In this document: in pieces, positions 1 to 64,000 of the stretch
Position numbering within the stretch: position 1 is the first letter of the stretch
How the letters are laid out: each line of letters starts with the position of its first letter
Made by a program: the position numbers and the translations under genes
Assembly (NCBI GenBank): GCA_964199315.1
Contig: OZ116701.1
Coordinates: forward strand, 19,158,001-19,222,000
Direction: 5' to 3'
DNA: 64,000 nucleotides
Source of the DNA: Orbicella franksi
Lineage: Eukaryota
The notes under the pieces: model-generated
What the model saw: the letters and a program-made list of their open reading frames with translations, nothing else
Told to the model about the DNA's origin: nothing
Databases searched by the model: none

Positions 1-430
1 AGATTGTTTAGTACAAGGCGAAAAGAACATATCAGAAATACTAAACAATGTGCTAAAGGCTCCAATGTAGCGAAACATGCTTGGACCTCTGATCATACCA
101 TCGACTTTAACCATGCTGAGATAATTGACAAAGGCAACAGCCACATTAGAAAGACGCTGGAATCCTGGCACACAGCGAAAACGGCCGAGGACGACAACAA
201 TTCGTGCCCTCTGCCGGGACAATATAACATTCTTTTAAACAAACACTAATTTCACACTTTTAGCATTCTCACATTCTTTCCCAGGTATTCTATTTAATAT
301 ATGCCATTCGCTTGTTATATTCAAAACTTTTACGTCTATTTTATCATTTCATTTTTGTCCGTCGAAGACAGCAGACTGGCTGTTGAAAGCTCACAACTTT
401 AAACAATTTTACCAGAGAACGTTTTTTATC
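1..430 (+). mobile_element. 3' end of a Penelope-like retroelement (GIY-YIG endonuclease C-terminus plus 3' UTR/pLTR)
   Basis: ORF 4-249 (STRRKEH...SNVAKHAWTSDHTIDFNHAEIIDKG...RKTLESWH) matches the C-terminal part of PLE GIY-YIG domains. It is followed by a UTR with the stem-loop motif gtcgaagacagcagactggctgttgaaa. The same UTR recurs at 15241-15411 (minus) and 31278-31459 (plus). Confidence 0.8.
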
Positions 431-1069
431 TCTTTTAATTTATAAAAACTAATTTTTCCAGCAAAAGAGAGCGAAAAACAAATCCCTTCAACTGAGGAGG
501 CTAGTTGGAAATGAACGAATCTCTCACCCCAAGTAAACCAGGAAAACTTTAATTTGCTTGGTCGATGTAGCTGCAAGCAAGAAATTATTCGCGTACTGTT
601 GACCATGATTTCTTCAGCGAAAGTTAGCTAGTCGGACCAACAACGGTATTCCACGAATGCGCAAAACGCGCGTGTTATTTGCAGCTTTGTTTTACCGCCA
701 ATAACAGCTAGAGGACAAGGTAGCCCAGTCATCAGAGGTTTTAACACACAGACCTCAGTCGTACCAACAACGTTTTTCCATGAATACGCCAAATGCACGT
801 GTTATTTGCGGCATGTTCTAGCGCAAACCTGCTTATACTTATGACTGTGATATCATCCGCGAAGGACACCAAATCTTTGTCACTCTCAAACCCTTACGCC
901 GGCATTATCATGGTTTGTAACTGGATTCAGGATTCCCGTGTTAACGAAGCTATTATCAGGTTTAAGCCCTTAACGCCCTAGTAAAACGTACACCCCGCAA
1001 TCTCCACTACAAGCACTTTTTAAAACACTTTACATGTCTGACAGAAGTTTAATTTTTTTTTTTTTACAG

Positions 1070-2378
1070 CCCTTAATGTGACTGCCGTGTCTTGTAAGGA
1101 ACTCTATGACAAACACAAGTAAGTTTACAGCTAAATGCCGTCTTGATAACTAAACAGAATCGCTCACCTCTCGATTCCCTTCCTACAGTACTTCAGTTCA
1201 AGATGTTGTCAAATCCCTATCTTTCTTTCGTTTTATAAACACCACTGTTTAGAAAGAGAGACCACTTTGCAAACGATTCGATGGATCAATCCACAGCGTA
1301 ACTGAATTCAGTTTCAGCAGCTTATTACTCTCATATTTTAATCACTTTTAGCCCTAATTGTTTGTTCAATAATACTATACTAGTAATTGCAAGGTATTTA
1401 AATTGTTTGGAGTACTTCTCGTGCAAGCCATCAACTGCACGTTTCGTTTCAGCAGCCAACGAAGCTAACCGGCCGAGGTACAAAACCGGTATGACTGTGG
1501 AAACTCGATATGTCACTAGACTGGGAAAATCCCCTGGTCGTACAGTAATAATTTAAGGAGTGGCGTTGGGTTCTTTGACTTTACAAGGATTAAGAAGCCT
1601 CATCCTCCACAATCCTCTTTTTTGTCCCCTATAACAGGTCCAGAGAGAGTCAAGTGTATCCACTGATGTTTAGTGAGCAGACGATTCCTGTTTATTGTCA
1701 CATGGAAAACTTTGGATGTGGAGATGGAGGATGGACACTAGCCATGAAGATTAACGGCAATAAGGTACAAACCTCTCCCTACGCCATGTGTTATATGAAC
1801 ATTATAAGCATTTTAAAATTTCAACGACATGAAAGCTAATATTTTCTCTTCATTTTCAGACAACTTTCCATTACAATTCTCACTTTTGGAACGACACGAG
1901 AGGTTATAATCTTACAGCAGGTCGGAGTGGGTTTGACACACAAGAGACCAAGCTACCAACCTACTGGAGCACATCCTTCTCCAAGATTTGTCTCGGTATA
2001 AAGATCGGCCAACAGACCAACTTCATTGTCATCAACAAGACGGCCGACTCTCTGTACTCACTGATCGCTGACGGGCAATACCGCGCCACCTCACTGGGCC
2101 GTAACATGTGGAAGACGTTGATTGGTTCACAGGCCTCCTTACAGCTCAACTGTAACAAGGAAGGGTTCAATGCTGTGGGTACTTCTTATATCTATTCCAA
2201 AGCAAGAATCGGCATCATTAGTAACGGGCAAAATCAGTGCGACAGCTGTAACTCCAGAATCGGGTTTGGCACAGGAGGAAAGGATGATGACAGCAACACG
2301 TGTGGGAACGAAGCAACTTTCACACCAGATAATGGAGACAAACACATCAAAGCCATGGGTTATATTTTGGTGCAGTGA
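1070..2378 (+). CDS. USOMP5-like secreted protein, copy 1; last three exons only (1070-1118, 1638-1764, 1860-2378)
   Basis: GT-AG exons join in phase: ..[14 protein letters not shown] / [34 protein letters not shown] / [60 protein letters not shown]. The fibrinogen-like start and C-terminal domain resemble coral uncharacterized skeletal organic matrix protein 5. The 5' exons are not seen in this window. Confidence 0.8.
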
Positions 2379-3205
2379 CATGAACTAGTACTGTGCATGA
2401 CGTGTGAAAAAGCTTTTAGCATCTCAATGGATTAGCATTGATGCGTTTTTATTTGCGAGAATTAGTACAATACAATAGAGTACAATACAATATAATACAA
2501 GTTTTTTTCTGTCATACGTACGCTTAGCTATTCAGCTGTGACATTGCATAATGAAATGACACATCAGCTAATTTACCAGTGTTTTGTTGAACAAATAAAT
2601 AAAGAGTGGTGATTGGAAAACATTTCGTGGTGTCTTAAGTCAAGCATTTTTTATTCTCATTTTTATCTTTTTTGCACACATCATGGAATGGACAATCTTC
2701 ACAACTCTAGCGGTTACTTTCTGCCCACATAGGTCAGAGATAGCCCTCTGAATGAAAATGTACATTTAAGGCAGAGTAGTTAACAGTTCTTAGTAGAAGT
2801 CAATTATCTGCGAAAAAAAGAGAAAAAGAGAAAAAACTCATAATACTTAAACATTTAAAAATAATTCAGTTTCAACTCAGGGCGATTTTAATTACACGTT
2901 CAATACGTAATCGAAACTAAGCTTCAGAAACTTTCAGTTAGGATGAGAGGCATGAAATTTGCGGTTGCCATGGCAACGTCCAGAGCTAGACAATTGACAA
3001 ATCGGACGGTCGGACTGACTAACTGACCGACGAGCCGACCGATTAAATGGCCCACCACTTTAGTGACGACTGGACCATCGCTACAAGAGGAACACAGGCC
3101 TGCCTGTCAAACAAGCAGCTTTTCGCTCTGCTTTCTTCTAGAAGAATTATCCTCCTTTCTGCATCAGTGTCGCGTCGCATTTTGAATACATTATGTCAGT
3201 TTTAA

Positions 3206-3973
3206 GGGCCCATTAACCGATCTTTTAGAGCCCGTTGCTAAGGAAAATTCAGTCTCATCTAACCTCCTCATTTTTAGTTAGTTCAGAGTTATTTCATGTG
3301 TTTCAACTTTTTCATGACCAGTAACACTAGTGATGACGTCATCAGGCCACGCCCATGGTCATGTGACAGAAAAAATGCAAAAGCTCCCAGGCAAATTTCT
3401 TTCTCCAGATTTTTTTCTTTGATTTAATATTTTAATTTAAATCCTCATTACGCTATGCATCGATTTTGTTTCATTTCTAAAAGGTCAGATTTTGAGAGCA
3501 TTTCAAAATATTGAAAAATTCGTAATTTTCTGAAAAAGGAATGCATAGCTATGTTGCCAACGTTGGCTTTAATCGAAAATCGTCGAAAAAGGCTGGATTT
3601 AATGAAAACCGCGTTTCCTTTAGCATTTAAAGAAACCGGAAGTGCGCCCGATATCTATTGGAAGTTACCCTATCAGCGCGTGCGCAATGTACACTACCAG
3701 CGCACTTCGGTGAGATCACACAAAGCCACCGGAGTTAGTTTTTCTCTTTCTATTGCTCTTGTTTTTCTGTCTTTCTCTTATTTTGTCTTTGCTTGTACTT
3801 TTTTTGCTTTGCATTTTGTGAAACACAAAGAAAAACATCTAAAATGTATGCGAATTTGCAAGCTTTTGAGTTGCCTTTATTTTCCGTGTTCAGGCTGACG
3901 TAAGTGACCGGAAGTGAAATTTCATCTCCTTAGCAACGCGCGTGAGCGCGCGCATGAATCGGTTAATGGGCCC
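3206..3973. mobile_element. 768-bp non-autonomous TIR element with TTAA target duplication (Kolobok-type GG..CC ends)
   Basis: TTAA-gggcccattaaccg ... cggttaatgggccc-TTAA. The paralogous unit at 39461-39480 shows the empty site (tgtcttaagatgac). Confidence 0.85.
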
Positions 3974-5240
3974 TTAAGATGACTGGTTTTCCCAAAAGTG
4001 CAAACCCTGTCAACTGTATGCCGAAGAAAGCGACAGTATATTTGGAGTAATTTAATTATTCCTGAAAGATACACGATTCATTTCTTTGTATCCTACACAT
4101 TCGTAATTTATTACCACAAAAACTGTAATTGACAACTGAGTTTGTATCCACAACCTTTTTTTCTTTTTCAATATTGACTTTAATTTTCGTGTATTTATTA
4201 TTGTTTATATTTCGGTCATCCAGCTTTTGTATATATTGGAAACGCGGCTCTTCAGTTGAATATAAGAAATTTTTGGTTCTTTACTAGAATTTTAACGAGA
4301 ATTTTATCCTGGTCAGTTAGGCTTACTTCGTGTCGTAAAGTTTTCGTTGGCTTGGGATGGGTCATTGTGAACAGAAGACAGGAAAAAGTGAAAACTTGCA
4401 CGAGAACTGATGACAACCGAGAAACAATGAGATTTACTTTAAACTGCCAAACTTATTTCCTTCTTTTTCGAACCATCGCACTGCCAACTGATGAACTCGG
4501 CAATATGGTGGTGACTCTAAACTAACATTTGGCTGTTCCCCCTCTCATTATAGGTTCGTAAAACTGCCAGCGAGCTGTAATTAAATATACAGAGCTTTCG
4601 CTTTGTTTGGAGACACTTATGCGCTAACAACTGTTGATAACTTTCAAAGCGGAATACCAAATCTCTCTGGTTTTTTTTACTACTCGTGCACAGAAATTGA
4701 CCCCATTGCAGATTTAAAAGAGAAACTGGAATGAATTATCTTTGTCATATTTTCCCATGTTATAGTAACTTGTCTCCTCTAATAAGTGAAGTGTCTGTCT
4801 ATTATCCTGGTTGGAGCCAAGTAGGTGTACTTATAAATAAAGATATTATTTATGTCACATACACCTCATTTCTTCATCCGCGAACAAAACATCTGCTAAA
4901 GTTTGGATTCTTTCATCGTTCAATTCATTGAAAGTTCCCTTTGTCTCTAATCGACAATTGATGTCTTCATCTCCGTTATCTTAATCCCTCAATCGTCTGC
5001 GAGTTAGCTGAGTTCTGGTACAAGTAACGCATTAGACAGTAGGTTTTCCCCAAAATCGTGCATGTTGAATTGCTCAAACTCTAGCGGCAACTTGAATGTC
5101 ATTCCAATTATGTTGATGGTATTAACATGCAACCCGTCATATCGCTTGATCATATTTAGCCTGATTTAAGTAAATCACATTTCTTTAGGCGCTATTTTCA
5201 AAAACAGTTTCTACTAGTGGATATGACGCTTGTGTCTGAG

Positions 5241-8200
5241 ATGGGGATTTTCATAGTGACGCTTGCAGTGTTTTGGATTCTTTTCACCGAATGGTGGGAT
5301 CATGCACGAGGTGAAGACGTTTGTGTTGCTAAGCGGTTTTTCTTAAAGAAAGCTCAAGGTAAGTCAGTTCAAGTGCAATGTTTCTTGTGAATGAAGTACG
5401 ACATGGATTTCTGTTAAAGGTTAAACACGGTTTTAGTTGCTCCAGACGGTTGCAGTTTACGCAGATGAATCAAGCAACCCTAAGAAATCATTGGCCATCG
5501 ATACAGGCCAATAAAATGAGGGAGGATGAAAATTGAAACACAACAGTATTTCAGTTTCGCAAGAACAGAAAACGAAAAAAGGCTGCCTTGCTTTCTTTTT
5601 AGACTCGAAATTGTTTTGGTTTTGCACGTCATTTTTTTTTTTTTTTTTCAACAATTTAACTAACTGCATGATAAAGATACCGTATACCATCTCAAAAACG
5701 CCTTGTAGTCTTTTTTAGATTCTCTATATCAGCATTTTAATTTGCGGTTAGTTTGAACTCATTTCCAAGCGACCTTCGTAAAGTTCCGTTAAAACAATAA
5801 CTTATGGCACCTGCCCTGGTAAGCCTAATTCCTCCCTTCAACAAATGAAATAGCAGAGGGAAGATCTGTAAGTAAATATACAAAGTACGAGAGATGTACA
5901 AAGGTTCGCTTTCTGTTTCGTTGCTCATCGCAACCTCCTTTAGTTTAACAAACCGTTGTACTGCTGCTTCGTTAGTAGCGAGCTGCTTCGATGAATTTAA
6001 GAGCAAATGTCACCAAAAATCGAGCATAATTTAAATCTGGCGGCAGAAGTCGAAAAATCGATTATTCTCTCTTTTCGTCCACAAATAGCCCTTCCAAGGC
6101 AGATGTGAAACGTGATATAGTTTTTTTGAGCTCGAAGCGCTTTCAATTCGAGAAGACGATTTTCCACTCTACGGTCGCCAAAATGGCAACACGGCAAAGG
6201 CTGAAAAGTAAAAACCTAAACTTAATTTGCGTTTGCGTGTAAAGCGGGAGAACCACAATTTATCGATACTTTTCCTTGAAAGACAAAGTATTCAGCTATC
6301 CAGAACAGGTTAGAACTTGACTTGAGCGCCATTCGACAATAAACAAACAAATCTTCAAAAAATCCCTTTGAGTTACCAGGTCAAATTCGTAATTTACGAA
6401 TAAAATTCAGAGATATTTTTCGACATGTGCCGTAACTTCAAATTACTTGAAACTTTGCCTTTTGAATACTTTAATGTTGTTGTAAAACATGTATTAAGAC
6501 CAGTTTGGATTATTCTTCGAGTGTTCTTTGAGGTCCGGCTGAAAAACTCCGATTTTACCTGAAGCATCACGAAAGGTGACTAGCGCGCGTTGTTCTGAGG
6601 GCAAGCGGGTATCTAGGCGTTTAAAGTCCTTGTATTATTAGTTCTTTGTACTGATAAGCAAATTGCTTCCCTGTACTTATAATGTAAGGGTAAAACCGTG
6701 ACTCAATCTCAACGTCAAAGTAAGTGTATTTCTAAATACAGTTTCTCGCTTTCAATGCCAGACATTTGTGAAGAGGTGTCCATCGGATTCCACACCAAGC
6801 TCTCTTGCGATCTCAAATTGCAACAAGAGTCGCATACTTATCACAACTTTGGTTAAGCCTACTTCGTACTATGTACGACTTCCAGAAACTATTATATTTT
6901 GACGATGGTATTTGTCCTCTAATTAGTTAAATGAGAAGTACGTCTTCGCTCTCCACCAGTTGTCGCCAAATCGTTAGTGAACGCGACCCAACTTTAGACA
7001 TTTTCCCAGGGTGGGTTGTTTACTTAAGAGCGACAGTTTATTTCCGAAGTAAAACATGTTTCCAATACAGTAACCGAAGGCGATCAAATTACATAAAAAT
7101 AACGGTTTTGTGTTATCTTTTTTCTTTCTTTCTCTTTTGTCTTGCCTGGAGACGCTGTGCTGATAAATCACGTGATCAGTAAGTACCAGGTCACCTCGGT
7201 GATCGATTGTGCTCACCGTTGCATACGCGAGTCCAGGTGCGTTTCCTTCAACTACGAGGATCACGCTACATCGCTACGACACGTGTGTCAGATCAATGAC
7301 GAGAAAAAGCAAAAGAACTTTGAAAACTTCATTGGCCTGGATGGTTTCAGTTACTATCAGTTTGAGGTAAGTATTCGAGGCGTCAAAATATGCACACCTT
7401 CAAAAATACGTTACTCTAGGATAATGATGCTATAAAATGCATTACAGTGTAGGCGAAAACAGCCTACGTGAAGATGTCTCCTGTTTTCTTTGCTTTACCA
7501 CATGGGTATAACGCCGCACGGGTCCAGATTAGGACCCGGGGCACACTGGTAGGAGGCTGGCGAGCGCTCTCATCACTACGTCACTCCTTAGTACCCAACA
7601 TACCTTGAACAAGGTTGCTGTTTTAATTTATGATAACATTAGCCGGCCACGATCGGAACGGGAGACTCTAGTTTAAATATAACACCGCTGCCTAACTAAG
7701 AGAGTTCTTCATTCCTCCTACCTCGGGTACGATCTACCTGGCATGTCTGACATGGTTGACACAGACATCACTTTTCAAAAATTTTCTGACTTTTCCCTGA
7801 TACAAATGAAATTTCCCTCGCCAAATGAATACAAAATGTCAGATCTAGTAGAGGCTATAGCCACCCTCTGCATTCGTTCATTAAGACTGGTCATTTTTAA
7901 CTAACAAATTTTCCTTCTTTATAAATTTAAAATATCGCTGAGCAAGATATTATATTCTTCTGCGTTGAGATAAGAGTGACCCCAATGTTTCTTTCAGCCT
8001 TCAATGGTATTTTAAAAACCAGCCGTTTTAAACAAAGACAATCGACCAGTAACTGAATCTCTTTTCTATCTTCATTCTCAGCAGCCTTTCGCATGCTGTG
8101 TTGGTTGTCAAAATGGCGGCACTTGTTTGGAGCAGTGTGACGGAAACCGTAAATGTATCTGTACAGAAGGATACACCGGAGTACATTGTGAAAATATTCT

Positions 8201-9890
8201 TACAAAAGAAACATTACGTAAGAAGCACAACAAAAACCTCTCATTTGTACTCATACTTTCAATCTACATTATCAGGTTTATGCCCTTTACGTGCTAGTAA
8301 AACGTACACCCCGCAACCTTCACTACAAGCGCATTTTAAAACACTTTACATGTCTGACAGAAGTTTAATCTTTTTTACAGCCCTTAATGTGACTGCCGTG
8401 TCCTGTAAGGAACTGTATGACAAACACAAGTAAGTTCACAGCTAAATTCCGTTTTGACAATTAAACAGATTCGCTCACCTCTCGATTCACTTCCTACAGT
8501 ACTTCAGCTCAAGATGCTGAGGCAAATCCCTATCTTTCCTTTATTTTATAAACACTACTGTTTAGGAAGAGAGATTATTTTGCAAGCGATTTGATCGAGC
8601 AATCCACAGCGCAACTGAATTCAGTTTCAGCAGTTTATTACTCTAATATTTTAATCACTTTTAGCCCTAATTGTTTGTTCAACAATACTATACCAGTAAT
8701 TGCAAGGTATTTAAATTGTTTGGAGTTCTACTCGTGCAAACCATGCGCTGCACGTTTCATTTCAGCAGCAAACGAAGCTAACCGGCCAAGTTGTGAACAT
8801 GTGGAAACCCAGTGAAGTGAGCGAGATGAACAGCGTATGTCACTAGATTGAGAAAATCCTCTGGTCGTTCAGTAATAATTTAACTGAGAAGTGGCGTGGG
8901 TTCTTTCACTTTGTAAAGATTAAGAAACCTCATCTTCCACAATCCTCTCCATTCTTCTCTATAACAGGTTCAGAGAGGTACAAAAGGTACAAAACCGGTA
9001 TGACTGTGGAAACTCGATATATCACTAGACTGGGAAAATCCCCTGGTCGTACAGTAATAATTTAAGGATTGGCGTTGGGTTCTTTGACTTTACAAGGATT
9101 AAGAAGCCTCATCCTCCACAATCCTCTTTTTTGTCCCCTATAACAGGTCCAGAGAGAGTCAAGTGTATCCACTGATGTTTAGTGAGCACACGATTCCTGT
9201 TTACTGTCACATGGGAAATTTTGGATGTGGAGGTGGAGGATGGACACTAGCCATGAAGGTTAACGGCAATAAGGTACAAATCTCTACCCACAACAATGTG
9301 TTACATGATATGAACGTTATAAGCATTTAAAAATTTTAACGACATGAAAGCTAATATTTTCTTTTCAATTTCAGACAACTTTCCACTACAATTCTCACTT
9401 TTGGAACAACACAAACGGTTATAATCTTACAGCAGGTCGGAGTGGGTTTGACACACAAGAGACCAAGCTACCAACCTATTGGAAGACATCCTTCTCCAAG
9501 ATTTGTCTCGGCATGAAGATCGGTCAACAGACTAACTTCATTGTCATCAACAAGACGGCCAACTCTCTGTACTCACTGATCGCTGACGGGCAATACCGCG
9601 CCACCTCATTGGGCCGTAACACATGGAAGAAGTTGATTGGCTCACAGGCCTCCTTACAGCTCAACTGTAACAAAGAAGGGTTCAATGCTGTGGGAAATAA
9701 TTATTTTCAATCGAAAGCAAGAATCGGCATCACTAATAACCAGCAAAACGACTGCAACAGCTGTGATTCCAGAATCGGGTTTGGTACAGGAGGAGACGAT
9801 GATGACAACAACACGTGTGGAAACGAAGCAACTCACTCACCAGATAATGGAATCAAACACATCAAAGCCATGGGTTATATTTTGGTGTAG
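5241..9890 (+). CDS. USOMP5-like copy 2: signal peptide-PAN/Apple-EGF-fibrinogen-like; exons 5241-5358, 7152-7366, 8082-8217, 8381-8429, 9147-9273, 9375-9890
   Basis: Signal peptide [15 protein letters not shown]; PAN/Apple [21 protein letters not shown]; [23 protein letters not shown]. All phases are compatible. The terminal CAG is mutated to TAG one codon before the ancestral TGA, so the protein loses one residue. Confidence 0.8.
7505..7590 (-). mobile_element. Decayed tRNA-derived SINE head in intron 2 (paralogous copies near 32550-32635 and 49565-49650)
   Basis: tRNA-like segment (..gacgccg..ggacccggg..gagtgctctcaccactgcgtcactcc) present at the same intron position in three gene copies, so it predates the duplications. 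Confidence 0.5.
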
Positions 9891-10689
9891 TGACATGAAC
9901 TAGTACTGTGTGAAAAAGCTTTTAACATCTCAGTGGATTAGCATTCATACTTTTCTATTTTGCGAGAATTAGTGTTCTGTAGAACAAATAAAGAATGGTG
10001 ATGGAAAAGCATTTCGCAGTGTTTTACGTCAAGTAATAATTATTATCATTGTTAGTTTTGTCGCATACATCGGGGAATGGACAATCTTCACCACCCTCGT
10101 GGTTACATTTTCTTCCGACATAGGTTAGGCACAACTCGCTGAATGAAAATGTACATTAAAAGCAGCGTAGTTAATATATTTCTTAATACAAGTCAATTAC
10201 CTGCGAAAAAAATAAAAAGAGAGAAAACTCTTAATATTTAAACATTTAAAAATAATTTAGTTTCAACTCAGGCATTACATGTACACAATGTATTTCAAGC
10301 TAAGTTTCAGAAATTGGCCAAAGCTACATGAAATTTGCGGTTGCCTTTGCAACGTCTAGAATCATGGGTACAGAATTGACAAATCAAAATTTCCGTTAAG
10401 GATGAATGAACAGCTGCAGCTACTGAAAGTTTCAGCATTTTAGAGTAAATCGTCTTTTCAAAACTTAACTTTATCGACATATTTCTATACATTTTGCAGT
10501 TCTCTTCATCAAATATCAGAAATTCTTGTAGTTACATTTCATAAGAGAGAAATCCACGAAGGCGGATTAGATGACGTCAGTTGACGTCATATGACGTCAA
10601 AACCAATAAAATTATTGTCACCTTGTAGAGCAAGTACGGGGTTATCTACTCAATGAAAGTTTTTTCCCCAGTGTGGCTTACCAGAACAA

Positions 10690-10870
10690 AATCCAAGGGA
10701 GGGGTTCTATCTACCCTTACAACTGGAAGGTGGTTACTCAGGTGTACATAGCATCACTATCACCAACATTGATTCGCTCGAATTTCTCTGCAATCAACAA
10801 ACGGATGGAAGGGGCCGGACAGTCATTCCGAGGCACTTCAGTCCCTTTTTTCTACAGCTCAATAGGAGCT
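10690..10870 (+). pseudogene. Decayed fibrinogen-related domain (FReD) exon
   Basis: One frame reads SGVHSITITNIDSLEFLCNQQTDGRGRTVIPRHF, matching the FReD N-terminal G-V-Y-x-I...C-D-x-x-T-D-G-G-G-W-T-V-I-Q-R-R pattern. Confidence 0.55.
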
Positions 10871-11943
10871 AGCTCGAGTAAGAAGAAGGCTTCGGAACTA
10901 TTCAAGGTGAGTTGGGAACATCACCATCAACAAGCTTATGAAGACATCCGGTGTCCTTCGAATTGAACTCAAATCACGTTTAACCTTGCCTGGATTCGAA
11001 AACTACTCCACGTCGCAGTGGACAGTCCGAAGGTGAATAACCGGTTGAAAATACAACGTTACCATGGAAATATCAGCGACTGGGCAGGAGATTCTTCGTG
11101 GCAGTATTTCACGACTAAGGACTTTTATACCGACAACGACTGCTCACAGCCCTGTATTTTCTCTTATTTCTATTTGATCGTTGAACGCGCGGATAGAATT
11201 TCGAGAGACGCCAGCGCAAAACGGAAGACTTGACTGGGCAGGGGGAAGGGGACCGAGATAAATAGAGGGGCTGTAGAGATCTTTGAAAAAAGGTGAATTC
11301 CCCGTTTCTCCAGAGACGGAAAATTCCCATTGGCCGAAAGGCGACAAAAGTGTCATCACCTTGACAACGGCCGATCATGATTGCATTCAAGTGCGTTTTG
11401 CGCCTTGCCGTGATTGGTAATAACGTGGTTGTTTTTAAAATAGAATCTTGTTAAAAGAAATTTCAACGTTTCTACGCTCAAAGATGAATAGAAAGAGGCT
11501 GCTGTTCATCGGTCGAAAGACGTAAGTGAATTATATCAACTCTACGCAACGGCAAAAGAAATGCAAATGAAAGGAGAGAAAACTCATACTACCTAAGCAT
11601 TTAAAAAATAATTCAGTTTCAACTCAGGGCGATTTTAACTACATGTACAAAATGTAATCCAAAATAAGCTTCAGAAAACTTCAGTTGCCATGGCAGCGTC
11701 CAAGACATTTGACAAATCGGACAGTCGGACTGTCGGACGGTCGGATTTCTACACTTTTTTCCAGTTCTCTTCATTAAATATCAGAAATTCTTGTACTTGC
11801 ATTTCATAAGCATTTTGACTTGATTTTGTATTGACTTCCGTTCTTTTTTGAGTTTTTAACAAAAATAGTGAAATCCACGATGGCGGATTAGATGATGTTA
11901 CTTGACGTTATATGACGTCATAACTAACAAAATTTTATTCACC

Positions 11944-12978
11944 CAACCTCTTTCCCAGGCTCTCTCTTCTCTTCCTCCGTTGGTCGTTGGAAGAAAGACC
12001 CTGGTTGCGGCTGGTCACGTAACCACCCAGAATCTGGGTGGTAAAAAAATCTGTTGGGTGGGAGGGATGGCAGAGTGTTTTGTTTGTTGCTGTGACAAAC
12101 TTTGTGGGTTTCGAAACCTCGGGCAGTCGCTCAAAACTAGCCGCTCTATCGGGGTTCGACGTCGAATTTGCCGATGAAGAATGCTACAAGATTTCTGCCG
12201 TCTTCAAAATAGAGAAGACTCATTCACAAAGAAATTCGGCAGCCGAATGGAGCAGAAACTGTTTGTCGGTTAGCAAATGTAACATGTCATGTACCGAAAA
12301 GTGAAACCAGTGGATCAGTCTCTTGAATCTTTGAATTTGGAGGTAATTTATTTTCATTATTATTATTATTATTTTGTTTGTTTGTGCGGTATTTTGATTG
12401 TTAAAAGTATTTCTGTCACACGGCTGATTAACCGAGTATTCTGACTTGTATTTGATTTACAGCAGTGCAAAATGCAGTTTTGTTTTGTAGGCATAAGCCC
12501 ACATTTATATTTCATCTGCATCAGGTTTATGTAAGTTTATATTTAGACAGCTGGTGAAACACGGTTCCTTGGCGTAGTCAAGAATTATATTTTGCAAAGT
12601 GGTTAATAAAACATCTTTTTATTCAGCGAACAATGTGCCGTGAGGTTAATTCAGGCAACATAAAACAGCGAAACAGTTTTACTTCTAGTAGTAAATCGAC
12701 CGGCTGGAATTGAAATCAGAGTGATACTTCAATACGCTGGATATATATAGATATATTTCGTCTGACCTGTTTGAAGCTTACAATAGGAATGGAAGATTTC
12801 AAAGGTGTAGCTAGCGATTGCCTTTCTTTCGCTTCAGTTAAGATCGACTAAAATTATTGGTTGACTCTACCCCGGTGGAAAAGTTTGTGTCACAGGTTGT
12901 CACGTGACCAGCCGCAACCAGGGTCTTTCTTTCAACGACCAAGGGAAGCAGAGAAGAGAGAGCCTGGGATCGAGGTTG
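11944..12978. mobile_element. 1,035-bp non-autonomous TIR element (caacctc...gaggttg)
   Basis: About 80-bp TIRs (caacctctttcccaggctctctc..ctggttgcggctggtcacgt / acgtgaccagccgcaaccaggg..gagagcctgggatcgaggttg). Imperfect ~9-bp duplication ttattcacc/gttgtcacc; empty site gttgtcaccttgtag at about 35726. Confidence 0.8.
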
Positions 12979-13049
12979 GTTGTCACCTTGTGGAGCAAAC
13001 ACGGGGTTATCTCCTCAATGTAACTGTCTTTCCTACTGTGGCTTACCAG

Positions 13050-13230
13050 AACAAAAACCAAGGGAGCGGTTCTATCCGCCCTTCCCGCCCCTTACAACTG
13101 GAAGACGGTAAACCAGATGTACATAACATCACTATCACCAACATTGGTTCGCTGGAAGTGCTCTGCAATCAACAAACGGACGGAAGGGGCTGGACAGTCA
13201 TTTAGAGGCGCTTCAGTCCGTTTTCTCTAC
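13050..13230 (+). pseudogene. Second copy of the decayed FReD exon (local duplication)
   Basis: Reads DVHNITITNIGSLEVLCNQQTDGRGWTVI*RRF (end of ORF 12861-13205). Homologous to 10690-10870. Confidence 0.6.
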
Positions 13231-14496
13231 AGCTCAACAGGAGCTAGCTCGAGTAAGAATGAAGAAGGTTTCCCAAGAGTAATACAGGCCGGCCTCTCAA
13301 ACAAGCAGCTTTTCGCACTACTTTTTTCTAGAAAGAACTATCCCCCTTTCCGCAACAGTGTTGCGTCGCATTTTGAAAACATTATGTCTAAAGATGATTG
13401 GTTTTCTTAAAAGTGCCAACTCTGTCAACTGTATGGCGACGAAAGCGACAGCATATCTGAGATAATTTAATTATTCCTGGAAGATACACGATTTATTTCT
13501 TTGTATCCTACACATTCGTAATGTATTATCAAAAAGACTTTAATTGACAAGTTTGCATCAATAATCATTTTGTTTTTCAATATTGACATAAATCTTCGTA
13601 TATTTATTAATGTTTACATTTCAGTCATCCAGCTTTTGTATATAGAGGAAAAGCGGCTCTTCAGTTGGATATAAGAAATTTTTGGTTCTTTACTAGAGTG
13701 TTAACGAGAATTTTATCTTAGTCTGTTAGGGTCATTTGTGCGGAGCAGCAGACAGGAAAAGGTGCAAACTTGCACGAAAACTGATGACAACTGAGAAACA
13801 TTGAAATTACTTTTAAACTGCAAATTGTGTTTCTCTCTCAAACGATCACACTGCCAGCTGATGAGCTTGGCAATATGGTGATGACATTAAACTGACATTT
13901 AGATGTTCCTCCTCTCATTACAGTTCGTAAAACTGCCATGGAACTGCAATTAAAATATAAACCGACAGTTCACCGCTAGTAACTGTTGGTAATTTTCAAG
14001 GCGGAATACTAAATAAAACTCTTCTTTCTTATTACTAATCGTACACAAATTAACCTCAACGCAGATTTAAAAGAGAACCTGGAATGAATTATCTTTGTGA
14101 CGCTTCCCATGTTTTAGTAACTTGTCTCCCTCAGTAAGTTAAGCATCTGTGTATTATCCTGGTTGGAGCCAAGCAGGTGTACTCATAAATAAAGATATTT
14201 ATTCTTATTGAAATTTTATGTCACATACACTTTGTTTCTTCATCCGCGAACAACAAACCTGCTAAAGTTTAGAGTCTTTCATAGTTAAAATTCAATGAAA
14301 GTAAGTTCCCTTTGTTTTTTATCGACAGTTGATGCTTCTATCTCTGTTATATTAATCCCTCACTCGTCTACGAGTTAGCCTGAGTTCTGCTACAAATAGT
14401 GCATTAGACATATTGCCTCATTTCAGTAAATCACATTTCTTTAGGCGCTATTTTCAAAAACAGTTTCTACTAGTGGACGTGACCTTTGCATGTGAG

Positions 14497-17400
14497 ATGG
14501 GGATTTTCAAAGTGACGCTTGCAGTGTTTTGTATCCTTTTCACCGAACGGTGCGATCATGCACGAGGTGAAGACGTTTGTGTTACTAAGCGGTTTTTCTT
14601 TAAAAAAGCTCAAGGTAAGTCACTTCAAATACAATGTTGCTAGTAAATGAAGTACAACTGGGATATCGGTTAAAAGTTAAACTCGGTTTTTGTTGTTCCT
14701 GGCGGTTTCTTTAAGCAGGAGTTTAATTTTTTTGGTACAATATGAATCAAGCAACACTAAAAATCATTTGCCATTGAAACAGGTCCAATAAACTGACTGA
14801 GAATGAAAGTGTTGCGTCGAAAAAGAACACTTTTTCAGTTTCATAAGAACACGAAACGAAAAACGGCTGCTTTTCTTTCTTCTTAGACTCGAAATTTGGT
14901 TTTGGTTTTGCACGTCAACCTCTTTTCAAGAATTAAACTAACTGCATGGTAGAGATACCGTATACCATCTTGCTAACGGATTGCAGTCGTATAGATTCTC
15001 TATATCAGTATTTTAATTTGCGGTTATAATTTAAACAAACTTCCAAACGACCAAACGACCGCGGGAAAACAATAGCTTATGGCACGTGCCTTGGTAAGCC
15101 TAATATCTCTCTAAACAAATAAAATAGGAGCGGGAAGAGTTGTAAGTAAATTGTAGGAGAAATTTACAAAGGCTCGCTTACTCTTTCATTGCCCATCGCT
15201 ACCTCCTTTCGTTCAACAAACAGTTGTACTGCTATAAAAGGGGTAAAAAACGTTCTCTGGTAAAATTGTTTAAAGTTGTGAGCTTTCAACAGCCAGTCTG
15301 CTGTCTTTGACGGACAAATATGAAATGATAAAATAGACCTAAAAGTTTTTGAATATAACAAGCGAATGGCATATATTAAATAGAATACGTGTGAAAGAAT
15401 GCGAGAATGCTAACATAACGAGCTTTAAGGCGCGAAAAAATTTATGCAAATTAGTCTGACGGTAGATTGAATCTACCGTCAACCAATTAAGACCTGTAAC
15501 ATAAGAACGCAGTTCTCACATTCTCCTGACCAAGAATATAACTGATATAATTAGTTAATGGGATTTTCGGTAACACCTCATGCATTGATAAATTCCCACG
15601 AGCACACGCAGTGTACGTGATAAAACCACAGCGCGAGGATTCTCGTCTAGTTCGCGTGAAAAGTTTTTTTGGAATAGCCGGCCATTCACGCTTTTCTTGC
15701 AATTGAGCCCCTTTCCCTGTTTCAAAGACTAACGTAACATTAAACAAATCACGATAAATTTAAGCAAATACACATCATCAAAGACAGCATAAATTTGTTT
15801 GCGTGCTAAGGGCATTTATTGCACAGTAAAACACCAACAATTCGTGTCGTCATATTGAAATATACCATCGTCCATCAGTCTTGACAGTTCTAATAGGCTA
15901 ATAATACTGAAAGCGAGTTATGGAAAAAATGAAAATTCGTCAATTCATGCTAATCGGCTGGAATTGTTCGCAGTATAACAATGTGTAACAATTGATTGAA
16001 AGTCCCGTGTCTATAGAACAGCAGCAAATTCATTTAATGATGGGCGATTTGGTGGATCGTCAGAGGTTAATTTCTTCGCCACTTTCAGAGAAAGCGCTGT
16101 TGCGGTAGGCAATAAATTTAAAATTTTCAGCGCAATCTTTCCGAAAGAAAAGACATCAGAAACTACACTTTGCTGTCCTTTTCCACTAACAATTTCTGGC
16201 GCGATATGTGGGTAAGACCGCCGGTATTCTTCTTGTGCGGAAGGTGACAAATCCATCAATGGTTTTGGGTTGGCAATGCGTCGCGCTTTCCCAAAATCAA
16301 TAATTACGGGATTCCATTGTTCTCCAGGTTTTTCCAGCACAACGTTGTTTGATTTGATGTCGTTATGAACAACACCGGCTTTGTGCATATGATTGAGAGC
16401 GTCCATTATTTTTTTCAGAATTCCTATCCAAGAAGGCTTGTCAAGTGTCCCCTTTTTGATAACCTTGTGTAATGTTGAACAAGAGTTGTTCTGGCCATGG
16501 AACTGAGTTATCAGTCGCAGCGGCAGTGATTTAGTGATAACTCCAAACAGTAAAGGCAGTCCACGGTGGTCACCGAGCTGGCCAATCATTTGAGCCTCTC
16601 TGAGAACTTCTTGCTTTATCTCATCCTGTGACCTTGACTGCCGAGGCTTAAATTCTTTTACTGCTACCGAAATCCCTCTGTAGTAGGCCAGGTAACACGT
16701 GCCAAAAGATCCACAGCCCAAAAAAATTTCTGATCTCACTACTTCCGAAGGATTTATCTCTTTCAATGGTGCAGATACCCGGGTTCGAGCCTCGTCCGAT
16801 TTCTTGGTTTTGGAGGTTGATCCAAGAACATCTACCACGACCGGGCTTTTCTTTGCTTCACAATGCTTGGCCGGTTTTGGCTCAGCAAAACCTTGCTCTG
16901 GCTCGGGAAGCTGACAGCTCATGGACGGTCGCACTGCTTCGGCAACAACTGCAGGTTTAGCTTCTGACTCGCGAGCAAGCTCAACAGCATTCTTGAGACA
17001 TTTGGCTTTCGCCTTCTTATTCCTCCATCGTTTCTTTGCTTCAATCCGAATGCCTTTCATTTTCTCTCTGTCTACGAGTTTCTTCCGCTTGTTTCTCGCC
17101 ATTCTCCTTGCTTCCAACACCCACAGAAATGAAAGGAGATTGAGACGAGCACGAAATGCAAAATGCGTTCAAAGAGCAGCATACGATCAAATCTTACTCA
17201 GGAGCAAATGCTACAATCATGTTTTCCGGCTCTTATTGATCCTTTGTTCCGGCGTGTGAGAACTATAATCCCTTTCAAAAAGATCGAGGGTCTGCTGTGG
17301 GGTAGTGGGAGTCGACAGTTCTCAAACAAAAAGTTTAGTAAATATAGAAACTGAAGAAATGTGCTGCAAAATTTTCGAGAAAACAAAAACAGCGATCAGG

Positions 17401-20400
17401 AACCCGAAGAATATCATCCAACTAACGTTGCACTACTTTTCACGGCAAAGAGATAAAGAAGTTATTCAGTGCCCCCTCCCCCAATAAAATACTAATTGTC
17501 TGTTCCGAATCATTTGTGTGATTGTGCCAAACTGACAGATGTCATTCCATTTCCCCTACTTGGCAAAGCCCTCTTTTCGCAACACAACATTGTGTATAAT
17601 CGCAGAGCTACATTCAAGATCTGAGTTTTTTCGGGGGCCTTCTTTGGTTAATTTCGCATTTTGGTTTGGAAGTGATGGCCTTAGTGGTATATAAGACACG
17701 CTGTGACCTTTGCCTTTGCTCCTTCAACACAACGGCTGCGCTTCTGCGACACAGACTTGTAAAACACAGCCAAGCGGAAACGGTTTCATATTTGCCCTTT
17801 TACAAAGGCGAAGAAGTCGTACAGCTTCCGCGAACAACCAAGAAAGGACGCAGGTCGGCGACCTATAAAGAATGGATCGGGGGCCTTGTGGATAGCATGA
17901 ATTCCTGTTTACATCCCAAAGCTCCTGGTAAGAGCAATAACAACCCTATAGATAACCTTTGACCAGGCTCTATTTTCGCTTCAATGGTAAACCTTTTCCC
18001 ATGGGAAACGAAAATTAGCGAATTGCGACATAAGAGGACATAAGAGCGATGCTAAAATTGGGCCTGATCGCAGGTTATCCTATAGACGAGATAATAAAAT
18101 CTCTTGCGAAGTAAATCTATGGAAGTGATATTAGATTGAACTATTTGCAGGAATATGGTACTTCCGGTCGAGAAAAAAATACCATCATTGTTTCAATAGT
18201 AGGTACGAGCTCAGGTAATACGTTGAAACGCATTAAAAGTCACCAATTCAAATCGACTCACGAATGAACTCCTCTTTTGGTTTGACCATTTTATTTGAAT
18301 GCATGGGAAGCTTTCAATACTTAATTTAACATACGAATGACATGGGAGACGCACACTTACTAGTCCAAAAGGAGAGCATGATTAAGACTTTTTTCGGGGG
18401 GAGGGGGGGGGGGGGCAGCAGCGAGGTATCAATCCTGCAAGGTTTGGACTCTTATGACTCCTCCTTTACTGGCATTAGGTAAATGGTGTCGCGTGGAAAG
18501 ATATGACGTGCCACAAGAATACTTCCAGGCTATGCTGGCGGATATGCCAAATGCATTCATCAACAGCATACGGGAGAAGAGACATCTACGCCCCCCTATA
18601 TGGAGGGAAACCTCCAAAGTACTGTCGTACAGGGATTATCACATTAGCGATTTGGTTGACGCCCTACAGAAACGGAGCGGCGTAAAACTGCATATAAAAA
18701 AGGCTTACCTGGGAGACGAGGAGATATCTGCATTTACCGAAGAACAAGATGGAAGAACCGCACTTGAAGCAGCCAAAGCAAGGGCACACGAACGTACTGC
18801 GAACAAATTTCCAACGCTTCAAATTCAAATTGTTGTGGGACGTGGTGAAGGAAGGGCTACAAGAGAGTTTGAACTGTTGTGGTGGCCGGAAATGTTCTCG
18901 ACTAACAGGCACGGAAAATTAACACTACGATTTTTTGTGTCGAAAGTAAATTTTTCCTAAAATACGCAATTTCCAGTTACAAATAAACAAGAGGCCATGT
19001 TTATTTCTCGGATATGAGATTGTGAAAAAAGTATAACGTCAAAACACTGTGTAACAAGACGCTACAGATGTTAACTTTATGCAATGACAAAACAATTTGG
19101 TGGAATATTGATGTTTCAGTGGCAGTTCCGAACGAAAATAAAGGAAAAGAAAAAAGCTGTAACTGAGCTGACTACCCGAGAAAGACAGAATAGTTTAAAG
19201 TTAGTTGAAAAGGAAATTATATTCTGCCCTCAGATAACAACAGCTCAAATGAACTGACCACCCAAAAAAGACAGAATAGTTTAAAGTTAGTTGAAAAGGA
19301 AATTATATTCTGCCCTCAGATAACAACAGCTCAAATGAACTGACCACCCAAAAAAGACAGAATAGTTTAAAGTTAGTTGAAAAGGAAATTATATTCTGCC
19401 CTCAGATAACAACAGCTCAAATGAACTGACCACCCAAAAAAGACAGAATAGTTTAAAGTTAGTTGAAAAGGGAATTATATTCTGCCCTCAGATAACAACA
19501 GCTCAAATGAACTGACCACCCAAAAAAGACAGAATAGTTTAAAGTTAGTTGAAAAGGGAATTATATTCTGCCCTCAGATAACAACAGCTCAAATGAACTG
19601 ACCACCCAAAAAAGACAGAATAGTTTAAAGTTAGTTGAAAAGGAAATTAAATCAACAGGAAACAAAAGATAAATTTTGGTGTGAGATAGCAACAGCTCAA
19701 TTTGAACGAACTGCACCGGAGCATTGTCACTGCAAGCTAAACAAACTAAATTTACACGTGGGCCCAATCAAGAATCTGAAGCATAAGGTTTTTCCGATGC
19801 AAGTCCATGTCACTGTATCTCCACGCAAAGCTGTTGATACATGAAGGGCCCCTCTCCAAGAAGTCTCTTGCTGCCATGATAACACCAACTCCACAGCTCC
19901 CAGCACCAATCATCTTCGAATCATTCACTCTTTGATCTGGCATTCCAAATCGTTTGAAGTGGTTGCAGTTTACCCAAAACTTTGTTTGGAGGGTCGCATG
20001 AGATGGATACATAATTGTCAGCAGTTCCAACAAATCTTTGATTGTGGGAAGGGTTGTAAATGGGGGAACATATCTTAGTCCATCATCAAAGTACATTTCC
20101 ATCCTTGACAAATTGACATAAATCAAACCCCAGTGGTTTGGCATATGGACTGGGACTAATATTTGCTGGAGGGTGTTGAAATTCTTCAATTCAGATGCTG
20201 TTCTCGCCATCCACTTTTTCTTGAAATTGATGTCGGGTGCTTTCATCCAGTCATAAAATTCTGAAGGAAAGTAAAGTGTATTGTCATTTCCGTTCATTCT
20301 TGCTTCTTCTAAGTACTTTCCTATGGAAATGTCTATTACAAAACTGTCAATATACCTTTCCAATGCAAGATCTGCAAATGAAGTAACGTCAATACTTTTC

Positions 20401-23400
20401 TTTCCAAACCTAAGGATTATATTAGTGGCTGGTTGGTGCCAAAGGGCTTCCTGAATCCTCACTAAATCTGGTGATGAGCACCTCAACTGGTTGAGCCAAT
20501 TTGCCTCAGAACACACCTTATGTCTAGTATTTGCTATGGTGCAAAACTGTTTCAAAACTGATAATCGACGTTCGGAGAACTGTCCAATACCCACTATGTT
20601 GATACCAGATGGATGGTTTCCCTTATTCGTTTCATCATCAAGAAGCTTTTCAGCTTCCTTGACAACATTTTCACAAGGGCGCATATTCAATGTGAAAGGA
20701 TCAGAAATTGTTGTAGCATCACGAACTGGATGAAGACCAGAGGACGGTTTACTTGATATAGGTGGTATTAGGTTGAATAGTGCAGCCACTTCCGCTCTTG
20801 TGGTGGCTTCATCCATAGAGACACGTAAGGCAGCCTGGTTTGATCCATCAAGTTGCCCTCCTTCAGTGATGGGAGAAAAACAAGAACTTCCACTGACAAG
20901 CGATTCTGCTGACATATCATCGATGGTGTCTTCACAAGTCACCTGCTCAGGTGTTTGGTGACTCTGAAACTCTGGAACAGTATTTTGAGGGACATCATTC
21001 TGCAAGGGAGCACATAAATCGGCCTCTATGTTGGAGACATCTTTGGCAAGACCCTGTGGTGAAGATGTTACATCCTCAATTTTGCAGTCATCAGAGTCCT
21101 CATGCATTTCTTGTTTGGGCTTTGGTGAACTTTGACTTTGGCAATTTTGCATCACACTTGCAGGTATATCATCTCGTTGGTCATTGCCCAAATTAGCGGG
21201 GAACAGGCTTGCAGGAACATCATTTAGCAAGTGAGTGTTGAGAGGGGGTCTTGGTTTACAAAGATTCTCTTTTACACCCTCTCTGATAGATGATTGCTCC
21301 GTATTATTCAGTACATGATTGGCGTATTGTACTTCCCAATAATCATGATCATACTCCAGTAGTCTTGACAAATCTTCATCGCTAACTTTGGTACCATGAT
21401 CAACAGTGTATGTGTATACCAGAAAGTCATTTCCAAACATTTGGCTAAATAAGTCACAAACCATCGTTATCCAGTTTCTTTTCTCCTTTGTCCATGATTT
21501 CATGTCAATGCTTTTCCAGCCACATCCACGGTAAAAAAACTTCTTCTTGCCTAAGGAGGGACACACAATATAAAATCACACTCAGTAAGTAAATTTGGTT
21601 AGCAAAACAACGAACTTCAGTCATGCAGCAAACGCGAATCAGCTGCATATAGCAATGGAGTATAGGACACCATCTCTGCATGAAACAAATTATAATTTTT
21701 CTTCCTTCTTTTTATGCAATTCTGGCTGAACCAGTTTCACACCTGTTCCAGCTCTCTGTGTAAACTTTTCAAATTCAAATACATTTTGATAAAATAAACA
21801 TAAAAAGAACCCTCAACACTAACCTGAAATGATGCATTCCCTTGCTTGTTGGAATGAATACCGCAGTGACAAAAGCATGGTTGTATACCAGTGAGTAAGG
21901 ATTTGGTTCACTGAAAATGAATGGAAATTTTCACTTGCTTGTAGCAATTCCATTTCAACTTGGATGTATTACAACAACAACGAGTAAAGTGGGACTATAA
22001 GGTACATCTACTCGGGTTAAACCGACAAGTCAGAACACAAATATTCAAATTAAAACTCTGCCCCTATGTGACCATTTCAAAAGGCAGAACGTCATGTCTA
22101 ATTTGCAAAAGCTGGAGATAAAGCAGTTTCCATCAACATTAAAATTTGTGTATAAGTGTTATTTTTCAACAATGGAATTTACTGATTGCAAATAGGTGTT
22201 TAGTTGGCTGTCCAGGCATTCTACGACACCATAATGTCAAACATGAATCACTCGTTTCTACAAGGGTAAGGTTAGTTGCAAAAAAAGACTTTTCAATAAG
22301 TTTTTCATGTAGCTGTAAACCATAGCTATAAAGCAATTTTCCATGGTTTCAATAACTAACTTTCTTTTTTTGTTATTTCTACATGTTTAAAATTTATGCA
22401 TACTTACAAGATTGGCCTTGTCCTGAACAATCATGATTTGTGGCCCTGGAATACAACTGCCTGTGTAGCTTGTGTGAAGACTCAAATCCTTGGCCAGAAT
22501 ATTTATATAGGGAACGAAAATGTCGCAACAGCATTGCACTGGGTCCACGACAAGATGTCCGTAGTCCCCTATGCCAAGGTGATGGCCAAATAATTTCTTT
22601 AACAGAAATCCCCACTCTTTGCACTGAAACAAAGACCATGAATAAATGCAAAGTCATCTTCCAATATGCTAAGACAATGGTTGAATGGGAACTTTCACAA
22701 CAATTCCTGATTACTACAGTAGCGGCCCTAGGGATAGCAGCACTTGTGCACAAATACTGTAATTTGGTAAATGAAGGACTGTCACTACTACAAAGGCCAG
22801 CAACTCAGTTACAAAAAGAATACAATGTTTTGAAAGTGAAGAGAAGAAACCTAGAACCTCTGTGTTACCTGGCATAATGTTGGATCACATTTTTTGCAAT
22901 GCCTTTTGTCAATGATACATCAACAGTAGCAGCAATGGTTCTTCATGCCATTAATAACTTAAAATTCTAGTTCCAGCATGGGTATTATTTCCTATACAAA
23001 GAAAAATACAATAAATTTGTAACCCCCTTACAAAAACCCCTGTCTTAAAAGCCACAGAGTATTTTGTTACCTTGACATCATGGATGTCTATCAACTGTTC
23101 CTCATGTTGATTAAATACTTTATCACGTATCGTAAGGGCAATGTCTCTCCAATCACAACAGACCTGAAATTAATATTTGGCAGGGTTGTTATTCAGTTGA
23201 AGACCAGAGCCATGCAAATGGTTTTTTTACAGAGGGGCATGCAGGCATACCTGCAGATCTGAAATAAATCATTATTGCTACGATAAGAGATTTGTAGATG
23301 TCTACTTGTACATGTATGTTTAGGTACTTCTCCTACATACATACACACATAAACTTTATTTCACCTTTGATTTACGGAGTAGCCATAAACACTAATATCT

Positions 23401-26400
23401 CCAAGAAGATAAATGTCCTATGCTACTAATTAACTCCCACTCCCTACTATACAGACATGTACATGTTTACAGCTGATCACAATTTAAAATTTAGTTGGCT
23501 GATATAACATTTAAAATCATGGAGATTCAGGAGTATTCTCAAATTGCCAGGTAGGCTATCCCATGCTTTTGTGGCTGAGTATCTATAGGAGTGTAGGTCA
23601 TAGGCAGTAGAAAGCTGCTCAGGAAGACTGAGAATGTTGGTACCTCATAAAGAATAGGGTAAACACATTTTTAAGTAGACTGGACAATTTGAGATATTTA
23701 GACATTTAAAGAGTACAGTTAAAATGAGCTTTTGCTCATGATTGGCCTTAAAAAAAGCTGGCATTTCCACCTTAGAAAACTTGTATAAGTGAAGGCTAAT
23801 TAACATCTGATTTTAGTATTTCAATCAATAACAGAATGGATCAGGCTTGACAAATCAGACTAAAGGGAATGGTGATAATAATTTCAATCCCTTTTTGATG
23901 CTTAAATGGTAACTGAAATCTTAGCAGCATCATGTTCCTTTCCCAAACTGTGACTACTTCTGAGAACAAATTAAAGGAGGTCTTCAGGCTCACATATTGA
24001 TTAGCTTTGCTTAAAATGGCACTCACTGGTCAAAAATTTTAAAACTGCCTGTAACATACAGGGTAGTACAGCTGTATTTGAAATCTGAACTTCAAATGCC
24101 GTTTGTCTCATAATAATAGTTTACCTTCACAAAAAACTGAATTTGAAGCTCAGCTGCATATGTTGAAAAAGTATCATCTCTGGTGTGTTCTGGTAGCATT
24201 TCTTTCTTCGATTTCCTCCTCTTTTTCTGCTTTGGCTCATTAACTGGCACCTGGCCTTGTGCTAACTCCATGTACCTTTCATCTGCTTCTCTTTGCTTTA
24301 GAGCCCAATACTCTTTATGGTTTTCCAAAAACAATTTAAACTCTAAAAGATAAAACCAGTGCAGATTTAACTTTAAGAAATTTGGCTGTCATAGCAAAAT
24401 GTACACTTTACAAGGGCTTTTTGTTTGTACTATAGACAACTTTTCTGAAAATTCTTTTACAGTAATCTGATTTTTACTCCTTTCGAAAAATTGTCTCTTC
24501 AGGGGTAGGTAACACATATGGATGTATCTTCTGACCAGAACCACAAAGTACACACCACAGTTTTACACATCTTGTGTATAACTTTCCATGTCAAACTGCA
24601 CAACAATAAAGAATTACAACTAAAAGCTAAAGTTTGTTTGCAAGATTAGTACCTTTTGTGTCCTCTAAGTTGACTGTTTCTTGTCCTGAGCCAAGATCAC
24701 GTACAAATGTACCTTTTTGGAGTATCTCATTTATGAACTAGAAAAGGTGAAAATAAGTACTATTAGCTACTTTTACTTTCTATACCAGAACCAATCAAGG
24801 ATTATAGGACTGCATTTGACCCATCAAGTTGTTCTCCAACCAAGACAAAAAAAATTATTTTTCACAGTACAAAAATTTATACACTGTAATATGGTACATT
24901 AGAACTTGATTCATTGTCAGTTTCCAAGTAAAAAGTCAAGACCTACCACAATACGCTCTTCGAAGAAGGTAACATAGCCTAAGATCACTTGTTCTGATGA
25001 ACCACGGTTTTCCTGGAAGTATTTTTTCACTTTTTCAAGGGGTAGTGATCTTTCAACAATTTCCTCAAAATTTCTCAAAATTGCTCTTTCAGTAGATCCT
25101 GTGACAAAAACAAATAAAGGTTTATGAGCTGATTTACATTAAGAACAATATTATTTTGTTATTATGAGAATCCTTTGTCATAACAAAATTGTAATAGTGC
25201 ACACTGGAAATAGGTTACTTAATTCATGTAGACAGCCAGTGAGGCAGTCAATACAGAGACTGTCAATGACTGTTGGTTCAGCTGACAAGAATGCCAAGAA
25301 AAAAAACCTTTAAGATTACTGTACCAATTATTATGCCCTATGGACATTCCTATTTATATTGTATCTTGTTCTGAACTATACCTGAGAATGAGGCCACATG
25401 TATGTTTGCTCTTTCTATAGATGTTTGTTGTCCTTTCCTTTCTTTGACAGTGACACGGGGAAACCCTCTGCAGTTTTCAGGCCCATAATTAGATAAAGCT
25501 TCATTTAACTTGTCGAGGCTTCCAATACGATGGGCAAACAAGCCTAGGGACCCCAAAAGCTGTTCACAGTTCCTCATTTCACAATGCAGAGAACACAAAT
25601 TGACATTACACAAATCTTCCTCAAGAAGAAAGTTGAGGTCTTCTCGAAGACCAGAACCTCTGGAAGATAACAAAAGGGAGGTTGGACCGGTACTTTTTTT
25701 AAGCCTGTGATTGAGCAGTTCATTAGATCTTGTAGAGTGCAATGTATACCAGTGACACATTATATTGAAGGCAACAGAAAAAAAGTATAAATGGTATAAT
25801 AAACACAGCTACTGTAGTTAACTAGTTTGCTATACTTACAAGAGTCTTATAGGATGTTTATGAATTGAACCAAGCCGATAAAACAGATTAAACCAAAGCA
25901 ACACATACCATGCTCTTGGCAGTAAAACAATATTTTAACACACACTGTGCATACCATGTTGCAAATGTGGCCCAGGTTAAGGATGTGTAGAATTAAATAC
26001 ACATATAGTACATGCAGGTACCTCAAAAGTTAACACACCCTCAGAGTCTGGTTATATCAAACTTAAGTAGCTTGTCATGGAAATACTAATTTTAAAGGAT
26101 CTTCAGGATACAGAATTTGGCTGTAACAAGAATGCCTTCTGGAATGTAAGCTTCAGGAATGTACATAAAATAAGCTTTCCAAGTTGGACACATTATTTTG
26201 GCTCATGAAACAGTGATGGTTTTCACCTTGAGATATCAGATATTACTTTTTGTTATGGCCTGTAATGTAAGAAAATATTGGGGAGTATAACGTACAAAAA
26301 AGAACCTTGTGTTCATAGATATGTAGCTAGGCCAAACTATATAGTCATGTAACATTGTTCCAGCTATACATGTGCATAATGATAATTATTATAAGTGCTG

Positions 26401-29400
26401 GAATTTGGTCAATTCAGGGCCTATCCTTTATGTGGGTGAGTTGAACTTGTAATAATTGTGCTTTTAGTTACCTTCCAATGTTAGCTTTTGATCTTAAGCA
26501 ATCTAAACATGCCTCATCGGGATCAGCTCCATGTGATGTACAAGCCTTTCATAAATAAACAGCAAAAGATTTCAAGTTCTAAATATCACACAATATTACA
26601 ATTGGACATAGCTAGATTTATTCACTTACATCTGAATTGTAAGCCAGCAATTAGTCTATATGACATCAATATGAATGGCAGAAGTCAATAATTGTTATAT
26701 TCAATACAATAACTAGGATATGCATACTGTATTTAGAGATATTGTTTACCCTAATAGCATCGCAATAGGCACAACATTCAACATTGTAGCCTTTTCCACC
26801 GAGAGTGAAGTCCTCATCATTTTTCTTATTCAGAAGAAGCAACAGGGCTTTGTAGTCCAGAGTTACTGTAAAAAATTTGTACTTGAGGTGTTAGGGACAC
26901 TTGTACTGATAGCAAAGTATAATACAGTGAGCCCCAGCTCACTTAACACCTCTCACACATAAATGCACAAACATCATACAGAAAAATCAATGTGTTCACC
27001 ACTCTGATCAAAGGAGAGCTTGGAACAGAAGGTCCAAGTTCATTTTGTTTGCATTCAAGATACACATCTAACGGAGTAATCAAAGAATTTTGTAATACCT
27101 GTGAACTTGATTTTGTACTTTCTGCCATCCACTACAATGCCATGTTTTTTAATGCAGTTCTTCTGGGAATTTAGATTTCTCAGGAGCTGCTTTAAATTGT
27201 CTCTAATTTGGAAGTAGAAAAACACATAATAAGTGTACTCAACAACTAGGTTGTCTGCAATGCAATTGCTCACAATACAGAGTCAATAACATTCACTTGA
27301 AATTAAAAAAAATAAGATTGTCAGCATGCAGAAGGCCGACGGGACACCATATTTACTCAAAAAGTGTGCTCCTCCCAGATACGCTACATTAAACAGCCCA
27401 CAAAATTTAACAAGTGCTACAGGGATTTTTCAAGTTTTCAAATGCCCCACATGACTACAGCACAGACCTAGAAGGGTTTACATGCAAATTTACGTGGTGC
27501 TGACATTGACCCAGGCCTTTGAATTCCACAGGAGAATAACACTGACATTAATTGAAAAGGTAATTTAACTTATTTTCTTTATTTCAGTTAAGCACTTAAT
27601 TATTATGACGTGTATGCACTGACCTTTTCTCTTTACAGTTTGCTATAGCAAGTGGGTAGATGGACAGTACACTCTCTGAACTCTTGTTTGCAAAGCCAAT
27701 GGGAGCTACACCCACAGCTACCTGATCTCTGCCTTTTGAACAAAAATATAGGATAAATAATATTTTGCTCCCACATATATAGCTTCTTCAGAATCATAAC
27801 ATATATCAATTCAGTGCCTTAGAGAAAACCTGGCACTGATATATAATATACTTCTGTAAAGATTTTTCTGTATACATAATCCAAACAATGACCATTTGAG
27901 CAATCAATAGTAAAGACAGCTATATCCAGCTCGAAAGCACTGCAGATTACAGATGTCAGGTCTGAATGTCTAAGACAGAAGTCGACAGGCCATTACTGTA
28001 TTTATTTGAATAACTTCCCACTCTGAAAGCCCAAAAATTATGAATTAGCCCCCACACCCACTGACTCCCAACATTGAAGGGGCAGCACCGGTGAATTCAC
28101 TCATTGCCATTATGGATTATGCCATTATTATGCCATTATGCCATTATTATGTGGATGAGATAAAAAAAGTGGATAAGATAGAAAAAGATATAAAAATCGA
28201 GTGAGAAATGTGAACCTGACTGACAATTGCTCAGATTTTTGACCCAGTCAATGGACTTTTATATTGCTTATGCTTTGTTCGTGTTAGCTATTGCACTTTT
28301 TTCCATTATTTTGAAGCAAAATGAACTTGTTGCCCTTTATTTTGTTATTATCCAAAAATTAATGTCCTTACTAACTAAAAATGTTGAAAAAATAATAAGC
28401 GCCCACCTGAAATAAGTGCCCAGCCTTAAGGTCCCAAGACCAAGGCAGTAATTCTAATAAATATAATAGCTACATGGCAATTAAAGGCAAGCCGCAAAAA
28501 CAATATTTTTCTTAAACTTTGGAGTTCAAGGCCAAACGATTGTTTTGACAGCATTTAATTAACCTGTCAATTGTTGTCACAATGGACAAAGACCAAAACA
28601 ACTTGTACACACCTCCAAGAGGACGGCCATCAAGCTTGATATTAAATTCCATATCCTCAGTGTCATTCGAGAAGAGGCGCTGTTCTCGGATGGCCCACAC
28701 CAGCACTGCACTTAGGTCTACATCACATGCATCAAAATCAGCATTCATCCTGTCAATCTTCAATGTTTTCCTCACAACAGAGAAGATAAGCTTCTTGATG
28801 GCTCTGATCTCATTTTTCGTGAGCAGCACAGGTGTATCATCAGATTTCTTAACAAGATGGATATAATTGTTAAAAAACAAAAATTTAAACTATAGCATAA
28901 GTTATCCTACTGTACTAATGAAATTCGACGGACACACTAAGTCTTGCTTGAAACTGGCAGGCAAATTCTCCTGTACAAATTAATGTCAATGATTGAAATG
29001 GAAATCTTCAAACATGCTCTTTTCATCTTAAAATACAAAACTTACAAACTTACAAAACTCAAACAACTGCAGTGAAACTCTATTATTCAATAACCTTGAG
29101 CAGCAAACTGTACTATGTGTTTGAGTGTGTACTTGTTTAAAAACAAACCAACTAGGCCGCATGACATAATGATTTTGTAAGAGGGAACAGGGCGGGGATG
29201 ACTAATTACAAAATCTCATGTTTCAAAAGGGGTTGGGAGGCTTATTAGAGAAGGGGAGCTTATTACAAAAACCAACTTTCAAACAGGGGGCTTATTAAAA
29301 CCAGGGGTTGTTGACAGAGATCGGGGCTTAATAGAACTTTTACATGTACTACTTCCTTATATATACATGTACGAGGGCTGTTCTGCAATAATATGTAATT

Positions 29401-32400
29401 AAATTTTTTTTTAAAAAAAGTGATAAAAACGATGTACAGGTGATCATTCACAATCATCAAATATTCCTCAGTAATTTATATCGTCACCTTAAGTTAATTG
29501 ATTTAATTAAGAAAAGAAATAAAATTAAGTAAGAATGTATACTCACTCCACTCTTTCCAAGCTGCGTCAAATTTAGCAATGTCTGCCACGCCGAGTCAGG
29601 AAGCCTTGACTGAAGCTTAAAAAACAAAAGCGCCCAATCTGGAACTCTCATGGATTTCATAATTCGCCCATAGGTCGACGATGATAAGAGATCAGATAAG
29701 CCTTTCTTGGGACCCTTGGCATCCAAGACCATATCCACGACCTCGGAAATTGTATCTCTCACTTGCTCTTTCTCGTTTTCATTTCCGAAGATAAACCCGT
29801 TCCCCAACACAGAAGATACTGACTCACGATACTTCTCACTGACGTCGTTGAGGGAAGCCATCACCTGACTGCATTGCTTTGCTATTTGCCTCTTTTTCGT
29901 CGTCGATCCTAGTGGACTGCTTTTAATTTCTTCAATTGAACTGCTGCTTGTCGATGGGGATGTTGGCGATGATCGACCCGAACAAGTCAGCGATTTCGTA
30001 GACTCTGGAGAAGATATTGATAGCGAGATGGAATCACCCAGAGTTTTTTCTTGTACTTGAGACTGAAGATTTCTTATCTCGGCTTGGAGTGCGTCCATCT
30101 CAGCCTTGAGCGACTCGATTTGGATGTTGCTCTCGAGTTGATCGAGGTAAACCATTTTCCCGCCAGAATCAACTTTGCTCGGCGGCGTCAATGGCTCCAA
30201 ATCAAGGGTGATAGAATTTATAATTCTTGCGACCGACTGGAAGGAGGGCGAACTGATCAGACCATCAGCTGGAATTTCCCTCTGTCTTAACAGACCAGCA
30301 CATAGGCCAAAAGACGAAGCCACGCATAAATTTCTTGGCTGTCTGTTCCATCTCGATAAATTGGCGGGCTCGAGTTCGCGCGAAGCGATTACTTTGACTT
30401 CATCGGGAAAAATCTTAAATACGCCATTCTTTAAAAAGTCAACTGGTCTCGTTCCCCCACATAGTTCTTTCGTCAAAACATACCAATTCTTGTGCGGGTC
30501 AAGGAACGCGCTTGTGACCCGTGCAAGACGCGTAGAGCTGAACTCCGATGGCACTGGAGGAGATTGTTCTTCCTCCATGCCGGTGCCGTGGATGATGTCG
30601 AAATAAAATACATCATTGCTTTGAAACTTAAATTTCCCGCCTGAGTAAAATATTACCACTGCAGTCAACATTTAACTTTTAGACCCCGAGTGGTACCTTC
30701 GTGTTAATGGCGACGTACAACAATGGTAATACGTCACCTTACGCATCTATCGCGCGTTACGTGGTTGAGCGTGACACATTCTTACGAGGCAAAGCGTCGC
30801 GTGGAATTAGTATCGCTTTGCAATCCTTTATTTGCCATTTTGATTCATAATTTGCCTTTTAAAAAACGCTGGGATGTTTCCTCTTGAAAATGTATCGCAT
30901 GTATACAATCATGCTAACTGATGAGCAATATCCTTCGTATAGTACAGACCATGACAGATATGACCGGACATTGCTCAGATCGCAAAGAGCTGAACTTCGG
31001 TCGCTTGATTTATAAAAGGTTTTCGGTTTTTGAAAAAGCACCAATCGTCAGTCTCCGCTTTGCACGCGTATTCGCGAGGCTTTTTCTTCCATCCTCGCAC
31101 AGCTGGTCATCTAGTGAGATCTACTTTATCGACCTAATCCAAGAGACTAATTAGTCGGCAAACACCTCTTCACCGTATGTTAAAAGACATCTTATGTCAT
31201 GTAATTACAAAGTTTGAATGGTTACAGATCATCTCCCGAATCCTGTGGTGATTTTTTTCTTCCGATAAAGCTCGTTACACTTTTAGCATTCTTGCATTCT
31301 TTCACACGTATTCTATTTAATATATGCCATTCGCTTGTTATATTCAAAAACTTTTAGGTCTATTTTATCATTTCATTTTTGTCCGTCGAAAAAAGCAGAC
31401 TGGCTGTTGAAAGCTCACAACTTTAAACAATTTTACCAGAGAACGTTTTTTACCTCTTACAATGAATCCTGGTATCACATCTTCAATATTTTTAAGTTGT
31501 ACTGCTGTTTCATTGAATTTAAAGCGTTTTTCAAATCCCCTAGTAAAGAAGTATAAATACTGTCGCTGCACCGAAGCTAAATAAGCAACGAAAAAATGGT
31601 CATCCATGCCCTTAATTTTTTTGTGGAAGGTCCTAAGGTCTATATTTTTGGTCGGGGATCGTTTTTTCAACACCAACAAAAAAGTTAATACGTATATCAA
31701 TCGGCTCAGCTTGTTTTATGTAAATTCATGGTCTTCGCAATGCGATAACATCGTAGCTCTTAGAAAAGCAAAAGAAATCACTGCCCAGAGTCAACATGAA
31801 CACTGACTTGCAACCAAACGCTTCCAACAAGCCGATAACGAATCACAATTTTTCGCAAATAAGGGAAGGCGTTAAAACTCAAAATTAATGTCTTTTTTGT
31901 GTTACCTGGAGACGCTGTGCTGATAAATCACGTGATCACAAAGTACCAGGTCACCTCGGTGATCGATTGTGCTCACCGGTGCATGCGCGAGTCCAGGTGC
32001 GTTTCCTTCAACTTCGAGGATCACGCTACATCGCTAAGACACGTGTGCCAGATCAATGACGAGAAAAAGCAAAAGAACTTTGAAAACTTCATTGGCCTGG
32101 ATGGGTTCAGTTACTATGAGTTTGAGGTAAGTCGTCGAGGCGTCAAAATATGCACACCCTTTAAAAGACGCTACTTTAGGGCAATGATGCTGTAATATGC
32201 ATTACAGTATAGCCGAAAACGTAGCCTCCGTGAAGATGTCCCTCGTTTATGCATAACTCATTATATCACTCTTTTAATAGCTCAGTGGACTTATATGGTA
32301 AAATTTAACAAATCTAGACCATTGTCAATGAAAATATGTCTGTCTTTTACGTTTGACCCCGTCGAAAGTTTGCTTGTCCCTCTAAGCTTCTAGCATTACT

Positions 32401-35079
32401 TGAAAGGCTTGCAAATCGGGAACACATACCAGATGGAATTGGAATTTGTTGTGTTGGTTATTGCGCGGAGGACGAAAAAGGTGAGAACCCAAAAGAAAAA
32501 CATCGGGCCAAGGACGAAAACCAACAAAAATCTCAAACCATGCACCGGTATGACGCCGTGCGGGTTAACGATTAGGACCCGAGCACCGACAGGGTAGGAG
32601 GCCAGCGAGTGCTCTCTCCACTGCGTCACTCCTTGGTTCCCGACATACCTTGAACAAGCTTGCTGTTTAATTCAAAATATGTATTAACTAAGATCAGAGC
32701 GGGAGACTCTAGTTCAAATATAACACCGATGTTTCACTACGAGCACACGAGAGCTCATCATTACTCCTACCTCCAGTAAGTTCTAGGTGGCATGTCTCAG
32801 CTGCATATGGTTTGAGGAAGCACGAGAATTGACATTAAATTTCTGACGTTTGGGGTTATATCTTAGTAGCACGTAATCTTCAAGTCCACATGTAAGAAAA
32901 AAGACAATCGACCGGTTACTGGATCTTTCTTATTTATCTTCATTCTCAGCAGCCTCTCGCATGCGGTGTTGGTTCATGTCAAAATGGCGGCATTTGCGTG
33001 GAGCAATGTGACGGAAACCGCAAATGTATCTGTAAAGAAAGGTACACCGGAGCACACTGTGAAAACATTCTCAGTACAGCAGAAACATTACGTAAGAAAC
33101 ACAGCAAAAACCTTTCATTTGTACTCATACTTTCAATGTACATCATATTTTACTGGTAATAATTAAATTAACTGGTGTACTGGAACAACCTTGCACAGGG
33201 GCTGGTGGGGCCAACAACACGATGGTTTGTAACTGGATTTAGGACAGTAGCATATTAACGAAACCAGTTAACTGGAAGCTCTAATCGCGCAGCATGGTCA
33301 ATAAAACCTGCACTCCGCAACATACACCAGGTTAACATCGCTCGATCGTTGACTGTATTGACTCGGAGTCTTGTTAGTAGCAAGCGCTGTTTAAAACAAT
33401 TTATATAACTGACAGACGTTTAATCTTTTTTACAGTCCTCCCTGTAACTGACGTGTCTTCTTGTAAGGAACTCTATGACAAACAGGAGTAAGTTCACAGT
33501 TAAATTCCGTTTTGGCAATTTAAACGGAGTCGTTCACCTCTCGATTCACTTCCCACCGTACTTCAGTTCACGACGCTAACGTGGCGTTTTGTTTAAAAGC
33601 ACAGATATCCAGGCAGACCCCTATCTCTTCTTAATTTTGTAAACATTACTGTGTAGGAAGAGGGACATTTGTGCAAACGATTTCACCAAGAAACCAATAG
33701 CGCCGAGAAATCCATCGCGCAACTGAAATCAGTTACAGCAGTCTACATTTTTCTCGCATTTTAATCACTTTTGGCCCTTATTATTTAATTTTTCATTCAA
33801 TGATACTATACTAGTAATTGCAAGGTATTTAAACTGTTTGGATTTCATCTCGTACAAACCATACACTACGCGTTGCACGTTTCGTTTCAGCAGGAAACGA
33901 AACTAACCAACCAAGTTGCGAACATGTGGAAACTCGAGTGGAAATACAGTCAAGTGAGTGAGATGATCAGTTTATTTCACTAGACTGGGAAAATCCTCTG
34001 GGCGTACAGTAAAATTTTGGCCTGGCTCGTTGACTTTGGACAGTTAAGAGAGCTGTATCACGGTTTGCGCATCTTGAAAAGTTTAGCCTAAATTTTTCAA
34101 GTTCACCGTTTGTAATCCGTGTCAATCTTCTCTATCATTAACCATCCGTGTTCCCTTAATGGTTTATTGTTAACTCTTTGGTGTTTTTCTATCTTAGAAA
34201 ACTATTAATTTCAGGTTTCCTTCAGTTTAAAGGTAATTTTGTACGTGGCCAAAATTAGCTCAAAATGCTGTGACTGAACTCCTTTAAGTAGCCTTATCCT
34301 CCACAATTCTCTCTTTTCTCCCCTATAACTGGTCCAGGGAGAGTCGAGTGTTTCGACTGATGTTTCGTGGGCAGACGATCCCTGTTTATTGTCACATGGA
34401 AAACTTTGGATGTGGAGATGGAGGATGGACACTAGCCATGAAGATTAACGGCAATAAGGTAAAAACCTCTACCCAGCGATGTCCCATGTAAACAATAAGC
34501 ATTATGGACATTCATCGACATTTTAAGCTAATATTTTCTTTCTGCCACGTTTAATTTCAGACAACTTTCCACTACAATTCTCACTTTTGGAACGACAGGA
34601 AAGGTTATAATCTTACAGCAGGTCAGACTGGGTTTGATACACAGGAGACCAAGCTACCAACATACTGGAGCACACCCTTCTCCAAGATTTGTCTCGGTAT
34701 GAAGATCGGCCAAGAAATGAACTTTATTGTCATCAACAGGTCGGCCAACTCTCTGCACTCACTAATCGCTGACGGGCAATACCGCAACACCTCACTGGGT
34801 CGTAACACGTGGAAGAAGTTGATTGGTTCACAGGCCTCCTTACAGCGCAACTGTAACAAGGAAGGGTTCAATGCTGTGGGAAATTCTATTTCCCAATCGA
34901 AAGCAAGAATCGGCATCACTAGCAATCAGGAAAATGACTGCGGCAACTGTGATTCCAGAATAGGGTTTGGTACAGGAGGACGCCATGATGACAGCAACAC
35001 GTGTGGAAACGAGGCAACTCTCTCACCAGATAATGGAGACAAACACATCAAAACCATGGGTTATATTTTGGTGCAGTGA
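14497..35079 (+). CDS. USOMP5-like copy 3; exons 14497-14614, 31912-32126, 32950-33091, 33436-33487, 34338(34332)-34458, 34561-35079; intron 1 expanded by the 16.3-kb insertion
   Basis: All six exons are open and in phase. The exon-5 acceptor is mutated AG>TG at 34330-34331, with an in-frame AG 6 nt downstream. Confidence 0.7.
15234..15427 (-). repeat. Left inverted repeat: Penelope-like 3' UTR/pLTR fragment
   Basis: Reverse complement of 31266-31459 and of about 254-435. Confidence 0.9.
16011..17102 (-). CDS. Intronless Ser/Thr protein kinase (~363 aa) with basic N-terminus
   Basis: GCGSFG loop, VAVK lysine, HNDIKSNN catalytic loop, DFG, HIAPE and DVFSFG are all present. The first ATG is at 17102; the ORF track starts at an upstream GTG. 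Confidence 0.9.
   Translation of the reverse strand: MARNKRKKLVDREKMKGIRIEAKKRWRNKKAKAKCLKNAVELARESEAKPAVVAEAVRPSMSCQLPEPEQGFAEPKPAKHCEAKKSPVVVDVLGSTSKTKKSDEARTRVSAPLKEINPSEVVRSEIFLGCGSFGTCYLAYYRGISVAVKEFKPRQSRSQDEIKQEVLREAQMIGQLGDHRGLPLLFGVITKSLPLRLITQFHGQNNSCSTLHKVIKKGTLDKPSWIGILKKIMDALNHMHKAGVVHNDIKSNNVVLEKPGEQWNPVIIDFGKARRIANPKPLMDLSPSAQEEYRRSYPHIAPEIVSGKGQQSVVSDVFSFGKIALKILNLLPTATALSLKVAKKLTSDDPPNRPSLNEFAAVL
17675..18960 (+). CDS. Two-exon protein (~244 aa; exons 17675-17927, 18479-18960) with one N-terminal C2H2 zinc finger; function unknown
   Basis: [22 protein letters not shown] finger. The phase-1 donor cctg/gtaag and acceptor ttag/gtaaa join PKAP-G-KWCR into the 18454-18960 ORF. 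Confidence 0.7.
19181..19648. repeat. 86-bp tandem repeat, about 5.4 near-identical copies
   Basis: aaagacagaatagttt recurs at 19181, 19267, 19353, 19439, 19525 and 19611. Confidence 0.95.
19752..30578 (-). CDS. Spliced RAG1/Transib/Chapaev-type DDE transposase fused to a C-terminal Ulp1/SENP (C48) protease, ~1,550 aa, one apparent frameshift
   Basis: Exons (minus): 30578-29547, 28847-28613, 27732-27624, 27202-27099, 26865-26750, 26545-26472, 25659-25382, 25098-24947, 24737-24653, 24342-24125, [24048-23164 unresolved], 23163-23071, 22623-22408, 21910-21824, 21550-19752. Motifs in order: [29 protein letters not shown](H), QGFES. Protease: NHWGL, YFDDG, Q..GSCGV. One base is missing at about 22541-22543. 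Confidence 0.8.
31266..31494 (+). repeat. Right inverted repeat: Penelope-like 3' UTR/pLTR fragment plus a 35-nt extension
   Basis: Matches about 254-430. It is followed by acaatgaatcctggtatcacatcttcaatattttta before the target duplication. Confidence 0.85.
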
Positions 35080-36190
35080 CATGAACTAGTACTTTGTGAA
35101 AAAGCTTTTAACATGTCAATGGATTAGCATTGATACGTTTCTATTCGCGAGAATTAGTGTTTTGTAGAAGAAATAAAGTGTGGTGATGGGAAAACATTTC
35201 GCGGTGTTTTACGTCAACTATTCATTATTATCATTATTATTTTTGTTGCATACATCGGGGAATGGATAATGTTCACCTCTTTAGTGGTTACTTGGTTACT
35301 GAATGAAAATGTACATTAAAGGTAGAGTAGTTAACAGTTCTTAATACAAGTCAGTTATCTGCAAAAAAAAAAAAGATCAAAGGAGAGAAACTTCATTTGA
35401 AAATAATTCAGTCTCAACTAGGATTTTTGGCCAAAACTGCATGAAATTTGCAAGTTGCCATAGCAACGTCCAAAACCGTGAAGGATGAATGAACATCTGC
35501 TACCGAAAGTTTCAGCATTTTAGAGTTAATCGTCTTTTCAAAACTTAACTTTATCGACATGCTTCCATACTTTTTTCCACTTCTCTTCATCAGATATCAG
35601 AAATTATTGTAATTGCATTTTATAAGCATTTTGGCTGGATTTTGTATTAACTTCCGTTATTGAAATCCACGATGGCGGATTAGATGACGTTACTTGACGT
35701 CATATGACGTCAAACCTAACAAAATTGTTGTCACCTTGTAGAGCAGGCACGGGTTTATCTACTCAATGTAATTTTTTTCCTACTATGACTTACCAGAATT
35801 AAGACAAATTTCAACGTTTGTTCGCTTAAAGATGAATAGAAAGAGGCTGCTGTTCATCGGTCGAAAGACGTAAGTTCAGTTATTTCAACTCTACGCAACG
35901 GCAAAAGAAATGCAAATAAAAATAGAGCAAACTCATAATATTTAAGCATTTAAAAATAGTTCAGTTTCGACTCAGGGCGATTTTAACTACATGTACAGAA
36001 TGTAATCCAAACTAAGCTTCAGAAAATTACAGCGAGGCTGAGAATTTTGGCCAAACCTGCATGAAATTTGCGGTTGCCATGGCAACGTCTTAGATAATTG
36101 AGAAATCGGACAGTCGTTCTGTCGGACGGTCGGACTGACTGACTGACTAACTGACTGATGGTCTGACGGACTGTCTGACATATGGTCTGA

Positions 36191-39100
36191 AAGGCTCTCT
36201 ATCTGATTGATTGATAACTAATCCTCAATTAATTTTATCAGAATGTATCACTTTTATACTGAATTGTACTCTGTCCGCGACTCACCCAATCATAACAATG
36301 TGGTAAGGAATCTTATGACTCCCTTAGTTCCTTATTGAACACATATGGTGAATGTTCAGGGCTTAAATTTAATAAGGACAAAAAAAGAAGCCTACTTGTT
36401 AGGAAGTTCTTATCGAAATCATGAAGTTCTCGATAAAAACAAGGTAAACGAGCCAATTAAAATACTAGGTATCTTTTTCACTTATGATCAGCATAAAAGT
36501 AAAGAGCTCAACTTCAATTTAACTTTAAAGTCAATAAGAAAGTCTTTAAGTTGCTGGCAATGGAGAAACTTAACACTGATTGGTAAAATTCAATTAGTCA
36601 AAACATTCGCTATGCCTTAGTTTATGTATCGAGCCTCCCTTATTTCCTTTGGTAAGGATATGATTAAAAGCACAAATTCTGTGATATTCACTTTTGTGTG
36701 GAGAGGCAAAGACAAAATCAGGAGATTGGCCTTAACTAGTGAATATGAAGATGGTGGCCTCAAAATGCCTCATCCTGAATCTTTGATTAAAACTCAAAGA
36801 ATTGCGAGTCTTAAAAGGTATTTAGATGATTATGTTAGCCCTTGGAAAGTTTTCTAGTCTAACTATCTTACGAACGAAGGAACTAGTTTTCTGCTTCAGT
36901 GCAATTTCAATCCATCGCGCCTACCCTGCAAATTACCAATTTTCTTATAAAGAATGTCTTGAAGCTTGGTCTGACTTCAATGGCCATCATGATATAATAG
37001 CTACAAAACAGGAAGTTTTAAATGAGATCATTTGGAACAACCAGAACTTCTTGATTAACAAGCAATCAATATACAATAAGAGAATAAAAGAAGCAGGTTT
37101 TGTGAAACTTAGGCATATCCTCTCAAACGACTCCAAGTTAAAAAGCTGGGATGCTTTTAGAGAGAAAAATCTCTCATTGTCAGATTACCTCCTCCTTCCT
37201 ACAAGGCATTTTTTCCGCCATTCCGCCTAACTGGAAACTGCTCCTTAAAGATGGAGAGAATAATAACAACGAAATTTACAAAACTGTCTCAGACGACGAT
37301 GTTCAAGATACAACTAGAATGACTTCAAAATCAATCTATTCCACCCTGGTCAAACGAAACCAGATTCCTCCTACTGCCCAATCTAAGTTTAATTCCTAAT
37401 ATAATATTTCTGGTATTATAGACTGGAAAAATATTTATCAATTGCCGGGTCGAGTCACTCTTGACACCAGAACGAGAGCCTTTCAATACAAAATCCTAAA
37501 TCGTATTCTCTACACTAAAAGAATTCTATGTAAAATGAATTTAGTTCCTTCTCCGATATGCACTTTTTGTGGAGATCACGAAGAAACTCTTGAGCATCTT
37601 CTAATCAGCTGTGCCTACACTAAAAAAACTTTTGGCCTTCTGTTATTTCTTGGTTAAATACTTACAAAATGAAAATTGATAAGCTTGATGAGATAACAAT
37701 CCTCTTTGGTATTTCCGATAGCAACCCAGGGAATTGTTTGTTAAATCACATAATCATTCTTGGGAAATGTACGATTTATTTAACCGCTTGTAAAAATATC
37801 AAGCCGTCTTTATCCTTACTGAAGGTCAAAAGAACCTAAACTCGAAAACTAGAATTTTCAATTGCAAAAAAGAATAAAAAAGAATTTATTCATTACAAAT
37901 AAATGGCAAAATATGTTATGGTAGTTTTTCTTTTCTCAATAGCTAAGTATCAGGTATATAGTTATATACACAGTTGAATATACAGATATATAAGTATCTG
38001 TACCAATTATTATATGGGTTTATATTATCAAACACACCCTTAATTAGATCTGTAGCTGACTGTGAATTATCCTGGGTACCAGAGGTTTTATCTCGCGCGC
38101 GGCGGACGGAAATACTTCACTTCGCTTCGGCGGCCGAAGGCCGCGGGCACGAGCGGCGAAGCCGCGAGAAAAACCTCTGGCACAGAGCGGTTTCATTCAC
38201 CGTTCTCGTTGAACTTTGATCAATTTGAAATCAGTGAGCATCTCACACTGTGATCACATGGACTGGCACGTGAAGACATGATACATTCGCGTGACATGAC
38301 AGATATGGTCTGGTTTGAATTCATGGCTCCTGCGGGACTAAAAACTACGTCATACTCCCGTGAAAAACGTTCCTAATTCAAAGTCTTCGTTGTCGTGCCG
38401 TTTTATTTGACGCTAATGTTGTGTGTAATGGTGGATATTACGGTCTTGTATCTGAAAATTTTTGCTCAAGAACTGAAAATCTTCGAAAGAATCTCGACAC
38501 TTTTCACTCTCGAGGACGACAATCTGTACGTTGGGCCGCATATTCTTTGTAAGACGTGCTACCGACGGATCGAAAAATTCGAAGCGACTGTCAAAGAAGT
38601 CGCAAATTTAAACTGAGAATATTGCAAAAAGAATCTTGTCTGTTGGAAAGGAGAAGTTACAAACGGTGAAAATACGCATTCAAAATGCTGTTCGAGCTCG
38701 TCTGGTACACCGACGACGGGAACATTGTGTAGTTCAACACAGAGTCCAGGAATTAACTGAACTAACAACGATTTCCGAATCGCGTTGGCAAAACCGCCAA
38801 AACATCCTTGCTGCGAATAAAATTCGCAATTCCATCCCTTTGCTCGGCGCTTTAAAGTTGTCAACACCGTCGAACGTTTTGAGCAACTTTAGTTATGGCT
38901 TTCTCCAGATCTTGATCTTTCAGAAACCAGATTCTGGACTAGACAGATTTAAACAGGCTCGTCATTGGCTCGGCGCTGTCAAAGAAATCGCGCTCTGCTC
39001 CAGAGGTTTTTCGCGCGGGTCACAATAGAGACACGATACCGGAAACCGCGCAAGAAAAACCTCTGGCACCCAGGGTAACTGTGAATGTAATGTAATGTAA

Positions 39101-39207
39101 ATTTGTAATTAGTGTTAGTGGGTAGCATAAGCGTTAGTGTAATTAACTGATTGTTTGCTCTTGTAATTGTGCTTTAAGTAACAATAAAATGTTAAAAATG
39201 TTAAAAG
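36191..39207 (+). mobile_element. 5'-truncated, decayed L1/Tx1-clade LINE (RT C-terminus and zf-RVT), interrupted by a MITE
   Basis: Broken ORFs 36345-37657: IKILGIFF, WQWRNLTLIGKIQLVK, FVWRGKDKIRR..GGLKMP, FQYKILNRIL..CTFCGDHEETLEHLLISC. A-rich end near 39184-39205. Boundaries are approximate. Confidence 0.8.
38068..39077. mobile_element. 1,010-bp Mutator-like non-autonomous element, 9-bp TSD ACTGTGAAT
   Basis: actgtgaat at 38059-38067 and 39078-39086. TIRs tatcctgggtaccagaggtttt / aaaacctctggcacccagggta. Confidence 0.9.
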
Positions 39208-39220
39208 TCTGATTGATTGA

Positions 39221-39302
39221 GTGACTGACTGACTAACTGACTAACTGACTGACTGCCCGCCTGACTGACTGACTGACTGACTGACTGACTGACTGACTGA
39301 CG
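39221..39302. repeat. (GACT)n microsatellite (related tracts at 36130-36180 and 56270-56355)
   Basis: Visible gactgactgact run. Confidence 0.9.
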
Positions 39303-40596
39303 GGCCGACCGATTAAATGGCCCACCATTTTATTGACTGACTGGACCATCGCTGCAGGAGGAACACAGGCCTGCCTGTCAAACAAGCAGCTTTCCGCCCT
39401 GCTTTCTTCTAGAAAGAATTATTCTCCTTTCTGCATCAGTGTCGCGTTGCATTTTGAATACATTATGTCTTAAGATGACTGGTTTTGCCAAAAAGTGCTA
39501 ACTCTGTCAACTGCACGACGACGAAAGCGACAGCATATTTGGAGTAATGTAATTATTCCTGGAAGATACACGATTTATTTCGTTGTATTCTACAAATTCG
39601 TAATTTATTACCACAAAAACGTTAATTGACAACTGAGTTTGTATCGATAATCATTTTTTTTTTCAATATTGACATTAATCTTCGTATATTTATTAAAGTT
39701 TACATTTCTGTCATCCAGCTTTTGTATATAGAGGAAAAGTTGCTCTTCAGTTTGATGTAAGAAATTTTTGGTCCTTTACGAGAGAGTTAACGAGAATTTT
39801 ATCTTGGTCTGTTAGGCTTGTTTAGTGTCGTGAAAATTTCGTTGGATCACAGGCGGCCCAGACGTTGAATACGATAAATACGTGACATTATGCTGTTGGC
39901 GATAACGTTACAATTTTAGCCGTTTATAAGGCAATGTATGAGAAGGCTTCGAAAATTACTCTAAATGCTACGCGTAGAAAATAATTTGAATAAAATGGTT
40001 TACCTTATGTTTGCATTGCGTTATTTGGATGTCTCTGGGTTCGTGGAGGTGGTTTAGAGCCATTTCGGCGAGTTTTACTTTCTGGCGGTTTGCTTCGCCT
40101 AATTATTTAAGGAACAAATAGCGCATTAGACAGTAATTTTTCCACACAAGCGTGCATGTTGAGTTGCCCAAACTCTAGCAAGCAACTTGAATCTCATTTC
40201 AATTATGTTGCAGGTATTAACATTGAAACTGTCATATCGCTTGACCATATTACATAATTTCAGTAAATTTTATTTCAGTCTTTAGGCGCTATTTTCAAAA
40301 GTGGTTTGTACCAGTGGACTTGACGCTTGCATGTGAGATGGGGATTTTCATAGTGACGCTTGCAGTGTTTTGCATTCTTTTCACCGGGCGGTGCGACCAT
40401 GCGTGAAGTGAAGAGGTTTGTGTTGCTAAGCGGTTTTTCTTTAAGAGAGCTCAAGGTAAGTCGCTTCAAATGCAATGTTGCTAGTGAATGAACTACAACT
40501 GGGAGATTGGTTAATAGTTAAACTTGGTTATAGTTGTTCTTGGCGGTTTCTTTAAGCAGGATTATATTCATTATTATTATTTTTGCTATATTATGA

Positions 40597-40995
40597 ATAA
40601 TAATAATAAAAAAGCCTGGGAGCCGACTGGCTCATAGCTGTCGGAGCTTATCCCGGTTTCTGTAGCATGAATCGAAGCGGCAAGGAATATTTCTACTCTC
40701 CCTGGACGGGATGCTAGTCCATCTCAGGTCACTCCCCCGCAATTTGTTAGGTTTCCCCAACAATTCACCGGTATCTATTTATACTCCTGGGTGGAGGGAG
40801 GCTATTTATACTCCTGGGCGGAGGGAGGCTATTTGTAGCTTAAATAATTAGGCGAAGCAAACCGCCAGAAAGTAAAACTCGCCGAAAGAGTTAAGTGCCT
40901 TGCCCAAGAACACAACACAATGTCCCCGGCTAGGGCTCGAACCCCGACCGCTCGATCTGGGGACGAACGCACTAACCATGAGGCCACGCGCCTCC
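40597..40995 (-). mobile_element. tRNA-derived SINE with (TTA)n tail
   Basis: The minus strand starts ggaggcgcgtggcctcatggttagtgcg...ggttcgagcc (A/B-box-like). The element is absent at the paralogous site (about 14740). Imperfect duplication ttatgaat/ttatcaat. Confidence 0.8.
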
Positions 40996-42244
40996 ATTAT
41001 CAATCAAGCAACCCTAAAAATCATTTGCCATTGAGACAGGCCCAATAAGGATGAAAGTGCCGCGTCGAAAAACAACAGTTTTTCACTTTCACCAAGAGCG
41101 CAAAACGAAAAAAAGACTGCCTCGCTTTCTTTTTAGACTCGAAATTGTTTTGGTTTTGCACGTCATCATGCTTTTTTTTTGTTTGTTTTTTTCCGAGAAT
41201 TTAACTAACTGCATGATAGAGATACCGTATACCATCTTACTAACGACTTGCAGTCGTATAGATTCTCTATATATCAGCATTTTAATTTGCGGTTATAGTT
41301 TAAACAGATTTCAAAGGACCTTAATTAAGTCGCGGGAGGACAACAGCTTATGGCACGTGCCTTGGTAAGCCTAAAATCTCCCTAAACAAATAAAATGAGA
41401 GCGGAAAGAGTTCTAAGTAAATGTAAGCGAAATTTACAAAGACTCGCTTACTTTTTCATTGCCCATCATTACCTCCTTTCGTTCAACAAAACATTTGTAC
41501 TGCTGTTTCGTTAGAACCGAGCTGCTTTTTTGAATTTAAGACCGAGTTAACAAGAGGACCAGGCAGGGGTGATACATGCCATCTCTCCTTTTTGGATGAA
41601 ACTTTGCCAGATTGAAGGTACTACCCAACAACTCTAAACGATAAAGTGGGCCGGCTTTGTGATTTTTCCCTTAGGAGTTAGACCACCCCCCCCCCCCTGG
41701 TTTTTTGCCCAAAATCCCAAAAATGTCACTACAATAAGCATTAAATTTAAACATCGCTCCTGCTTTCAGAATACATTGAATTTTGTTGGTATTTAAACAA
41801 ACAAAGATTGGACCTATCTTAGGTCACACCAGGAATTTCAAGTCATTTGAAGTGACAGGTGCCAATCAAGGAATGTTATTTCCTACCCATGTCACGTAAC
41901 ATTTAGCAATAAGGCAAATTAGTTCAAATTCTGACTCAAATATTGCTTGAGTCCAACTTTCTAAATCAAAACTAATTTCATCACAGTTTAGAGTCACCCT
42001 TGGCCTGATAAAATCAAGAATAAAATTTTTGGCATCTGTTAGTGTTTGGTAATAAAAGTTGTTCAAACAACATGACAAGAGGCTAGTTTTAACAAAGAGA
42101 CAAGGGCGAAATCTAAAAATATTAGATATTATAGAATCAGTTTATCAAAGTTATTTCTATGTTAATGTCATTAACAAAGTCTTTGAATATTATATAGGGC
42201 AGTGGAAGCTCAATGAATGCAAAACTCTTTGTAATATCTCGTAA

Positions 42245-42817
42245 CCCTCGGACGTACAAGAGGGGGTGGGGGATAGATGTCATCCCCCCAATAAGGTATT
42301 TTCAAAATTTTGAGAAGACGATTTACTCTAAGGGGCTGAAACTTTCATTAGCTGTTTATTCATCCTTCGTGGATATTTTGATATGTCAATTGTGTGTCCA
42401 TCATTTTTATGTTTCATAGCAACCACTAGTTTCATGTAGGTTTGACCGAAAATCAACTTTTTTGACATAATTCTGTATTTTTTCCAGTCTGGTTCATCAA
42501 ATTCCAGGAATTTACCAATTTGTACATTTCATAAGCATTCTGGCTTGATTTTGTATCAATTTCCATTATTTCTTGACTTTTTAAGAAAAAAGTAAAATCC
42601 AAGATGGCGGATCCACGATGGCGGGTCAAATGACATCATTTGCCATTATGACATCACAGCCATTGAATATGGTATCATTTTTTAGAGCAAGCTCAGGGCT
42701 ATCTAATCAATGTAAGTTTAGTAGGCTGTGCGTTAACAGAACAAAAACCAGAGGGGGTTCCTTCCATTTCCCCTTTATACCACAGTGGGGGTACGAGTTA
42801 GCTTGTACGCCAAAGGG
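42245..42817. mobile_element. 573-bp piggyBac-type MITE within the left TIR
   Basis: gtaa-ccctcggacgtacaag ... cttgtacgccaaaggg-ttaa: CCC..GGG ends with TTAA on one side. Confidence 0.7.
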
Positions 42818-43779
42818 TTAAATAACAGTGCAAAACACCTAAATTCTATTTGCACAATCTAAATATGGGAATGAACGGCCGTGATGTTTGAATTCTAAAA
42901 CATTGACTAGTTAGATGAGAGTTTTTCTCGGCATATCTTGCTTTTGAGATTACTCTTGAAACCCTGCTCAATCATCACAGGTCAAATACTTAATCTTGCA
43001 ATTGATTGATGTCACCTCTTACTTTACACTCGGCATATAAACTCATCAATCCTGAGAAGAATTCTTTGCTGAAATTATTGTTTGCTCTCATTCCGAGTTC
43101 AAAAAACCCTTGAAATTTTCATTTTGCTGCATCAGGCAAGCAAGTAAATCTTGGTAAACACGTACAGTTGTATATAATACTTGAACTGTAAGATCGAGCT
43201 TTAGCTAGCTTTTATGAAAATGCGTTTTTCTTCTGAAAGTTCCCATACTGAATTAACCGCAGATAAAGGTTATACCTGAAAGATGTTAGCACAAAACATT
43301 GTAAATAATCGCATGTCTGCGAGTAAGAAGATGTGTGAAAAAAAATGCAATTCTGAGGAAAAATTGAGCTTCAAGAAGATCTAGAAGCTGAAATTATCTA
43401 AAACCTAGGGTCCAAGCGAGCACACATGACAACATACACGGCACCAGTGCCTTAGGTTTAGCAAGGTTTGGCTCGGTTGAACTTTTTTAATTTTTCTAGG
43501 CACTCAAGAAGCTTGATTGGCTCTTGGCCATCGTTTTCTTTTCTGCTCAGTAACCTCCTGTGTATACCCGTAGCTCCATAGCCCTGTGAAATAACTGATT
43601 TGTTTTTTTCTGGTCACAAGACTGTGTTACATATTCTACATGGTGGATGGTAAAGTAGTTGGCAAGTAGTATTGTCTTCGTACTGCAAGCCTGGTCAAGA
43701 TCTCTTCTGCTTCATCTTGAGACGGACTCAGATCAGCCTGGTGTATAGCTAGTCGGCCACTTCTGTACATTACAGACAA

Positions 43780-46680
43780 CATGCTGAAGTACTGGGCTAT
43801 TTGGTCTGCAGCAAGCTACTCTTCTTTGCTGGACATTTTCCTACCACTACTGTCTTGCACAGTCTCATCTTACTGCACTCATTCACTACACTTTCGTCCT
43901 GTCCCCTCACCTTCCAAGAATGTTCTTTTCGGATATGTGTTCACTTTCTCAGAAAAGCAGGTTCCTCTTCGTGATGTTTTCAGACCCATCCCTTTGAGAT
44001 TTCTCATGTGGATCATGATCACTAAAGGACATTTGGGATTTCAACTCATTTTATCTTGATGCTGTCTATGCCGTTTCTCTCTCTAACTTCTTTAGGTGTT
44101 TACCCGAATCCACTTCTCTCCAGACTGCAAGAGATTGGTATGCTTTTATGAATCCCTCTTCAGGGTAGGAGGAATACACTCTTGTAGCTTTGACAACTTG
44201 GGACTCTCCTTCAATAGACTGCGAGGTCCTAGACCATAGTTAATAGATGGAAATGGTTGTGAAGCCCGGCAAACATCAAAGGAGTAAACAAAGATGCCAA
44301 GATTTGTGTTGGAAGGTCCACGACCGCGCAAAATCTTTTTTTGCGCCCATACACTATGCATGAATTACGTAGCCAAAACGTTTCTATTGGTCAGTTACTC
44401 GGTCAGTAGTATACAACAATTGTGTTTTGTGCACGGTCAAGGCCAAAAAAGAGAACAAAAACATACTACAAAGAACTTTGGTGAGTTTCAGAATAATCCC
44501 CCTCTATTAACTATGCCTAGACTGAGGCTGTTGGAGCTGACACGTCAAACTCTTGGCTGTAAAAGTAGCAGTCTCTCTTGCAGTACATTTAAGGACTGCT
44601 CTATGCATAAGTCTGTAGGCCCTTGAGGTCTTCCAAATCCATTCCTCATGTGCAGGTGTGAAACATTTACCAGGGCCCATACCATAAGCCTTCTACACTT
44701 TCAAACCTCCGGACTTGAAGCTAAAAAAATTTCGAGACAGGATCCCAGACATTGTGTGCTTCGTGGTCTGGCCTGACTCTTGACTCTTAACAATGTTATT
44801 GATGCCTGACACCCTTCAACCGGCCATTGGATATCACTAGCACTTTTACTGCCGTGGCCTTCATTTATGTTACAACACACGTGGCTCTGCACTGTGGCAG
44901 TTCTTCTGTCAAAGAGGTACTTTCCAGCCTGTGGATCACTGAAATCATATCTGACGATCTTAATGCCTGTGCACTCTCTAAGGCTGGCAAGTGAGTGGAT
45001 GAGATGAGAACAAAGGTAACATCCGGTATTGTCGAGCTTTTCTTTCCAAAAAGTTACAATTGAGCAAAACATCGAAGCCATTCTTATCATTGGAGTTCTT
45101 CTGTCAAAGAGGTACTTTCCAGCCTGTGGATCACTGAAATCATATCTGACGATCTTAATGCCTGTGCACTCTCTAAGGCTGGCAAGTGAGTGGATGAGAT
45201 GAGAACAAAGGTAACATCCGGTATTGTCGAGCTTTTCTTTCCAAAAAGTTACAATTGAGCAAAACATCGAAGCCATTCTTATCATTGGAGTTCTTCTGTC
45301 AAAGAGGTACTTTCCAGCCTGTGGATCACTGAAATCATATCTGACGATCTTAATGCCTGTGCACTCTCTAAGGCTGGCAAGTGAGTGGATGAGATGAGAA
45401 CAAAGGTAACATCCGGTATTGTCGAGCTTTTCTTTCCAAAAAGTTACAATTGAGCAAAACATCGAAGCCATTCTTATCATTGGAGTTCTTCTGTCAAAGA
45501 GGTACTTTCCAGCCTGTGGATCACTGAAATCATATCTGACGATCTTAATGCCTGTGCACTCTCTAAGGCTGGCAAGTGAGTGGATGAGATGAGAACAAAG
45601 GTAACATCCGGTATTGTCGAGCTTTTCTTTCCAAAAAGTTACAATTGAGCAAAACATCGAAGCCATTCTTATCATTGGAGTTCTTCTGTCAAAGAGGTAC
45701 TTTCCAGCCTGTGGATCACTGAAATCATATCTGACGATCTTAATGCCTGTGCACTCTCTAAGGCTGGCAAGTGAGTGGATGAGATGAGAACAAAGGTAAC
45801 ATCCGGTATTGTCGAGCTTTTCTTTCCAAAAAGTTACAATTGAGCAAAACATCGAAGCCATTCTTATCATTGGAGTTCTTCTGTCAAAGAGGTACTTTCC
45901 AGCCTGTGGATCACTGAAATCATATCTGACGATCTTAATGCCTGTGCACTCTCTAAGGCTGGCAAGTGAGTGGATGAGATGAGAACAAAGGTAACATCCG
46001 GTATTGTCGAGCTTTTCTTTCCAAAAAGTTACAATTGAGCAAAACATCGAAGCCATTCTTATCATTGGAGTTCTTCTGTCAAAGAGGTACTTTCCAGCCT
46101 GTGGATCACTGAAATCATATCTGACGATCTCAATGCCTGTGCACTCTCTAAGGCTGGCAAGTGAGTGGATGAGATGAGAACAAAGGTAACATCCGGTATT
46201 GTCGAGCTTTTCTTTCCAAAAAGTTACAATTGAGCAAAACATCGAAGCCATTCTTATCATTGGAGTTCTTCTGTCAAAGAGGTACTTTCCAGCCTGTGGA
46301 TCACTGAAATCATATCTGACGATCTTAATGCCTGTGCACTCTCTAAGGCTGGCAAGTGAGTGGATGAGATGAGAACAAAGGTAACATTCGGTATTGTCGA
46401 GCTTTTCTTTCCAAAAAGTTACAATTGAGCAAAACATCGAAGCCATTCTTATCATTGGAGTTCTTCTGTCAAAGAGGTACTTTCCAGCCTGTGGATCACT
46501 GAAATCATATCTGACGATCTTAATGCCTGTGCACTCTCTAAGGCTGGCAAGTGAGTGGATGAGATGAGAACAAAGGTAACATTCGGTATTGTCGAGCTTT
46601 TCTTTCCAAAAAGTTACAATTGAGCAAAACATCGAAGCCATTCTTATCATTGGAGTGTGCACATCTATAAATAGAGATTG
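43780..46680 (-). pseudogene. Decayed Sola3-like transposase (catalytic core to C-terminus)
   Basis: DNTGCY, VRYDFSDPQAGKYLFDRRTATVQSHVCCNINEGH, GLKV*KAYGMGPGK, FSEKVNTYPKRTFLEGEGTGRK, DQIAQYFSML. These match motifs I recall from cnidarian Sola3-type transposases; there are stops and frameshifts. Confidence 0.6.
44901..46655. repeat. 195-bp tandem array, 9 near-identical copies
   Basis: ttcttctgtcaaagagg recurs every 195 bp from 44901 to 46461. It gives the 65-aa repeat in ORF 44701-46776. Confidence 0.97.
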
Positions 46681-47255
46681 AAATTCCTTGCGCAGTAGTA
46701 AGAAATAATAAATAACAACAATAAATATAAATAAATATGATAATAATAATAACAACAACAAACTATTAATTATCACTTGGTGATATTATTTGCTGCTGAT
46801 CAAGGTCTTTGGTTCTTGTTCCCATGCTTTCAAAATTATATGCACAATGTTTATCTTTATACCAATTAAGATTTACTTGCCTGCCTGATGCAGCAAAGTA
46901 AAACAAAAATCATAGATGTTTTTTAAACTCGATTCGCATGAAATGAATATTCATTGTGTGAGCTCAAGAGTTAATATATGAGGGCAAACAATAATGTCAG
47001 CAAAGAATACTTCTCAGGATTGATGAGTTTGTATGCCGAGTGTAAAGTAAGAGTTGACAATAATCAATTGCAACATCAAGCATGTGACAGGCCCGTGATG
47101 ATCGAGCAGGGTTTCAAAGGTAATCTCAAAAGCAAGATATGCCGAGAAAAACTCTCATCTAACTAGTCAATGTTTTAGAATTCAAACATCACGACCGTTC
47201 ATTCCCATATTTAGATTGTGCAAATAGAATTTAGGTGTTTTGCACTGTTATTTAA

Positions 47256-47828
47256 CCCTTTGGCGTACAAACTAACTCGTACCCCCACTGTGGTATAAAG
47301 GGGAAATGGAAGGAACCCCCTCTGGTTTTTGTTCTGTTAACGCACAGCCTACTAAACTTACATTGATTAGATAGCCCTGAGCTTGCTCTAAAAAATGATA
47401 CCATATTCAATGGCTGTGATGTCATAATGGCAAATGATGTCATTTGACCCGCCATCGTGGATCCGCCATCTTGGATTTTACTTTTTTCTTAAAAAGTCAA
47501 GAAATAATGGAAATTGATACAAAATCAAGCCAGAATGCTTATGAAATGTACAAATTGGTAAATTCCTGGAATTTGATGAACCAGACTGGAAAAAATACAG
47601 AATTATGTCAAAAAAGTTGATTTTCGGTCAAACCTACATGAAACTAGTGGTTGCTATGAAACATAAAAATGATGGACACACAATTGACATATCAAAATAT
47701 CCACGAAGGATGAATAAACAGCTAATGAAAGTTTCAGCCCCTTAGAGTAAATCGTCTTCTCAAAATTTTGAAAATACCTTATTGGGGGGATGACATCTAT
47801 CCCCCAGCCCCTCTTGTACGTCCGAGGG
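47256..47828. mobile_element. Mirror copy of the piggyBac-type MITE within the right TIR
   Basis: Reverse complement of 42245-42817, with the same degenerate flank (ttac). Confidence 0.7.
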
Positions 47829-50800
47829 TTACGAGATATTGCAAAGAGTTTTGCATTCATTGAGCTTCCACTGCCCTATATAATATTCAAAGACTTTGTT
47901 AATGACATTAACATAGAAATAACTTTGATAAACTGATTCTATAATATCTAATATTTTTAGATTTCGCCCTTGTCTCTTTGTTAAAACTAGCCTCTTGTCG
48001 TGTTGTTTGAACAACTTTTATTACCAAAAGCTAACAGATGCCAAAAATTTTATTCTTGATTTTATCAGGCCAAGGGTGACTCTAAACTGTGATGAAATTA
48101 GTTTTGATTTAGAAAGTTGGACTCAAGCAATATTTGAGTCAGAATTTGAACTAATTTGCCTTATTGCTAAATGTTACGTGACATGGGTAGGAAATAACAT
48201 TCCTTGATTGGCACCTGTCACTTCAAATGACTTGAAATTCCTGGTGTGACCTAAGATAGGTCCAATCTTTGTTTGTTTAAATACCAACAAAATTCAATGT
48301 ATTCTGAAAGCAGGAGCGATGTTTAGATTTGATGCTTATTGTAGTGACATTTTTGGGATTTTGGGCAAAAAACCAGGGGGGGGGGGGTGGTCTAACTCCT
48401 AAGGGAAAAATCACAAAGCCGGCCCACTTTATCGTTTAGAGTTGTTGGGTAGTACCTTCAATCTGGCAAAGTTTCATCCAAAAAGGAGAGATGGCATGTA
48501 TCACCCCTTCCTGGTCCTCTGGTAAACTCGGTCTTAAAGTGTTTTTCAAATTCCCCGCAAAAATAGTTTAAATACTGTTGCTGCACCAAAGCTAAACAAG
48601 CGCCAAAACAATTGTCGCCATGTCCTTAATTCCTTTTTTCTGGAAGGTTCACAGATCTATATTTTTGGTCAGGGATCGTTTATTCAACACCTGCAAAAAA
48701 AGTTAATGCGTACATCAATCGGCTCAGTTTGTGTTATTCAAATTCATGGTCTTCACAATGCGATAGCATCGTAGCTCGAAAAGCAAAAGAAATCACAGCC
48801 CAGACTCAACATGTACACTGACTTGCAACCAAACGCTTCCAACAAGCCGATAACGAATCACAATTTTTGCAAAGAAGGGAAGGCGTTAAAACTCAAAATT
48901 AATGTCTTTTTTGTCTCACCGGAAAGATGCTGTGCTGATAAATCACGTGATCGCTAAGCAAGTCAACCAAGTCACCTCGGTGTTCGATTGTGCTCACCGG
49001 TGCATGCGCGAGTCCAGGTGCGTTTCCTTCAACTACGAGGATCACGCTACATCGCTAAGACACGTGTGCCAGATCAATGACAAGAAAAAGCAAAAGAACT
49101 TTGAAAACTTCATTGGCCTGGATGGGTTCAGTTACTATGAGTTTGAGTTAAGTCGTCGAGGCGTCAAAATATGCAAACCCTTCTAAAGACGTTACTCTAC
49201 GGCAATGATGCTATAACATGCATTACAGTGTAGGCGAAAACGTAGCCTCTATAAATATGTCTCTCGTTTATGCATAACTCATATTGTATCACTCTTTTAA
49301 TAGCTCAGTGGACTTATATGGTAAAACTTAACAAATCTAGACCACTGTCAATGAAAATATGTCTTCAAGATTTGACCTTTCGAAAGTTTGCTTGTCCCTT
49401 TAAACTTCAAGCATTACTTCAAAGGCTTCCAAATCGGGAACACAAACCAGATGGAATTGGAATTTGTTGTGTTGGTTATTGCGCGGAGGACGAAAAAGGT
49501 GAGAATCCAAAAGAAAAACCTTCTGGCCAAGGATGAGAACCAACAAAAATCTCAAACCATGCACCGGTATGACGCCTTGCAGGTTAACGATTAGGACCCA
49601 AGCACCCACAGGGTAGGGGGCCGGCGAGTGCTCTCACCACTGCGTCACTCCTTGGTTCCCGACATACCTTGAACAAGCTTGCTGTTTAATTCAAACTATG
49701 TATTATCTAGGATCAGAACGGGAGACCCTCGTTCAAATATAACAACGCTGTTTTACTTCGAGCACACGAGAGCTCATCATTTCTCCTACCTCCAGTAAGG
49801 TCTACCTGGCATGTCTCAGCTGCATATATTTTGAGGAAGCACGAGAATTGACATTAAATTTCTGACGTTTGGGGTTATATCTTAGTAGCACATAATCTTT
49901 AAGTCTACATGTAAGAAAAAAGACAATCGACCGGTTACTGAATCTCTCTTATTTATCTTCATTCTCAGCAGCCTCTCGCATGCGGTGTTGGTTCATGTCA
50001 AAATGGCGACATTTGCGTGGAGCAATGTGACGGAAACCGCAAATGTATCTGTAAAGAGGGGTACACCGGAGCACACTGTGAAAACATTCTCAGTACAACA
50101 GAAACATTACGTAAGAGACACAGCAAAAACCTTTCATTTGTACTCATACTTTCAATGTACATCATATTTTACAGACAATAATTAAATTAACTAGTGTACT
50201 GGCTGCCTGGAACAGCCATGCACAGGGGCTGGTGGAGCCGACAACATGATGGTTTGTGAGTGGATTTAGGACAGGCGCATGTCAGTGACGAAGCCAGTCA
50301 ATATCGCGTTGCATGGTCAATAGAACCTGCACTCCGCAACATACAGCAGGTTAACATCGCTCGATCGTTAACTGTATTGACTCGGAGTCTTGTTAGTAGC
50401 AAGTGCTTTTTAAAACACGTTATATATCTGACAGACGTTACGTTTAATATTTTTTTACAGCTCTCCCTGTGAATGCCGTGTCTTCTTGTAAGGCACTCTA
50501 TGACAAATACGAGTAAGTTCACAGTTAAATTCCGTTTTGACAATTTATACGGAGTCGTTCACCTCTCGATTCACTTCTAACCGTACTTCAGTTCAAGATG
50601 CTAACGTGGCGCTTTGTTTAAAAGCACAGGTATCCAGACAGATTTCTGTGTCTCTTCTTATTTTATAAAAATTACTGTGTAGGAAGAGGGACAATTGTGC
50701 AAACGATTTTACCGAGAAATCCATCGCGCAACTGAAATCAGTTACAGCAGTCTATATTTCTCTCGCATTTTAATCACTTTTGGCCCTTATTATTTAATTT

Positions 50801-51931
50801 TCATTCAATGATACTATACTAGTTATTGCAAGGTATTTAAACTGTTTGGATTTCTTCTCGTACAAACCATTCACTACGCGTTGCACGTTTCGTTTCAGCA
50901 GCAAACGAAACTAACCAACCAAGTTGTGAACATGTGGAAACTCGAGTGGAAATACAGTGAAGTGAGCGAGATGATCAGTTTATTTCACTAGACTGGAAAA
51001 ATCCTCTGGCCGTACGGTAAAAATTTTCTGGAGTGGCGTGGCTTGTTGACTTTGCATAGATTAAAGGAGCTAGTTGTTAATTTTTGGCTGATGTCGTGGT
51101 GTTTTACCTCGGGTTTGTTTGGCACACATCAGGGTGCAGAGTCTCCTTCGATCTTCCTAAAACGTCAAAAGCACTATGGAAATCATGCTTGAAATCAATA
51201 ACCACAGCAAGCGTCCTAAGCGATGCAATATAAAACGTACTATGCAATAGAGTCTTGTGAGCTTTGGTGCTCTTTACGAAATTCTTCGCAATACATTCTG
51301 AGAGCTTTCTGAGTTCTCTTTCTTTCTTGTCTTGCACCAAATCGTCTCCCGGTGGGCGGATTTTTCCACTCCACAACATTTTCAACCCTCCCTCTTAACT
51401 AGATGCTGAATTTTTTAATAAATTTTTGCAGATCCACTTCCTCCATTTGGGTCTGCTCGACAACGTTACAATGGACGGTCCAAACGAAAATTACCGGTTG
51501 AATATACAGCGTTACCATGGAAACATCAGCGACTGTGCAGAAGAAGATTTATCGTGGCAGTGTTTCACGACTTAGGACTTTGATAACGACATAGCAGCTC
51601 GTCAAAACTGTACTGCAGAGGATTATGCGAGCCGAAGATACGATTGATACACATTTTTATGTGGAATACCAAGATTTATTGGCCTTTATAAAATAACTGA
51701 GATACTACGCACGCTCTGATTGGTCAATAGAGTTGCTAAACCTATGTTCTATTGTACCGGTAAACTACGGTTCCCGATTTATGGCAGCTCTATAGACGGG
51801 AACTGGAGAACTCGGAACTCTAGCGATAACAAATGTAATAAACAGTTAAGCCTTTCACTGGTTTAGATATCAATAACACGAATATCATTTCATTCAACAT
51901 ATACATGGAAATTTGCAAGGAAAAACAGGAC

Positions 51932-52176
51932 CTGGGCCGGGTTGTTCGAAAGCCGGTTAACGCTAACCCGTGATTAAAAGTTAACCGAAGTATTTATTTT
52001 TCTTGCATAAAAATGTTTTTTACTGCTTACGTTTTGTGTAGTTTGAGCTTAGCCAAACTCAAAACTGAAGCACATACAGTATAAACATAAAACCTCACCG
52101 AAAAGTTACAAAACTCAAATCAAAATTCTCGTTAATCCTGGGTTAGCTTAATCGGGCTTTGAACAACCCGGCCCAG
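51932..52176. mobile_element. ~245-bp MITE (PIF/Harbinger-like)
   Basis: TIR ctgggccgggttgttc / gaacaacccggcccag. Confidence 0.75.
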
Positions 52177-52972
52177 AAGTTGGTCGTCATATAAAGCTTT
52201 TTATTTTTTTCCTCGGCAAAACTTTTACGCCGACTCCGGTTACGCTTGAGATCAAGAAAGTTTTAAACACTTATTTCGGTGCTTTCCACGGTCTGTGCAG
52301 GACGAAGTCAGCGGGGCTTAACTGATCAAATTTGGTTTGTCAAAAGAGCAGGGAAAAAATTTATTTCTATCCGACATTTTGAGTTTAAACTCAATGCATG
52401 CATGCATGCATAATACGATAAATGAATTTCGCTTCCATAAGCTTAGCTTTCAAGCAATAGTTTTCATTTAGCAAAATGGAAAGAGAAACTCGGACTTCAT
52501 AGCCTTCAGCAAAAGTAAATAAATTCTAAATTTTGGAAGCAGCGTTTCTGTTACTAACCTTTATTCCATCCACAAAACTTTGGAAAGTTATTGCTAAACA
52601 CTACGTTGAATCGCTTCGCCAAGCACATGAAGTTTGAACTACTTGCACACTTTTTGTACAGCCTTTTACTTTCGTGATGACCGATTCCACTGCATTTCCT
52701 CGTCAGAATACTTTTGAGTTAATTAATATGCTTTTTGCCTTTCACCGATAACCTATTCCTTTCCTTTCTTAAACTAAGCGTGAAATGTTTTCATCGCTTT
52801 GCTCTGCGGATTTCGTGTCCGGCGCGGAGTCTGTGTTTTCATTCTTTCAGTCGCTGTGATTGGTTCGTCGCGTCATCTCATGAATTTGATGAGAATAAGC
52901 AACTTGATCACGAAGGTACAATAAATTTTCCTCACATGACCAGACTTTTTCCATAGTTATTTCGTAAAAGCG

Positions 52973-53150
52973 ATAGACAACTCTTTCTATGGGTTTACCG
53001 GCGCAATAAACCACTTGGGATGTTGGGAGAACACGAGAAAAGCTTGTAAATTACTCGCCCAACGGCTCGTGATTTACAAGCTTTTCTCGTGTTCTCCCAA
53101 CATCCTGCGTGGTTTATTGCGCCAGTAAACCCATAGAAAGAGTGATCTAT
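52973..53150. repeat. ~180-bp palindromic (fold-back) MITE
   Basis: ctctttctatgggtttac..gggagaacacgagaaaagcttgtaaat / atttacaagcttttctcgtgttctccc..gtaaacccatagaaagag. Confidence 0.8.
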
Positions 53151-53827
53151 TGCTCAAAAATTAATTTTAGTGAATGATGGCTAAGTACTGTTATCAAGGT
53201 TTGAAACTAAATTCCTTCAGTTGGGTACTTCATAAAATCCTTTCAACCCCGTCTTAACTAAAATCTCTAAAAAAGATGGCACATATTGAATCATCATTTT
53301 TGTGTGTGAGAATAATATTCCCAAAATTTCATTTGCTCTCCTTTACCGCACGTTAACTGTCTCCAAACCCCTACAGTACAGTCTATACATACTTTTTACA
53401 ATTGCAGCCGTGTCTACTGCTTGATTATGATATTAAAAAAAAAAAAAAACGGTCAGAACTTGACACTTTTGAGTAGTCGCAGAGCGGATGGTAAAACAGT
53501 ACGACGTTAAATGGACAGAGGAATAAAATTATGTATGGACAAATTACTTCAAATGATCCAAATTACATTTGGTTAACTGTGTGCTGATCACTAATTAATA
53601 CATACAGCTGCTATGTCGCCCGTGCTTGGCCGTGCTTGAAATCAAATGGTTTAAGATTCGTGATTTCCTCTATACAGAAAACTACGGAATGAAATGACTG
53701 AATGAAAAAAAAAACTTCTTCCTCCCTGACTGCCAAAAATATGTATGTAACTGCATAAAACAATCTAACTGACTGGAGAAACAAGATCAAGTTTGTGTAT
53801 CGCTATAACAACACGTGAACTCCACGT

Positions 53828-56800
53828 CTACGAAACAACACATCCAGATGAATTGTTAGCCGGTTTAACAGGGCTGGTATCTTCAGGCTCGGACACAGGT
53901 TTCACATCCCCTGACTGACCAGCCTGGGGTGCCTGTGGAAACAGTTGATAAGGAGCAATAATCACTCTTTGGTCTTTACCAGTTCTCTGTTACACCCGAT
54001 TTCAGGGCTATTTTGTAGTCACATGTTTACTACATTTTTCGCTTTACATCTAGTCTTAGATTAAACTGTAAGGTCGTAATATAAATGGGCGGGAAAAAAA
54101 AGGCATTCGGTTCATAAATTACGGGAAGCACATTGCACTTCTCATTCAACTACTGACAAGAGGTATTAAAAGAAAATTCCAGGAAAAAAAAACAATTGCT
54201 GTTAGTGAGGCCAAAGATTTGGCGAAGAAGTAAACTTTGCAGGCTAATAAACCATTAGACTAAGAGATGGTGATTTCGGCGAGGCGATGGCTGATGAGGT
54301 CGAAGAGAAAATGTTCCATTTTGCAGCCATTTTCGCACGCTCGTCAGTTCATTCAACTATTTTTACATTTTAATTTTAAGCCGTGTTCCGGTGAATTTCC
54401 TTCATTAAGTCTTGTAGGGAATTGAATTATCCAATAACATTTACAACTTTTCCTCCGAAACTTCGCAAACTGAAGAGACAACGGCGCCACTTTGTAGACG
54501 ACCTCCAGCCACTACACCAAATGATTGACAGTGTACGATAGCTCAGCCAACCAGACTGCCGCATTACGTTGATATTAGTAGAATTTTATTAACCACAACT
54601 GCAGTAAACCTGACTTTACCTTTGGCGGGTTAGCCTTTGAAGCATCAAATCCAGCGTAAGTATCCGCTGACCACATGGCGTGAGGAGCCGGCATTGAAAA
54701 TTCCTGCGGACTTGCTAGGCCATGGGTGGCCTTAAGTTCGAGCTCAGGGGGTTCCGCAGGGATCTTATGGAAGTAACTGGACAGAGAAAAAAACACAAGT
54801 TAGTCTACAAGATTAGAAAAAGAGACTAAAAAAGTGTTGCCATTTAAAAGTTAGACTACCAAGCTATCTTTTCTGTAAAGAAATAATTAATAGGGCGACT
54901 TTTCTACAACTTGAAAAAGCAAGAGCAAGACAACTTGAGTAATTATGTTAGTGGTCCTTTCGCACACAAAATATCAATTGCCAGTACTAGCTCACGTATC
55001 ACGCATCGGGTGTCGCGTACTAGATCACGTATCTTAACGCCAAGTAACAGTAAACAAAAATGTCAAGAATGTTCAAGGAAAATCCAGACGTTTGGGCTTA
55101 GTCCGACAAAACTATTCTCCTCGGATACACGGAAGAAGGGCAAAGCCAGAATCGTCTGGATCTTTTGTGAAGATATTTGACATTGTTCATTAATGATTAC
55201 CATTAACGAGATTTGTGCAGAGATTATATACCATCAGGAATATCTCTCCGTCTTGTAAAGCAAAAGTAATGAAATATTAACATAACTGAACAAACAAAAA
55301 GTCTTTCCTCGCGCGTTTGATCTTCTCCAAAGAAACACGAATCTTGAGATTGAACCCAAAACATTCATATCGGTGACGTAACTCTTAAGAAATTTGTTGC
55401 ATGGCTCTGATTGGTTATTTGCTTCGCGCGAAAATTCGTGCGCTTGCAGCAGCCAATCACAGACACGCAGGGCTCTCAGCAGAGCATCGTCATCTCTGGA
55501 CACAGACTCACAGACACACAGACTCTTTCAGGCCCGAATTTTAGACTTCTGTCTTGTGGGTAGGCTCGATTACCAGCCGCTGTACGAGAAAGGAGCCCAT
55601 AATAGACCAATTTCGATATATTAAAATTCAGCCTAACAAAATAGACCTCAGCATGAGGCTCTGGGGAATAAACCCCACAAACTCTGCAGTTACTGAGGTC
55701 TATTGTTTTAGGCTGAATTTTAGGGTGCGTTCCTTTGGGGCGATCTGGATCAGGATCAGCGAGTCAAGATCTGTCTAGACCATGATGCATCAAAGGAACC
55801 GATGAATCCATGACCAGAGTGGATTCATCGGTTCCTTTGATGCACCATAATCCAGACAGATCTTGGATCACTGATCCTGATCCAGATCACCCCAAAGGAA
55901 CGCACCCTTAATATATCGAAATTGGTCTATTGCAAAGGCTAGCATCTGTAAACTTATGTCCTTACATGAATCCGTTCTCATGGTTAGCTTTCTCCAACTT
56001 TTTTTTAATTATAGGTCCAAGTTTTAGAAAGAAAGGGTGCTGCCATGGTCGGGCAGTCGTGCCAGGCCCTCTAGTACTGGAGTACTCCCGGGAAATAGCT
56101 TCTGCCTTCTTATACACTGCAAATGAAAGGAAAAAATACAAAAATATGCAAATTACGGCAAAAAAAATCATAATGCAACTAAATTATTCACTCGTTCGAT
56201 TGTTCCTTCTTTTGTTCGTTCATTTAGTCAATCATTCCGTCCGTCAATCCATCCATCCGCCGGTAAGTCAGTCAGTCAATCAGTCAGGTATTCAGCCAGT
56301 CAGTCTGTCAATCAGTCGGTCAGTCAGTCAGTCAGTCAGTCTGTCAGTCAAGTCAATCACTTCATGGGTTTACTTTCTGCACTTAAGTTAATACTCTAAT
56401 TTCCAGCCTGTGTAATATTAGTAGTGCTTGGCTACATATTGCATTCCATTAGTATATGGTGCATAGCAACTAATATTGCACTACAATTGTGCCAGTCATT
56501 CAGTCGGTCTATCTGTTGATCCGTAATTTATCTACACAGTTTGTTAAAGGGTTTCTGATAATAGCCATCAAGATACTGAAATGTTTACATTTATCGCTTT
56601 CTTGTAATGCTCGGATTGCTTTTCCACATTGATCCTCATCAAGAAGAGTTTCTCCACAAAAACAATATGCCTACAGCAAACAACATAGACTTCAATTAAA
56701 AACACCACGCGTACAATAAAACATGTATGTATACAGTATGAAGCAAAACGTCTTAATGATTTGGCGTGGGGGTAGATTTAGGGGGGTGGATTGAATGGCT

Positions 56801-59800
56801 AACCACACCCTCCTTGGAGGAGCAAAAACTAAAAAAACGATTGAAAAAAGTTGTGAATATTATGGAAGAAATAAAGGCAAACACTCTAGACAGGTACCCT
56901 ACCACAATTTCTACTTTGTGCCATTGCTAGTACTTCCCGCGTAACAGTTTTCAATCAGGTTCCATTGATTTTGCAAGATCAAAAACTTTAAAGACATGTA
57001 TGAAGCTTAACTGGAATTTCCATAGGGGTGGGTGGTATGGATATGTTATGTAACTACACAATAAATCATAAAATAATGATAAGCAGATGCTAATTATAGG
57101 ACTCACATAGGACTGATAAAATGCAGCCTTCAAGTCCAAGTATTTTTTCCATTTCCCAGCTTTTGCTGGCTCCACTGACTTCAAAGAATCACCTGAATAA
57201 AATTACAGCACAAGACATTTAGAAAAACACATATCAAAACTTACAAACATACCAATCCATTTGCAAGCATTTGTCATATTTTTACACCAGGTGACAATTC
57301 TGTTTTGTTTTGGTTTTTAAAATACCTATCACCCAGCATGTACCTTCAGTTATCATTGCTTTTAATACATGTACATGTAATAACTTTAAATTTGATCTGG
57401 CTATGTCAAGTTCAGTTCACAAACCTACCACAAAAAAGTGACAAATTTAGTGAGACTGCCATCTTTGTTAGCCATATGTGGATTGTCACCAAAGATTGCA
57501 TTGCGCACAATCATACATGTGACAATAGTCAGAGTGGTTTTCATTTGACTGAATGTTAAAAAGTAATTAAGTTTTCATCAATAATGCAACACAACTGGGT
57601 GAAAAATTCTGTGCTACTTTTTCATCCAATGAGAAGTAAAAGCAAAACAAGTTGTGACGCATTCACATAGGTTTTTCCACATTTCGCATTGATAGCTACA
57701 GGTGATTTCTTCAAGTTTTGATTGGTTCACTGTATTCTCAGTGTCGTTTTTGATTGCCCAGAGTAATGACTTGGTTTTGGTTTTAAGACACTCACTGAAA
57801 ATCACTCTGTAGATACAGTTTGTCATATACTATGTACTACTTTAACTACTGTAGTTGTGGTAGCTATATTGTAATGTTCAATAATTTTATTATTGAATTA
57901 CAAAACATACTTGCAGCAGTAAAGAGTTTTGATGTCTCATAGGTGAGTGCAGAGATCAGTGATGCTTTATGTTTGAGCTCTACTGCTCGAGCCACAGTAA
58001 CTAAAAAATAGAACAAAGAGATCATCAATTCACAGTTGTAAGCTACTAATAACAATCACCTGATATACAGTTTCTAATCATCATTACTGTTTTTAAAACC
58101 AATCAAAACTGATCCTGCCAAGAATGGCTGATTCTTTCAAGTTAGGCACAGTAAAGAGAAGACACTTGAGGTATACCAATTGATGAATGCAAAGTTGGAG
58201 TAAAGAAAAGCATTCGGCTTATGATTGAAGATATCAATGTTGTGATTTGGATCAGCTACATGTGCTGTATTAAAAGAATTACTCTGTTTTAACCTTCCTG
58301 AGCTTCAGCCACACACTGCATCTGGTATGCCTCCAACACTCGTTGATCAGTATCAGCACCCTTTTCAGCTGATAATTCACCAAGACGGGGCATCAGACTC
58401 TCCTTCAAAACAAAATAAACAGAATGAAAATGAAATAAAGATTAAACTAATGTTTATCATTGGTGGAAATTCCATCAAATAAATCATAGTATGACTAAGA
58501 ATGTTGCCAAGCTTTAACAGCCATGTAACATTATCTGCAAGTTTTTAAGATTCACCAATAAGTCTCAATCATCAATGACACTGGACGTGTGTGTACATGG
58601 AGAAAGGCCAGGCAGGGCTGGCAGAGTACATTTTTCTTAGCAGGACAATACTGATCGTCGACCACTGTGCCTTTAAATGCCGCAATTTATCTTCATTGAA
58701 CCCTGGGACACATTGTTTGAAAGTATTGGCTCCTGTGGGCCCTTAGACTACGAGTAGTCCCTCTTTCGCTTAGTCCGTCGTGCGTGACGCTAAAGAAAAC
58801 CGCTAGAAAAAAATGGCCGCGCGAAATCTTGGAGGCGAGGAGCGTGCGAAACGAGGGACTACCGCCTAAGCCCAAGAGTTTGAATTACTGTATGCGTTGC
58901 TCTCACAATGCAAAAATATGATTGGCTCATGTTAGTAGCCTTGATAACGTGTTGTCAACATTCAAGATACGTGTGATGTCTTGTAGGAATGTTTTGGAAC
59001 CAGAGCAAATCGAAGCGGTACCAGAGCAAATCGAAGAATCGCACTTTACAAGCCGTGATGTTCTTGCGAATGTGGCAACAGGCTTTGAAAAGATTTAAAT
59101 TTATTCAGTGTTTTGTTTGGCAAAGCTTTCCGCCTCCAACGCGACTGCGAGCGTGTTAGTGATTTCGCCACTCAACAGCATCGTCCAAGTCAGTGAATAT
59201 AAGTTCACTAAGCTTGGCCTTTCTGCCGTCCTTTTGAAAGATTGAACCGGACTTTCACTTGAAACCGGACATTCACCTTAAACTTTCCGCTGTTATCGGC
59301 AAACATTTCACCGCAGTTGGATGATTTCCTATGTCAAATACATAATGTAAATTCTCGGTTGAAACTCTGCATTTGAAATTTTCGCAATAACTTTTAGATT
59401 TACACCTACAGACGTAGCAAAAATCGTTACAAGATGCCTCATTCGCCGTCTTCTTTTTAAAACCTCTTTGGCCGTTTCGCTGAACGAACACTGAACGAAG
59501 ATATACTTCTCATGGCATATGTTTTTGCCTGGCTACTTGAAGAGTAGAGTTGAGCATTTTTATTCAGGATATCTCCTGGGGTTATTGACGACAGGCGATA
59601 ATGAGAGGACGTCAAGATGGGAGATCCTACACCGAAAAATCACTCGGCCGCGAAAGGGCAAACTCTTGGGCTTAGGAGGTAGTCCCTCCTTTCGCGCGCT
59701 CCTGGTCCCCAGGATTTCGCGCAGCCATTTTTTTCTCGCGGTTTTCTTTCGCGTCACGCACGACGGACTAAGCGAAGGAGGGACTACACGTAGTCTAGTG

Positions 59801-61256
59801 GGCCCTTCAATTACCCACTGGATAAAAAAAAATGATGAAGATTTTAATTTTTTGTGTAGAAAAGTGTACATAATTGTTACAACTTTTCTATGGAGTTTGA
59901 GACTAATCAGAGTTCTGGTTGTGCTTTGACCAACTAGGCACAGAGGAATTTATTCAATGAACAAGTTTCAAGGACATTTTTGGTGTATTGTCATTACTGC
60001 AATCCAAACTGCTAAACTGTGGTTAATACCTGTATATTAAATATTTATAAGTTCACTTTTCATAAATTAATTAATAATTTATGGTGATCTAGGAGATTTA
60101 ATTTATTTAATACCTTGACAAATTTGAAAATCCCTGCAGCAGTTCTTAAGCTGGTGTGGACTTCCTTAGCTTCATCCATGCTAACCCTGGGGAAGATATA
60201 GAGTAATGTGAGAGGTAACTACCTACATAAACATTTCTTTTTTCAGCTTCTTGCCCACTTTGGATATTAAGTTGATAATTTCCAAACTGTACATGGTTGT
60301 GTGTACTGTACACGATGCGGTTCAAACATACTATCTAGTCAGTTACTTTAATTTTGTCTGTTAGTTGTTTTTTTTTTTTTAGTTCTCTCTGCCTCACACT
60401 TATACCAAAAATGATATCCATAAAGAGTGGGAAGTAAACTGGATTGAAAAGTAACCACAAAATATCACTTTTATGGAGAGTTCATCAAGATAAATGCATC
60501 AGATACTGAATAATTTTTTCACCCTACTAGTGTGGAAAAATAATACTTTTTATTGTGACTATTGTTTGAATTTTATATTAACTATATATCCCAAGCATTC
60601 TTGACTGAATACTGTTGAAATGTAATGGCAGCATTTTATTATTGTTTTAAATTAAGGGACATTTATACTTTCTATTCATGTAGTTCAGCAGTTTCAAACA
60701 GGTGCCACATTTTTAAAACATGCCTTATTCAAAGTAGAGCTATTTTCACGTTTGGTTCAAAACTCAATTTAACAGGTAGAAAATCTTCTTTTAACCATTG
60801 AAGGAACAACATTAAATTATAATTGCAACACGGCTAAACAAACTGCTATGATATATCTATAGCTGAAAAAAAGAATTGGGACTTTTGAGTGAATATTATT
60901 TTTTTTAGAGCGCTGGCAATATGTGCTATTTTTCCAGTTTCGGCAGGCATGCAGCTTGTATCAAGCAGACTGAACTTCAATCAATCCTAGAAAACCTCAA
61001 TTAGAATTTTTAATCAAATAAAACTCATTTTAGTTATTGACTAGGCAAGGGCTTCAAAATCCCAGCTTAAGAGTAAAATCAAATTTTCGAAGTAAAATCA
61101 GTGGTCAGTTTTTACAGATACAGCCTCTTAAAATGGCATCTGGTAAACCACAACACTTACTCTCCTTTCGCTGCCAGTTTAGCAGCATACTTTGTATACC
61201 AGATAGCAACATTCATACAGATGGATGTGAGCTCAAACACACCATCAGCGGCACAC
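53828..61256 (-). CDS. BROX: BRO1 domain- and CAAX-containing protein, last nine exons: 61256-61161, 60186-60114, 58401-58294, 57999-57911, 57192-57107, 56670-56589, 56116-55966, 54776-54620, 53932-53828
   Basis: The joined exons give VFELTSICMNVAIWYTKYA, EAKEVHTSLRTAAGIF, EAQEVTVARAVELKH, GKWKKYLDLK, AYCFCGETLL, ENGFIYFHKIP and the terminal CAAX box CVVS*, colinear with vertebrate BROX as I recall it. The 5' exons lie beyond the window. Confidence 0.92.
55601..55931. mobile_element. Palindromic MITE containing a nested hairpin MITE (55723-55907, TTA TSD, Harbinger-like)
   Basis: Outer aatagaccaatttcgatata / tatatcgaaattggtctatt. Inner tta-gggtgcgttcctttgggg / ccccaaaggaacgcaccc-tta. Confidence 0.85.
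58744..59797. mobile_element. 1,054-bp Mutator-like non-autonomous element, 9-bp TSD GTGGGCCCT, in a BROX intron
   Basis: gtgggccct at 58735-58743 and 59798-59806. TIRs tagactacgagtagtccct..gcgtgacgc / gcgtcacgc..agggactacacgtagtcta. Confidence 0.92.
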
Positions 61257-61489
61257 CTGGAAAATAAAGTAACGATAGAGACAAACATGAGAAGGTGTCA
61301 CGCAAGAGTCAAGATCTTTTCTTTTTATCACTCACCCACTCTGCACTATAATCCTTGTCATTCTTGCTGGGACATTATCAAGTTGTCATTAATTAAACCT
61401 TACACGTAATGTTTGGACAAGGTTGTTTACTTGCTTTTCCTTATAATATAACCAAAAATGCTTTTGTTTGGTTAGTTATTGCAACATCA

Positions 61490-62616
61490 GTTTCAGAAAG
61501 GTCTTGAAGGTCTTAATTATCGACCAGTTTCAGTCATTCCAGTAATTGCTAAGGTATTCAAGAGGATCGTGTATGACCAGCTATATAGCTTTCTAACTAA
61601 AGAGGACGTAAAGAGGACGTAATTTCTAAACAACAGTCGGGCTTTCGCTCATTGCATTCAACTGTTACTGCTCTATTAGAAGCTACCGATAGTTGGGCGT
61701 TTAAAATCGATCGCGGAAATGTTAATGCTGTAGTTTTTCTCGATTTAAAAAAAGCGTTCGACACTGTTGATCATGAAATTCTTTTAACTAACATGAACCT
61801 TTACGGAGTTCAAGGAAGAGCTCTTGACTGGTTCAACTCATATTTAACTAGCCATACACAACGATGTCTTGTTATTGGTTCTCTTTCCAAACCTGTTTGC
61901 TAAAATGTGGGGTACCTCAAGGAACAATCCTCAGTCCCCTATTATTTCTTATTTACATTAACGACTTGCCCAACTGCTTATCATCATGTCAGCCTAGGAT
62001 GTATGCTAATGACACCCACATCACATATGCAGGAGCTGATCTGAGCTCTATACAGTCTAATCTAAATCACGATCAAAGTAATTTAAACAAATGGCTTACT
62101 TCTAACAAACTTACTTTAAACATGACTAAAACTGAATTTATGTTGATTGGTTCCAGACAAAGATTGAGTACCCTTCCAGATACACTTGAGCTCTCAATTA
62201 ATAATGTTCCAATAAATCATGTCTCCTCAGTCAAATCGCTCGGTGTGTTGATCGACGAAAACCTAACTTGGCAAACCCATATTGATAAATTGTCTAAAAA
62301 GATTGCATCTGGGATTGGTGCCATAAAACGAGTTAGGCCTTTTGTTCCACCAGCTACACTGCTTTATATATACAGCGCTCTAATTCAACCTCATTTTGAC
62401 TACTGCAATCTTGTCTGGGGTAATTGCGGTAAAACTTTGTCGGACAGGCTACAAAAGCTTCAGAACCGCGCCGCTCGCATGTTAACTTCCTCTAGTTATG
62501 ATACTGATGCCAAAGGTCTCATACGACAACTGGGTTGGAAAGATTTGTGTACCCAGCATCAAATTCAGAAAGCCTTAATGGTACATAAATCTTTAAATGG
62601 CTTGGTTCCTGAATAT
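61490..62616 (+). mobile_element. CR1/L2-clade LINE reverse transcriptase fragment (frameshifted)
   Basis: YRPVSVIP, HSTVTALL, FLDLKKAFDTVDH, GVPQGTILSPLLFLIYINDLP, MYANDT, KLQNRAAR. Confidence 0.9.
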
Positions 62617-64000
62617 GTTGTTGGCATCCTCGTCTCCGAGAGGCGATGGTCAGTGCATCAGTGTCGACAGGCTCTTGAGTGACTCAAAAGCCAGATTCTT
62701 GAGTGGCAGTCTTTGTTGCAGCTGGTACAGATGTAGTTGGTGGCCTCACGAACTGATACTTGTCGTTCCTTTCTCGCCGCCCGCTTGATTGTCGCCTCGG
62801 CCCTGGCCTTCGTCTCGGCCCTGAGTGCCCCCTCCTTCACACTGTGACGCCAGGCGGCGCGGTCTTGCACGAGGACCTCCCAGGTATTGGGATTGAATTC
62901 AGCGAGTCGCAGGTCACGCTTGCAAACATCCTTAAAGCGAAGGAGTGGTCGGCCCACATGTCGGGCGCCCTCCCACAGTTCCCCGTAGAGGACTTGCCTT
63001 GGCAAGCAATCGGGTTCGATACGGTGAACATGACTGAGCCACTGTAGGCATCTTTGGATGAGTAGTGTAGGGATGCTTTGCATGTCAGCTCATTGAAGAA
63101 CATTGGTGTTGGAGACTCTGTCCTGCCATTTGATCTAAAGGAGACGCCGAAGGCAGCGTAGGTGGAACCCGTTGAGCCACTTCTCTTGTCTGGCGTATGT
63201 GGGCCACAACTCACTTTCGTAAAGGAGAATGGAAAGGACACAAGATCGGTAGACTTGCAGCTTGGTCCTCTCGCTCAACAGGTCGTTAATCCACACTCTC
63301 TTGTTGAGTTTGGCCATAACGCCGGCTGCCTTGGCAATCCTTGAACTGATCTCGACATCTAGTGACGCCTTGCTTGACACTGTTGACCCTAGGTAAGTGA
63401 AAGAGTCCACGACCTCCAGTTCAGTGTTGTTGATGGTAATGACAGGAGGTGTCTCTGCATCTTGGGCTAGGATGTTTGTCTTCTTTAGACTGATGGTAAG
63501 GCCGAACTCCTTGCAGGCATGAGACAGCTTATCAACCAAGCGTTGAAGGCCTGCCTCGCTGTGGGATGCCAGGGCAGCATCATCCACGAACAACAGCTCG
63601 CGTATGAGCACTTTAAGAGTCTTGGTTTTGGCGCAGAGCCTGGCAATGTTGAAAAGCTTGCCATCTGACCTCGTCCGAATGTATACACCCTCCGAGCAAT
63701 CGGCAAAGGCGTAGTGGAGTAACATCGAAAAGAAAATCCCGAACAGGGTTGGCGCCAAAACGCAGCCCTGCTTTACTCCACTGCTGACTGGGAAGGCATC
63801 CGAGGTGGCTCCATCAAAGCAGATGGTGCTCTGCATGTCCTTGTGGAAGGCGGTGATGAGGGCGAGGAGTTTTGGTGGGCAGCCGATCTTCTGAAGGATT
63901 TGGAAGAGCCCACTACGACTGACCAGGTCAAAGGCTTTTGTCAGGTCCACAAAAGCGAGGAACAATGGCTGCTGCTGCTCACGACACTTCTCCTGCAGCT
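62617..64000 (-). mobile_element. RTE-clade LINE, RT and 3' end
   Basis: FVDLTKAFDLVSR, GVKQGCVLAPTLF, LFVDDAAL, FTYLGS, a terminal CxxC..HxxxC, and a short caacaac tail at about 62617-62623. Confidence 0.9.

Follow-up and report, generated by a model that had tools for sequence, protein, structure and literature searches.

Genes and boundaries of the inserted segment

The window analysed here is a stretch of 64,000 nucleotides from the coral Orbicella franksi. It holds a mobile unit at 15414-31277, on the minus strand, that carries three genes (Table 1). The initial annotation had given the module as 16011-30578; the three genes do lie at or near those positions, but the unit extends beyond them on both sides and its transposase gene is frameshifted.

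The first gene encodes an intact Ser/Thr kinase, as had been proposed. Its open reading frame spans 16011-17120 on the minus strand, with the likely ATG at 17102. The Pfam Pkinase model (PF00069) matches the product with an E value of 9.5e-29, and the motifs GCGSFG (G-loop), VAVK, HND, DFG and APE are readable in the translation, which places the protein among the eukaryotic protein kinases. A 363-aa homolog is 96% identical to it. The nearest solved structures are those of CTR1, CDPK1, Lyn and LIMK1 (E values of 1e-11 to 6e-14). The kinase is probably nuclear.

The second gene diverges from the first across a spacer that the initial annotation had estimated at ~570 bp and that is presumed to act as a putative bidirectional promoter; part of it is kept upstream of the kinase in two other copies of the element, L002 and L003. 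The gene encodes a 244-aa C2H2 protein. Its two-exon structure on the plus strand, also recognized initially, is borne out by annotated spliced proteins of Montipora, Stylophora and Actinia, with which the splice junction agrees. Pfam recognizes the finger weakly (E value, 0.03 to 0.09), and exon 1 is conserved in L006, L014, L015 and L016. When a predicted model of the protein (pLDDT, 59.6) was compared with the PDB, there was no match, to RAG2, to a kelch structure or otherwise. Its matches among AFDB clusters were uncharacterised C2H2/SWIM proteins, the sole lead being a weak resemblance to proteins of the C2orf42-like and SWIM types.

The third gene encodes a transposase of ~1,600 aa in roughly 15 exons, with a coiled-coil N terminus, an RNase-H/DDE core and a C-terminal cysteine protease of the Ulp1/SENP type. 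The exon order agrees with that of the spliced Actinostola gene models P0068 and P0076. The C2H2 stop codon (18960) opposes the transposase stop codon (19752) across an array of 86-bp repeats, and the two genes are thus arranged tail to tail, as first described.

Table 1. Features of the element and its immediate surroundings (window coordinates)
Feature	Position	Strand	Remarks
12-bp direct repeat AGTTGTACTGCT, left copy	15222-15233		Flanks the whole 16.3-kb composite insertion
Retroelement-like 3' tail, ~180 nt, inverted copy	15234-15413	-	3' end outward; outside the transposon
3' terminal inverted repeat	15414-15440	-	Complete; reads inward CATAACGAGCTTTAAGGCGCGAAAAAA; terminus also in L002 and L003
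Ser/Thr kinase gene, intronless	16011-17102	-	363 aa plus stop; basic N terminus; non-RD (HND) catalytic loop
Kinase/C2H2 spacer	17103-17674		572 bp between divergent start codons
C2H2 gene, exon 1	17675-17927	+	Single C-x2-C-x12-H-x4-H finger
C2H2 gene, intron	17928-18478	+	GT..AG
C2H2 gene, exon 2 including stop	18479-18960	+	Alpha/beta domain
86-bp tandem repeat array	19075-19738		Separates the convergent 3' ends; in every lineage compared
Transposase, last exon (E15)	19752-21569	-	Variable linker, then C48 protease domain (~19755-20576)
Transposase, exons E14 to E1	21822-30578	-	Approximate coordinates in next two rows
Transposase exons (approximate)	21822-21920; 22400-22626; 23053-23166; 24101-24352; 24648-24731; 24926-25114; 25380-25661	-	
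Transposase exons (approximate)	26471-26545; 26750-26869; 27097-27210; 27617-27733; 28608-28850; 29523-30578	-	
Frameshift in transposase, 1-nt deletion	22540-22543	-	Inside H-x4-H, just upstream of the presumed catalytic E
5' terminal inverted repeat	31253-31277	-	2 outermost bases absent in window copy (compared with L001 and L012)
Retroelement-like 3' tail, second copy	31278-31458	+	3' end outward
Filler, 35 nt	31459-31493		
12-bp direct repeat, right copy	31494-31505		

The whole segment is absent from two paralogous host copies within the window, at ~5953 and ~41500, as the initial annotation had observed; at both of these uninterrupted sites the 12-bp motif is single. The inverted ends of the window element read 5'-CATAACGAGCTTTA...TAAAGCTCGTTATG-3', and the same type of terminus is found across the window family. 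Immediately outside them, the two retroelement-like tails form a 176-nt inverted repeat that is 97% complementary (15238-15413 and 31283-31458). We considered this repeat as the terminal inverted repeat (TIR) of the element and rejected it. The region homologous to L001, L002 and L003 ends precisely within it (for L002 and L003 at 15414/15412), and a third copy lies behind an unrelated ORF: the tail at 15234-15413 is 95% identical to window positions 254-437, which follow an ORF ending at 249. A Penelope-like identity for the repeat behind these tails was not confirmed by Pfam.

The window copy did not arrive by canonical insertion: two inverted retroelement tails enclose it, and a 12-bp target duplication encloses the whole. 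Since its transposase is frameshifted and one end is 2 nt short, it is probably non-autonomous. There is a somewhat better than even chance that this copy is an inert relic, brought in by retroelement-associated break repair or segmental rearrangement, and that its intact kinase and C2H2 ORFs reflect youth. The frameshift, the shortened TIR and the flanking tails all agree with such an origin, as does the dS of only ~0.15 to the nearest copy, L001. However, the frameshift falls in a short run of C and could be an assembly error; five other copies (L001, L002, L003, L006 and L010) are in frame at ~22541. Moreover, a relic at this locus is compatible with the family-level explanation set out below and does not compete with it.

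Copies, termini and linkage of the three genes

In one coral assembly, six contigs carry an identical protease ORF in copies that are 99.6 to 99.9% identical and have unrelated flanks. Similarity among these copies ends at 5'-CATGACGAGCTTAGG...ATAAGCTCGTCATG-3', ~600 bp past the kinase. Such close resemblance between copies, in at least one coral assembly, suggests that the family has been active recently. Alignment of the copies, which had been proposed as a check, gave common TIR termini. These are CATAACG.../...CGTTATG in the window element, L001 to L003 and L012; CATGACG.../...CGTCATG in L004, L006, L011 and L014; and CACGAG.../...CTCGTG in L016, from Actinostola. The Exaiptasia element has perfect 29-bp TIRs, and that of Actinostola has 25-nt TIRs and spans 16.06 kb.

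No direct repeat that would mark a target-site duplication flanks any of the four complete copies (L003 plus L012, L004, L014 and L016), as judged from the occupied sites. L016 lies within a tandem repeat of the host, where no bases are duplicated. The absence of a target-site duplication is atypical for this transposon class. At the L003 insertion point a diverged paralogous site reads CATG, which prompted the idea that CATG, or its central AT, serves as a palindromic target or has arisen by duplication of 2 bp. We rejected this idea because the outer bases vary together as inverted rather than direct repeats (CATA/TATG, and CACG/CGTG in Actinostola).

Nine lineages of the element, in stony corals and sea anemones, have the same gene order and orientation, down to 32 to 40% protein identity. 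The kinase is present in every lineage examined and the C2H2 gene in six of the nine. Searching outward from the protease exon, we found the kinase downstream in seven lineages; it occupies this position in L001, L002, L003, the L004-L009 family, L010 and the P0009 locus. The reverse search gave kinase matches in Exaiptasia and Desmophyllum and a transposase match in Actinostola, and in all three the transposase, the C2H2 gene (on the opposite strand) and the kinase followed in unchanged order. Thus, the linkage recurs from both directions, and the independent occurrence of kinase and C2H2 homologs that would have spoken against a shared unit was not seen. Pairwise identities of protease and kinase co-vary (Spearman coefficient, 0.92), and their groupings agree.

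We estimated dN/dS, as the initial annotation had suggested. Values were 0.18 to 0.22 for the kinase domain, among independently inserted copies; 0.20 for the C2H2 gene, compared with L001; 0.09 to 0.21 for the transposase core; and 0.26 to 0.32 for the protease domain. These sequence comparisons show all three genes to be under purifying selection (dN/dS of 0.1 to 0.3) and to have co-diverged, and the unit to move whole. The idea of a large cargo-bearing DNA transposon is therefore upheld, with three genes in one TIR-bounded unit that move together. In the literature we found no description of a cut-and-paste transposon that carries a conserved protein kinase of its own.

The conserved order in many anthozoans could also be read as a vertically inherited, immobile host cluster, made up of a domesticated transposase and its neighbours, and NCBI pipelines do annotate the kinase and C2H2 genes as ordinary genes. 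This reading is already contradicted, and we give it practically no weight: several copies that are 99.8% identical lie on different contigs of one assembly, with unrelated flanks and sharp TIR boundaries; deletion derivatives have perfect TIRs; and the segment is missing from the paralogous sites in the window.

The C2H2 gene is deleted in L002 and L003 and undetected in L010, and is therefore dispensable in cis. The transposase exons retained by these elements match in one frame each, lacking the frameshift of the window copy. Together with the copy L005, which has no kinase, and an interrupted kinase in L010, this would be consistent with the kinase and C2H2 genes being neutral passengers that an ancestral element captured on a single occasion and that play no role in its fitness or transposition; DNA transposons commonly capture genes. 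Neutral cargo, however, is expected to decay over such distances, whereas here linkage and order persist from stony corals to sea anemones, catalytic motifs remain intact and the kinase domain is constrained among independent insertions. We consider neutral passengers quite unlikely.

The transposase fold and the fused protease

Translations and alignments of the transposase contain, in order, KLDGR, the invariant motifs NCxE and TLDYK, CAYC (C-x2-C), HLVVDH (H-x4-H) and GFES. Pfam gave no match to the transposase. When all PDB chains were searched by phmmer and hmmsearch, with exons, exon profiles and spliced homologs as queries, no sequence match to RAG1 or Transib was detected at E values up to 10. 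A structure model was built for the homolog P0068, standing in for the window protein (pLDDT, 62.7), after removal from the underlying alignment of short exon fragments that MAFFT had misplaced. Its best Foldseek matches were RAG1, HzTransib and BbRAGL. VIA-align Z scores were 6.6 to 8.6 for 35 RAG1, HzTransib and BbRAGL entries, compared with 4.4 for the next unrelated chain, and AFDB models of RAG1 from eight vertebrates aligned across residues 571 to 717. According to this model, the transposase core is an RNase-H fold of the RAG1/Transib type. Zisupton/KDZ elements are associated with SUMO proteases, and we had guessed a Zisupton/KDZ transposase on that ground; we dropped this assignment because motifs and fold indicate RAG1/CMCT. 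The PDB holds no CACTA or Chapaev structures, so the RAG1 and Transib matches do not separate Transib from other lineages of the CMCT clade (CACTA/EnSpm, Mirage, Chapaev and Transib), as defined by Kojima 2025 (PMC12730594). The family fits this broad group rather than RAG/Transib proper, and the comparisons show no close kinship to RAG.

For the protease domain, Pfam's own model scored below threshold. A profile built from 17 sequences matched yeast Ulp1 (1euv; E value, 7.8e-8), SENP1 (8.8e-5) and SENP2 (2e-4), with an alignment that passes through the His and Asp residues. H156 and D173 are invariant, and Q223 and C236 are at least 90% conserved. By these sequence criteria the domain is a member of the Ulp1/SENP family (peptidase C48), and the match to Ulp1 supports the earlier deSUMOylase call; the substrate class, SUMO or another ubiquitin-like protein, is putative.

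Proposed mechanism and comparison with known systems

We conclude, with a probability of roughly 85%, that 15414-31277 represents one copy from an anthozoan family of autonomous-type cut-and-paste transposons, which are bounded by TIRs and encode three co-inherited genes of predicted functions. The transposase would act at the 5'-CA..TG-3' ends to excise and insert the element. As the post-translational toolkit imagined in the initial annotation, the protease and the kinase may act on host or element proteins to favour transposition, a role suggested by linkage and purifying selection; candidate targets are factors of SUMO-dependent silencing or of double-strand-break repair. The C2H2 protein may serve as an accessory factor, binding DNA or counteracting silencing, which could be provided in trans.

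A more specific version, which we regard as improbable, dispenses with staggered strand transfer. Excised blunt ends would be joined to pre-existing host double-strand breaks, the kinase and deSUMOylase would steer break repair or silencing, and the C2H2 protein would assist as a cofactor. Such joining would explain both the lack of target duplications in the four complete copies and the position of the window copy between inverted retroelement tails in a 12-bp duplication. If correct, it would make this a second, independent RAG1-fold enzyme with recruited partner genes.

Transposases of the RAG1 fold attract study because V(D)J recombination stems from them, and the key step still unexplained there is how a partner gene, RAG2, was acquired. 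The anthozoan family pairs a RAG1-fold enzyme with accessory functions retained for a very long time: a kinase, a C2H2 protein and a fused Ulp1-type protease. The kinase gene and, in most lineages, the C2H2 gene have accompanied the transposase since corals and sea anemones separated. Recent activity, if real, would bring the roles of phosphorylation and deSUMOylation in transposition within reach of direct tests.

The anthozoan element resembles CMCT transposons in its putative DDE enzyme, where CAYC and HLVVDH precede the last catalytic E (GFES), in its 5'-CA..TG-3' termini and in an RNase-H core with the RAG1 fold. It differs in that the 2- to 5-bp target duplication of CMCT elements was not seen in any of the four complete copies, which, if confirmed, would be a mechanistic oddity within the clade. 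It also has three genes and no sequence-level match to any named member.

Transib and RAG-like (RAG1L-RAG2L) transposons, some of them in corals, have been described (PMC7204232, PMC9435367). The best structural matches (RAG1, HzTransib and BbRAGL) are of this kind, and the anthozoan element is likewise a cnidarian, TIR-bounded, cut-and-paste element. Unlike them, it lacks a 5-bp target-site duplication, a heptamer/nonamer-like TIR and the RSS-like heptamer CAC[A/T]GTG, its first seven bases being CATAACG, CATGACG or CACGAGA, and it carries a kinase gene and an Ulp1 fusion. The initial annotation had placed the C2H2 protein in the position of RAG2. Its gene does converge on that of the transposase, as RAG2L does; however, the analogy is positional alone, since the protein has neither kelch nor PHD domains nor a RAG2-like fold, and its gene is deleted in some lineages.

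Ginger2/TDD, Crypton and Polinton elements encode Ulp1-like proteases (PMC2836005, PMC3212892, PMC10175614) and thus share a C48 protease carried on a mobile element, but their transposition enzymes are unrelated (integrase, tyrosine recombinase or self-synthesis). Plant CACTA-ULP and MULE-ULP (KI-MULE) elements offer a further comparison (PMC2528002). In them, a transposase from the same broad clade is joined to an Ulp1-like C48 protease. These elements live in plant hosts, and conserved kinase or C2H2 accessory genes are unreported there. The plant and anthozoan fusions presumably arose independently, and the comparison suggests that ULP domains have become associated with transposons repeatedly.

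Ends and gene content of the element

We compared the window with other copies of the element from anthozoans (L001 to L016). Copy L001 shares 88% identity with the window and runs collinear with it from position 31277 up to the end of the L001 contig; homology with L002 stops at 15414 and with L003 at 15412. Taken with the termini of the window family, 5'-CATAACGAGCTTTA...TAAAGCTCGTTATG-3', these limits define an element at 15414-31277. Its 3' end is complete in the window, and its 5' end lacks the two outermost bases. The initial annotation had proposed a single cargo-bearing transposon at 16011-30578 with genes for a kinase, a C2H2 protein and a transposase-deSUMOylase; the three genes do lie in one unit, but that unit is wider.

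Alignment of multiple copies gave sharp common termini with the kinase and C2H2 genes inside. Six contigs of one assembly, ERZ25067879, encode one and the same protease protein, in copies that are 99.6-99.9% identical. Similarity among these copies starts at CATGACGAGCTTAGG and stops at ...ATAAGCTCGTCATG, ~600 bp past the kinase; the sequences outside these limits are unrelated. We conclude from the shared limits and unrelated flanks that the kinase and the opposite-strand C2H2 gene lie inside a unit that, judging from these alignments, has recently moved whole. In Exaiptasia, perfect 29-bp TIRs bound a 7.56-kb deletion derivative in which C2H2 and kinase are kept, and the Actinostola element has 25-nt TIRs and a span of 16.06 kb.

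The gene layout described initially (minus-strand kinase, plus-strand two-exon C2H2 gene, the latter tail to tail with the transposase gene) was correct at the coordinates that we found (see the table). The start codons of kinase and C2H2 gene are 572 bp apart. The kinase probably starts from the ATG at 17102, which gives a 363-aa product equal in length to a 96%-identical homolog. Its translation has a strongly basic N terminus and the motifs GCGSFG, VAVK, HND (non-RD catalytic loop), DFG and APE; the closest solved structures are CTR1, CDPK1, Lyn and LIMK1 (E values of 1e-11 to 6e-14). The exon junction of the C2H2 gene is that of annotated spliced proteins in Montipora foliosa, Stylophora pistillata and Actinia tenebrosa, and Pfam recognition of the finger is weak. 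A model of the C2H2 protein (pLDDT, 59.6) had no PDB matches and no resemblance to RAG2, in keeping with the earlier statement that this partner is not RAG2-like. Among AFDB clusters, it matched only uncharacterised cnidarian proteins, "C2orf42 homolog" and SWIM-type proteins. The stop codon of a minus-strand 604-aa ORF is opposed to the C2H2 stop across a tandem array, which might serve in termination, spacing or regulation. The array is retained in all lineages compared (L001-L010), at only 65-75% identity.

Features of the window, with coordinates and strand
Feature	Position	Strand	Remarks
Reference copy of tail repeat	1-437		tail copy at 254-437
Host paralogous segment, first copy	~5150-8900		
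Host paralogous segment, middle copy	13270-15233 with 31506-34050		
12-bp repeat and left outer tail	15222-15413		
Kinase ORF	16011-17120	-	Pfam Pkinase, E 9.5e-29
C2H2 exon 1	17675-17927	+	
C2H2 intron	17928-18478	+	GT..AG
C2H2 exon 2	18479-18960	+	full product, 244 aa
Tandem array	19075-19738		86-bp period; between convergent transposase and C2H2 3' ends
604-aa ORF	19752-21566	-	
Transposase coding blocks	30578-19752	-	
Right outer tail, 35-nt filler and 12-bp repeat	31278-31505 region		
PAN/Apple-like ORF	31899-32195		within one host paralog
Host paralogous segment, third copy	40250-41500 with 48530-51070		
691-aa ORF	44701-46776	-	
Two RVT_1 (reverse-transcriptase) ORFs	61864-63965		at window end

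Linkage and co-divergence of the three genes

We tested linkage from two directions: outward from the protease exon, and outward from kinase or distant transposase matches. In six other assemblies, every homolog of the protease exon (84-44% identity) is followed at 1.5-4 kb, on the same strand, by a Pkinase ORF. From kinase matches, we recovered the order protease exon, C2H2 gene (opposite strand, both exons) and kinase in Exaiptasia diaphana (L014) and Desmophyllum pertusum (L015); a distant transposase match led to the identical three-gene order in Actinostola sp. (L016), at only 32-40% identity. Since the order recurs from both directions, the proposal that the genes travel together stands, and the searches did not point to kinase and C2H2 homologs occurring independently of the transposase. 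A partial 3' portion of a second, related element (L016:22582-24919), with protease and kinase fragments, lies a short way upstream of the complete element in Actinostola.

The kinase is present in 9 of 9 lineages, its absences being confined to individual copies. The L005 copy is truncated and has no kinase, and in L010 the kinase is split by a 5.4-kb insertion (L010:13939-19398). This insertion contains an opposite-strand 1109-aa ORF with only a faint Rep_N match. The C2H2 gene was found in six of the nine lineages; it is deleted in L002/L003 and was undetected in L010. The protease and kinase domains yield matching groupings, and their pairwise identities are correlated (Spearman, 0.92), which argues for one ancient acquisition followed by co-divergence of the genes. 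Values of dN/dS were 0.09-0.21 for the transposase core and 0.26-0.32 for the protease domain; for the two genes singled out for this check in the initial annotation, they were 0.18-0.22 (kinase domain) and 0.20 (C2H2). We infer that accessory roles may include DNA binding, the steering of break repair or counteraction of SUMO-dependent silencing.

Surroundings and arrival of the window copy

Directly outside both TIRs are inverted copies of a ~180-nt sequence, with both tails directed outward and 35 extra nt beyond the right tail. A further copy lies behind an ORF that ends at window position 249, and we therefore take the sequence to be a dispersed repeat's 3' tail. The C terminus of that ORF appears GIY-YIG-like by eye; the ORF had no Pfam match, and a Penelope label was not confirmed by Pfam.

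The insertion as a whole (16.3 kb) is flanked by a 12-bp direct repeat, AGTTGTACTGCT, which we read as a target duplication, and is found only in the middle one of three host paralogs. The 12-bp site is single at the other two, which bears out the earlier claim that the segment is absent from the paralogous copies. Measured along the repeat itself, the tail starts differ by 6 nt; one of the TIRs is short by 2 nt. These junctions suggest end joining or template switching rather than a transposase-made insertion. Given the tail arrangement and the 2-nt TIR loss, the copy seems to have arrived in one of two ways: an excised element was captured by end joining at a break that a retroelement had made, or the element inserted into an inverted tail dimer already in place. 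Elsewhere in the window, a 691-aa ORF, probably encoding a low-complexity or repetitive protein, has many zero-stretch, repeat-like Pfam matches.

The transposase and its relation to known elements

Comparison with distant copies resolved ~15 conserved coding blocks in the transposase, whose order and junctions match the spliced Actinostola gene models P0068 and P0076. The protein contains, in order, KLDGRPLGG, an invariant stretch beginning NCx, C-x2-C (CAYC), H-x4-H (HLVVDH) and GQGFESSHK, which we take, as a lead only, to correspond to the RAG1 D600, D708, C727/C730, H937/H942 and E962 regions. In the window, 1 nt is missing at ~22541, within H-x4-H, at a position where the reading frame is kept in five other copies. 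Misassembly of a short C run could account for this; if the frameshift is real, the window copy is non-autonomous.

Transposase sequence searches of all PDB chains did not find RAG1 or Transib. We modeled the structure of P0068 (exons 2-7) rather than that of the window protein (pLDDT, 62.7; 70-90 in the RNase-H part). The best Foldseek matches of this model were nearly all RAG1, HzTransib and BbRAGL. VIA-align gave Z scores of 6.6-8.6 for 35 RAG1/HzTransib/BbRAGL entries (rmsd, 2.6-3 Å over ~120 residues; mouse RAG1 533-783) and 4.4 for the best unrelated chain, and residues 571-717 of AFDB RAG1 from eight vertebrates aligned to the model.

A profile of 17 sequences, covering the C-terminal 280 residues of the last transposase exon, matched yeast Ulp1 (E, 7.8e-8), SENP1 (E, 8.8e-5) and SENP2 (E, 2e-4), with alignments extending across the catalytic His and Asp. 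These two residues are invariant; conservation of the Gln and Cys is 90% or higher. We conclude from the profile that the last exon encodes a predicted Ulp1/SENP-type protease fused to the transposase, as the proposed deSUMOylase fusion had anticipated.

The coral/anemone family has the motifs and termini of the CMCT clade, which comprises CACTA/EnSpm, Mirage, Chapaev and Transib (Kojima 2025, PMC12730594). The outer bases co-vary as inverted repeats (CATA/TATG, CATG/CATG and CACG/CGTG) and hence belong to the element, not the target. No flanking direct repeat was present at any of four complete copies from four species (L003+L012, L004, L014 and L016); the Actinostola copy (L016) sits, with no bases duplicated, in a host AACCATAAATGTAATAA-type tandem repeat flanked by long inverted repeats. 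In showing no TSD, these four copies are atypical of CACTA/Transib-type elements.

Because CACTA and Chapaev structures are unsolved, the fold matches of the P0068 model show the clade and not a special kinship with RAG. The RAG-type analogy drawn initially holds for position only: the C2H2 gene is convergent with the transposase gene, as RAG2L is. Compared with Transib and RAG-like elements, the family is without sequence similarity, a 5-bp TSD, an RSS-like heptamer and a RAG2-like partner. Our literature search found no report of a transposon kinase or of the three-gene layout. Plant CACTA and MULE elements with transposase-ULP fusions have been described before (PMC2528002), and RAG-like and Transib elements are known from corals (PMC7204232, PMC9435367).

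Follow-up and report, generated by a model that had tools for sequence, protein, structure and literature searches.

The 16.3-kb insertion at 15222-31506 of the window, the 64,000-nt stretch of Orbicella franksi DNA analyzed here, is most probably the product of two successive nested insertions in which the terminal Penelope element (PLE) sequences did not move the cargo between them, a reading to which we assign a probability of roughly 85%. In the first step, a PLE integrated at AGTTGTACTGCT in the manner usual for its family, with the target strands cut 12 bp apart and each priming a cDNA, to give two outward-facing, 5'-truncated 3' UTR copies of 176 and ~181 nt, one begun from a long-tail and the other from a short-tail start. 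Joined head-to-head, the two PLE copies formed a near-perfect palindrome of ~400 bp, and substitution counts indicate that in the second step a 15.9-kb cut-and-paste DNA transposon later entered it no more than 5 nt from its center. This corresponds to the model, put forward when the sequence alone was read, in which a large DNA element secondarily interrupted a small inverted insertion of a PLE, and it is borne out by an interior that is independent and by arms that appear older. The arrangement resembles nested transposable elements generally in that a younger element lies inside an older one, but the insertion point falls within 5 nt of the palindrome's dyad axis, a position that random nesting would almost never produce.

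The outer shell of the insertion is delimited by a 12-bp target-site duplication. The window contains exactly two matches to AGTTGTACTGCT, at 15222-15233 and 31495-31506, against a chance expectation of ~0.01 matches, and two paralogous units of the host sequence within the window carry the site in a single copy that is followed at once by the downstream host sequence (5954-5965 in paralogue 1 and 41493-41504 in paralogue 3). These paralogous empty sites confirm the boundaries of the PLE insertion and, with them, the earlier observation of a 12-bp duplication, two outward-facing PLE tails, and a return of host DNA past the right-hand duplication, where the paralogues show the same downstream sequence. 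When recent paralogues of the host site with the PLE alone were sought, none turned up; the search returned four old local paralogues (76-82% identity), and the two paralogues inside the window lack a PLE at the site.

Within the duplication lie two inverted arms of 176 nt (15238-15413 and 31283-31458) that are 97% complementary. In full, the left arm spans 15234-15413 on the minus strand and is a 5'-truncated 3' UTR with its 3' end outward, in the short-tail form (tail positions ~182 to 6; as a family match, C4:19173238-19173413, tail positions 6-181, 97%), and the right arm spans 31278-31494 on the plus strand, likewise 5'-truncated and outward-facing, in the long-tail form. Both resemble, at 86-93%, the PLE 3' end at 260-469 of the window, as the sequence-only reading had claimed for its outward-facing inverted repeats. 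The 35-nt extra tail that it noted on the right copy is present, as a 36-nt extension (31459-31494) that the left arm lacks, but it is no one-off: it is the normal long-tail form, also seen in at least 25 other copies of this PLE family, in which short tails end at one fixed point.

A reference copy of the same family stands at 1-445 of the window on the plus strand and comprises the end of an RT/GIY-YIG frame (stop codon at 247-249) followed by a short-tail 3' UTR; in sister copies, the tails likewise run upstream into the end of an open frame. The 284-aa C-terminal frame of the PLE carries a VYKIPC..C..YIGET..R..EH motif, the Atlas clusters closest to it are 'Reverse transcriptase family' and 'GIY-YIG/HTH_animal' (score 0.94), and Pfam returned for it only SegE_GIY-YIG at E = 0.16. 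The arms derive from the 3' end of a PLE, an element that encodes a reverse transcriptase and a GIY-YIG endonuclease, and the insertion has the PLE hallmarks of a neighboring copy that is inverted and 5'-truncated, a tail on one side, and a target duplication around the whole unit. PLE insertions have been described in which a 5'-truncated copy lies alongside in inverted orientation and a tail of 30-40 bp is present on one side (Craig et al., 2021; PMC8557442), and during PLE integration both strands are cut and extended, with two start sites of reverse transcription (Frangieh et al., 2024; PMC11167929).

The reference copy itself has an inverted long-tail partner immediately upstream of the window, with a 12-bp duplication, TAAAAACTAATT. 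At least eight other head-to-head pairs of this family in the genome show target duplications of 8-14 bp, 12 bp being the commonest length among the family's pairs, and in nine pairs (seven of those eight, plus two others) one tail is long and its partner short or intermediate. The outer shell is the usual footprint of this PLE family at its insertion sites. It agrees with endonuclease-bearing head-to-head PLEs (Craig et al., 2021; Frangieh et al., 2024) in its outward 3' ends, its pairing of one long with one short tail, its target duplication (12 bp here), and its arms matching the 3' end of an RT/GIY-YIG-type frame. The locus is a clean coral example of the long-tail/short-tail rule in PLE integration. 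Unlike in usual PLE insertions, both arms are cut to nearly the same point, 5-10 nt past the stop codon, and the PLE insertion is therefore a tail-only palindrome. PLEs can carry a hammerhead ribozyme in the pseudo-LTR; Rfam models detected none in the whole window at their gathering threshold, and none in bases 1-600 with the limit relaxed to E ≤ 10, although minimal hammerheads can slip past such models.

The interior (15414-31277, most genes on the minus strand) was delimited by comparison with collinear copies that share its ends. The genome holds two further full copies (C8 and C9) and one old partial copy (C10); the full copies are collinear over 15.84-15.99 kb at 98.7-99.1% identity, and homology among the copies ends at 15414/15416 and 31277, the inner edges of the PLE arms. 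The flanks of C8, C9, and C10 are unrelated, and no PLE sequence is found there. The element is bounded by a 14-bp terminal inverted repeat, CATAACGAGCTTTA, on the left (15414-15427; four left junctions compared) and its counterpart on the right (31264-31277; three right junctions compared), both annotated on the plus strand, and at 80% complementarity the inverted repeat can be followed out to 25 nt. The claim that the inner boundaries lack terminal repeats of the CAC..GTG type holds, although the 14-bp repeats do exist. A search with a 19-nt terminal pattern (≤2 mismatches) for further ends or short derivatives returned the known copies and two chance matches with no further homology. With ends of its own, the interior is an independent, multi-copy transposon.

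Some termini of this transposon are ragged. The right end in the window lacks the terminal TG dinucleotide found in C8 and C9, with the PLE sequence CAC... following directly, and the left end of C8 reads AC instead of CA, so that two of the six termini of the three young copies (window, C8, and C9) are affected. Target duplications of 2, 4, and 5 bp were sought at these three full copies and none was found. At the two sites where target loss could be judged, the C9 insertion lost 2 bp of target (by comparison with neighboring satellite monomers) and the C8 insertion lost ~780 bp (by comparison with >15 sister copies of the repeat into which it inserted). The expectation that other copies would show their own terminal repeats and target duplications outside any PLE context was thus realized for the repeats and the PLE-free flanks but not for the duplications.

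In the second model of the sequence-only reading, the PLE ends mobilized the intron-containing cargo as one composite retroelement. PLEs have been reported to retain introns and to mobilize host genes in trans by retrotransposition (Craig et al., 2021), but the two full copies and the partial copy share the terminal-repeat ends and have no PLE flanks, the edges of the cargo are the terminal repeats of a DNA transposon, and the arms are inverted, where a single RNA template would give a direct arrangement. The probability of this model is next to nil, and a PLE-mobilized composite element is refuted by cargo copies C8, C9, and C10, which are free of PLE tails. A composite retroelement with an intron-containing cargo of 16 kb would have been a striking finding; with it excluded, what stands is a well-resolved nested insertion with one unusual feature, a transposon whose enzyme has a predicted RAG1-like fold at the dyad of a long palindrome, lacking a target duplication as do its two sister copies.

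The order of the two insertions is indicated by substitutions. At tail position 17, 34 of 35 other PLE copies have A but both arms have G, and this shared derived base implies that both arms came from one template. Private substitutions number 6 in 352 nt of the arms (1.7%; 9 in 393 nt with the long tail counted) and 70 in 15,804 nt of the window interior (0.44%; Fisher p = 0.006), a roughly fourfold difference per site in a comparison that comes down to 6 substitutions and in which palindrome arms could mutate faster than ordinary DNA. The comparison supports PLE arms that are older than the interior, with the palindrome formed first and the transposon inserted later. It also weighs against simultaneous capture, in which an excised linear transposon would have been joined at its two ends to the 5' ends of the cDNAs during PLE integration in one 16.3-kb event, and a rate of 1.7% is implausible as reverse-transcriptase error. 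Capture would explain the central position without targeting, two joinable ends result from the cutting and extension of both strands by PLE enzymes (Frangieh et al., 2024), and elsewhere, at C8 and C9, the element looks end-joined; we nonetheless consider a single event improbable.

An assembly artefact, with a copy of the 15.9-kb repeat misplaced inside the PLE palindrome, is less probable still. Palindromes are reported to cause assembly trouble (Craig et al., 2021), and contigs in four public runs carry the non-window base at five of five window-private sites between 15414 and 17300. The left host-to-PLE junction is bridged by public contigs (run X1), and none of the public contigs listed crosses an arm-to-element junction, these junctions being known here from the assembly alone; all public runs are Logan contigs, however, which break at repeats and drop minority variants, and their silence is no proof of absence. 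The 68-70 private substitutions of the window copy are evenly spread, so that it is a distinct physical copy, and both junctions are precise, with one element end uniquely trimmed.

The predicted transposase gene of the inner element lies on the minus strand. Its last large exon (19755-21575) ends in an Ulp1/SENP (C48) protease domain (PDB Ulp1 1euv, E = 6e-6), has anthozoan homologues, and is collinear with the database protein P0061. Exon-like pieces collinear with the anthozoan proteins P0061 and P0068 extend over 21822-28889 (28515-28889, 27599-27787, 27058-27282, 26669-26890, 25353-25808, 24920-25138, 22954-23169, 22390-22804, and 21822-21968, all on the minus strand) and make up a predicted transposase core of RAG1/Transib fold, and a 395-aa open frame at 29487-30671 on the same strand, which aligns to the N-terminal regions of P0060, P0078, and P0079, is probably the N-terminal exon of the gene. 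The fold was modeled on the anthozoan homologue P0069, with database proteins (P0061, P0069, and relatives) standing in for the spliced product of the window. In Foldseek, the top 46 ranks for this model were all RAG1, BbRAGL, or HzTransib (E = 4e-5 to 2e-2), at low TM-scores of 0.2-0.3 and for a model with a mean pLDDT of 61 built from a 14-sequence alignment. At the sequence level, no match to RAG1 was found by Pfam on 20 frames and proteins or by PDB searches with two exons and P0061, which returned only Ulp1 and kinase domains. The family alignment shows conserved motifs (DGRP, LDYK, C-x2-C followed by A-x-R, ALHxE, and GFExSHK) that may resemble those of the RAG1 catalytic core.

The element shares with Transib and RAG-like (ProtoRAG) transposons short terminal inverted repeats starting with CA, and the transposase of a homologous element is predicted, at the low TM-scores given above, to have a RAG1/Transib-like fold. 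It differs from them in that its termini read 5'-CATAACG... instead of the 5'-CAC of the recombination-signal heptamer type, in that the 5-bp target duplication is absent at all three copies (window, C8, and C9), in the fusion of its transposase to an Ulp1 protease, and in its length of 15.9 kb, with an extra kinase and C2H2 gene and no RAG2-like gene seen.

As for the route to the palindrome center, the excised linear element would most likely have been joined by end-joining into a double-strand break, as suggested by the absence of target duplications at the three young copies, the loss of target at two of them, and the nibbling of two of the six termini. Long palindromes are prone to break and to extrude cruciforms at their center. 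More tentatively, this RAG1-fold family may integrate without staggered strand transfer, with host end-joining re-inserting a precisely excised linear copy at double-strand breaks or cruciform tips; such re-insertion would account for the missing target duplications, the loss of target DNA, and the insertion at the palindrome center alike and, if true, would parallel in nature the way in which signal-ended V(D)J fragments are reinserted.

A close second to end-joining, possible though doubtful, is transposase-catalyzed insertion at a cruciform tip, in which the palindrome was extruded and at least one transposon end inserted at the stem-loop boundary; the nested order would be the same, and only the route of the second step would differ. 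RAG transposition into hairpin and cruciform tips occurs in vitro (Posey et al., 2006; PMC1618415), and the present case is similar in its enzyme of predicted RAG1-like fold and its insertion at the tip of a long inverted repeat, but is a natural event in the coral germline, a single case, with one end trimmed and no target duplication. The reconstructed center consists of a stem, GAATGCTAA / TTAGCATTC, and a CACTT loop, with the element at the stem-loop boundary, and a chance insertion within 5 nt of such a center in 497 Mb would be very unlikely. On the other hand, the right end lacks the terminal TG, which strand transfer would preserve, the 5-bp duplication is absent, and the targets of C8 and C9 form no significant hairpin (z = -0.7 to -2.1), so that structure targeting is not general for this transposon family. 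The hairpin-tip preference of RAG transposase is known in vitro, but few natural examples are known; a family reproducibly preferring hairpin tips, or spreading by break capture, would inform RAG-type target choice and the taming of transposition.

Besides the predicted transposase-Ulp1 fusion, the inner element encodes a kinase and a putative C2H2 protein. The kinase open frame lies at 16014-17168 on the minus strand (Pfam Pkinase, E = 9.5e-29), and an open frame at 17600-17959 on the plus strand has one weak C2H2 zinc-finger match (Pfam zf-C2H2 families, E = 0.03-0.11, under the curated cut-off). The element also contains an 86-bp tandem repeat (19164-19649), present in 5.7 copies in the window and varying in copy number among the copies of the element.

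The locus at 15222-31506 consists of one insertion nested in another, both of known kinds. The 12-bp sequence AGTTGTACTGCT occurs in the window only at 15222-15233 and 31495-31506, against a chance expectation of ~0.01 matches, and just inside these target duplications lie inverted arms (15238-15413 and 31283-31458) of 176 nt that are 97% complementary and both match the 3' untranslated terminus of a Penelope-like element (PLE) at window 260-469. The host region belongs to a local tandem family with four paralogues of 76-82% identity on the same chromosome, and the two of these within the window each carry one copy of the AGTTGTACTGCT site (5954-5965 and 41493-41504) that runs straight into the host sequence found after 31506. 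This confirms both the target duplication and the limits of the insertion, in a region that contains no N runs. A sequence-only reading of this DNA had described the duplication, the inverted repeats matching the PLE 3' UTR and the resumption of host sequence past the right duplication, and all three are borne out.

The PLE identity of the outer family follows from sister copies, whose tails run on into an open frame that carries a GIY-YIG-type motif and has reverse transcriptase and GIY-YIG/HTH_animal as its nearest Atlas clusters; the frame was below threshold by Pfam alone, and a search for hammerhead ribozymes found none. A genome-wide census with the right arm as query returned at least 44 tails with two fixed end points, the short form ending after ...CTCTTTTA and the long form adding a conserved extension of 35-36 nt that is common to at least 25 copies, so the "35-nt extra tail" earlier taken as a peculiarity of the right copy is the regular long form. 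Inverted pairs facing outward are frequent; in nine of them one tail is long and the other short or intermediate, and eight pairs bear direct repeats of 8-14 bp right at their outer ends (12 bp in four of the eight). One pair on C5 is a bare palindrome with arms separated by one base, and a second listed C5 pair, 137 kb off, resembles a duplicate of it. Published PLE insertions may be accompanied by an inverted 5'-truncated copy and a tail of 30-40 bp, often at one end only (Craig et al. 2021, PMC8557442), and in vitro both target strands are cleaved and extended, with two reverse-transcription starts whose spacing equals the tail (Frangieh et al. 2024, PMC11167929). The outer shell matches these descriptions and is what an insertion of this PLE family normally leaves behind.

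The PLE copy that opens the window (1-457) also belongs to a head-to-head pair (locus L028), with a long-tail partner just upstream of the window (C4:19157669-19157884) and a 12-bp duplication, TAAAAACTAATT. Among the inverted-pair arms at loci L017-L045, several begin at tail positions 1-6, a few bases past the stop codon, including those of the 15222-31506 insertion, L028 and L038. Such starts suggest that the RNA being copied has a favoured 5' end; no ribozyme was found near them.

The interior (15414-31277) is an independent DNA transposon. Its two ends recur in full copies on C8 and C9, and the left end additionally in an older copy on C10; homology between the window and these copies ceases at 15414/15416 and 31277, exactly where each PLE arm has its inner edge. 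Over 15.84-15.99 kb the three full copies align collinearly at 98.7-99.1% identity; the copy on C10 is truncated, interrupted and 91% identical. The element ends in terminal inverted repeats of 14 bp, CATAACGAGCTTTA ... TAAAGCTCGTTATG, which can be followed out to 25 nt with 80% complementarity. The earlier proposal that PLE ends had mobilised the whole cargo as a composite element is excluded, because the other copies end at these same terminal repeats and lie in unrelated flanks containing no PLE sequence on C8, C9 or C10. At both transposon ends (15414-15450 and 31240-31277) the 7-mer CATAACG, a spacer of ~14 nt and an A-rich 9-mer follow one another in a way loosely reminiscent of the heptamer-spacer-nonamer arrangement in recombination signal sequences. 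A perfect subterminal palindrome, GACGGTAGATT / AATCTACCGTC, is found 45 nt in from the left end (15458-15480) and has no counterpart at the right end, and an 86-bp tandem repeat (19164-19649) varies in copy number among the three full copies.

The order of insertion can be read from divergence. Tail position 17 is G in both arms but A in 34 of 35 other PLE copies, so a single template gave rise to both, and they started out identical. Each has since acquired three private substitutions (1.7% over their joint 352 nt); a 2-bp indel and three further changes in the long tail come on top. When the three full copies are aligned, 70 of 15,804 sites (0.44%) in the window interior carry private substitutions, spread evenly; the corresponding values are 0.38% for C8 and 0.31% for C9. 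The excess in the arms (Fisher p = 0.006, odds ratio 3.9) is good evidence, but with such small counts not proof, that the palindrome predates the transposon. It argues against a single capture event that brought in palindrome and transposon together, and supports the other earlier model, in which an inverted PLE insertion was later split by the DNA element.

Within the inner element, a 385-aa frame encodes a protein kinase (Pfam, E = 9.5e-29), a plus-strand frame contains a weak C2H2 zinc finger, and a 607-aa frame (19755-21575) terminates in a Ulp1/SENP protease domain (PDB 1euv, E = 6e-6). Named homologues of the latter frame are all unnamed anthozoan proteins from Montipora and Actinostola, and a search with the transposase core added Oculina, Pocillopora, Acropora and Paramuricea. 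Because minus-strand exon-like pieces from 28889 to 21822, followed by the Ulp1 exon, line up in order with the Actinostola gene model P0061, the element's gene is a predicted transposase-Ulp1 fusion, and natural database proteins served as proxies for its spliced product. An AlphaFold model of the homologue P0069, built on a 14-sequence alignment, has a mean pLDDT of 61, exceeding 80 over much of residues 250-500. Its first 46 Foldseek ranks comprise only RAG1, amphioxus RAG-like and Helicoverpa Transib structures (E 4e-5 to 2e-2), at low TM-scores of 0.2-0.3. Sequence searches against Pfam and the PDB gave no RAG1 match; the conserved motifs of the family alignment presumably resemble RAG1 core motifs, which we treat as a lead only. 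On the modelled structure we call this a putative RAG1/Transib-fold element, and do not file it under Transib because it has neither the 5-bp target duplication nor the CAC termini that define that group, the absence of CAC..GTG-type repeats at the inner boundaries having been noted correctly before.

The C9 copy sits in a ~210-bp satellite, visible on both sides as arrays of that period (L003 1-1500, C9:261312-262811; L008 2079-3578, C9:278799-280298), whose intact monomers read ...CTTTCAG-TC-TTAAAG...; the element replaces TC, with 2 bp lost and no duplication. The C8 copy lies inside a dispersed repeat of which more than 15 sisters retain 444-1030 bp (mostly ~780 bp) between the same flanks, so target DNA was lost there. 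The missing ~780-bp stretch (L064 2100-2879) starts with CACTATC, a heptamer that we take to resemble Transib and recombination-signal ends, maybe by chance. At the right end of the window element the terminal TG is absent and PLE sequence directly adjoins, and the C8 left end is AC where other copies have CA. Two adjacent terminal substitutions are very unlikely at 0.4% divergence, so the ragged ends were probably trimmed during joining. Strand transfer by DDE enzymes preserves terminal bases and creates a duplication; the pattern here is closer to what would be seen if an excised linear element were end-joined into a break.

At the window target, the left arm ends at tail position 6 and the right begins at position 1 (or -1), and the reconstructed element-free centre is a stem of at least 9 bp, GAATGCTAA / TTAGCATTC, continuing for ~176 nt around the 5-nt loop CACTT, with the inner element at the stem-loop boundary. 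Chance can hardly account for this position when 497 Mb contain three or four insertions. Cruciforms extrude from long palindromes, which also break at their centre, and a break at this centre would have captured the excised element, in agreement with the duplication-free, target-losing, trimmed-end pattern. Attack of the cruciform tip by the putative RAG1-like transposase, a reaction that RAG carries out in vitro (Posey et al. 2006, PMC1618415), also fits, but its support is limited to the window case, the C8 and C9 targets having no significant hairpin potential, and we slightly favour break capture. What still makes the locus of interest is that the insertion is centred on the dyad and that a putative RAG1-fold transposon integrated with ragged ends and no duplication.

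Public sequencing data were searched as Logan contigs, which break at repeats and drop minority variants. Most words of the left junction region are present in twenty runs from 10 studies, with labels that include coral metagenomes. In run X1 a 701-nt contig joins host to PLE arm (14571-15271), and no arm-to-element bridge occurs among the listed contigs of runs X1, X10, X19 and X20 on window 13800-17300. At five sites private to the window copy (15414-17300), contigs of all four runs carry the C8/C9 base; in X10 the element's left end is attached to a flank absent from the genome assembly, and element depth relative to the host flank varies among the four. These observations hint at insertion polymorphism, with copy number and sites varying between colonies or species, and prove nothing, since the contigs drop minority variants.

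The paralogue of the host site at 41493-41504 has a separate insertion of ~7 kb (41541-48533), only ~35 bp away from the counterpart of the PLE target site. With TTAA on either side, inverted terminal arms of 1447 nt (99%) and an internal 195-bp tandem array (44899-46758), it resembles a DNA transposon that targets TTAA and has long terminal repeats. Further short inverted-repeat structures at 52969-53154, 55719-55911 and 58737-59804, with arms of 91-92 nt around 4-9-nt spacers or of 146 nt lying 776 nt apart, may be small hairpin-forming or MITE-like repeats.

Follow-up and report, generated by a model that had tools for sequence, protein, structure and literature searches.

The CMCT clade of DNA transposases comprises EnSpm/CACTA, Mirage, Chapaev, Transib, Plavaka, ESTA, Lanisha and RAG1. 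It is defined by a set of motifs, and the string D-D-C(2)C-H(4)H-E is common to the whole CACTA-Mirage-Chapaev-Transib clade, with CACTA having a C(2)C/H(3-4)H signature (PMC12730594). Plant proteins that combine Tnp2, the CACTA transposase, with ULP1 are common (Cactavine-2, -3, -4, -5 and -13, and rice proteins), the ULP region being described as a transduplicated host fragment (PMC2528002). C48 proteases are also kept by KAONASHI/VANDAL Mutator-like elements and by oomycete Cryptons, and induced hypomethylation and escape from silencing have been reported for the Kaonashi (Ulp1-bearing VANDAL) elements.

A locus of the coral Orbicella franksi resembles these systems in part. The window, the whole 64,000 nt stretch of DNA analysed, is taken from GCA_964199315.1, contig OZ116701.1, 19,158,001-19,222,000 of the forward strand, and all coordinates below are window positions. 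The locus is likely one copy, with slight damage, of a hexacoral family of intron-rich cut-and-paste DNA transposons, with a CMCT-clade transposase built on the RAG1/Transib plan and joined to a C48 protease. As in plant CACTA/EnSpm elements, a transposase of this clade is combined with a Ulp1 domain. As in the VANDAL and Crypton elements, a mobile element keeps a C48 protease, but their transposase or recombinase is unrelated, and their protease mostly comes from its own gene or lies within an accessory protein rather than at the C-terminus of the transposase.

Exon structure and conservation of the fusion

Fourteen GT-AG exons on the minus strand, running from 30578 to 19755, give a spliced, stop-free frame of 1,531 codons and one X. 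The borders were set by using conserved tblastx blocks against two sea-anemone loci (L001 and L002) as anchors and then enumerating GT/AG sites. A sequence-only reading had proposed about 15 such exons; the chain is real and all its borders are GT-AG, but the count is 14. Every motif listed in that reading is located in the spliced product.

29547-30578, minus strand: exon 1, start Met at 30578; N-terminal 344 aa, coiled-coil and Ser-rich region
28613-28847, minus strand: exon 2, pre-RNase-H region and first catalytic Asp (KLDGRP, D417)
27624-27732, minus strand: exon 3, RNase-H strands 2-3; block conserved in L001/L002
27099-27202, minus strand: exon 4, RNase-H helix 1
26750-26865, minus strand: exon 5, second catalytic Asp (TLDYK, D497) and C(2)C zinc ligands (CAYC, C525/C528)
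26472-26545, minus strand: exon 6, 74-nt micro-exon with a second Cys/His cluster and the conserved SKANIG motif
25382-25659, minus strand: exon 7, conserved LC[AS]LHxEMRN motif (H582), then helices
24947-25098, minus strand: exon 8, from conserved tblastx blocks and GT/AG enumeration
24653-24737, minus strand: exon 9, donor 24653 RNA-confirmed
24125-24342, minus strand: exon 10, helical, with a Lys/Arg-rich NLS-like stretch
23071-23163, minus strand: exon 11, donor 23071 RNA-confirmed
22408-22623, minus strand: exon 12, H(4)H zinc ligands and catalytic Glu (QGFES, E880); site of the sole lesion
22541-22542, minus strand: 1-bp deletion (frameshift) in exon 12, hitting the second His of YGHLxx[DE]H
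21824-21910, minus strand: exon 13, C-terminal helix of the transposase core; donor 21824 RNA-confirmed
19755-21550, minus strand: exon 14, transposase end (FYRGCGW), linker and C48 protease; stop codon 19752-19754
19755-20504, minus strand: C48 (Ulp1/SENP-type) catalytic domain, H1406, D1422, Q1473, C1486

The main gene would thus specify one polypeptide of ~1,530 aa consisting of an N-terminal region, a DDE core, a ~270-aa linker and a Ulp1/SENP-type C48 cysteine protease. The transposase part contains KLDGR (D417), TLDYK (D497), CAYC (C525/C528), CSLHCEMR (H582), YGHLVVD (H855) and QGFES (E880). A low-complexity linker of about 270 aa (about 21323-20484) is followed by the protease motifs NHWGL (H1406), YFDD (D1422), Q1473 and SCGV (C1486). 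The 344 aa of exon 1 have no recognised domain; they are alignable with the N-termini of Oculina P0159 and P0173 from model residue 15, and RNA coverage is present. Exon 6 was detected solely by three-way conservation with L001 and L002, and it restores the phase between its flanking exons.

Expression is at a low level in poly(A) RNA, with depths of 1-5x. Listing joints from three reads up, spliced RNA-seq reads support 21824|21550 (4 reads), 23071|22623 (3) and 24653|24342 (3), all GT-AG on the minus strand. The first of these joins the transposase to the protease exon as had been predicted. The other junction singled out beforehand, 22408 to 21910, has no joint at three or more reads where depth is ~1x; it is the top-scoring junction and agrees with the homolog alignments. 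Several fixed sites differ between the reads and the window, so another allele, colony or near copy may be their source.

The DDE transposase and the C48 protease are genuinely fused, by splicing at the RNA level, and stony corals and sea anemones share the fusion. It recurs in gene models of Oculina, Actinostola, Actinia and Pocillopora; P0015 (Actinostola), P0029 (Actinia) and P0157 (Pocillopora) each have the H(4)H, the E and C48 within one model. The full-length Oculina P0173 (1,437 aa) covers model residues 15-1530, and the window product aligns end to end with P0159 (40% over 942 aa) and P0156 (46% over 678 aa). A near-intronless 5 kb Logan contig, L003, has a single 851-aa ORF equivalent to window exons 9-14, and removal of one GT-AG segment of ~100 nt yields one ORF of ~1,487 aa. 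Not every transcript is a fusion, since the Oculina RefSeq isoforms P0159 and P0175 stop short of the protease.

In a sister subfamily, the P0156/P0155 branch, a USP/UCH-like domain appears in place of C48, and is mentioned here as a lead only.

Class and predicted fold of the transposase

The transposase contains the CMCT motif string as D417, D497, C525-x2-C528, H855-x4-(H) and E880, and these motifs and catalytic residues are kept in all relatives aligned. The order D, D, C(2)C, H, H(4)H, E is that of RAG1, BbRAGL (ProtoRAG) and HzTransib. The H-to-E spacing of 20 equals that of H942-E962 in RAG1. Pfam RAG1 models had no match at E<=10 among 13 family proteins, RAG1/Transib chains gave none at E<=10 with HMMER using single sequences or 4- and 34-sequence profiles, and Transposase_21 (Tnp2, CACTA/EnSpm) had no match in the Pfam search. 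In HMMER searches the family showed no link to RAG1, Transib or CACTA, nor to any of the Pfam transposase models, so membership of the clade rests on predicted structure and short motifs.

The structure was predicted with AlphaFold2 for residues 1-600 of the relative P0156 (pLDDT 75.6), which is 46% identical to the window copy. In this model the RNase-H fold is predicted to be interrupted by ZnC2/ZnH2 and framed by pre-RNase-H and C-terminal domains, the same succession as in RAG1, BbRAGL and HzTransib. D85, the equivalent of window D417, ends strand 1 (77-85); strand 4 precedes D165, and E525 is part of a helix. The C(2)C and H(4)H modules would jointly bind zinc, and intact copies would cut and paste DNA by D-D-E chemistry. 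Foldseek against the PDB found RAG1, BbRAGL or HzTransib in 49 of 49 matches at E<=0.001 (best E 1.9e-8, probability 1.00, about 600 columns). The VIA Z was 16.1 for RAG1 over 406 residues (RAG1 461-1007) and 14.4 each for BbRAGL and HzTransib, the next class reaching 9.4. In a Swiss-Prot structure search the top eight matches were RAG1, followed by a 4-log drop, and by ESM features RAG1 clusters rank first among named families.

The closest structures outside the family are unnamed AlphaFold DB and ESM Atlas clusters, with E down to 1e-13 and identity of 10-16%, from Naegleria, Rhizophagus and other Mucoromycota, rotifers, amphioxus and cnidarians, together with DUF1280. One nematode AlphaFold DB entry that shares the transposase fold is named for a ULP protease domain.

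These matches could be taken to mean that the gene belongs to a true Transib superfamily member, one that gained introns along with a C48 tail. RAG1, BbRAGL and HzTransib are the best and sole strong PDB matches, RAG1 clusters are the best named ones both by language-model features and by shape in the ESM Atlas with Transposase_21 absent among the matches listed, and the H-to-E spacing is the same. However, no solved CACTA, Chapaev or Mirage structure is among the PDB matches, so the ranking may not discriminate within the clade. The ESM model of a close cnidarian relative fits Transposase_21 clusters as well as RAG1 (TM 0.68 vs 0.65), even the 34-sequence profile finds no RAG1/Transib chain or Pfam RAG1 family, and CACAGTG-like ends with a 5-bp duplication were not found in the flanks searched. 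A Transib identity is therefore doubtful. Compared with RAG1/Transib, the coral family has longer D-to-D and D-to-E spacings and 13 introns, an additional Cys/His cluster encoded by a micro-exon, and a C48 tail, and is without a RAG2-like partner.

The transposase is read here as a divergent orphan lineage of the CMCT clade, not placed by sequence in any named superfamily and, on the predicted model, structurally nearest to RAG1/Transib. The original label of RAG1/Transib/Chapaev-type thus survives as a predicted three-dimensional architecture; the motif string behind it is clade-wide, which leaves a divergent CMCT lineage and not a proven Transib, with no sequence-level support for Transib/RAG1.

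Identity and role of the protease

The tail of exon 14 is, on sequence grounds, a true C48 protease, in agreement with the first assignment. Over the whole domain, a family profile gives E 1.3e-17 against yeast Ulp1 and about 1e-13 against SENP1/2, and the window protease as a single sequence matches Ulp1 at E 1.8e-6 (phmmer). With Pfam PF02902 the window copy scores 18-19 bits, under the 20.7 cut-off, and the relatives P0056 (27.2) and P0086 (21.1) are over it. Among 35 family members the H, D, C triad is invariant and the oxyanion Gln is at least 90% conserved. In contrast to the transduplicated host fragment described for the plant ULP region, the coral triad is thus maintained; the coral family also differs from plant CACTA in its animal host, its lack of a Transposase_21 match, its RNA-confirmed in-frame fusion and an element that also has a kinase. 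The sequence-only reading had taken a RAG1-fold transposase with its own deSUMOylase to be apparently undescribed. Since Tnp2 and ULP1 fusions, from the same clade, were already published for plants (PMC2528002), the novelty is narrower than claimed.

The tethered protease may strip SUMO or another ubiquitin-like modifier from the transposase. Alternatively, it might target proteins of chromatin, repair or silencing where the transposase acts. That it counters SUMO-dependent silencing is purely conjectural.

Ulp1-like proteases also act as self-processing or maturation enzymes in adenoviruses and Polinton-type elements. They are listed among the maturation-type genes of Polintons and related viruses (PMC10175614), a precedent for a C48 domain that cuts the fusion, e.g. 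in the linker, to free the transposase and is not a host-directed deSUMOylase. The long disordered linker between the domains would suit such a role, and the Gln-to-Cys spacing is 13 residues in the window protease vs 6 in Ulp1, so specificity may differ. Self-processing is nevertheless unlikely: the best matches are Ulp1 and SENP1/2, not viral proteases, and the possible USP/UCH-like swap in the sister subfamily would fit deconjugation of ubiquitin-like modifiers better than one specific self-cleavage.

The three-gene module and the state of this copy

Two further genes accompany the transposase-protease gene.

16011-17120, minus strand: protein kinase gene (Pkinase E 9.5e-29), position conserved in L001, L002 and L006
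18454-18960, plus strand: opposite-strand ORF, 168 aa, conserved beside the transposase gene in sea-anemone loci

The opposite-strand ORF is matched by tblastn in L001 (E 3.7e-30) and L002 at the same relative position and orientation, and may form one gene with the ORF at 17666-17962; the gene at its position in L006 has a weak C2orf42_C match. The three-gene module of transposase-protease, kinase and opposite-strand gene is found at two Actinostola loci, one Actinia locus and the window, its copies lying at unlinked loci with different flanks. The three genes probably travel as one large transposon; the kinase and opposite-strand genes would be mobilised together with the transposase gene in an element of ~15 kb. 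Family copies are dispersed and often broken: 376 cluster representatives match the last exon, Actinostola has at least seven family gene models, and in Oculina three separate chromosome-scale contigs carry copies that are >=90% identical.

Element ends were judged by 5'-CA..TG-3' termini with 2-5-bp target duplications for CMCT, and by RSS-like CACAGTG with a 5-bp duplication for Transib/RAG1. No terminal inverted repeats or target-site duplication in the window flanks could be assigned to the element, and no CACAGTG-like heptamer, RSS-like ends or 5-bp duplication was found in the flanks searched. The sole flanking inverted repeat (15238-15440 and 31253-31458, ~200 nt, 93-97% identical depending on span) lacks a CA...TG start, recurs at other window positions and overlaps with another ORF. 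Candidate inverted repeats at L001 are unconvincing.

The 1-bp loss first noticed at about 22541-22543 is borne out by alignment with the Actinostola locus L001: 3 in-frame nt of L001 face just 2 nt (22542-22541) in the window, and this is the sole lesion in the frame. The residue lost, X in the model, is the second His of H(4)H, which is invariant across homologs. As its letters stand, the window copy is unable to encode the full-length protein, because the frameshift deletes a zinc ligand and shifts the catalytic Glu and the protease out of frame. The suggestion that the copy may be young found no support, as no near-identical full copy was recovered and the best long relatives are 52-72% identical.

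It is improbable that the locus belongs instead to a domesticated, immobile family of host genes, lying in a conserved cluster with a kinase and coding for a nuclear protein that derives from a transposase and bears a deSUMOylase domain: although 13 intron positions and the neighbouring genes are shared between coral and sea anemones, the catalytic motifs are all strongly conserved, poly(A) expression is present at a low level and transposon ends were not found in the flanks searched, the many dispersed and often broken copies, the duplication of the entire module at unlinked loci and the frameshift in the window copy argue against it.

The preferred reading, a hexacoral transposon family, can be extended only tentatively. 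It would be an undescribed CMCT lineage, structurally nearest to RAG1/Transib, of ~15 kb and three genes including a kinase, which recruited a ubiquitin-like-modifier protease at least twice (mostly C48, USP-like in P0156/P0155) and strips SUMO or ubiquitin marks at the transposition site, evading silencing or steering repair.

Provided that intact copies are active, the family would represent an animal transposon with a predicted RAG1-fold transposase covalently linked to an apparently functional deSUMOylase-type enzyme. If true, it would provide a natural test system for the control of DNA transposition and transposon silencing by SUMO or ubiquitin-like modifiers. As modelled, the family is a deeply divergent structural relative of RAG1/Transib in cnidarians, and would bear on how widely the RAG1 architecture is distributed among eukaryotic transposases.

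Gene model and the joint between transposase and protease

The gene was reconstructed from stop-free segments in the three frames of the minus strand. Collinear tblastx matches to two Actinostola (sea anemone) loci, L001 and L002, gave the order of the segments, after which splice sites were enumerated under phase constraints. The phases between the exon with CAYC and the exon with LHCEMRN were incompatible in all three species until a sensitive three-way comparison revealed a conserved 74-nt micro-exon, 26545-26472, encoding a further Cys/His cluster and a SKANIG motif. The final model consists of 14 exons with GT-AG borders throughout, runs from 30578 to 19755 on the minus strand, and splices to 1,531 codons plus one X without a single stop codon. 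The motifs quoted in the sequence-only reading were all found in this model at the places that reading had assigned to them.

The window copy has a single lesion, the loss of 1 bp between 22543 and 22540. This loss had been noticed before, near 22541-22543, and is borne out by L001, which has one base more and stays in one frame. In every homolog this position holds the second His of YGHLxx[DE]H. The window copy is non-functional in its present form. At the other end of the gene, a tandem array of 86-bp units (19075-19738; about 7.7 copies, the inner ones 97% identical) begins 14 bp past the stop codon. Since RNA reads continue beyond the gene stretch at its 19752 end, the array may belong to the 3' UTR.

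The fusion of the transposase to a C48 (Ulp1/SENP-type) protease is real, and four independent lines of evidence support it. Spliced poly(A) RNA-seq reads from this coral join 21824 to 21550 (n=4), 23071 to 22623 (n=3) and 24653 to 24342 (n=3), each joint being also the top-scoring junction of the splice-site enumeration. The first of these, a junction that the sequence-only reading had proposed, links the last transposase exon to the protease exon. RNA depth over the gene is low (1-5x), and because the reads differ from the window at fixed sites they may stem from another colony or allele. In addition, four other species have single gene models in which the H(4)H/Glu exon and C48 occur together.

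Gene models with both the H(4)H/Glu exon and C48
P0015: Actinostola; one model with both
P0029: Actinia tenebrosa; one model with both
P0157: Pocillopora verrucosa; one model with both
P0173 (KAL9963764.1): Oculina patagonica; 1,437 aa, aligns to window model residues 15 to 1530

A 5,040-nt Logan contig (L003) is intron-free except for roughly 100 nt where the window has its intron 24947|24737. The second ORF of this contig (851 aa) covers, unbroken, everything from the counterpart of window exon 9 to C48, H(4)H and Glu included, and upon removal of a 103-nt GT-AG segment both ORFs merge into one of about 1,487 aa. This segment, 2136-2238, suggests either a transcript that has retained one intron or a single-intron copy. 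The entire exon order, the protease exon included, is conserved in L001 and L002. The splice reads, the single L003 ORF and the full-length homologs refute the alternative reading in which the Ulp1 exon belongs to an unrelated gene downstream.

RefSeq isoforms X1 and X2 of Oculina LOC144663391 (P0175 and P0159) end shortly after the start of the last-exon homolog and are without the protease, which indicates that a protease-less product may also be made. The GenBank model P0173, which lies on the same chromosome-scale contig and clusters with them at 90% identity, includes the protease. The two kinds of model may represent alternative 3' ends, one of them giving transposase-only products.

Fold and classification of the transposase

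As far as sequence searches reach, the transposase is an orphan. Pfam gave no match for the transposase part with single exons, and no transposase family at E<=10 with 13 proteins of the family. In the PDB, phmmer and profile searches with single exons, P0015 residues 30-200, P0159 residues 290-910 and alignments A1 and A5 matched no RAG1, RAG1-like or Transib chain; what they returned were chance matches to other entries. A profile search of a 5.8-billion-protein set with the smaller alignment A4 (the fragment-rich A3 was left out as query) returned anthozoan relatives only and no named family. The large protein sets yield hexacoral proteins only, from Oculina, Pocillopora, Montipora, Desmophyllum, Actinia, Actinostola, Exaiptasia and Nematostella.

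The fold was predicted with AlphaFold2 for residues 1-600 of a relative, P0156, which is 46% identical to the window core, and not for the window protein itself. The input was a 34-row alignment that included the window exons (pLDDT 75.6); it replaced a 4-sequence alignment whose model, at pLDDT 50, was too poor. All 49 Foldseek matches in the PDB at E<=0.001 are RAG1, amphioxus BbRAGL or HzTransib (best 1.9e-8), and the next match is Hermes at 3.5e-3. VIA-align superimposes the model on RAG1 with a Z of 16.1 (406 residues, RAG1 461-1007) and on BbRAGL and HzTransib with 14.4; the next class, integrase cores at Z 9.4, aligns over the RNase-H sheet only. The best eight hits among Swiss-Prot models are all RAG1, and RAG1 clusters lead among named families by language-model features. 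In the P0156 model D85 lies at the end of strand 1, D165 after strand 4 and E525 in a helix, a predicted arrangement that is the canonical RNase-H-type placement. An ESM model of a close cnidarian relative resembled Transposase_21 clusters (TM 0.68) no less than RAG1 clusters (0.65). The closest neighbours in the AlphaFold DB and the Atlas are unnamed proteins from Naegleria, Mucoromycota, rotifers, amphioxus and cnidarians.

CACTA, Mirage, Chapaev and Transib transposases, RAG1 included, form a clade of DDE transposases that the author of PMC12730594 named CMCT. The motif string on which a RAG1/Transib-type transposase had been proposed thus defines the clade and not Transib. That proposal holds for the RAG1-like predicted fold, but its motif string is clade-wide and HMMER gave no match. 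Since no solved CACTA, Mirage or Chapaev structure is among the PDB matches, the ranking of PDB matches may be unable to tell members of the clade apart. The family is filed in the CMCT clade, nearest to RAG1/Transib by predicted structure, and is not yet to be called "a Transib".

Ulp1 domains are well known in transposons, as in the Mutator-like KAONASHI/VANDAL elements and the Cryptons. Plant CACTA families and rice proteins combine Tnp2 with ULP1 (PMC2528002), and this is the decisive precedent because CACTA falls in the same clade as Transib and RAG1. The claim that such a fusion is novel is thereby narrowed: the literature search found no Transib/Chapaev element with Ulp1, and no animal or cnidarian element of such kind, but Tnp2 with ULP1 was already known from plants. 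What is rated as new here is a hexacoral lineage, undescribed in the literature searched, whose fusion is conserved, spliced and in frame and which carries additional cargo. A 971-aa nematode "ULP_PROTEASE domain-containing protein" from an AlphaFold DB cluster (A0A7E4V0T1) matches the transposase model over residues 565-969, so a similar combination of fold and Ulp1 may exist beyond cnidarians and plants.

The three-gene module and its flanks

The evidence favours a mobile family rather than a host gene. A search with the last exon gives 376 cluster representatives at E<=0.001. The family has at least seven gene models in Actinostola, and in Oculina its copies at >=90% identity are spread over three chromosome-scale contigs. 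Downstream of the gene lie two others:

18454-18960 (+), opposite-strand ORF directly downstream of the gene, possibly one gene with the ORF 17666-17962
16011-17120 (-), protein kinase gene on the strand of the transposase, following the opposite-strand ORF (Pkinase E 9.5e-29)

The order and orientation of the module are identical at four loci in three species, L001 and L002 being on separate contigs.

Region of the kinase and the opposite-strand ORF
Window: 16011-18960
L001 (Actinostola): 15003-18963
L002 (Actinostola): 18737-21010
L006 (Actinia): 5118-7340

The L006 counterpart of the opposite-strand ORF has a weak C2orf42_C match; an Atlas search with the 168-aa neighbour ORF returned nothing. 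The arrangement suggests a three-gene mobile module and fits an element of roughly 15 kb.

The module lies between the arms of an inverted repeat of 176-206 nt (15238-15440 and 31253-31458), whose identity is 93-97% according to the span compared. The repeat was rejected as the element's ends: it belongs to a repeat family of its own, and a further copy at 254-437 brings the number in the window to three, each of about 200 nt. It extends over the final 30 codons of a 110-aa ORF, 31368-31700 (-), and its arms may be unrelated repeat tails. Just outside one arm, 15152-15233 matches 41422-41504 and 5885-5965, and just outside the other, 31519-31798 matches 48534-48813. With repeats outside both arms, the module sits in a repeat mosaic. 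A 12-nt direct repeat, AGTTGTACTGCT, occurs at 15223-15234 and 31495-31506, and RNA reads have loose ends at 31275/31281. The flanks searched held no inner inverted repeat and no CA..TG or heptamer-like termini, and neither the inverted repeats of L001 and L002 nor the L006-L001 DNA comparison yielded shared termini.

The protease domain and its proposed role

Membership in C48 is secure on sequence comparison, and the substrate is a matter of prediction. The last 249 aa match yeast Ulp1 with E 1.8e-6; in Pfam Peptidase_C48 the window domain falls just below the cut-off and two relatives lie above it. A 35-sequence family profile spans the whole domain and matches Ulp1 at E 1.3e-17 and SENP1/2 near 1e-13. 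The catalytic-type His, Asp and Cys are invariant in the family alignment and the Gln nearly so, the Gln-to-Cys spacing being longer than in Ulp1.

In the relatives the in-frame transposase-protease product has both active sites conserved. Intact copies would excise and integrate via DDE chemistry with a RAG1-like, zinc-stabilised core, and the flexible linker would let the C48 domain act locally on SUMO-type conjugates, which may be carried by the transposase itself, chromatin, or repair or silencing factors. The main functional rival is that the C48 domain has a self-processing role.

On the proposal of local deconjugation bears a branch (P0156, P0155 and P0184) that keeps the transposase core and has exchanged C48 for another C-terminal domain. 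Cys-box-like and His-box-like motifs occur at about 700-1043 of P0156 (Oculina LOC144666603) and also in P0155 (Desmophyllum) and P0184. The P0156 tail has no sequence match in the PDB or Pfam; language-model features of the branch's tail point to USP/UCH proteases. If confirmed, a USP/UCH tail would argue that the element's need is for ubiquitin-like deconjugation in itself.
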